DNA of 24,000 nt, taken from positions 362,875 through 386,874 of the forward strand of contig NZ_AP018929.1 of the NCBI RefSeq assembly GCF_008326425.1, in the 5' to 3' direction. The notes beneath the pieces were generated by a model that saw only the letters and a list, made by a program, of their open reading frames with translations, ran no database searches and was not told the DNA's origin. The stretch comes from Sulfuracidifex tepidarius (GTDB lineage: Archaea > Thermoproteota > Thermoprotei_A > Sulfolobales > Sulfolobaceae). The position numbers and the translations under genes are program-made. Shown here piece after piece: positions 1 to 24,000 of the stretch (its first letter is position 1; every line of letters begins with the position of its first letter).

Positions 1-1232
1 TCTGAGGCGGGGATGGATAGTCCCCTTTGTTTAAATATTAGTTTTTTTTTCGAAATTCTATTGATGGCTAGGAGGGTTAAAGCGATCAGAGCTACTGTTT
101 CTATGAAGATCGCTCTCTCTGAACCCCTCCTAGCCCTCGTGAACGACTACGTGAAAGCAATACGTTTTTCGTTATTTTGGTTGAAGGAAAATGTCCCGAA
201 CCCGGAAGAGAAGGGAGTGTTAGGAAAAGTCCACGAGGAGTTATACACGAAGTTAAGAGAGGAATACGACCTACCATCAAAGGTTGCTGAGGACTGTTAT
301 AGGGATGCTCTAGCGACGTACAAGGGTTGGTACAACAACCCGAGAAGAGGACGTTTCCCGAGAGTGTACAAACCTACAGTGTGGCTACCCTAGAGCGAGC
401 TATAGCGTGGACTTCGATAACATGACTGTTAGGATAGCGAGTGTTGGTGAAAACTACCACTGGGTTATCCCAGGAACCTCAAGGACTACATGAGTTGGAG
501 GATGAAGGAGGCTAGGCTAGTGGTTAACCATGATAAGGCTTTCCTCAAGGTCGTTTTTGAGAGACCGAAAGAGGAAGTCGAAGCTAAATCAAGCGTTGCT
601 GTTGATATCAATATGAACGAAATAGTTGTTGGCAAGGACGATACACACTACGTCAGGATTCCGACTCGCCTTCACGAGGTTCACCAGTGGAAGTCTTCAG
701 CTGAAAACCTTCAAAAGAATTAACCCAAAGAGGTGGAGGGAGAACGAGAGGATTCTTCACAGGATTCGTTCTCTTCATCAAAAGGCTAAGAGGATTACGG
801 AGGATGCTAGAAAAGTGGGAAAGTGGGTTGTTGAGGTTGCTGAGGATTTCGGTGCCAACGTTATTAAGTTAGAGAGAACCTCAAGAACCTGATTAAACGT
901 GTTAACAAACTACCACTTGATCGGGGATAGGTTGTATTTGATGCAATATCGTAGGATTCAATATTGGGTTGAGTGGCAAGCTGAGAAGCGTGGCGGTCGT
1001 AGAATTCGTGAATCCCAGTTACTCTTCCGTTTCATGCCCTAAAAGTAGGAAAAGGATGGAGGAGAAAGGATATCGTTGGTCTAGGTGTGCTTGTGGTTAT
1101 GAGAACGACCGTGACGTTATTGCGATCATGAACCTAAATAGGGGTTCTCTGACCCTCTCGTCTGTCCCTCAAATGAGAGATGTAAACCCGAACCGATTAG
1201 GGGAACCCTCGCCGTGGCGGGGAGGAAGTCAG
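1..1232 (+). mobile_element. Degraded IS200/IS605-family (IS1341-like, tnpB-only) insertion sequence; left boundary not determinable at the window edge
   Basis: tnpB-type ORF remnants fill 64-1241. A small hairpin GGGGA-N7-TCCCC lies at 9-25 near the left edge. The right end forms a hairpin at 1207-1222 followed by AGGAAGTCAG (1223-1232), directly at the 3' end of the ORF. Confidence 0.7.
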
Positions 1233-1241
1233 CACGTGTAA
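64..1241 (+). pseudogene. tnpB: tnpB/orfB (RNA-guided nuclease family) pseudogene, split by stops and frameshifts into at least 4 segments
   Basis: The segments are 64-393 and 490-723 (same frame, stop-containing gap between them), 626-892 (second frame) and 969-1241 (third frame). The N-terminus [20 protein letters not shown] and the C-terminal [18 protein letters not shown] (CxxC zinc finger plus DRD RuvC-III motif) are typical of OrfB/TnpB. The first Cys pair has decayed (SCPKSRK). Confidence 0.75.
1207..1232 (+). repeat. IS right-end hairpin plus conserved tail (candidate 3' end of a TnpB omega/reRNA scaffold, or the ssDNA end hairpin)
   Basis: CCTCGC (1207-1212), loop CGTG, GCGGGG (1217-1222): 6 pairs including one T-G wobble, followed by AGGAAGTCAG. 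A second copy lies at 3097-3127. Confidence 0.5.
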
Positions 1242-1393
1242 AAAATAAATTAAGTGTAATTTTCAAACTTCTAATGATCTCTAAAAGGTTGGGTATCCCC
1301 CTCTCCTTCTCTTTCCTCAACCTTTCGGGTTACGTTCTTCTCTCCTCCCCATTTCTGGTTTCAGCCATGACACATGAGAACGGACAAGGCAGT

Positions 1394-2698
1394 TCAAGAC
1401 TTGACTGTACCTCTCTCCCCACTCGTCTCCTCTATGGGGACCATATTCGTATCGTAACCCTTGCCTAACCACAGGAGAGAGCCAGCTAAACCGAGAGACC
1501 ATAAAGCCAAGTTGAAACCTACGAACTGAACCTCACTGAAAGAGCTGGTCAGCTGTATTGATGCAGCGTAGGACAACATGGGAGCTACTCTCACAACACC
1601 GATGAAGAGTGCTCTGGCTCTGATAGGCATCAGGGTAGGCTCGAACACCGTCCTGACGGCCCACCCGAACTCGCTGAAGAACATGTTAGCTGTGAGCAGG
1701 ACGTAGAAAGTGACCATGGAGAAGGGGATAAGCGACGTGACTAACATCAGGATAGGTATCATGCTTACTGTCCCTCCTAGGAAGGAGAGAAAGGCGAACT
1801 TCCTAGAACCCAGTTTACTGGCTAGGGCGGAAGCTATTAAACCAGCAGACGACGCTCCCACGTTAGCTACTAACGCTATCAAGTCTACCGTTAACCCCTT
1901 AAAGTAGAAGTCTGCTATCGTGTACGCCATCAGTCCGTACGTCAAGTATTGGGACACGCTGATCAGGATCAGGAACATGAACCTGGTCAGGAGGGAGGCC
2001 GTTCTATCCACTTTCTTCTCCTTTTCCTCCATGACAGGGTGGAACTCCTCAGCTACCTTCCTCGCGTCGTCCTCTTTCCCTTCCTTAACGAGCCACCTTA
2101 CGCTCTCAGGGAGGGCTCTCCTGAGGACTATAGCTACCCCCACCAGGACGATGGCAGTGAGCCCGAGGACCCTGAGCTCGATGAGGTAAGAGTCAGAAAC
2201 GTAATAGGTCAGGTAAGCTATAGCTGAAGCGAAAGCAGCCCCTACGTTATCGAAGTTGGGAAGGAGGATCAGCATGGTTTCTCTGAGCCTCAGGGGCATA
2301 GTTTCTGCAGTGTAAGACAAGGACGTAGGCACCTCCCCCTCTATACCCAGGTCAGCTAGGACTATCCCCAGGACGATCATGGGAAGGAAGAAAGGTGATT
2401 TCCCTGTCATCGCAGCCAGGAAGACGACCATGGCGCCTGACCCGTAGAGCGTCATGGTGAGGAAGAAGGTCGTCTTCCTCCCGAGTTTCACATCTGAGAG
2501 AGCCGAGATCACTAGGTCTCCCACGAGTTGGGCCAAGATGGGGACTATAAGGAACCATATTGCGTTAACTGAAGGATAGAACAGAGGCGCTATGCTGGAT
2601 ATGACCCCCCACATGAAGAAACCTAAGGCTAAGGAAGAGAATAGGGTCCAGTGGGGCTTCGACCACGAGGAAAAGTCAATGTTTTTTGTAATGTCCAC
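1394..2698 (-). CDS. Major facilitator superfamily transporter
   Basis: About 12 hydrophobic segments. MFS motif-A-like loop SDVKLGRKTTF after TM2. A long charged central loop (KEGKEDDARKVAEEFHPVMEEKEKKVDR). The ORF track starts at TTG 2719, but a TATA box (minus-strand TTTATAAG, 2720-2727) lies about 26 nt upstream of the in-frame GTG at 2698, which favours a leaderless start there. Confidence 0.85.
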   Translation of the reverse strand: MDITKNIDFSSWSKPHWTLFSSLALGFFMWGVISSIAPLFYPSVNAIWFLIVPILAQLVGDLVISALSDVKLGRKTTFFLTMTLYGSGAMVVFLAAMTGKSPFFLPMIVLGIVLADLGIEGEVPTSLSYTAETMPLRLRETMLILLPNFDNVGAAFASAIAYLTYYVSDSYLIELRVLGLTAIVLVGVAIVLRRALPESVRWLVKEGKEDDARKVAEEFHPVMEEKEKKVDRTASLLTRFMFLILISVSQYLTYGLMAYTIADFYFKGLTVDLIALVANVGASSAGLIASALASKLGSRKFAFLSFLGGTVSMIPILMLVTSLIPFSMVTFYVLLTANMFFSEFGWAVRTVFEPTLMPIRARALFIGVVRVAPMLSYAASIQLTSSFSEVQFVGFNLALWSLGLAGSLLWLGKGYDTNMVPIEETSGERGTVKS

Positions 2699-2719
2699 GT
2701 GAGAAAAGGAAATTACCAA

Positions 2720-2727
2720 CTTATAAA
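2720..2727 (-). promoter_or_regulatory. TATA box for the MFS transporter gene
   Basis: Minus-strand TTTATAAG is centred about 26 nt upstream of GTG 2698. Confidence 0.4.
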
Positions 2728-3096
2728 CTTAGTTATACACACTCACATGCATAGCTGACTTATCATGCCTTAAGCCTACTGAGGTCACGTTACAAGCCCT
2801 AGGACTAGCTCGCTTCTAGGGAGATTAGATCTCATTATTACACTCGGAAAAAGCTAGGTGACTAAGATCCAGATCTTTAGATTTAGAGGGATAGAGAATG
2901 AGAAATGCTTATAAAAATGTTTTGTTGATTCTCCAAAGCCATGAAGAGAATCTTTATCATGTTTTTCTATTTCTTTTCTTGATATCATCAGCTAACGTCC
3001 TTCCATCTTTAGAGTCAACTCATGTGATAAAATCAAGTACAGAATATTATCCTGTAGACCAGCCCAAAGGAAGTGTTTTTTACAAAAGATTGAAAG

Positions 3097-3127
3097 CCTC
3101 GCCCTTTAGGGCGGGGGAGGAAGTCAG
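3097..3127 (+). repeat. Orphan copy of the IS right-end hairpin plus AGGAAGTCAG tail, with no adjacent tnpB
   Basis: CCTCGCCC (3097-3104), loop TTTA, GGGCGGGG (3109-3116): 8 pairs with the same T-G wobble at the third pair, then G + AGGAAGTCAG (3118-3127). It shares both stem arms and the 10-nt tail with 1207-1232. Confidence 0.5.
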
Positions 3128-3145
3128 ACTAATCATGACGTCTCC

Positions 3146-3415
3146 TTGCAGTACTCCACAACAGGAGGAGTAGGGGCCGTGATATATTACGTGTACCTTA
3201 ACGGCAGAGAGATCTACACCGGGTCTTCTCCTCCAACTACCATGACCTTAGAGCAAGGTGAAAACAACGTCACTGTGGTCGCGGTAGATTCCCTGGGGGT
3301 TAGATCTGTGGCCGAGTTCACTTCCTACTCCTCCCTTCAGTATCTCCCGTTCCTGATCGTGCTAATTCTTGTAATAGCGATTGTAGTTGCAGTAATATTG
3401 AGAAGGGGGAGATGA
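3146..3415 (+). CDS. Small ORF resembling the C-terminal part of a surface protein (beta-rich Ig-like segment plus C-terminal membrane anchor); possibly the 3' piece of a disrupted gene
   Basis: TTG start only. YYVYLNGREIYTG...LEQGENNVTVVAVDSLG resembles Ig-like/Fn3-like surface domains. It ends in the hydrophobic stretch YLPFLIVLILVIAIVVAVIL followed by RRGR. Signal-peptide-like coding lies upstream in other frames (2941-3090). Confidence 0.35.
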   Translation: MQYSTTGGVGAVIYYVYLNGREIYTGSSPPTTMTLEQGENNVTVVAVDSLGVRSVAEFTSYSSLQYLPFLIVLILVIAIVVAVILRRGR

Positions 3416-3591
3416 AGAACTCCCTCTTCTCTTTTTTAAAAAAGAAATAAATTGAAAAAGAAATACCCTATATTTATACATTTCTGTCCTTTTTTCAAAA
3501 TACTGGAGCCTTGTCAGGCCTTCAGTTATGGACACTGACAAATAGAGCATCATTTCTAGTGGTCTGAGCTTTGAGACCAATCTTCTAGAAG

Positions 3592-3599
3592 AAATAAAT
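3592..3599 (+). promoter_or_regulatory. TATA box for the MscS-like gene
   Basis: AAATAAAT is centred about 26 nt upstream of ATG 3621 (leaderless geometry). Confidence 0.45.
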
Positions 3600-3620
3600 G
3601 GGGATAAGAGACTGTAACTT

Positions 3621-4526
3621 ATGTTGAAGTTTTACCAAAAATTCACCATAGGAATCTTACTCGGATTTACTCTCTTTGCAATTAATATAGTAATCTTAGA
3701 GAAAAATCTTCTGCCTACCATTTACGAGACTGCCTTGAAGGCTTCGAGCATAGTAATAGGAGGAATTTACTTCACCATCATCTTTTCAGACGGTATTAGG
3801 GAAATTCTAATTAAAGAGAAGAACTCTTCCCAAGTATCAATAGTCATCCCCAACGTGGTAAAATACGTCGGTTACATCTTAGTTTTCATCGGAGTGCTTG
3901 CAGTCTTCGGAGTTACCTCTGCCGAAGCCCTCGCCGGAGGGACTTTCGCAGGGCTCATATTGGGTCTAGCTTTACAGCCCGTGCTGGAGAACTTCTTTGC
4001 AGGGATATTAATAATTTCAACCGGTTTTATCTCAATAGGAGACCACGTAAGGGTTCTGAACTCGCAGATACCTTACGTACCTGCTAACTTGCCTCCTTAC
4101 AAGTTCTTCTCAAGGGAATACATAGAACAAGGGCTTGAAGGGACTGTGGTTGAAATAGACTTGTTTTACTCCAGGGTTCTACTGGAGAACGGCAGGGAGC
4201 TCAGGATCCCTAATTCCCTCCTCTTGAAGTCATCTGTCATAGACTACACGTCAAAGTTATCCAAGAACATATACGTGAGCTTGAGGGTCGAATTCCCCTT
4301 GGATAAGGTAGACCTGAGCACTCTAGAGGAACAGGTGAAGGACTCGTTGAAGGAGTTCGAGATCGAGGAAGGTCCTTATTTGAGTGAGCAGAGCGACAAA
4401 GACAACGTGATAGTGTCCTTGAGGATAGTTGCAGACGTAAATTCATGGAAGAGGACTAAGTCAGACGCTCTGAGAGAACTCCTGTATTTAAGGAGTAAGA
4501 TGATAAAAGGGCAGACACTCAGATAA
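3621..4526 (+). CDS. Small-conductance mechanosensitive channel (MscS family)
   Basis: Three N-terminal TM helices, then the pore-helix signature GGTFAGLILGLALQPVLENFFAGILIISTGFISIGDHVRV, then the beta-domain EGTVVEIDLFYSRVLLENGRELRIPNSLL. This is the classical MscS pattern. Confidence 0.9.
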   Translation: MLKFYQKFTIGILLGFTLFAINIVILEKNLLPTIYETALKASSIVIGGIYFTIIFSDGIREILIKEKNSSQVSIVIPNVVKYVGYILVFIGVLAVFGVTSAEALAGGTFAGLILGLALQPVLENFFAGILIISTGFISIGDHVRVLNSQIPYVPANLPPYKFFSREYIEQGLEGTVVEIDLFYSRVLLENGRELRIPNSLLLKSSVIDYTSKLSKNIYVSLRVEFPLDKVDLSTLEEQVKDSLKEFEIEEGPYLSEQSDKDNVIVSLRIVADVNSWKRTKSDALRELLYLRSKMIKGQTLR

Positions 4527-4797
4527 TTTAGGTTAGCCGAAAACAGATAGAACGACTTAGAGCTTAGTTCAATGTGCTTAAAAAGTAATGAGGTCCATTT
4601 CCTTTCGTTAAAATTCAAAGCTAATGTTTTCTCTTTCCACACTAAACCTATTTATAGTATTAAGTTATTACCTGACTTTACGCTATCTTTGTATATTTTA
4701 TCGAAGATGAAGGTTCGACTTAGCTATAGATATAGTATCTGAAAGGATGCTATTACTTATAACGGAAATCAAGCAAGTTCATGATTCTCTTTCTTAC

Positions 4798-6513
4798 TTA
4801 GCACTGCATTCCCTGCTCAGCGCTCAGAAACCTGCAGGATTCTCCGAGCCTAGTCACCAGGTTAAGCCAGAACCTTAGGAACTCTTCCATTCCTTCACTT
4901 CCGCCAGAGAGCACTCTGGGATAAGAACCCTTCACGTCTCCGTTGAATATAGACTTCACAAACTTAAGGTACTCCTTGTAGTTCCCCGACATGAACTTGA
5001 TCGTGAAGCCTATTTGAACCAACTGCCTCAAGAGTTCCTCTTCGTCTACCTCCCCGAGGAAGGAGGAGTAATACATGATCAAGAGTGATGGCACTATACT
5101 GTATCCTAACTCTCCCACCATGTCCATGGGTCTGTACACTACTCTTCCCGTCAAAGGCGAAACGTTCACGCTCTCTATGGACTTACCCATGGATCTGAGG
5201 GAAGGCGCAGTGACGTCGTATACCAAGATCACCGGTTCGTTACCCTTGGAGTGGGAATACACTATGAAGGAGGGCTTATCTAAAGCCAACTTAGTGTACC
5301 TAGACATCATCAAGGAGAGACCGTAAATTGACGGGTTCAGGTTCTTCCTGAGGATGTTGACTCCGAACTCGTTGGTAGCCTTCTTCCCTCCGTAGACTAG
5401 GACTCTCCTGAAGCTCCTCTCAGCCTTGTTTTCCCTTGTGATCTCTTCTCCTTGTAAAGACTTCATGAACCTATCGAAGAGGTACTCATGTGATCGGGTT
5501 AGCTGTTGCGTAAGCGAGTATGGGTCAGCTTCTCCTACTACCTTCATAGACGAAGCCTCGCTCATCGGGAAGTCCAATGCGTCTCTGCACGCGTTTATCA
5601 ACGACTTTCTCTCCCCCCTTCTCACGCGTTCTACGCTCGCGTCCAGTACAGTCCCAGCTATTTCCCTCGATCTGTCAGACAGCGAAGAAAAGTAGTAATC
5701 TAGGTACTCTTCTTTTTTCTTCACGAAGTCCTCTTCTACCAGAGCCCACGCGACGGGCTCCAGGAGCACTGATATCATGGAAGGGTAATAGAACGATAGG
5801 AAATAGCTGTGCTTGACTAAGTCCTCGAAAAGGGAGACCGCGTCTTCCCTCATCATGGCCCCAACTATCTCGTCACTGTTCTTCTTTATTAACTCCAATG
5901 TGTTCTGGTTAACCTCTCTAGGGACCCCCGTAAGCTCGTGGACCATCTCAGAGAACACCGCTTGATCCAACTCAACCCTCCACGAGACGGCGTCTATAAT
6001 CGATCCCGCGGACGTGCCCTTCAAGGTCCTCCAGTGGAGGTGTTCGTGAGTCAGGGTCCTGACAGCATCTCCTTTAACGTCAGTTCTCAGTTTAGAGGCT
6101 AACTCGGTCACGTTCTCACCGTCCTCTATTCCTTCCATCAAAGAAATACCTCCTCTCTTAAACCAGTCGTGAAAGCCCACCTCCATTGACCCTACCGTGT
6201 CGGTATTTATCCCCATGCTCTCCAACGGGATACCTCTCCTTATCACCACCGACTCTCCTGTAAATATGCCTGCGTCAGACTTCAGGTTAGTGTCGTTGAT
6301 GTGTGTGAGCCCTTTCCCTTCCATGAGATGGTGTTCGACCTTCATGGACTTACTGTCGTCGTATAAGGAACTAGTTAGCCAAACTATCAACTTGTCCTTC
6401 ACCATGTCCGGCATATGTGACAAGACCTTGTAGTTTAAGGAGAAGAGAGACTTGCCCAAGTAAAAGTATGTTACCTTAGATAGAAGTAAATCAGCTTTCC
6501 TCACCATCTCCAT
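4798..6513 (-). CDS. Hypothetical soluble 571-aa protein with an HExxH (HEHLH) motif; function unknown
   Basis: It is a long uninterrupted ORF, and the antisense ORFs within it are short. No hydrophobic segments are evident. HEHLH is encoded at 6034-6048 (the reverse complement CACGAACACCTCCAC was checked). I recognise no family. Confidence 0.75.
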   Translation of the reverse strand: MEMVRKADLLLSKVTYFYLGKSLFSLNYKVLSHMPDMVKDKLIVWLTSSLYDDSKSMKVEHHLMEGKGLTHINDTNLKSDAGIFTGESVVIRRGIPLESMGINTDTVGSMEVGFHDWFKRGGISLMEGIEDGENVTELASKLRTDVKGDAVRTLTHEHLHWRTLKGTSAGSIIDAVSWRVELDQAVFSEMVHELTGVPREVNQNTLELIKKNSDEIVGAMMREDAVSLFEDLVKHSYFLSFYYPSMISVLLEPVAWALVEEDFVKKKEEYLDYYFSSLSDRSREIAGTVLDASVERVRRGERKSLINACRDALDFPMSEASSMKVVGEADPYSLTQQLTRSHEYLFDRFMKSLQGEEITRENKAERSFRRVLVYGGKKATNEFGVNILRKNLNPSIYGLSLMMSRYTKLALDKPSFIVYSHSKGNEPVILVYDVTAPSLRSMGKSIESVNVSPLTGRVVYRPMDMVGELGYSIVPSLLIMYYSSFLGEVDEEELLRQLVQIGFTIKFMSGNYKEYLKFVKSIFNGDVKGSYPRVLSGGSEGMEEFLRFWLNLVTRLGESCRFLSAEQGMQC

Positions 6514-6628
6514 GTAAGCATCTCGGTCTCAAAGGCCATATGAGAGTTAATCATTCATCTATTAAAAGTTTTTCTTTATATTAAGAAACAGCTTTTCGTT
6601 TTTAAAACTAAAATAAGTTAAAACTTTA

Positions 6629-6979
6629 TCACGTATCTTTTCTGATCTCCTTCTCTAACTTCTCAAGGGTGTCTATCTCGTCCTCGTCTATCTCGTCTAC
6701 GTGTCTGGCTATCTTAGCTGCTAGGTACCTCATCTTCATCTTCTTATCGCTCTTAAGCTGGGCTACTGCTTCCTTGCCTGACTCGGTAATCGAGTAGACG
6801 TCGAACTCGTCCTTTACGACCATTCCCGTCTCGGTCAGACGCTGTAGAGACTGCCAGACAGTCTTGTTGTTCAGCCCGGTAGCTCTAGAGATATTGGCCG
6901 CCCTGTCCCTACCCTTTACGCTCAGATACTCCAAAACTTCTAACTCAGTTGATTTAGGATCCAAGTTATAGTTAGTCAT
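6629..6979 (-). CDS. Small winged-helix-turn-helix transcription regulator (MarR/ArsR-like fold) with an acidic coiled C-terminal tail
   Basis: ELEVLEYLSVKGRDRAANISRATGLNNKTVWQSLQRLTETGMVVK fits helix-turn-helix plus wing. A TATA box lies at 7013-7020. A GAGGT Shine-Dalgarno-like element lies just upstream of ATG 6979. Confidence 0.8.
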   Translation of the reverse strand: MTNYNLDPKSTELEVLEYLSVKGRDRAANISRATGLNNKTVWQSLQRLTETGMVVKDEFDVYSITESGKEAVAQLKSDKKMKMRYLAAKIARHVDEIDEDEIDTLEKLEKEIRKDT

Positions 6980-7012
6980 TTCTTTACCTCTATCTATTAT
7001 TAGATTCTATGA

Positions 7013-7020
7013 TATATAAA
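7013..7020 (-). promoter_or_regulatory. TATA box of the wHTH regulator gene, followed by ATAGA-type repeats
   Basis: The minus strand reads TTTATATATC ATAGAATCTAATAATAGATAGAGGTAAAGAA ATG. The TATA box lies about 37 nt upstream of the ATG, and the ATAGAAT/ATAGATA repeats occupy the TATA-to-TSS interval. Confidence 0.4.
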
Positions 7021-7468
7021 CCTTTTTTCTTAGTTAGAAAAAAACTGAAATAGAAGAGATAACGGGAGGCAAGTTTTTGTGACGTTTGTAGCTTCAACGT
7101 GAGAGATGATGAGGTATGCCTTACGTCATTTTCGGACCGTGATTGAAAGAGGGATGGAAGATCCTCTGAGGAGATTTCATGGTAACAAACTTCGAAGATA
7201 GGTAGGGCTGGCGCGTTACGGGATCAGAATCCAACCGTAAGTGATTTCCAGTGATCTGGTTCCTCGTCATAAAGATTTCTCGTCTAAAAGGTGAGGAAAA
7301 ATATTTCACGTTGAAGACAGAGTAAAGAAAGCGAAGTAAAGTAAAAAAGCTAAACAGAATATTTATACTACACGTCATATGTATGGAGAAGATCTGAAGA
7401 CGGGGTTTAAAGAGAAGCGAGGAATTCGAACTCGTCTTCATGAGTTACTCATGCAATACAGGAAATAA

Positions 7469-9409
7469 TCAAGGCATAAACAACCTGGCTATGGAAGGCT
7501 CCACATACGTGAAAGCGAGTATTCCCACCAACGCTAAGGTCAATCCTACTATGGATATAACAGTGTTAGCTATAGTTCCGCTTGACGCCTTTCCTAGGAT
7601 TAACCCCACAAAGAAGGAAGAGAGTTCAATGAAGACATACATCAGTTCCTTGAGCTCCTGAGAGATATGTACCCCTTGAAAAGTGTAAACCCCCGTGGTG
7701 GAGATGGTAGGGGAAACCCCAGTTAAATACCCTCCGAAGGAGCTCAGGAGCACAGTAGTTATCAACACGACGAACGTGAGAAGGATAGGTGTCATAACTC
7801 CCAGGAATTGGTACATCCTTATCCTGCTCAACGCCTCCCTCTTGTACTCAACGTACTTCCTCGTGAAGTCGTTAAGTTCCTCGAGTAACATGGTGGAGAC
7901 GTTCCCGCTTTCGGAGATCAATCCGAGCATGAAGAAGGTGAACTTGCCCATCCAGCTCGAGGACGATATTGATACCTCATTTAGAGGAATTCCTGACTTC
8001 ACCTGTGAGCTTGCTTTCCCTAAGATCTCCTTGAAGCGACCCGTGTAGGACTCAGACAATGATACCTTAACCAAGGACTTGTTCACGTTATATCCTATCT
8101 TCCTATACTCAGTTAGATCCCTCAAGAATTGGGGTAAGTTGTCCTCAACGTTCCTGACTTCACTGATCTTGTTCTTGACTTGCAAGTACATGGAGATCGA
8201 TGCAATGACTAGGGACACATAAACATCCACGAAGAGCGGTGCGTGTGAGATAACCCCCACTAGGAAAGACATCACTCCTAGCGCCAACGGTACGGTAGAG
8301 TTGAAGCTCAGATCGTCGAAGGTCTTAGGTCTCCACTCCCTGACCATAGCGTAAAGCGCGACCATAAAGAAAGGAGGCATCAAGATCAGGAGGTAGAGAA
8401 GGCTTATCCCGCCAAATATAGACAACACAAGGAACAGTGTAGGGAAGACCAGGAAGGAGATAATTATCGTCTCTCCAACGGATGAGATCCTGTCTGCATA
8501 AAAGGACCACCTGAAGTTTAGGACGTTCACGAACTCTTTAGCCTTGTCGTTCAGGTAGTCCTGTATGCCTCCCCCAGCCCTGAAAACTGAGGAGTATGCG
8601 TAAAGGAAGGATGCATACTCCTTTAAGGGGTGAACCCTGGCTCTGTAATCCACGAATTGAATCAACGACTTCCCGTGGTTCCTCATCTCCCTGATGAAAG
8701 CCTTAGACTCCCTACCGAAACCCCTAAACACACTCTTCTCATATATCCTCTTGTAAACGTAGGACAAGTTAAGTCCGGAGGAGGAAGCCACAGAGGAAAG
8801 GAAGACGAAGAACGGAAGCTCGTAACTCACGTCCTTGGACTCCTTCTTAGACTTTCCTCTGTAATATATTGCGGGATATTCGTACATCAGGAAAGGAACT
8901 ATCCAGATAGCCTGAACCAGGAGAAGCGAGAATAAGGGTAGCCTAGCTATGAGTAGGGAGAGGACCGACACCGCGTCAATTCCTCCGCAGAGCAGTGTAT
9001 AGGAAATAGATCTACCCACGAAATCAGAAACGAATGACAAGCTGTTGTCGTTCTCGGAGCTCAAGGTCATGTCCCTCTCTACCTTGGACATGTAAGACCT
9101 AACAAGGGAGTTGAACCTCTCCCTCCCAAATATCACCTTCCCCAAGACTTCTCCTTTCGTCCCGTGATACCTCTTTCCCTTTCTCCAAGGTTTAGTGAGG
9201 GCTGAACCCGCGAGGAGGACAGAACCAGCCACTAGAAATAGCTCGTAGTAAGGCAGGAAAAAGGGGAGCGATAACCTCATGTAAGGAAACAAGGCCATGA
9301 AGAGGGAAGCTACCAACAAGGCCATGGAAGCTACGAATAGTGGGGACCTACTCATGAGGTAAAAGCCGAACTCAATTTCCATGAAAGGATCTTCGCGTCT
9401 CTGTTTCAT
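7469..9409 (-). CDS. Type IV filament platform membrane protein (FlaJ/TadC/PilC-like, T2SSF-type)
   Basis: This is a polytopic membrane protein with two internally repeated cytoplasmic segments (ELPFFVFLSSVASSSGLNLSYVYKRI... and NLPQFLRDLTEYRKIGYNVNKSLVKV...), each followed by hydrophobic helices. Its start overlaps the ATPase stop in ATGA (9406-9409). An additional N-terminal hydrophobic region of about 150 aa is present. Confidence 0.85.
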   Translation of the reverse strand: MKQRREDPFMEIEFGFYLMSRSPLFVASMALLVASLFMALFPYMRLSLPFFLPYYELFLVAGSVLLAGSALTKPWRKGKRYHGTKGEVLGKVIFGRERFNSLVRSYMSKVERDMTLSSENDNSLSFVSDFVGRSISYTLLCGGIDAVSVLSLLIARLPLFSLLLVQAIWIVPFLMYEYPAIYYRGKSKKESKDVSYELPFFVFLSSVASSSGLNLSYVYKRIYEKSVFRGFGRESKAFIREMRNHGKSLIQFVDYRARVHPLKEYASFLYAYSSVFRAGGGIQDYLNDKAKEFVNVLNFRWSFYADRISSVGETIIISFLVFPTLFLVLSIFGGISLLYLLILMPPFFMVALYAMVREWRPKTFDDLSFNSTVPLALGVMSFLVGVISHAPLFVDVYVSLVIASISMYLQVKNKISEVRNVEDNLPQFLRDLTEYRKIGYNVNKSLVKVSLSESYTGRFKEILGKASSQVKSGIPLNEVSISSSSWMGKFTFFMLGLISESGNVSTMLLEELNDFTRKYVEYKREALSRIRMYQFLGVMTPILLTFVVLITTVLLSSFGGYLTGVSPTISTTGVYTFQGVHISQELKELMYVFIELSSFFVGLILGKASSGTIANTVISIVGLTLALVGILAFTYVEPSIARLFMP

Positions 9410-10965
9410 GCTTCCATCCTCCTCTCCATTGCTTCAGGGTAGAGATAGAACTCGCTTAACGTCGAGGAAATCTCATGGTAAGAACTCATGTTTCTCTTTA
9501 CCATGAAGGAGAGTAGCTCCCCTCTCCTCTTCACTTCCTTCCAGAGTATGTTCTCGTCCCACCCCATCAGGTTCATCGCGTCCTTGAGCTGTGGTGAAAG
9601 GCTTACCCCTCCGCTCTCGTAAGACATGATTTGTTCGAACCCTTCTCCCACGCTTTCCCAAATTCCGGTGACCTTCCTCACCTGCTTCTTGCTCAAGTAG
9701 TCAGTAGTGTTCTTGATGACGACCACGCTGGATAGCAGGTTCTTGAACTCCTTAGACACGGTGTCCGACAAGAGAGAGACTATCCTTGTCTTCACGTCCT
9801 CCACATTCCCTCCATGAAACGTGGTTAGCCCTCCATGTCCAGTTGATACTGCTTGTACCAGATACTCCATTTCGGATCCCCTGATCTCGCCCACGATAAT
9901 GTAGTCCGGCCTATACCTGAGCGACAGCTTCACCAGATCCGCCATATCGATTTCTTTCCCCGTGTCGAAATTGAGCGTCCTGGTGAATAGACGAACCCAT
10001 ACCTCGTTGGACAACTTCAATTCAGGCGTGTCCTCTATGGTCAGGAACTTAGCGTTAGGGTTAAGTAACATTAAGACGGAATTCAAGAGCGTCGTCTTAC
10101 CCGAACCAGTAGGTCCCACTATGAGCATGAACTTCCTTGCCTCAGCTATTATCCACATGTAGACGGCCTCAGGGATTGTGATCGTCCCGAACCTCAGTAG
10201 GTCAACTATTGTGAATGGTTCCTCAGGATGTTTCCTTATATCGAGCGTAGTTCCAGGGAGGGAGACTTCGTTTCCGTAAGTCACCGCGACCCTGTGTCCT
10301 TCCTTAAGTATGAAGTCCTGCATTGGGTTTGCGATGCTCACGTCTCTGCCTCCGAAGTCTGAAATCTTCTCCACGAACCTCATGAGGTCCCTCTCAGACG
10401 AGAAACGAACGTTAGTCTCAAGCCTGAAGAACTCGGTGAAGTCACGGTGAACTACTGTCACGGGCTTCTCAGATGAGGTGACCTCTATCTCCTCCACTAA
10501 CGGATCGAAGATCATCGGAGATATCCCGGAGTAACTCATCTCCCTCAGTACGAAGTAAGTTACCTTGGATACGTCAAGGGAATTGTCTACTAATTCCATC
10601 TCTTCTTCAACTTCCTTCACGTAGTCCATTATCTTCCTCTTCTGCGAGAAGAAAGTTCCCCTGTCTTCTTCAATAGTGGGCATTGAGGAATAAACGTAAT
10701 CTACTATTGTGCCTACCACCTTGACGTCATCGGGGCTCATTGATGGCTCTGAGATCAAGTAGTATCCCTTTCCTCCGCTGCTCACAACCGTTACGTTCAC
10801 CAAAGAAAGGATTGGATCAACGTCCTTAAGCGTGTACTCCTTTAACACCTTTCCCTTCACCTCGAGGAACTCAGACACCGTGGTTTCCGTCGGAACTACC
10901 TCCGTGGAAGACCCAAGGGACTTTCTGTTAGCAGAATTATTCTTAAAGAATATTTCTTTCATCAT
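9406..10965 (-). CDS. Type IV filament assembly ATPase (FlaI/GspE/VirB11 superfamily, T2SSE-type)
   Basis: Walker A GPTGSGKT is encoded at 10093-10116 (the reverse complement GGACCTACTGGTTCGGGTAAGACG was checked). Also present are the Asp box TIEDTPEL, Walker B PDYIIVGEIRG and His box TGHGGLTTFHG. A TATA box lies about 26 nt upstream of ATG 10965. Confidence 0.95.
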   Translation of the reverse strand: MMKEIFFKNNSANRKSLGSSTEVVPTETTVSEFLEVKGKVLKEYTLKDVDPILSLVNVTVVSSGGKGYYLISEPSMSPDDVKVVGTIVDYVYSSMPTIEEDRGTFFSQKRKIMDYVKEVEEEMELVDNSLDVSKVTYFVLREMSYSGISPMIFDPLVEEIEVTSSEKPVTVVHRDFTEFFRLETNVRFSSERDLMRFVEKISDFGGRDVSIANPMQDFILKEGHRVAVTYGNEVSLPGTTLDIRKHPEEPFTIVDLLRFGTITIPEAVYMWIIAEARKFMLIVGPTGSGKTTLLNSVLMLLNPNAKFLTIEDTPELKLSNEVWVRLFTRTLNFDTGKEIDMADLVKLSLRYRPDYIIVGEIRGSEMEYLVQAVSTGHGGLTTFHGGNVEDVKTRIVSLLSDTVSKEFKNLLSSVVVIKNTTDYLSKKQVRKVTGIWESVGEGFEQIMSYESGGVSLSPQLKDAMNLMGWDENILWKEVKRRGELLSFMVKRNMSSYHEISSTLSEFYLYPEAMERRMEA

Positions 10966-10986
10966 AGTCTATAGCTCTCTACTCAG

Positions 10987-10994
10987 TTTATAAG
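10987..10994 (-). promoter_or_regulatory. TATA box for the ATPase-platform operon
   Basis: Minus-strand CTTATAAA is centred about 26 nt upstream of ATG 10965 (leaderless geometry). Confidence 0.45.
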
Positions 10995-11466
10995 TTAACA
11001 TGAAAGATCCGAACTTCCGTGGGCCTTTCTGTGTTGAAGAGCACGGTAGTTGAAGCAATGTATAAGGTGGCATTCATCTTTTTTATGTACAAGTTCACAT
11101 ATCACCCTTATCCAGTCTTGAACGACGCTCCGTCTACCCTAAGAGGAGGAACGCTTACACTAGAGTGAAGCGGATGCATTTCATTATTAGTTCTAAAAAA
11201 TAGTCCTAGTTTGAGGTTGCAAGTTCTTCGAGGATTAAACGTATTATTCTCTTTTTTGCAATTTTTAATGTTCTCTTGAGTTTTGAACATCGCTAACAGA
11301 CATACATGTTCAGGATGCCAAGCTCAAGATGCTAAGTCTATTCACGTGACTTTCTTTGGTTCATTGCTGATCCTCTTCTCTTCTAAATTGTAGATTCTGT
11401 AGATAGATAGATTTTCTAGACAGAAAAACTTAATAGCCAAAAAAGATAGTCCTTTAGTAGGAAGAC

Positions 11467-11940
11467 ATGAAAAACTTTAAGTCGTTAAAACTGAAAAGAG
11501 GAGAGTCGAACATTATAGGGAGCCTTTTTCTGATCCTTATAGTGGTTGTAGGTGCAATTCTTGTTGGTTATTACGTCTTCGGACTCATATCCAACAACCA
11601 GGCTAAGACCACCATGGAGATCTTGAACGAGAACTACGTCGGTGGCACTCTGTATTTGACATTGAAGAACGTAGGGAACGCGTTAGAGGACGTGAACAGT
11701 GTACAAGTATATCACGGAAATACAGTCATAGGGAGCTATTCGTCATCTGGAGTGACTGTAATGCAGCCCATCAATCCAAATCCCACAACCAGCTCAACTT
11801 CATCCTTACAGCCGGGTCAGGAAACAGTAGTTCAGATACCATTAAGCGGTGCTGAGCCTGGTCAATCTGTGACCGTCATCGTAACGGTAGGATCTGGACA
11901 GTCCGAAAACACGGTGTCTCAGGACTTCACTCTCAACTGA
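11467..11940 (+). CDS. Pilin-like protein with class III (prepilin-type) signal peptide
   Basis: MKNFKSLKLKRG/ESNIIGSLFLILIVVVGAILVGYYVFGLI has a basic leader, Gly at -1 and a hydrophobic helix of about 25 residues. This is followed by a beta-rich domain (LTLKNVGNA...) and a Ser/Thr/Pro patch NPNPTTSSTSSLQPG. Confidence 0.75.
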   Translation: MKNFKSLKLKRGESNIIGSLFLILIVVVGAILVGYYVFGLISNNQAKTTMEILNENYVGGTLYLTLKNVGNALEDVNSVQVYHGNTVIGSYSSSGVTVMQPINPNPTTSSTSSLQPGQETVVQIPLSGAEPGQSVTVIVTVGSGQSENTVSQDFTLN

Positions 11941-11943
11941 AAA

Positions 11944-11972
11944 TTTTCTTTTTATCTTTGTTTTTCTTTTTT
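11944..11972 (+). terminator. T-tract terminator region after pilin-like gene 1
   Basis: Four T4-T6 runs lie within 30 nt immediately after the stop codon (TTTTCTTTTTATCTTTGTTTTTCTTTTTT). This matches the archaeal oligo-T termination signal. Confidence 0.4.
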
Positions 11973-12735
11973 CAAAAAATCATTATCATTATTTATAATT
12001 ATCATCTTTATTTATGATTTTTACTTGTTTACGTGTTTATCCTTTGTACATTCTCTTATCTTTCCTCCTCTATTTTCGCTGAAAACTGACTGAACTTTCG
12101 TCTCTTCGCGTCGATGGTAGGGATCCTTGGTAAGTATCCAGTTTGAAACGGGTTCTCTGGGTTACGTCAGTGATGCTTTCAGGTAATAGATGAGACCGTG
12201 ACGGTTGAGGCGGGGCATGCGTGATACATTCCATTCCCAATAGCTATGATTGATGCGCCTCCTACCTCTCATCCAATCCTCGGATTCGGAAACGATCCGT
12301 AGTTTAGTCCTCTTCTGCAAGCGAAGCAAGAAGTCTATAAGGCAGGTAACCTATTGATGGACTCTCTGCTTGTCACATACAGCTTCAACTAGCGAGCGTT
12401 TTACTATCACGATGAAGCCGTTTGAAAGAGGAGTGAAATATACCACGCATGTTATCTTATCACCTTAGGGACTATTTCTCCTAGGGAAGAATTTGAGTAT
12501 CGTAGTAACTCTCACTATTCCAAATTTTATGATCTAAAACTCACATAGAGATAGTTCTCTTAGAGAAATTACGATCTATTTTCCACAAGGCTCTCATCGT
12601 CCATGGTTAACACACGGTTTCGTATTTCAACGCTTATTATGAATTAAGAGATACCATCTATAAGAAGAATTATTCTTGAAGGAAAATTCTTTCATTATAA
12701 CTTTTAACTTCTCTCTTACTATTTAGAATGAGAAA

Positions 12736-13215
12736 ATGAATGCGAGAAAATCAAGAAAAGGAGTATCTGAGGTTGTGGGGGCAGTCCTTCTGATACTGAT
12801 AACTCTAATCGCAATGGTTTATTTGGTGGAGACTTACCTTAGGCAGTCGGGCTTCGCAGACCAAGGGTTCGCTGAAGAAGCCCATTACCAGGAACTTAAG
12901 GCCGGGCAAATGGTCGATACAGTTTACTATGCTAACCATAAAGTTACGCAGGGCTACTTGGATTGTTTCATAATAGTGAACGTTGGAGATAACATAGTCT
13001 TGTCTAAACACGGTGTGTTGAGCCAAGACTCGGGCACGCCTTGTCCTTACTATGTGGAAGTGTCGAACTCTTCGGGGAACACGCTCCTTGGAAGCAACAG
13101 CTCGATAACCCTGACCCATGGGATGACCTATAAGATCATGGTATTAAGCAAGACCGAGCTTTCCTCCATATACTTAAACGCGTCCGGAGAGAATATCATC
13201 GAGGTGAGCTCATGA
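12736..13215 (+). CDS. Pilin-like protein with class III signal peptide
   Basis: MNARKSRKG/VSEVVGAVLLILITLIAMVYLV is a textbook archaeal prepilin N-terminus. The domain is beta-rich with two Cys and NSS/NAS sequons. Its stop overlaps the next gene's start (ATGA 13212-13215). Confidence 0.8.
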   Translation: MNARKSRKGVSEVVGAVLLILITLIAMVYLVETYLRQSGFADQGFAEEAHYQELKAGQMVDTVYYANHKVTQGYLDCFIIVNVGDNIVLSKHGVLSQDSGTPCPYYVEVSNSSGNTLLGSNSSITLTHGMTYKIMVLSKTELSSIYLNASGENIIEVSS

Positions 13216-13625
13216 GGAAAGGATTAGCGTCCCTATTCGTGGTCATGGCAGTCATGGTGATTGTAATTGCGTTTCTCGGTTTCCTGGGATACGTGTTCTT
13301 GATCAACTCTCAGGTGGATCAGGAGTATCAGAACTATAGGGCTGTTCAACAAGTGAGGGAGCAACAAGAACTGTTCGTGAATGAGGTCTTGAACGGAGAT
13401 GGGCAAGTAGCTTACCTGAACGTCACGAACGACGGGAACGTCCAAGTGAAGATAGTGAACGTGATACACGTGGTTAACGTAAGTGGTTATTACAGCGTAA
13501 TTTTACAATACGAAAACGTGAGTATACCCCCCGGAGGAAACGCCATGATATCCGTTAAGTCCTATCCGCATGAAACGACGCAACTGATAGTGGTGACCAG
13601 CTTGGGTAGGACTTTCACGGCGTAA
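13212..13625 (+). CDS. Pilin-like protein with a very short class III signal peptide
   Basis: MRKG/LASLFVVMAVMVIVIAFLGFLGYVFL, followed by YLNVTNDGNVQVKIVNV, a beta-sandwich-type motif common in archaeal pilin/FlaF/FlaG-like proteins. It is translationally coupled to the upstream pilin gene. Confidence 0.75.
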   Translation: MRKGLASLFVVMAVMVIVIAFLGFLGYVFLINSQVDQEYQNYRAVQQVREQQELFVNEVLNGDGQVAYLNVTNDGNVQVKIVNVIHVVNVSGYYSVILQYENVSIPPGGNAMISVKSYPHETTQLIVVTSLGRTFTA

Positions 13626-13627
13626 TC

Positions 13628-13644
13628 TTTTTCCCATTTCTTTC
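13628..13644 (+). terminator. Possible oligo-T terminator after the pilin 2/3 pair
   Basis: TTTTTCCCATTTCTTTC begins 3 nt after the stop codon. Confidence 0.3.
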
Positions 13645-13900
13645 TATTCCATTATAAAATCTTTTCCCTCTCTCTTTGCTTCCCTACTTCATCCCTTTTT
13701 CACTCTCCCAAACATAACCACTGCTCCTCATCTCTCATCATACCTTTTGTATCTATGTAGATGTCAGATAACAATCTATCTTCTGTCATCATGTGACCTG
13801 CATCGACGTGTTGTCTCGGGGTCTTTAGAAGTTCTAAACCCTTATCTCTCAATCCGTTGGCTATACGATATTACAGTGAGTAGTTTATACTTATAGATAG

Positions 13901-16900
13901 ATGAAGTTTTTTAACTCTCAGTATCTATTACTTCATAGAATGAATGAATTATTAGGTTTAATAGCCTTAACGATGGTAATCATAGTGTCTGTAGGAGTGG
14001 TGTCATACTTCTTCATACTTTACGATCAGAGCCAGGAAGAATACATGAACCAGATCAAGGAGACAGCCCTATCCTCTCCCTTGAGGGCCGACAGTTGGTC
14101 TAACGGAACTATAGCCTACTTCGTGAATAACGGAACTGAGAAGACAGTCACTGGGCTCGTATACGTCCTAGGAGGAAAATTCTTCACGTTGTCTTTCTCC
14201 GACATGAAGGTACCAACTTTCCTCCAGGGATACATGAAGTACTTGCCATCTTGCTACTCCAGAGTGGACTTCAACGGGTTCGTCCTAGGTACTACTGGAA
14301 CTCAGGTGAACAACGGAATAACCTTGGATACAGGGCAGAGGTTAGCTGTACCATATCCCGGGGGTTTCGTCGGGTTAGTCACTACTGGATCTGCAGAGTG
14401 GTACCCTTATTACCCAACTCAAGGGTTTTACAACATGGCTAACCAAGACTCTAACGTCAGTGAGGCTCTCCTGAAACAAGTGTATGGAGAGAACAGTGTC
14501 GCGTCGAACCTCCTCTCACAGGACGAGGCGAACCTCACGATAGAGGTGAGTGGTGGAGGAGAAGTAGGAGTTGTAGCCTCCAACGGCCAATGGCAGGAGT
14601 TCACCCAAGGGGACTGGACCATGACATTACCGAAGTACGTGAACGTGACCCTCATCGCGATCACGGGGTATGATACTACCATGGACGGGTTTAAGGTGAG
14701 CGGTTCCTTCCAGGGGATTTCCTCCTCCTATCTCTTTGAGGAGATAAACCTGACGGGGGACGCGGTGGTTCAAGCCCAGTTCTCCTATTACAGCTCCTCG
14801 GAGTTCATGAATTCCTCCTCCACTTGTCCTATGAAAGTATATGTGAACTTCAATGATGCCGGTTATCCCTTCCCAGGGGGTTACGCTGTGGCGAGCGGCG
14901 ACGGACAGTCAGTGGTCTTTGACAACACCCAGTATTTCGTTATAAACTACACTCAGTCCCTGAACGTGACTTTCCATAACTTCCCCTTCTCAGGATACGT
15001 GGACAACAAGCAGACACTGTCGTCAGGGGACCAGGAGGTTAACCCTAAGTTCCCCTTCCTGGCTTATGAGCTGAGCTTCGTGAACATTCAGACCGGACAG
15101 TCAATATATGCTCTCTCCTTGTTGAACACGACCTTCTTCGGGGTAGGAGTCCAGTGTTATTTCCTGATTTACGGTAACTATTACCCTGGATCCCTCCCCG
15201 AACACGTTACCTTGACCTATCCTGGATACAGACTTTCCTCCTCAAACAGCTCCAGTTTGCTCTTCCTGGGAATACCTAGCCAGATAGGGGAGAACGGAAG
15301 TGCGTGTTGCCCCGCTCAATGCCAGACCTACAGTTACCCCGTCCTAAATGAGACCGCCTCTATGAACGGAGTCTTCGTCGCACCAGGGTTCTCCGTAAAC
15401 GAGAGCGTGATAAACGTCACAGTAGGAGAACATAACCTCACCACAGACACCGAGGAAGGTTTCCAGGACCTCAAGATTTACATGAGACCAATCGTGGACG
15501 TATTCATCATACCCAACGGGTCTGGTCTCCTCATAGCCAACTTCACCAACGCGGTGACAGGGGACCCTCAGTATCAAATCATCAACCCCCTCTCATTTTA
15601 TGAGGCAACCGTACCTTGGGGATCGACTGTGAACGTTTCAGCTGACTCCTTCGTTAACGGAGTCACCTTCCAGGGGTGGAGGATGAACGAGAGCGGGAGC
15701 TTGGTGCTGTCTAACCTCATGGAGAGACCTTACTCCGGGTTGATCTCCGTTAACGTATGCCTCACGACCGGGGACTGGGTCGTGATCTGCGGTTCCTTCT
15801 CAAGATATGATGTAGTGAACGTGTCGGTGGTCAACGGTGTGGGAGGAATCCTCCAGGGAGTGAGCCCTCCCTCAGACCAGGTAGTATATCTGTCCCAGAA
15901 CATCCCGGTGTCGGTGAACTCCATCATGTGTGTTGAAGCATTCCCATACTCTTCCTATCTGTTCTCCAACTGGTCGGGGAACGTGAGTTACGTTACCTTC
16001 CACAACTACACCCTGCTGGAACCTAACGGGAAGGAGGGGAGTTACCTCAGTGGCACTAACGTGCTCTTCAATCCTACCATGGACGTCCTCGTTACTAAGC
16101 CATTCTCTCTGACCTCAAACTACGCTCCCGTCCCTAAGGACTCCTACCTTTCGCTGGGATTCGACATCAACGGGTCTGTCCAGGGGAACTACACGGTTTT
16201 CCAGGACGGGAACTACACCACTTACAACATGTCTAACTACAACCTCATACGGCTACACGTGGGTGCGGGACACTACCCCCTCAACGTCTACGACGTGAAC
16301 TTCTCGTTCGTGGTCTACAACTGGCAGGGAGGAAACCAGTTAGGCGTGTCCCTATCAAGTGAGAACTCGAGCTACGTTCCGATCCCGCACACACATTTCC
16401 TTCACTTGTTACATAACTCTTCCACGATATCGAACACGGAGTACTCCTTCCCCGGGAACGTGATAAACGCTACGGTCAGGGCTAACGTCGCTGTGACACC
16501 CGTTGTTATATGGGTTAACGGAAAGCCTCACCTTTACGGCATATATCAGACCACCATGGAGGGACTGACGTTCTACAACAAGCCCACACCTTGGTACGAC
16601 TGGTTGCTCTACGCTGTAGGGTTGACCATAGGGATCGTGGTGCTGATAGCCTCAGCAGGGGGACCGAGCGAGATCATAGAGGGAGTTGAGACAACCATAT
16701 CCCAAGCCATAGACGAGGGAGTTTCCCTGACCACAGTCAAGTTCTTCTTCAGGGGTTTGCTCAAGGTTGCAGGACTCGACTTTTTCGACCTAACAGAGGG
16801 ACCATCAAACACGTTGCTCAGGATAAAGACCGTCCTCCTTGTCGCCTACGACGCTGACACTTATATTGCTCTCATATTGAGCAAGGAAGGTATAACCAAC

Positions 16901-17473
16901 AACGCAAACATAAAGACCTTCGTCATGGCTTGGTACGGGTTTGGGACTGAGGCCACTTACCCGTCTTTCTCCCGGAATGACTCCAACAGTGTGGCAACTT
17001 ACTCAAGCGTCCCTTCAAGTGACGTGTCCATAGTGAACCTGAACTACGCCGGCAGTCTGGAAACACCTCCAACTCAGAACGAGGAGCTCCTGTCGCTTTA
17101 CGAGTCTGACTCGTCCTCCTCCAATTACCTCTACAAGGGGACCATGTATCAGGTAACCAACCCGGTGAACTACGTGAACTATGGAAACACCTCACTGACT
17201 GACTTCTCAGGTACCTTCAATGGGGTCTACCTGACTTGGGACCAGTTGAGCTACTTGGAGATCGTTAAGTCCTCAGGGGGCTCACTAGCTGGAGGGCTAG
17301 TATCGTCCTTTTTGGGAGGTTTCGGTCTGTTGACCGGAGTGGGGACACTCCTCTCCCTGATACAAGGGAGCACAAGGTACGCGTTCTTCACGTACTACAG
17401 CGAGCCCTTCTTAAACCAGGGGAACGAGGCGATCCAACCAAGCTCGTGGTCCTATAATGTAGATCTCTATTGA
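13901..17473 (+). CDS. Giant (1190 aa) sequon-rich surface protein with a pilin-like N-terminal helix, a central TM segment and a Gly-rich C-terminal hydrophobic segment
   Basis: It is a single uninterrupted 3.57-kb ORF. The N-terminus ...HRMNELLGLIALTMVIIVSVGVVSYFF aligns in register with the pilin-2 mature end VSEVVGAVLLILITLIA. I hand-counted about 34 N-x-S/T sequons. Hydrophobic segments are WLLYAVGLTIGIVVLIASAGG (about 16590-16660) and GGLVSSFLGGFGLLTGVGTLLSLI (about 17275-17365). An alternative start is ATG 13940. Confidence 0.85.
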   Translation: MKFFNSQYLLLHRMNELLGLIALTMVIIVSVGVVSYFFILYDQSQEEYMNQIKETALSSPLRADSWSNGTIAYFVNNGTEKTVTGLVYVLGGKFFTLSFSDMKVPTFLQGYMKYLPSCYSRVDFNGFVLGTTGTQVNNGITLDTGQRLAVPYPGGFVGLVTTGSAEWYPYYPTQGFYNMANQDSNVSEALLKQVYGENSVASNLLSQDEANLTIEVSGGGEVGVVASNGQWQEFTQGDWTMTLPKYVNVTLIAITGYDTTMDGFKVSGSFQGISSSYLFEEINLTGDAVVQAQFSYYSSSEFMNSSSTCPMKVYVNFNDAGYPFPGGYAVASGDGQSVVFDNTQYFVINYTQSLNVTFHNFPFSGYVDNKQTLSSGDQEVNPKFPFLAYELSFVNIQTGQSIYALSLLNTTFFGVGVQCYFLIYGNYYPGSLPEHVTLTYPGYRLSSSNSSSLLFLGIPSQIGENGSACCPAQCQTYSYPVLNETASMNGVFVAPGFSVNESVINVTVGEHNLTTDTEEGFQDLKIYMRPIVDVFIIPNGSGLLIANFTNAVTGDPQYQIINPLSFYEATVPWGSTVNVSADSFVNGVTFQGWRMNESGSLVLSNLMERPYSGLISVNVCLTTGDWVVICGSFSRYDVVNVSVVNGVGGILQGVSPPSDQVVYLSQNIPVSVNSIMCVEAFPYSSYLFSNWSGNVSYVTFHNYTLLEPNGKEGSYLSGTNVLFNPTMDVLVTKPFSLTSNYAPVPKDSYLSLGFDINGSVQGNYTVFQDGNYTTYNMSNYNLIRLHVGAGHYPLNVYDVNFSFVVYNWQGGNQLGVSLSSENSSYVPIPHTHFLHLLHNSSTISNTEYSFPGNVINATVRANVAVTPVVIWVNGKPHLYGIYQTTMEGLTFYNKPTPWYDWLLYAVGLTIGIVVLIASAGGPSEIIEGVETTISQAIDEGVSLTTVKFFFRGLLKVAGLDFFDLTEGPSNTLLRIKTVLLVAYDADTYIALILSKEGITNNANIKTFVMAWYGFGTEATYPSFSRNDSNSVATYSSVPSSDVSIVNLNYAGSLETPPTQNEELLSLYESDSSSSNYLYKGTMYQVTNPVNYVNYGNTSLTDFSGTFNGVYLTWDQLSYLEIVKSSGGSLAGGLVSSFLGGFGLLTGVGTLLSLIQGSTRYAFFTYYSEPFLNQGNEAIQPSSWSYNVDLY

Positions 17474-17543
17474 TCTGTCTACAAGCCCTAGAAAAGCGTT
17501 GTCTGAAACGAAGGACGGAAAAAGAGAACATATTTCTGAAATC

Positions 17544-17554
17544 TTTTTTATTTT
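17544..17554 (+). terminator. Oligo-T tract downstream of the giant gene
   Basis: TTTTTTATTTT lies about 70 nt after the stop at 17473. Confidence 0.35.
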
Positions 17555-18069
17555 GACTGTATTTTATTCTTCTTTAAGAAAAGTAAAGAATTGACTAAAT
17601 TTTCAGTTAGACATCTTTAAAATTGCTGCCAGGAGATATGTTTCGCGTAGTACTTCGATCTGTTCTATCTAATATAGTATAGCATTAAAGAGATGTGCTT
17701 CGCTAAAACTATCTTGCTCTAGTTCAGACCTCGATTCCATGAGTCTGCCCACCAAGGCTATGCAGATTATTCATGTAGAGAGAAGGGAAAGTTCGAAATT
17801 GCTCCTCGGATCTCTCCCCGCGGCCAAGTACTTGACTGGCACGTCACGACAACAAGTTCCCTGAGTTAGGTCGTCTACATCAAGCCAGTTTTTGGCTTAC
17901 CCTTGAACATAACCTGCTTCCACGTAAATGAGGTAGAGAATTGAGGTAAAGCTTAACATAGTGGAACACTACTGAAGCATTTATTTTACATGGAGACACT
18001 CTTCTACAACATTATTCTATCGATATATCTAGTTCTTCTATAGTTAGAAGTCTATAATTAGAAGAATAC

Positions 18070-18077
18070 TTTAAATA
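18070..18077 (+). promoter_or_regulatory. TATA box for the 190-aa membrane protein gene
   Basis: TTTAAATA is centred about 26 nt upstream of ATG 18101. Confidence 0.45.
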
Positions 18078-18100
18078 GATGATAGAGTACATTAACCTAA

Positions 18101-18673
18101 ATGAAAAAAGAAATTAGCGAGGAAAAGGATGCGATCAAAGTAAAATGGGTCACTCCGAGAGGAGTGTTAGCCCTTGTTATCCCCATTACAGGGCTCATTA
18201 CAGCGTATGTGCTGAACGATATCATTTTACTTGATTATGTCCACGTGATGTCCGGTCTGCTTTGGACGGGCATCGATATCTTTATGGGGTTTGTTTTATC
18301 TTACACGTTGAAGTCTCTTGATCCGAAGGCGAAAGCCGACGTAGCGAGGAGTTTAACTCCCACCATGCTCTTCCTCATGCCGAGCATAGCAACGGTAGCC
18401 GTTACTAGCGGGTACATTTTAGCAAGTGAAATGGGAATTTTTAGCTTAAGCTCTCCGTTGATAATATCTGCCGTAATAATAATAGCTATATTGATGATAC
18501 AAGGTTTCGGGATATTCTTGCCAAATGAGGTCAGAGTAGTGCTTGAATTGAACAAAGATGAACCTAGCTACGGAAAAATTGGAAAGTTAATGATGATAAA
18601 CTTCAAGCTATCTGGAGTACAAGGGATACTTCAGTTATTGTTAATTTTCGTCATGGCCCACCTAGCTATTTAA
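18101..18673 (+). CDS. Hypothetical integral membrane protein (about 4 TM helices)
   Basis: The hydrophobic segments are VLALVIPITGLITAYVL, VMSGLLWTGIDIFMGFVLSY, MLFLMPSIATVAVTSGYILA, LIISAVIIIAILMIQGFGIF and a C-terminal LLLIFVMAHLAI. The promoter geometry is good. The gene is visibly more AT-rich than its neighbours. I recognise no family. Confidence 0.7.
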   Translation: MKKEISEEKDAIKVKWVTPRGVLALVIPITGLITAYVLNDIILLDYVHVMSGLLWTGIDIFMGFVLSYTLKSLDPKAKADVARSLTPTMLFLMPSIATVAVTSGYILASEMGIFSLSSPLIISAVIIIAILMIQGFGIFLPNEVRVVLELNKDEPSYGKIGKLMMINFKLSGVQGILQLLLIFVMAHLAI

Positions 18674-19029
18674 GAACTCAGTGTCTTTCTTTTCAGGATC
18701 ATGCAAGGCACTTATTTTTCTTTTATGCGAGTCCGTGGCTCATGATAAGTTCTAATCAAGCGCCTAGCTAAAGGGAGTCACGTAAGCTCTAGATTTGAAG
18801 AGATCCAAAGAGGGAGTCTGAACTTGTTTAAGGTATGGTAAGTGTATTCCACGTGGTGCTGATAATTGAAATGTTCCGAAAAGAACTTGATGACAAGAAG
18901 GTCTGCTAGTCTAAAGACGCAAAAAGCGTTCGTATCTATCTGCACTACTTAGAGTTACAAAGTGGAAAAGGAAAGATTTCTATCTAAGAGATTACATGAT
19001 GCGATCTGAATTATCTATCCTTCTAGTTT

Positions 19030-19043
19030 ATCTATTGATAGAT
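19030..19043. promoter_or_regulatory. Inverted repeat ATCTAT-TG-ATAGAT (candidate operator) upstream of a small ORF
   Basis: The 6-bp arms are exact reverse complements. It overlaps a TAGATTCT 8-mer (19039-19046) that also occurs at 7001-7008 and 11391-11398 in promoter regions. Confidence 0.3.
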
Positions 19044-19094
19044 TCTTTCTTAATTTAGATAGACTTATTAACTAGTAACGCATATTAGATTATC

Positions 19095-19241
19095 ATGGTA
19101 AAACTATTCGAAAAGAAGGAAAGAGAAATGTACTTATGTGAATATGCTCTCCAATACCTTAGGGACGAGTTTCCTTTGGAGTACGACAAAGCGATAGAGC
19201 TCAGAAACAGGAGGAATCCTTATTTATCTTGGCGATATTAA
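19095..19241 (+). CDS. Candidate 48-aa small protein (below the ORF-track cutoff)
   Basis: Hand translation gives MVKLFEKKEREMYLCEYALQYLRDEFPLEYDKAIELRNRRNPYLSWRY. A TATA-like CTTATTAA (19064-19071) is centred about 26 nt upstream of the ATG. There is no other support. Confidence 0.3.
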   Translation: MVKLFEKKEREMYLCEYALQYLRDEFPLEYDKAIELRNRRNPYLSWRY

Positions 19242-19981
19242 AAAGGCATTAAAGCAGCACTGAGGATCAACCTAAGTTCTTATTCATGGAAGTGATAAAG
19301 GTCGATCAGAGCAACCGTTTTTAATGAAGATTGGACTAATAGACTCGCCATAGTCTTGCAGAAATCTGCGTGAAAGCGTTGAGGTGTCGTGTTCTGATTA
19401 AGAGATTTAAATGGACACGAACTGACAAGGTAATTCCTCGACTTATTCACAAGGAACTTCCCTAGAAGACAGATGATTTTTATCTATCTCCAAAGATCAG
19501 GACTACTATAACGTTATCGTGAATAAGAGATCGCTCAGTTTTTCAGTGTGTCATGCGCCTTAATCCAAGTCTAGTGTACACCGAGTTATGAGATTTTCAC
19601 GATGAGGAGGAGATACCCGTCTGTAATGTGATAGGAAATTACGTTATTCAAAACTACTTTTACAGCGTCGATGGTGACGTTTCGATCCTTTCAGACCAGA
19701 ATTCATGGACTAAGATCTCTTATTGCTTATCACATATCTCTACATGAGTTACTGTGAAAGCCTGATCTAGATCAATTCCTTTTAATGGTCTTTCACACGC
19801 GTGCTGAGTCCACGTTGAACGGATGATCCAAGATACCCTATGGGAACGCCAAAAACGCATTATCGCCTTCCCTTCCTTGAATCTTTTCCTATTCAAGACC
19901 ACACTGTTTAAGTTCCAAAAATAAGTCTTCATGGTGAGACATGAAGTCAGTTGCAGAGACTGAAAGCATCCTCCCCGTGGT

Positions 19982-20476
19982 TCACCCTAATCTCGGTTCA
20001 ACGTATTTAGTGAGGAGATAATTGACTCCCTCTACTATGATGACTCCAGTTATGATAGGGTGTACAATGTAAAACAAGTGGACTCTCTCTAACACCCCCA
20101 GGAAAGTTGCGAGGACTGCTGGAGGGTGCTCTATGTTCATCAAGACACACAAGGAAAAAGAGATAAAGGACGCTATGGACGCCATGATTATACCGTGTAG
20201 GCCTAGGAGGGAGAACGCTAACCCTATTACGCTACAGAGGACATATGAAAACAATATCACAACGCTCCTGTTCATCCTCCAGTCCGGGTCTGGATATTTA
20301 GTTGCAGCTGTAGCTAGGAAAGGAGGGAGTATGAACTCGGTCTTCGTCGTGACCGTGACTGCGACCAGGACGGAGATTGAAATTACCAGGTTCAGGACGG
20401 AAGCAGCTTTCTTTTTCTTTGAAGGGAACTGCATCATATCACATTCAGGGCTCTCTAATTTATGATTGTTTGTCAT
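19982..20476 (-). CDS. HPP-family integral membrane protein
   Basis: It has four or five hydrophobic helices and the family-defining HPP motif in NIEHPPAVLATFLGV. The N-proximal ILPPFLATAATKYPDPD resembles the conserved first motif of the HPP family. Confidence 0.65.
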   Translation of the reverse strand: MTNNHKLESPECDMMQFPSKKKKAASVLNLVISISVLVAVTVTTKTEFILPPFLATAATKYPDPDWRMNRSVVILFSYVLCSVIGLAFSLLGLHGIIMASIASFISFSLCVLMNIEHPPAVLATFLGVLERVHLFYIVHPIITGVIIVEGVNYLLTKYVEPRLG

Positions 20477-20486
20477 TTAATTAATT

Positions 20487-20523
20487 TATATATATATGTA
20501 TAAACGAACTACATATATATATA
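20487..20523. repeat. Perfect 14-bp inverted repeat built on alternating TA (TATATATATATGTA / 9-nt spacer / TACATATATATATA)
   Basis: The arms at 20487-20500 and 20510-20523 were checked base by base. The repeat sits 11-47 nt upstream of the HPP gene start. Confidence 0.9.
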
Positions 20524-20756
20524 TAAAAAAATTAAAAAACTATTAACTGCTAAAAAGAAGTAGGCGATTCTTTCACCTTGTCCTCCTGGTCGTGGACGAC
20601 ACTCACGACCACAAGCTCTACGCTAGTCATGCTGGCCTGCGTAACGGGACGTAGGTCTCATACTCCAGGGAGCGGCCCTCCCATCGTAGTCCAGAGATAA
20701 GCGAAGAAAGCCCGTCTCCCGATTTTCCCGCCAGAACAGAGAGGGCACGAAAAACG

Positions 20757-20764
20757 ATATATAT
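20757..20764 (+). promoter_or_regulatory. TATA box for the zinc-ribbon protein gene
   Basis: ATATATAT is centred about 26 nt upstream of ATG 20786. Confidence 0.5.
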
Positions 20765-20785
20765 TTTCCGTGTCCCATTTTCCTC

Positions 20786-21367
20786 ATGGGAAACGACTTC
20801 GTTGAGTCCATGATCTGCCGTCCTGTAGGGATGGGAGGGAAGACCTTGTGGTTAGACGTGAGCAAACCATTAGTCATGAAGCAGCTGTCCCAGGACTTGA
20901 AGATGCTATTCAGGAGCGAAGGGATGACCGTGACCTCCACCTACTCCCCCAACATCTTGGTCCTCCAAATCCATGCCAGGGGGATAAGGGGCCATTACTA
21001 CACCGTGAAGGTATGCCAGAACCAGGGGAAGGTATTGATAGAGACCGGGATCACGAGCGCGAGGCAACAGCTGGAGTGGGCGTCTGCTGAGACGGGGATA
21101 GGCGTCGCTTCGGACGAGTTACTGCACAACAAGTTCCTCACCCTCCTCTCAGGGGCTTTCGCTGGGATCGACGTTGCCAGCGTTCTCGGGAGCTACCAGC
21201 AGGAGAGTTCTATCCTTCAGCAAATACAACAAGTGATTACGTCTTACGGTGGACAACCCCCTTCCGCACCGGGCCATCCAGTTCAGTACCATCGCTTCTG
21301 TCCAAACTGCGGTAATCCTCTCTCAAGACCTTCCTACTTCTGTCCTAACTGCGGTCATAGATTGTGA
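20786..21367 (+). CDS. Protein with a C-terminal zinc ribbon and an uncharacterised N-terminal domain
   Basis: The C-terminus FCPNCGNPLSRPSYFCPNCGHRL is two CPxCG knuckles forming a zinc ribbon. The promoter geometry is leaderless. A Gln-rich linker SYQQESSILQQIQQV is present. Confidence 0.7.
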   Translation: MGNDFVESMICRPVGMGGKTLWLDVSKPLVMKQLSQDLKMLFRSEGMTVTSTYSPNILVLQIHARGIRGHYYTVKVCQNQGKVLIETGITSARQQLEWASAETGIGVASDELLHNKFLTLLSGAFAGIDVASVLGSYQQESSILQQIQQVITSYGGQPPSAPGHPVQYHRFCPNCGNPLSRPSYFCPNCGHRL

Positions 21368-21975
21368 CGATGAACCAGACGACACGCCGGCGCACTGTCT
21401 CACTCTAAGAGAGGCATGACTCTATAACACGACATGTGCCTAACGAAATGGGATATCCCCGAAGAGGATCGGGTAGAGGGCGGTACCAGACGATACGCTG
21501 TTGCTTATAACTTTAGGATCAGCATCGTGATGATGTGGAGTGAATTTCATTACCTACTAAGCCTTGTTAGGTCGAGATCGTGAAGATTTAGAGACGGCTT
21601 CCATCACGTAGTTCCTCCTTAACTTTCAACGCTCTCTCCTCTTTTATGACATCCAACTGCTACCCACGTTACTCTGCTTTCGTCTGCGTCTTCTTTCCCC
21701 GTGAAGCAGAAGTCCTGGATAGCGTGTAGACTAGAAGCTAACTACCATTCAAGTAAACGACTTTGGTAATATCTCTCGTGAGAGAGGTGTTATTTACAAC
21801 TTAGCTTCATCGTGATTGTGAAGAACACGATAATCTTTTTCCATTACCACAGAACAAGTGTGAATTCACTTCGATGTCTTTCTCTTCCCTGTTTCATTAC
21901 ACTATCCTCATGAATTTCTCCTTTTCTTCTCTAAATAATTTAGGTGCAGACTAAAAACTAAGGGAAAATCCAATT

Positions 21976-21981
21976 AAAAAA
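21976..21981 (-). terminator. Oligo-T run downstream of uvdE
   Basis: The plus-strand A6 run is T6 on the minus strand, about 33 nt after the stop codon at 22014-22016. Further T-rich sequence surrounds it. Confidence 0.3.
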
Positions 21982-22013
21982 GGGAAACTCTTAGAGAATA
22001 AAACATTATTAAA

Positions 22014-22880
22014 TTAAAAAGATTTTATTTTATTCATCTCCTTGGCTATCCTCACAGCCTTCAGGGCACTGGCTTCCTTATCCTTTATCTCCAGCATGAC
22101 GTCTACGTCTTTCACAACTTTCAGGAAATCCCTGAAGTCCGTTTCAGACAAAGTGGAGGCGTGGACGCCTCTCCTCTCCCCTGGCTCCTGGGAGCTGTAG
22201 TCCATCATAGGCGTACCCCTCCAAGTTCCCCTCACTAAGTCCAGCGCTTCTTCCAAGCTCTCCCCGTCGTTGTTCAGGGAATGGTGTAGGTTGTCCAGCA
22301 CTATCGGTATCCCAGTTCCCCTCCATACCTCTAAGCAGTCCCTCACTGTGTACACCCTGTCGTCGTTCTCCACCACCAGTCTGTTCCTCAAGTTCTCAGG
22401 CAACAGGGAGAAGTTCTCAACGAACCTCCTGACCCCTTCCTCCTTCCCTCCCTTGGAACTACCCACGTGTATCTGTATCTTTCCTTCAACGCCCATCAAG
22501 TCCAACAAGTCGGCGTGGTACTTCAGTTCCTCTATAGAGCTCCTCACCACTTCACCCCTCTCAGAGTTCAGGACGGTGTACTGCCCTGGATGCATTGAGA
22601 TCCTGATGGACTTCTCCCTTATCACTTCCCCGACCTCCTCCAAGAGTCCCCTCATTTCCTTCCTCCAGTCAAAGGTCATCTTGGGATGGGACGCGAACGG
22701 TATCGTGTTGGAGCTTATCCTGAAGAAGAGAATGTCGTGTTCCACGTTCCACTCCAAGGTCCTCTTCAGACACTCCAGGTTACTGTTAGCTACACCCTTC
22801 ACTCTCTCCAGATGATCGAGTTTCACCGTAGAGTCTGCCTTGCACAGGGAGCGGTTTGTGGACACGTAGCCTATCTTCAC
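22014..22880 (-). CDS. uvdE: UV damage endonuclease (UvdE/UvsE family)
   Basis: TIM-barrel UVDE motifs are present: KIGYVSTN, FFRISSNTIPFASHP, ISMHPGQYTVLNS, IQIHVGS, LVVENDDRVYTV, IVLDNLHHS and MLEIKDKE. The ORF track extends to ATG 22949. However, family N-termini begin at the (K/R)xGYV motif, and a TATA box (22902-22909) sits about 26 nt upstream of GTG 22880. Confidence 0.9.
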   Translation of the reverse strand: MKIGYVSTNRSLCKADSTVKLDHLERVKGVANSNLECLKRTLEWNVEHDILFFRISSNTIPFASHPKMTFDWRKEMRGLLEEVGEVIREKSIRISMHPGQYTVLNSERGEVVRSSIEELKYHADLLDLMGVEGKIQIHVGSSKGGKEEGVRRFVENFSLLPENLRNRLVVENDDRVYTVRDCLEVWRGTGIPIVLDNLHHSLNNDGESLEEALDLVRGTWRGTPMMDYSSQEPGERRGVHASTLSETDFRDFLKVVKDVDVMLEIKDKEASALKAVRIAKEMNKIKSF

Positions 22881-22901
22881 AGCGAGAAGGAGGAGGGTAA
22901 G

Positions 22902-22909
22902 AAAATAAA
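22902..22909 (-). promoter_or_regulatory. TATA box for uvdE
   Basis: Minus-strand TTTATTTT is centred about 26 nt upstream of GTG 22880. Confidence 0.45.
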
Positions 22910-23172
22910 GGTGAGTTCCAAAAGGTGGAAAGGCGAGCACGTGACGCAAGTTGCCTTACGAACGTCAGAAGAGTTTGAAAAGGTGAATTCATCCCTAATT
23001 CGTCCTTCAAGAATAGGTGAACTCGTAAATATTGATTTCTGTCTTAAAGTTCTTCTCATCGAATGAATACTGTTCTAAACCTGACATAAGTGACTAAAAA
23101 GACTGTAATACTTTTGCAAAACTATTCGTTATTTTCAATTACTTTTAAATACCGTTTTTCGGTCAAGTAACG

Positions 23173-23180
23173 TTTATATA
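23173..23180 (+). promoter_or_regulatory. TATA box for the 23204 gene
   Basis: TTTATATA is centred about 26-27 nt upstream of ATG 23204. Confidence 0.5.
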
Positions 23181-23203
23181 GTATTACAGCACGTCATCGA
23201 CTG

Positions 23204-23416
23204 ATGACCTACGAGAAAGGTAAGAAGGTGTATTTAGGCACACTTAAGGATAGGACGGTTATAGATAAGATACGTTATATAGGCTTATACTTAGATCAGC
23301 TTAGTGATGAGGAGAAGAACGAATTTTTGGAATGGGCTAACGAGTTGTATAATACGCTAAACTCCATTTTGGGTAAAAATATTGGTCAATCTAATTCCAG
23401 TTTGGAAAAAAGTTAG
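23204..23416 (+). CDS. Small hypothetical protein (70 aa), probably the 5' segment of a longer frameshifted gene; mobile-element-like context
   Basis: The leaderless promoter is textbook. The ORF ends right after an A6 run (23406-23411), and the reading continues in the -1 frame. Confidence 0.5.
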   Translation: MTYEKGKKVYLGTLKDRTVIDKIRYIGLYLDQLSDEEKNEFLEWANELYNTLNSILGKNIGQSNSSLEKS

Positions 23417-23471
23417 ATGATGTTTTAAAAACCCTCAAGGAGATTAAGGGTAAAAAAAGACTCCTAAAGAT

Positions 23472-23675
23472 TTGGATAGGTTGTATGAGGAGATGAAGGA
23501 CTCGTTAGGATATGTAACTGTTCAGGATTTAAGGAAAGAACTGGGAATGACTCTTGAGGAATTTATGGACACTTTTTACGATTACGTTAAGAGTAATTAT
23601 GAGTTGATACCAGGCGGAAAGGAAGGGTTTGTAATAGGCGGTGAAATGTACGGGATTATAAGACGCAAGAAGTAA
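23472..23675 (+). CDS. Small hypothetical protein (67 aa, TTG start in the ORF track), probably the 3' segment of the same frameshifted gene; HTH-like
   Basis: VTVQDLRKELGMTLEEFMDTFYDYVKSNYELIPGGKEGFV looks like a small helix-turn-helix/winged-helix unit. The frame is open back to 23454, inside an A7 run. Confidence 0.5.
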   Translation: MDRLYEEMKDSLGYVTVQDLRKELGMTLEEFMDTFYDYVKSNYELIPGGKEGFVIGGEMYGIIRRKK

Positions 23676-23801
23676 CGTTTTCATATACGCGTTAGCGGAA
23701 TATTTTATAAAGACGGTATACACACAAATATGCTAACGTGCAACATTTACGTATTGTATATCTCGTTAAAATGCAACTATTTAACCCCTTAAGAGGGGTG
23801 A

Positions 23802-23850
23802 CCGTGGCGGAATTAGAAGTAATTAAAAGTAAGGAGAAGTTACGCCACGG
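23802..23850. repeat. 8-bp inverted repeat CCGTGGCG ... CGCCACGG with a 33-nt purine-rich spacer
   Basis: The arms are at 23802-23809 and 23843-23850. It is flanked by the hairpin ACCCC-TTAAGA-GGGGT (23784-23799) and the palindrome GTGAAC-T-GTTCAC (23907-23919). Confidence 0.6.
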
Positions 23851-24000
23851 GTAAACACTGATTACTCGGTTTCAGAACTCCAGCATTTACTAACAAGGTG
23901 AGGGTCGTGAACTGTTCACACAGTTTCACACTTACTTCAATTTACGGAGAACCACATTGGGATACCCTCGATTGTCTCTTTGTAGTTTCTCATTAACGGC

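Follow-up and report, generated by a model that had tools for sequence, protein, structure and literature searches.

A diverged Bas-like assembly locus of Sulfuracidifex tepidarius encodes a giant protein with a pilin-like head

The window, i.e. the whole 24,000-nucleotide stretch of Sulfuracidifex tepidarius DNA analysed here, holds an ATPase gene and a platform gene that point away from three genes for small pilin-like proteins and from a gene for a giant protein (Table 1). These six ORFs, the sequence motifs, the ATGA overlap, the 501-bp spacer and the 795-bp gap listed in the initial annotation were all found where it had placed them. The ATPase contains a Walker A motif (GPTGSGKT, at residue 284), an Asp box (EDTPEL, 311), a Walker B motif (YIIVGE, 355) and a His box (HGGLTTFH, 377); its nearest solved structures are afGspE (2OAP) and FlaI (4II7). 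The ATGA overlap, which reads GCATGAAAC on the minus strand, couples its gene to that of the platform protein. The sequence TTATAAA (minus strand, 10987-10993) precedes the start codon of the ATPase gene by 22-28 nt and is a candidate promoter element, judging from the TATA-box spacing of Sulfolobales.

Table 1. Genes and intervals of the locus and its flanks, in window coordinates
Feature	Position	Strand	Size	Remark
Winged-helix regulator, downstream of the platform gene (regulatory role possible)	6629..6979	-	116 aa	PF14947 HTH_45, 26.7 bits (cut-off 25.5)
BasF-like polytopic platform protein	7469..9409	-	646 aa	PF00482 T2SSF, two stretches
BasE-like secretion/assembly ATPase	9406..10965	-	519 aa	PF00437 T2SSE, E 1e-35
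Divergent intergenic region	10966..11466		501 bp	between motor and pilin genes
BasC-like pilin-like protein	11467..11940	+	157 aa	N-terminus KRG/ESNIIG...; BasC 30.5 bits
Non-coding gap	11941..12735		795 bp	inside the pilin set
BasA-like pilin-like protein	12736..13215	+	159 aa	N-terminus RKG/VSEVVG...; BasA 36 bits
BasB-like pilin-like protein	13212..13625	+	137 aa	N-terminus MRKG/LASLF...; BasB 33 bits
Giant pilin-headed protein	13940..17473	+	1177 aa (from probable start M14)	ORF opens at 13901
Polytopic membrane protein	18101..18673	+	190 aa	weak DUF2269 match only

In gene order, the small proteins begin with MKNFKSLKLKRG/ESNIIGSLFLILIVVVGAILVG, MNARKSRKG/VSEVVGAVLLILITLIAMVYLV and MRKG/LASLFVVMAVMVIVIAFLGFLG. 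The basic leader, glycine and hydrophobic helix that had been ascribed to them are borne out by these N-termini, all three of which are predicted from sequence to be class-III-type by the pattern [KR]G/hydrophobic. TIGR02537, the model of the archaellin/type IV pilin N-terminal domain (curated cut-off 20), recognises two of the three, the BasC-like (22.7 bits) and the BasA-like protein (25.0 bits). A further ATGA overlap, at 13212-13215, joins the BasA-like and BasB-like genes. Besides, the window had been said to encode no PibD-like prepilin peptidase, and a Pfam and NCBIfam scan of 19 ORFs (88-1190 aa, every ORF of at least 160 aa included) indeed returned no peptidase A24/PibD homologue.

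The motor and pilin proteins pair one-to-one with the NCBIfam models BasE, BasF, BasC, BasA and BasB as their top matches. With the BasE model (NF053672, cut-off 1000) the ATPase scores 426.5 bits and its clade 396-461 bits, as compared to 1138 and 1094 bits for the true BasE proteins P0008 and P0009 and 330-335 bits for Ups-type ATPases. The platform protein reaches 325 bits with the BasF model (NF053673, cut-off 1300) and UpsF 258, while the three small proteins score 30-36 bits against cut-offs of 230-260. As in a Bas locus, three small class-III-signal genes adjoin a basEF-like pair here, at scores under the cut-offs. Yet all five proteins fall far short of the curated NCBIfam Bas cut-offs, and a function shared with Bas is therefore putative. 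Sequence identities are 44% (Saccharolobus BasE) and 37% (UpsE) for the ATPase, and 35% (BasF) and 22% (UpsF) for the platform protein. Within the Saccharolobus Bas locus (L001), the closest protein to the BasC-like one is BasC (E 1e-10), a 155-aa pilin of locus L005 being closer overall (4e-13) and the Pyrobaculum pilin 8FK7 a weak match. The BasA-like and BasB-like proteins are 53% and 46% identical to a 155-aa and a 132-aa protein of locus L002, respectively.

To place the ATPase, we used a neighbour-joining tree (200 bootstrap replicates) of sequences drawn from the matches of one search, a set without labelled AapE or ArlI sequences. The ATPase falls outside the canonical BasE, UpsE and FlaI groups, in keeping with the earlier proposal that it would not nest in a known clade. 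It belongs to a separate clade of its own (93% bootstrap) that joins the canonical BasE clade (100%) in a Bas superclade (88.5%), inside which two alternative branchings received 35% and 13.5%. The Ups clade, whose position was checked by upsX-E-F-A-B synteny, is recovered at 100%, and the grouping of Bas plus Ups at 99.5%. Subclade 4I, as defined in PMC4858521, comprises the bindosome and Ups loci of Sulfolobales (PMC4858521; preprint 10.64898/2026.04.22.720090). A T2SSE-family ATPase of the Bas plus Ups clade, a platform protein and PilA-type pilins occur together in the window, and the S. tepidarius locus, having Bas-type parts, would be classed there.

The bindosome assembly system consists of BasEF plus BasABC and localises sugar-binding proteins (PMC3047682); no pilus has been observed for it by EM (PMC2910488). 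With the Bas loci of Saccharolobus solfataricus and S. shibatae, the S. tepidarius locus has five parts in common, with E and F coupled and A followed by B, and in both there is a further protein with an M-x-[ED]-x-[LI]-G/ pilin-like head. On the other hand, the canonical locus runs co-linearly as A-B-C-E-F, whereas here the pilin genes diverge from the motor, C stands ahead of A and B, and the 795-bp gap intervenes; the fourth component has 1177 aa instead of ~506. The link to sugar uptake is a trait of Bas and would be putative for the present locus. The earlier description of the locus as non-canonical or undescribed nevertheless went too far: in the sister loci, L002 and L005, pilins and motor are usually divergent as well, and the N-terminal module of the giant recurs in arCOG08524, a ~500-aa secreted protein of bindosome loci that was already noted and for which a role as adhesin or in the S-layer has been proposed (PMC4858521).

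Among the other filament systems of Sulfolobales, Ups (UpsX, UpsE, UpsF, UpsA, UpsB) is the sister lineage in subclade 4I and likewise combines an ATPase, a platform protein and small class III pilins with a large accessory protein, UpsX. UpsX, however, has no pilin-like N-terminus, and the DNA-repair genes linked to Ups do not adjoin the present locus. Ups pili were rejected as an identity of the locus, with the ATPase outside the Ups clade, UpsA matches of 18 and 14 bits (cut-off 130) and no similarity between UpsX and the giant. The archaellum was likewise rejected: the FlaI model gives only 248 bits and the ArlJ model 21.8 (cut-off 550 each), and archaellum accessory genes (ArlF/G/H/X) had no match in the window. 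For Aap (subclade 4A, with AapX, AapA and AapB beside AapE/F), a radical-SAM or iron-sulfur AapX-like gene was not found in the window by Pfam.

Turning to the giant, its gene is present as announced, but the length of 1190 aa given for it has to be revised: translation most likely starts at M14 (13940) and not at 13901, as in the NCBI annotation (P0121, 1177 aa) and in every homologue, all of which begin at the equivalent methionine. A TTTTTTAA box ~33 nt upstream of 13940 is a candidate promoter element of the gene. The leader, MNELLG/, precedes a 22-aa hydrophobic helix and is acidic; its G6 is invariant in the family. PibD cleavage of the giant is therefore putative, given a -2 position that is not basic and the lack of a TIGR02537 match. 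The N-terminal domain (residues 1-155) is a pilin-like beta-sandwich, followed by a beta-rich, sequon-rich ectodomain up to about residue 884 and a C-terminal region with hydrophobic segments at 889-907 and about 1120-1141, the former not kept in two of the five full-length relatives.

N-glycosylation sequons are in excess between residues 45 and 884 (32 observed, 12.3 +/- 3.1 expected), and the enrichment is limited to this part, residues 906-1105 having two against 3.2 expected. From its sequence, the giant is probably a heavily N-glycosylated surface protein. In size and sequon load it is presumably like the S-layer proteins of Sulfolobales, which counts for a reading in which it is independent of the motor: a membrane glycoprotein, of the S-layer or otherwise, that is anchored by an N-terminal signal and whose gene merely adjoins pilin genes. 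A gap of 275-314 bp and probably a promoter of its own ahead of the gene, as well as a leader that departs from the canonical class III signal, fit such a view. Still, no SlaB-like partner gene adjoins the giant gene, and a sequence comparison of the family profile with all solved chains, those of S-layer proteins among them, gave no match. Together with the kinship and gene neighbourhood of the giant described below, this makes its independence from the motor very improbable.

The giant has six relatives among 1.84 billion representative proteins, a family confined to few Sulfolobales that is unannotated and without a Pfam, NCBIfam or PDB match. An AF2 model of residues 1-169 (pLDDT 78.6) shows a helix (2-44) and a beta-sandwich, the full-length model being unusable (pLDDT 32). 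The top PDB match of the head model in Foldseek is an archaeal T4 pilin, at a level that is not significant (E 0.04, TM 0.31-0.37). With sequence profiles, hhalign places the head at equivalent positions with the 506/514-aa Bas-locus proteins (probability 89%, E 2e-6) and also pairs it with a 274-aa protein of locus L092 (81%), and an HMM of the N-terminal domain matches BasB-like pilins, the one of the S. tepidarius locus at E 1.2e-6. At the profile level, homology links the first ~150 residues of the giant, which are fused to about 1000 more, with BasB-like pilins and the ~500-aa Bas-locus protein (arCOG08524), which argues against a protein foreign to the motor. A pilin-headed fourth component of 274 to 1455 residues is common to Bas-type loci of several genera, and one branch has turned it into a giant that is probably N-glycosylated.

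The gene neighbourhood points in the same direction. Relatives of the giant lie beside or near a Bas-like motor or pilins at L002, L004, L008, L009, L090, L094 and L095, and P0125 lies near L005. Bas-like pilins or motors accompany the giant in all seven other places with readable context, which come from at least four independent sources; this again speaks against independence from the motor. The check proposed earlier, whether the giant travels with the E/F pair, came out positive with one exception: an ATPase/platform pair is near in every readable context but L094, where the giant has pilin genes and no motor in its 13.6-kb stretch. HS-7 has two such motors and three giants.

The one-to-one Bas matches, the ATPase superclade and the co-occurrence of the giant with motor and pilins uphold the initial proposal that a diverged machine of Bas type is dedicated to the giant. 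The locus is a diverged form of the known Bas machine and not a new kind of machine. More specifically, we favour, at a probability of roughly 0.6, a sister branch of canonical bindosome assembly within the Bas/Ups lineage, whose pilin-headed fourth component has been expanded and which probably serves as a surface-display or adhesion machine. In such a machine, the four proteins would be inserted N-in/C-out in the membrane and the three small ones trimmed by a PibD encoded elsewhere in the genome. The hexameric ATPase would then drive the platform, so that the hydrophobic helices are extracted and stacked into a short pseudopilus or filament, into which the giant would dock its pilin head. 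This docking would drive the N-glycosylated, beta-rich ectodomain up to or across the S-layer and keep it in place, where it would act as an adhesin or a module for surface display. In the S. tepidarius giant, the C-terminal hydrophobic segments may tether one end to the membrane. Such extra anchors are a point against simple extrusion of the protein.

A large domain borne by an ATPase-driven stack of helices would recall bacterial type II secretion pseudopili and type IV pilus tips (GspK, PilY1/PilC). Sequence kinship to these, however, exists only at the superfamily level of ATPase and platform, and archaea have an S-layer but no secretin in their envelope, with the large domain here fused directly to a pilin-like head. 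Closer to home, large adhesin-like proteins occur in the archaeal type IV filament loci 2, 4A, 4B, 4F and 4G (PMC4858521; preprint 10.64898/2026.04.22.720090). There, too, a large beta-rich surface protein adjoins an ATPase, platform and pilin module, but the giant belongs to another family and has its own pilin-like head.

This recurrence of adhesin-like proteins would also suit a long adhesive pilus like Aap or Ups, with the small proteins as major and minor pilins and the giant as a tip or priming adhesin akin to PilY1/PilC or to large minor pilins. The full core set of ATPase, platform and three pilins is at hand, the giant does have a pilin-like head, and sulfur-oxidising relatives tether cell aggregates to sulfur (PMC11323534). 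Nonetheless, we regard a long pilus as quite unlikely, given that no pilus was observed by EM for Bas, the nearest studied system, that the two C-terminal hydrophobic segments argue against a free tip subunit and that the giant has no sequence similarity to PilY1-type domains.

Alternatively, the locus could encode the plain functional bindosome of S. tepidarius, positioning class-III-signal solute-binding proteins that are encoded elsewhere near ABC transporters; the giant would then help structurally or make contact with the S-layer, as arCOG08524 would in Saccharolobus. This is what the Bas models as top matches of all five proteins, the head in common with the 506/514-aa Bas-locus protein and the documented Bas role in localising sugar-binding proteins would suggest. 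Class-III-signal substrate-binding proteins are, moreover, reported to be widespread in archaea (preprint 10.64898/2026.04.22.720090), and the ATPase is the sole Bas-type one noticed for S. tepidarius among matches of at least 263 bits. However, it has only 44% identity to canonical BasE and forms a separate clade, the two motors and three giants of HS-7 look like diversification around giants and not like one housekeeping bindosome, and the window contains an MFS transporter alone, with no ABC transporter or binding protein. Besides, the species of Sulfuracidifex oxidise sulfur strongly, and one of them, S. metallicus, lives as an obligate chemolithoautotroph (PMC11323534, PMC10793343); such lifestyles would therefore entail no obvious need for sugar scavenging. 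On balance, a plain bindosome seems rather unlikely.

Going beyond the sister-branch reading that we favour, the clade of the S. tepidarius ATPase may even represent a distinct Sulfolobales surface-display machine that mainly installs rapidly diversifying pilin-headed N-glycoproteins of >1000 aa and is not a bindosome, a possibility that we put forward tentatively. If true, the giants might let sulfur- and metal-oxidising cells adhere to one another or to surfaces of minerals or sulfur, and pilin-headed arCOG08524 would be the native core cargo of Bas. The bindosome is the least understood type IV filament system of Sulfolobales, and no structure has been observed for it; the giant is a concrete, testable candidate for what Bas-type motors assemble. 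It also adds an unannotated family of surface proteins of possible relevance to how bioleaching-type archaea adhere.

Two flanking genes may belong to the locus. The winged-helix gene is conserved in L002 (83% identity), where it also follows the platform gene, an HTH_45 gene likewise sits after the pilin set in L092, and the 116-aa protein is possibly a local regulator. The 190-aa membrane protein, 85% identical to an L002 gene that follows the pilin pair beside the ATPase gene, has no similarity to the 251-aa membrane protein of L001 and is a possible accessory component. As for the 795-bp gap, it contains no ORF of >56 aa, no Rfam match and no RNA-structure signal (fold z-scores of +2.05 and +0.11). 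Its last part carries, at 12657-12699, a 43-bp relic copy of the 5' end of the ATPase gene and the adjoining junction, 81% identical to 10924-10966.

The Sulfuracidifex tepidarius locus combines a motor of the bindosome assembly system (Bas) lineage with three class-III-type pilin-like proteins and an expanded, pilin-headed fourth protein (the "giant"), a composition that we regard as established. Motor and pilins are already known, as is the general occurrence of large surface proteins in archaeal type IV filament loci; the new aspects are a distinct sister clade of Bas, a pilin-headed fourth component recognised as common to Bas-type loci, and the expansion of this component into an unannotated family of giants. 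All six open reading frames (ORFs) proposed in the initial annotation were present in their places. The T2SSE-type ATPase (519 aa; PF00437, E 1e-35) contains the predicted Walker A, Asp box, Walker B and His box motifs at residues 284, 311, 355 and 377, and its stop codon forms the described ATGA overlap with the start of the gene for the 646-aa, T2SSF-family platform protein. The three pilin-like genes indeed lie beyond a 501-bp divergent region on the strand opposite to the motor, and the BasA- and BasB-like genes are ATGA-coupled to each other. As claimed, each of the three products starts with a leader followed by ~22 hydrophobic residues, with two of them passing the curated cut-off of TIGR02537 (archaellin/type IV pilin N-terminal domain). 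A PDB sequence search with the BasA-like pilin returned chance-level matches only. Pfam and NCBIfam scans of 19 ORFs, among them every ORF of 160 aa or more, agreed that the window encodes no prepilin peptidase. The reading frame of the giant, on the other hand, is real but had probably been placed too far upstream: rather than at 13901, the protein most likely starts at M14 (13940), since both the NCBI annotation and all homologues start there, and thus comprises 1177 aa.

Coordinates of the features discussed, with best NCBIfam matches and pilin N-termini (the slash precedes the residues that follow the leader)
Feature	Sequence	Coordinates	Strand	Best NCBIfam match (bits)	N-terminus
Flanking chromosomal gene	Window	1394-2719	-		
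571-aa ORF	Window	4798-6513	-		
Platform protein	Window	7469-9409	-	BasF (325)	
ATPase	Window	9406-10965	-	BasE (426)	
ATPase 5' end and start junction	Window	10924-10966			
BasC-like pilin	Window	11467-11940	+	BasC (30.5)	MKNFKSLKLKRG/ES...
Mid-gap segment	Window	12095-12390			
ATPase relic	Window	12657-12699			
BasA-like pilin	Window	12736-13215	+	BasA (36)	MNARKSRKG/VSE...
BasB-like pilin	Window	13212-13625	+	BasB (33)	MRKG/LAS...
Giant	Window	13940-17473	+		
First 386 residues of giant	Window	13940-15097			
Region of the 190-aa membrane protein compared with L002	Window	18063-18693			
Flanking chromosomal gene	Window	22014-22949	-		
Third Bas-like locus (L092)	L092	1-16339			
ATPase P0012	L092	4735-6339			
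HS-7 regions (L004, L005, L090)	AP024596.1	about 1.26-1.31 Mb and 1.59-1.61 Mb			

The five smaller proteins matched the Bas families one-to-one, with all scores far under the curated cut-offs. Against the BasE model, true BasE proteins (Saccharolobus, S. tengchongensis) scored 1094-1138 bits, the window ATPase and its nearest relatives 396-461 bits, and ATPases of the related Ups pili 330-335 bits. In the ATPase phylogeny that the initial annotation had called for (a neighbour-joining tree of 119 hits, with 200 bootstraps on a 38-taxon subset), the window clade, comprising S. tepidarius, a MAG, two paralogues of Sulfolobales archaeon HS-7 and an Acidianus MAG (bootstrap 93%), was separate from both canonical BasE (100%) and the Ups clade (100%). 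Together with canonical BasE and a third small group it formed a Bas superclade (88.5%), and Bas joined Ups with 99.5%, a grouping that corresponds to subclade 4I (Makarova et al. 2016, PMC4858521; 2026 preprint, 10.64898/2026.04.22.720090). The Ups label was checked by synteny (upsX-E-F-A-B, then endonuclease III, a ParB-like gene, a glycosyltransferase and a helicase). Pairwise identities agree with the tree in placing Bas closer than Ups, both for the ATPase (44% to BasE vs 37% to UpsE) and for the platform protein (35% to BasF vs 22% to UpsF). No second Bas-type ATPase of S. tepidarius was among the strong hits of the ATPase search, which argues that the window harbours the genome's only locus of the Bas lineage. 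A profile scan of genome contigs with the ATPase alignment was dominated by bacterial Walker-A matches and retrieved only two archaeal loci (35% identity).

The divergent gene orientation, initially considered non-canonical, turned out to be a trait of the window clade. The canonical Bas locus of Saccharolobus shibatae is co-linear (A-B-C-E-F, then a 506-aa protein without Pfam match), and Sulfolobus sp. A20 shows the same layout, with E-F followed by a 514-aa protein, whereas in the window clade the pilin genes usually diverge from the motor, as in L002 and the HS-7 locus L005. L002 is the closest relative (ATPases 74% identical) and contains two A/B-like pairs, one separated by 35 bp from the divergently oriented ATPase gene and the other preceding a giant. 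Relative to L002, identity is 85% both for the first 386 residues of the giant and for the 190-aa membrane protein, while the ATPase (74%), the platform protein (64%) and the A/B-like pilins (53% and 46%) are far less conserved. This contrast reflects either faster evolution of motor and pilins or a mosaic locus. A 251-aa membrane protein is encoded in the canonical Bas locus as well; the 190-aa protein does not resemble it.

The non-coding gap of 795 bp that was reported to separate the first pilin gene from the second is likewise real. Checks for ORFs, pseudogene remnants, Rfam matches and RNA structure (z-scores of +2.05 and +0.11, no excess) produced a single finding: a 43-bp relic derived from the 5' end of the ATPase gene, located 41 bp upstream of the BasA-like gene and 81% identical to that end with its start junction (minus-strand reading: MKEFSFKNNSSY). 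The relic matches the 35-bp motor-pilin junction of L002 and looks like the remnant of a divergent junction that was duplicated and rearranged. The mid-gap segment, in which G+C appears by eye to exceed that of the T-rich stretch just 3' of the BasC-like gene, is without ORF, Rfam match or excess RNA structure.

Pfam, NCBIfam and the PDB contain no relatives of the giant. When all six family members were scanned against Pfam, no shared domain emerged, and a weak InlB B-repeat match in the window giant was not reproduced and was discarded. A PDB search with the family profile gave chance-level matches only, and word-indexed protein searches with either sequence or profile found just the giant itself. 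Exhaustive phmmer against 1.84 billion representatives retrieved a fragment of the giant and six relatives, five of which span 987-1455 aa. Family members start with M-x-[ED]-x-[LI]-G, in which the Gly is invariant, and continue with ~22 hydrophobic residues; conserved motifs extend to about residue 160. An HMM built on this head matched BasB-like pilins (E 1e-6). In profile-profile comparison, residues 1-153 aligned with the 506/514-aa Bas-locus proteins over residues 1-145 of the latter (probability 89%, E 2e-6), and also with a 274-aa protein from a third Bas-like locus (81%). The ~500-aa protein is arCOG08524, an "adhesin or S-layer" candidate (Makarova et al., PMC4858521). UpsX was rejected as a counterpart, being dissimilar and lacking a pilin-like N-terminus. 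AlphaFold2 predicted a helix (residues 2-44) and a beta-sandwich for residues 1-169 (pLDDT 78.6), with a Pyrobaculum type IV pilin as the best, albeit not significant, PDB fold match. The full-length model (pLDDT 32; remainder predicted beta-rich) was unreliable and therefore left out of the fold search.

N-X-S/T sequons are enriched in residues 45-884 of the giant (32 vs 12.3 +/- 3.1 expected) but not in residues 906-1105 (2 vs 3.2). This distribution fits an extracellular ectodomain followed, in S. tepidarius, by hydrophobic segments (889-907, not conserved in two relatives, and ~1120-1141). We propose that the small proteins may be built into a short stack by ATPase and platform protein; the giant would insert its head into this stack, so that its glycosylated ectodomain could be exposed on the cell surface, acting as an adhesin or a display module. 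Among three alternatives, a regular bindosome whose solute-binding proteins are encoded elsewhere appears the most plausible, given the one-to-one Bas matches; the motor, however, falls outside canonical BasE. Ranked second, and perhaps favoured by the pilin-like head, is a genuine long pilus that carries the giant at its tip. The habitat adds context of a circumstantial kind only: Sulfuracidifex species oxidise sulfur strongly, and in related sulfur-oxidising species cell aggregates are tethered to sulfur (PMC11323534).

The third alternative, and the one we consider least probable, is that the giant is an unrelated neighbour of the motor. In L094, the relative and an A/B-like pair are divergently oriented, and the 13.6 kb examined of this 15.6-kb contig contain no motor; yet wherever context was readable, relatives were found with Bas-like genes. 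The L002 relative has a motor on the same contig, and further relatives on metagenome contigs come after a motor, a set of two pilins and a thermopsin-like gene; a metagenome scan found only three loci. In HS-7, one relative lies directly 3' of the platform gene, one ~20 kb away in the same region amid further pilin triplets, and one ~10 kb from a second motor.

Within the window, the 571-aa ORF adjoins a winged-helix regulator and is without any Pfam or NCBIfam match. The flanks are ordinary chromosomal (UvdE UV endonuclease, E 4e-63; MFS transporter; MscS-like channel; HPP-family membrane protein), with no mobile-element genes evident. [quoted passage not shown] HS-7 shows a strong local expansion: two motor pairs of the window clade, small pilin genes in no fewer than four sets, and three genes of the giant family, whose products (1300, 1415 and 1455 aa) share only 23-28% identity with the window giant.

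What the first reader, a model, noticed from the sequence alone, without database searches (positions are those of the whole stretch)
13901..17473. Giant sequon-dense protein whose N-terminus mimics an already-processed pilin
Seen directly: residues 14-40 (MNELLGLIALTMVIIVSVGVVSYFFIL) align in register with the predicted mature N-terminus of pilin 2.
- Giant protein counted from Met14: M1 N2 E3 L4 L5 G6.
- Pilin 2 after cleavage: V1 S2 E3 V4 V5 G6.
- Pilin 1 after cleavage: E1 S2 N3 I4 I5 G6.

If translation starts at ATG 13901, the 13-residue leader MKFFNSQYLLLHR would put Arg at -1. That is not the Gly/Ala/Ser expected for prepilin peptidase. If translation starts at ATG 13940, the protein is born with a mature-pilin-like end and needs no processing.

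Promoter geometry is ambiguous. TTTATAC at 13884-13890 predicts a TSS near 13914, downstream of the first ATG. A weaker GATATTA at 13866-13873 would fit the first ATG.

The body carries about 34 N-x-S/T sequons by hand count. All but two lie between the N-terminal helix and a central hydrophobic segment (about aa 896-920). That implies an extracellular, heavily N-glycosylated domain of about 850 aa. It is followed by a sequon-poor region of about 200 aa, a Gly-rich hydrophobic segment (about aa 1125-1155) and a short tail. A Cys cluster (GSACCPAQCQ) is also present.

A protein combining a pilin-like N-terminus with two further membrane segments is not an ordinary pilin, S-layer protein or substrate-binding protein.
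Basis: partly seen in the sequence, partly recalled or inferred. Interest (0 to 1): 0.8.

Follow-up and report, generated by a model that had tools for sequence, protein, structure and literature searches.

The report
Giant leaderless pilin-like membrane glycoprotein
A 1,177-residue surface protein of the acid-loving archaeon Sulfuracidifex tepidarius starts directly with the end that type IV pilins normally gain only after cleavage, and its relatives sit beside pilus-assembly genes, so it is probably an uncleaved pilin-derived part of a bindosome-like machine.

Summary
ORF 13901-17473 is real, but the protein starts at ATG 13940 (1,177 aa). Three results support this:
- The 85%-identical UBA167 orthologue has a stop codon six codons upstream of that Met.
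- Five of seven family loci have no upstream in-frame start.
- All seven carry a TATA-like box 23-35 nt upstream, the geometry of a leaderless mRNA.

Every relative begins M-x-[D/E/N]-hydrophobic-hydrophobic-G. In three independent profile-profile alignments, Met1 falls on the +1 residue of the neighbouring BasA-, BasB- and BasC-like pilins.

The 34 sequons exceed chance (16.7±3.5 expected), and 32 lie in the roughly 850-aa domain between two strong hydrophobic helices.

The window is a bindosome-like (Bas-like) type IV pilus locus. All full-length relatives examined, in six other loci, lie within 10 kb of BasA/BasB-like pilin genes. An assembly ATPase and platform pair is also seen wherever the contig reaches far enough. 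No curated family or solved structure matches the protein.

Best reading: it is a pilin-derived accessory subunit that needs no prepilin peptidase and stays tethered to the membrane. This is conceptually like the archaellum proteins ArlF/ArlG. It is a new variant of a known kind, and its function is inferred, not shown.

The parts
13940..17473 (+). Coding sequence of the giant protein (1177 aa plus stop); the true start is ATG 13940
   Evidence: NCBI annotates 1177 aa. The orthologue has a stop 6 codons upstream. tblastn matches of seven of the eight family N-termini start exactly at 13940 and none extends upstream. dN/dS is 0.105 against the UBA167 orthologue over 385 codons.
13901..13939 (+). 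Upstream in-frame ATG plus 12 codons (MKFFNSQYLLLHR); rejected as coding, it overlaps the promoter
   Evidence: The ATG is absent from UBA167, where the aligned sequence carries no ATG. Five of seven family loci have no upstream start. It lies upstream of or inside the TATA region.
13907..13914 (+). TATA-like box TTTTTTAA, -33 to -26 from ATG 13940; predicts a leaderless or near-leaderless mRNA
   Evidence: It aligns with TTTATAA of UBA167. Comparable A/T boxes lie at -23 to -35 in all seven family loci. The same geometry is seen for pilin 2, the ATPase gene and the 190-aa gene of this window.
13920..13939 (+). 20 nt between the TATA box and the ATG that are identical in UBA167, although the sequence further upstream diverges
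   Evidence: Function unknown; it could be an initiator or operator element.
13940..14071 (+). Pilin-type N-terminal alpha-helix (aa 1-44); hydrophobic core aa 4-27 (13949-14020); motif M-N-E-L-L-G
   Evidence: hhalign places it in register with the mature BasA-, BasB- and BasC-like pilins, with controls. AlphaFold2 predicts a helix at aa 2-44. KD hydropathy is 2.65. G6 is invariant and position 3 is D or E in 6 of 7 distinct family N-termini.
14108..14389 (+). First beta-rich domain after the helix (aa 57-150); the most conserved block, SNGTIAYF.N.G ... AVPYPGGFVG
   Evidence: This is the only region with moderate AlphaFold2 confidence (block means 57-83). Family conservation is shown. There is a weak in-register match to the first strands of BasB-like pilins. 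The module also occurs as a separate 196-aa protein, P0008.
14021..16591 (+). Predicted extracellular, N-glycosylated ectodomain (aa 28-884) carrying 32 sequons; beta-rich with conserved blocks YMRPI..., NVSA.SF..ITF.GW and FSNWSGN
   Evidence: Sequon density is 3.7 per 100 aa and K+R is 3.1%. There is a weak InlB B-repeat hit, E 0.0099, below the cut-off. AlphaFold2 confidence is low.
15296..15325 (+). Cys cluster GSACCPAQCQ; a lineage-specific insertion
   Evidence: The homologues have a gap here.
16592..16663 (+). Second transmembrane helix (WYDWLLYAVGLTIGIVVLIASAGG)
   Evidence: KD 2.25. Conserved in P0003, P0005, P0009 and L008. Absent in P0007 and P0006.
16664..17284 (+). Sequon-poor region of about 200 aa between TM2 and the Gly-rich segment; cytoplasmic location inferred from topology
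   Evidence: It has 2 sequons. Post-TM2 regions carry 0.3-0.9 sequons per 100 aa in 4 of 4 members with TM2. AlphaFold2 predicts helices here at low confidence. No family hit.
17285..17362 (+). Gly-rich hydrophobic segment (possible third TM), followed by a 36-aa tail
   Evidence: KD is only 1.6-1.7. A stronger counterpart exists in the Acidianus-type homologue, KD 2.0.
12736..13215 (+). Pilin 2, BasA-like; class III signal MNARKSRKG|VSEVVG
   Evidence: NCBIfam BasA 6e-9; TIGR02537 scores 25 bits, above its cut-off of 20. Pfam Pilin_N 4e-4.
13212..13625 (+). Pilin 3, BasB-like; MRKG|LASLF; overlaps pilin 2 by 4 nt; closest pilin class to the giant's N-terminal module
   Evidence: NCBIfam BasB 5e-8. 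hhalign against the giant N-terminus gives 90.5% probability, E 1.4e-6, over 90 columns.
11467..11940 (+). Pilin 1, BasC-like; MKNFKSLKLKRG|ESNIIG
   Evidence: NCBIfam BasC 2.8e-7; TIGR02537 22.7 bits.
9406..10965 (-). Assembly ATPase, BasE-like
   Evidence: Pfam T2SSE 1.2e-35. NCBIfam BasE 1.5e-127, at 426 bits against a cut-off of 1000.
7469..9409 (-). Platform membrane protein, BasF-like
   Evidence: Pfam T2SSF 1.5e-13. NCBIfam BasF 1e-96 and UpsF 2e-76, both below their cut-offs.

Best explanation
The gene encodes a pilin-derived accessory subunit of a bindosome-like (Bas-like) type IV pilus machine of Sulfolobales.

- **Synthesis:** it is translated from a leaderless mRNA starting at ATG 13940. 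It is therefore made without the short basic leader and Gly/Ala cleavage site of class III signal peptides. Its first residues (M-N-E-L-L-G followed by about 20 hydrophobic residues) already correspond to the end of a pilin cut by prepilin peptidase.
- **Topology:** the helix inserts with the N-terminus in the cytoplasm. It exposes a beta-rich ectodomain of about 850 aa, probably heavily N-glycosylated, in the quasi-periplasm and S-layer zone.
- **Tethering:** in this protein and most relatives, a second transmembrane helix and a C-terminal domain keep the protein in the membrane.
- **Proposed role:** the pilin-type helix docks onto the BasA/B/C-like pseudopilus or its platform without processing. 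The protein then acts as a fixed anchor, scaffold or adhesin rather than a polymerising subunit. This parallels the archaellum proteins ArlF/ArlG (FlaF/FlaG), which are filament-subunit derivatives lacking the class III signal.

**Shown:**
- the start site
- the family-wide leaderless N-terminus
- the register with the local pilins
- the linkage to pilus loci
- the sequon and charge asymmetry
- purifying selection

**Inferred:**
- glycosylation
- topology of the C-terminal part
- docking
- the static role
For: **Start and leaderless trait**
- establish the 13940 start and the absence of a leader across the family.

**Pilin register**
- hhalign against BasB-like pilins gives 90.5% probability (E 1.4e-6, 90 columns). 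BasA-like gives 70.6% and BasC-like 29.7%.
- All three place Met1 on the pilin +1 residue.
- Reversed and column-shuffled controls stay at or below 4.4%.
- BasA-like against BasB-like pilins score 89%, so the giant is about as pilin-like as the pilin classes are to each other.

**Locus identity and linkage**
- The locus is Bas-like: BasE, BasF, BasA, BasB and BasC are the best NCBIfam hits.
- The window, UBA167 (L001), three paralogues in Sulfolobales archaeon HS-7 (L002, L003, L005), a metagenome locus (L004/L010) and an Acidianus-type locus (L008) all have BasA/BasB-like pilin genes within 10 kb. All but L008 and L002 also show a T2SSE ATPase, with a T2SSF platform beside it except in L003, where the contig view ends inside the ATPase gene.

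**Extracellular ectodomain**
- 34 sequons against 16.7±3.5 expected, 3.7 per 100 aa, K+R 3.1%.
- The same ectodomain/post-TM2 asymmetry is seen in 4 of 4 members with TM2.

**Real gene**
- dN/dS is 0.105.

**Shape**
- AlphaFold2 with a 7-sequence alignment predicts a helix at aa 2-44 followed by a beta domain at aa 57-150, with block-mean pLDDT 57-83.

**Precedents**
- The Bas system shapes the envelope rather than making a conventional filament (PMC3047682).
Against: - Curated pilin models do not detect the protein. There is no TIGR02537 hit, and Pilin_N reaches only E 0.07 in one family member.
- Without the hydrophobic helix, the similarity to BasB-like pilins falls to 8.8% probability, score 22.6 against 13.8 for the reversed template.
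- The structure model is poor overall (mean pLDDT 37), and Foldseek found nothing significant in the PDB.
- TM2 is missing in P0007 and P0006, so membrane tethering is not universal.
- The C-terminal regions are barely or not homologous across the family.
- K+R in the supposed cytoplasmic region is low (4-8%) compared with cytoplasmic proteins of the window (10-14%).
- A 196-aa stand-alone copy of the N-terminal module lies in loci without pilus genes.
- There are no expression, glycosylation or interaction data.
Confidence: 0.5

Rival explanations
1. It is a true fibre subunit: a leaderless modular pilin polymerised by the ATPase and platform. It would act either as the first (tip) subunit displaying a giant adhesin, or as the last (basal) subunit whose bulk and extra membrane helices stop extrusion and anchor a short pseudopilus.
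For: - Residues 1-6 are conserved in register with mature BasA-like pilins, including an acidic residue at +3 (6 of 7 distinct family N-termini) and an invariant G6.
- P0007 and P0006 lack TM2 and could in principle leave the membrane.
- The N-terminal module exists as a pilin-sized 196-aa protein.
- The ectodomain looks like tandem beta domains, with weak adhesin-type Foldseek hits and an InlB B-repeat-like motif.
Against: - A strong second transmembrane helix plus a C-terminal domain is present in the window protein, P0003, P0005, P0009 and L008. This is hard to reconcile with extraction into a fibre.
- The known leaderless filament-subunit derivatives, ArlF/ArlG, are not filament subunits.
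- The Bas system is not known to make an extended filament.
- A role for the acidic +3 residue in archaeal pilus assembly is not established (my own knowledge).
Confidence: 0.3
2. It is an unrelated large membrane-anchored surface glycoprotein, such as an adhesin or envelope protein. Its N-terminal helix would be an ordinary signal anchor, and both its resemblance to pilins and its position next to pilin genes would be incidental.
For: - The similarity is dominated by a hydrophobic helix.
- No curated pilin model hits.
- The gene has its own promoter and is not translationally coupled to the pilin genes; the gap is 314 nt here (from the pilin 3 stop to ATG 13940) and 725 nt in UBA167.
- In HS-7 two paralogues lie 5-8 kb from the pilin genes.
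- The short homologue has no pilus neighbours.
Against: - Sec-type signal anchors normally carry a basic N-terminal region. Here the helix starts at residue 4, and 4 of 7 distinct family N-termini have no basic residue before it.
- The register and motif are conserved across proteins only 23-26% identical.
- Linkage to BasA/BasB-like pilin genes is seen at every locus with a full-length homologue, across five genome or metagenome sources.
- Reversed and shuffled controls score well below the real alignments.
Confidence: 0.15
3. Translation starts at ATG 13901, and the 13-residue extension MKFFNSQYLLLHR is a leader removed by a peptidase.
For: The ATG is in frame with no stop before 13940. P0003 was also annotated with an upstream extension ending in R.
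Against: - The UBA167 orthologue has a stop 6 codons upstream, and five of seven loci have no upstream start.
- Both extensions overlap the TATA region.
- Arg at -1 does not fit the Gly/Ala rule of class III signals.
- NCBI annotates the 1177-aa form.
Confidence: 0.03

Closest known systems
ArlF/ArlG (FlaF/FlaG) of the archaellum
   Same: They derive from the filament subunit but lack the class III signal peptide. They are anchored by an N-terminal pilin-type helix with a beta-sandwich domain in the quasi-periplasm, and are encoded with the ATPase and platform genes. They act as a static S-layer-binding anchor rather than a filament subunit (PMC4425475; PMC8667602 title).
   Different: - ArlF/G are about 150-170 aa and span the membrane once. 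This protein is 1177 aa, with an 850-aa ectodomain and one or two further membrane helices.
- There is no sequence membership: no Pfam or NCBIfam archaellin hit.
- It belongs to a Bas-like system, not an archaellum.
- S-layer binding is untested.
Bindosome assembly system (BasE/F/A/B/C) of Saccharolobus solfataricus
   Same: The surrounding genes give their best NCBIfam hits to BasE, BasF, BasA, BasB and BasC. There are three small class III pilin-like proteins. The Bas system is thought to build a pseudopilus-like envelope structure (PMC3047682).
   Different: - All scores are far below the curated cut-offs, for example 426 against 1000 bits for BasE, so this is a distinct relative.
- The described Bas system has no giant leaderless component. 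Makarova et al. list only two membrane proteins and a secreted protein of about 500 aa (PMC4858521).
- An exhaustive phmmer search of 1.84 billion cluster representatives found only seven hits. The ones whose source could be traced come from Sulfuracidifex, Sulfolobales archaeon HS-7 and Acidianus, and the rest from metagenomes.
Modular type IV pilins (pilin module fused to a large functional domain, e.g. Streptococcus sanguinis PilB/PilC; my own knowledge)
   Same: An N-terminal pilin-type helix and small head are followed by a large extra module that could mediate adhesion.
   Different: Modular pilins carry a normal class III leader and are cleaved, and they have no further membrane helices. 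Here the leader is absent and TM2 and possibly TM3 are present.
Tip-associated large proteins of bacterial type IV filaments (PilY1, GspK; my own knowledge)
   Same: A large accessory protein encoded beside minor pilins. A priming or capping role is conceivable.
   Different: PilY1 has a Sec signal and a beta-propeller domain, and GspK is a cleaved pseudopilin. No such domains were detected here.
UpsX of the Ups pilus operon
   Same: A large membrane protein of unclear function encoded with a clade 4I ATPase, platform and pilins in Sulfolobales. It is described as built of several Ig folds (bioRxiv 10.64898/2026.04.22.720090; PMC11868833).
   Different: No UpsX sequence was available to compare. 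The NCBIfam scan gave no hit other than a weak Cas8a2 match. The relationship is untested.

Membership tests
[quoted passage not shown] | Short basic leader before the hydrophobic stretch | tested here: not met
   The protein starts M-N-E-L-L-G. Upstream stop codons exclude a leader in 5 of 7 family loci. The 13901 extension is rejected.
[quoted passage not shown] | Gly/Ala (or Ser) at -1 preceded by Lys/Arg, cleaved by PibD | tested here: not met
   No such site exists in residues 1-6 of any member. The hypothetical 13901 form would have Arg at -1. Actual cleavage cannot be tested here.
Archaeal type IV pilin (N-terminal domain) | Hydrophobic N-terminal helix of about 20 residues homologous to pilin alpha-1 | tested here: met
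   hhalign against the local BasB-, BasA- and BasC-like families gives 90.5%, 70.6% and 29.7%, all in register with +1. AlphaFold2 predicts a helix at aa 2-44.
Archaeal type IV pilin (N-terminal domain) | Recognition by the curated models (Pfam PF07790 Pilin_N, TIGR02537) | tested here: not met
   No hit for the window protein. One family member reaches E 0.07 for Pilin_N. Pilins 1 and 2 pass TIGR02537.
Archaeal type IV pilin (N-terminal domain) | Beta-rich head domain homologous to pilin heads | tested here: inconclusive
   Without the helix the match to BasB-like pilins is only 8.8% probability over 31 columns, in the same register. The pilin classes score 0.7-7.4% against each other. The AlphaFold2 beta domain at aa 57-150 has moderate confidence.
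ArlF/ArlG-type stator proteins | Filament-subunit-like N-terminus without a class III signal, encoded in a type IV filament locus | tested here: met
ArlF/ArlG-type stator proteins | Sequence membership in the archaellin/FlaF/FlaG families | tested here: not met
   No Pfam or NCBIfam hit.
ArlF/ArlG-type stator proteins | Binds the S-layer and is required for assembly or function | not testable with these tools
   Needs biochemistry or genetics.
Bindosome assembly system (Bas) | BasE/BasF/BasA/BasB/BasC equivalogs above the NCBIfam cut-offs | tested here: not met
   These are the best hits but far below the cut-offs: 426/1000, 325/1300, 36/230, 33/230 and 30/260 bits. The locus is Bas-like, not Bas.
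Bindosome assembly system (Bas) | Required for surface function of class III sugar-binding proteins | not testable with these tools
   Needs genetics or uptake assays (PMC3047682).
PilY1-type tip adhesin | C-terminal PilY1/PilC beta-propeller domain | tested here: not met
   No such Pfam hit in any of 7 members.
UpsX | Sequence or structure homology to UpsX (arCOG05986) | not tested
   No UpsX sequence or model was available. The NCBIfam scan at E ≤ 10 returned nothing relevant.

The most novel reading that the evidence does not exclude
This would be the first natural type IV pilin-like subunit that is born mature. It is made without a leader, so it could enter or cap a type IV filament independently of prepilin peptidase. 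Its giant glycosylated ectodomain and extra membrane helices would make it the element that fixes a short Bas-like pseudopilus between membrane and S-layer. That would give a concrete structural handle on the long-unresolved bindosome-type envelope structures of Sulfolobales.
Probability: 0.3. Interest if true: 0.8.

Novelty: new variant of a known kind. Interest (0 to 1): 0.6.

Why it matters
- **Leader removal:** removal of the leader by prepilin peptidase is regarded as the universal licensing step for type IV filament subunits. A conserved family that dispenses with the leader yet keeps the mature-pilin N-terminus in register shows another way evolution has reused the pilin helix. So far this was documented only for the small archaellum proteins ArlF/ArlG.
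- **Envelope architecture:** the family marks a distinct, unannotated subgroup of Bas-like machines in thermoacidophiles. The architecture of bindosome-type envelope structures has been unclear since 2007, and this protein is a candidate link between the machine, the membrane and the S-layer.
- **Testability:** direct tests are N-terminal mass spectrometry, a PibD assay, deletion, and cryo-ET.

Tried and rejected
**Searches that found little or nothing**
- Word-indexed homologue searches returned only the protein itself or fragments. This held for the full protein, the full-length family alignment and the N-terminal alignment. The long low-complexity query appeared to saturate the candidate list.
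- The exhaustive phmmer run was the productive search.
- Sequence searches of the PDB found nothing meaningful. I queried the family profile, the N-terminal profile and the P0003 C-terminal domain. The best hits were a phiKZ protein at E 0.03 and a short enterotoxin motif at E 0.03.
- Pfam and NCBIfam gave nothing on the whole family or on the isolated C-terminal regions.
- Plasmid and phage collections gave no match.
- Rfam and tRNA scans of the window found nothing.
- tblastn of all locus pilins against the window found no hidden pilin remnants in the ORF-free gaps.

**Structure**
- The AlphaFold2 single-sequence model failed (pLDDT 30).
- With a 7-sequence alignment the model reached pLDDT 37, with only aa 57-150 moderately confident.
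- Foldseek against the PDB gave no hit at E ≤ 0.001.

**Ideas considered and dropped**
- *The 13901 start with a 13-residue leader:* rejected.
- *TTTATAC at 13884 as the promoter:* set aside in favour of the positionally conserved TTTTTTAA.
- *The Cys cluster as a functional motif:* rejected because it is an insertion unique to this lineage.
- *The post-TM2 domain as a conserved cytoplasmic module:* not supported. Only P0003, P0005 and weakly P0009 share it.

Full report
**Where the window comes from**

The window is from Sulfuracidifex tepidarius. The giant ORF is 100% identical to a 1177-aa 'hypothetical protein' of that species.

It carries a compact archaeal type IV pilus-like locus:
- On the minus strand are a T2SSE ATPase (9406-10965) and a T2SSF platform protein (7469-9409).
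- On the plus strand are three small proteins with class III signal peptides: 11467-11940, 12736-13215 and 13212-13625. The giant ORF follows them.
- In NCBIfam their best hits are the five bindosome assembly proteins of Saccharolobus solfataricus: BasE 1.5e-127, BasF 1e-96, BasA 6e-9, BasB 5e-8 and BasC 2.8e-7.
- All lie far below the curated cut-offs. The system is Bas-like but not the described Bas system.

**Checking the observation**

- I count exactly 34 N-x-S/T sequons. Two thousand shuffles of the protein gave 16.7±3.5 and never more than 30.
- 32 of them lie between the first and second hydrophobic segments.
- Sequon density there is 3.7 per 100 aa. The ATPase, platform, 571-aa protein, MscS-like channel and UvdE of the window have 0.3-0.8 per 100, the MFS transporter none, and the small HTH protein 1.7. 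K+R is 3.1% against 10-14%. This fits an extracellular, glycosylated domain in an acidophile, but that location is an inference.
- In 1190-aa numbering, the hydrophobic segments are at aa 9-44 (KD 2.65), 897-929 (KD 2.25) and 1126-1156 (KD 1.6-1.7, borderline).
- The Cys cluster exists (15296-15325) but is an insertion unique to this lineage.

**Where translation starts**

Four independent lines point to ATG 13940.
1. NCBI annotates 1177 aa.
2. The orthologue in Sulfolobus sp. UBA167 (L001) is 85% identical, with dN/dS 0.105 over 385 codons. It has an in-frame TAG six codons upstream of the equivalent Met and no start codon in between.
3. Six more distant relatives were found by an exhaustive phmmer scan of 1.84 billion cluster representatives. 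Five of the seven loci analysed have a stop codon with no intervening start immediately upstream of the same Met or Val. tblastn matches of seven of the eight family N-termini start exactly at nt 13940, and none extends upstream.
4. All seven loci carry an A/T-rich TATA-like box whose position (-23 to -35) predicts a transcript starting at or next to the start codon.
   - The same geometry is seen for pilin 2, the ATPase gene and the 190-aa gene of this window.
   - Internal operon genes (pilin 3, platform) instead have GGAGG-like sequences.
   - In the window the relevant box is TTTTTTAA at 13907-13914. It aligns with TTTATAA of UBA167 and is followed by 20 nt identical in both species.
- ATG 13901 lies upstream of this box.

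**The N-terminus**

All relatives begin in the same way:
- MNELLG: window and UBA167
- MDDVIG: P0003; its annotated upstream GTG start includes the TATA box
- MKEIIG: P0005
- MNDVLG: P0007
- MREALG: P0006
- MRNVLG: P0009 and L008
- MNDVIG: P0008

G6 is invariant and position 3 is D or E in six of the seven distinct N-termini. The neighbouring BasA-like pilins read, after the predicted cut, V-S-E-V-V-G, V-S-E-L-V-G, V-S-E-I-I-G and similar.

I built small family alignments from these loci and compared profiles:

| Giant N-terminus (110 aa, 8 sequences) against | Probability | Register |
|---|---|---|
| BasB-like pilins | 90.5% (E 1.4e-6, 90 columns) | giant L4 = pilin 3 L8 |
| BasA-like pilins | 70.6% | giant N2 = pilin 2 S11 |
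| BasC-like pilins | 29.7% | giant E3 = pilin 1 N15 |

- All three place giant Met1 on the pilin +1 residue.
- Reversed templates gave 0.5-4.4% (scores 14-21 against 27-41). Column shuffles gave below 1%.
- For scale, BasA-like against BasB-like pilins score 89%.

The signal is dominated by the helix. With the helix removed, the giant against BasB-like pilins gives only 8.8% (score 22.6 against 13.8 for the reversed template). That alignment is in the same register, on the motif x-A-Y-x-x-N-x-G of the first strands. The pilin classes themselves then score only 0.7-7.4% against each other. Curated pilin models do not recognise the giant. AlphaFold2 with the 7-sequence alignment predicts a 43-residue N-terminal helix followed by a beta domain (aa 57-150, block-mean pLDDT 57-83), which is the pilin 'lollipop' outline. 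The rest of the model is unreliable (mean pLDDT 37).

An ordinary Sec signal anchor is unlikely. The hydrophobic stretch begins at residue 4, and four of the seven distinct N-termini have no basic residue before it.

**Genomic linkage**

Every full-length relative I could place lies near type IV pilus genes.

| Locus | Arrangement |
|---|---|
| UBA167 (L001) | ATPase, platform, then BasA-like, BasB-like and giant in the same order as the window, plus a second divergent BasA/BasB pair |
| HS-7 paralogue P0007 (L005) | Directly downstream of the ATPase and platform genes, with a pilin trio 8 kb away |
| HS-7 paralogue P0005 (L003) | 8 kb from an ATPase and a BasA/B/C-like trio |
| HS-7 paralogue P0003 (L002) | 5 kb from another trio |
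| Metagenome locus (L004/L010) | ATPase, platform, two pilins, a thermopsin-family protein, then the giant, all on one strand |
| Acidianus-type locus (L008) | BasA/BasB-like pair 1.6 kb upstream, divergent |

The exception is a 196-aa protein (P0008/P0010). It corresponds to the N-terminal module alone and sits near a transposase with no pilus genes within 10 kb. This shows the module can exist on its own at pilin size, and it slightly weakens the linkage argument.

No relatives were found in plasmids or phages.

**Architecture beyond the N-terminus**

- The family aligns at 23-26% identity across the ectodomain. Conserved blocks include AVPYPGGFVG, YMRPI, NPG...VP.G...NVSA.SF..ITF.GW, PAN..L...G.PY....FSNWSGN and VTANFV..PP.
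- The FSNWSGN block gives a sub-threshold InlB B-repeat hit. Foldseek's best, non-significant hits are Ig-like adhesin stalks. Tandem small beta domains are therefore plausible but not established.
- A strong second transmembrane helix (W-D-W-L..F..G...) is present in the window protein, P0003, P0005, P0009 and L008. It is absent in P0007 and P0006.
- Where TM2 is present, the region after it is sequon-poor: 0.3-0.9 per 100 aa against 2.1-3.7 in the ectodomain.
- The C-terminal regions are poorly related. P0003 against P0005 gives 1e-8, and the others share only the helix. They hit no known family.
- The conserved core is therefore the leaderless pilin-type module plus the ectodomain. The extra membrane tether is common but optional.

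**How it most likely works**

*Shown:*
- The protein is made without a leader.
- Its N-terminus matches mature local pilins in register.
- It is under purifying selection.
- It travels with Bas-like pilus genes.

*Inferred:*
- The helix inserts with the N-terminus in the cytoplasm and the ectodomain is glycosylated outside.
- TM2 returns the chain to the cytoplasm.
- The pilin-type helix lets the protein dock onto the BasA/B/C-like pseudopilus or the platform without PibD processing.

Most members cannot leave the membrane. The closest precedent, FlaF/ArlF, lacks the class III signal, stays in the membrane and binds the S-layer (PMC4425475). I therefore favour a static anchor, scaffold or adhesin role (confidence about 0.5). 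This agrees with evidence that the Bas system shapes the envelope rather than building a classical filament (PMC3047682).

The main rival (about 0.3) is that it is a genuine fibre subunit, at the tip or as a basal terminator. The conserved acidic +3 residue, the TM2-less paralogues and the stand-alone module fit this. An unrelated glycoprotein with a chance resemblance (about 0.15) and the 13901 start (about 0.03) are less likely.

**Comparison with known systems and novelty**

- The protein works like ArlF/ArlG in concept, but it is not a member of that family by sequence.
- It is seven times larger than ArlF/ArlG, spans the membrane several times and belongs to a different machine.
- It resembles modular pilins in layout but lacks their leader.
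- It is not a PilY1-type protein.
- Its relation to UpsX, another large membrane protein of clade 4I loci, could not be tested.
- Surveys of archaeal type IV filament loci describe no such component in Sulfolobales. PMC4858521 was read for that section, and bioRxiv 2026.04.22.720090 was checked by term search only. All database entries are 'hypothetical protein'.

I rate it a new variant of a known kind, with interest 0.6. The feature is real, conserved and easily testable. It would interest pilus specialists, but it has a conceptual precedent, a narrow distribution and no functional data.

Noticed in passing
window 4798-6513 (-) and 6629-6979 (-): A 571-aa protein with no Pfam or NCBIfam hit sits next to a 116-aa winged-helix regulator (HTH_45/ArnR-like). 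The same pair (565 aa plus 116 aa) lies beside the giant paralogue P0005 in Sulfolobales archaeon HS-7 (L003 16280-18364). It may be a dedicated regulatory pair for these loci.
   Followed up: partly
window 13920-13939: The 20 nt between the TATA-like box and the ATG of the giant gene are identical in UBA167, although the sequence further upstream is diverged and carries an indel. This may be an initiator or operator element.
   Followed up: partly
L002, L003, L005 (Sulfolobales archaeon HS-7, AP024596.1): One genome carries three paralogous giants (1436/1455, 1300 and 1415 aa). Two of them (P0005, P0007) lie beside their own ATPase gene and BasA/B-like pilin set. P0003 lies about 24 kb from P0007 and has its own pilin trio but no ATPase within its 10-kb view. 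The machine and its giant partner seem to have expanded together.
   Followed up: partly
L014 10001-10591 (also L011-L013, L015): A 196-aa stand-alone copy of the leaderless N-terminal module (P0008/P0010) lies next to a DDE transposase fragment, with no pilus genes within 10 kb. The downstream ORFs (67 and 517 aa) are unrelated to the giant.
   Followed up: yes
cluster of P0001: In one S. tepidarius draft assembly the protein is annotated as two pieces (WP_054846498 at 508 aa and WP_054846497 at 563 aa). This suggests a frameshift, an assembly error or strain-level inactivation.
   Followed up: no
L004 5533-8130 (same as L010 7132-9729): An 865-aa thermopsin-family protein with a C-terminal membrane anchor lies between the pilin genes and the giant homologue P0006. 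Another thermopsin gene lies 6 kb downstream of P0003 (L002 20330-21472). The link could be chance or a processing protease.
   Followed up: no
window 11941-12735 and 18674-19981: These are two ORF-poor stretches, the second being AT-rich (about 39% GC). The first (about 0.8 kb) lies between pilin 1 and pilin 2, and the second (about 1.3 kb) follows the 190-aa membrane protein gene. They show no Rfam family, no tRNA and no pilin remnant by tblastn.
   Followed up: partly
window 18101-18673 (+); L001 876-1448 (-): A 190-aa polytopic membrane protein (weak DUF2269 match) flanks the pilus locus in both S. tepidarius and UBA167, but at different relative positions. This indicates local rearrangement.
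   Followed up: no
window 22014-22949 (-): A UvdE UV-damage endonuclease gene (Pfam 3.7e-63) lies 4.5 kb from the locus. It is noted only because the related Ups pili are UV-induced. No link was tested.
   Followed up: no
P0006 aa 433-476 (L004): This metagenomic homologue has a very hydrophobic insertion (KD 2.85) in the middle of the ectodomain and lacks TM2, so its topology must differ from the window protein.
   Followed up: no
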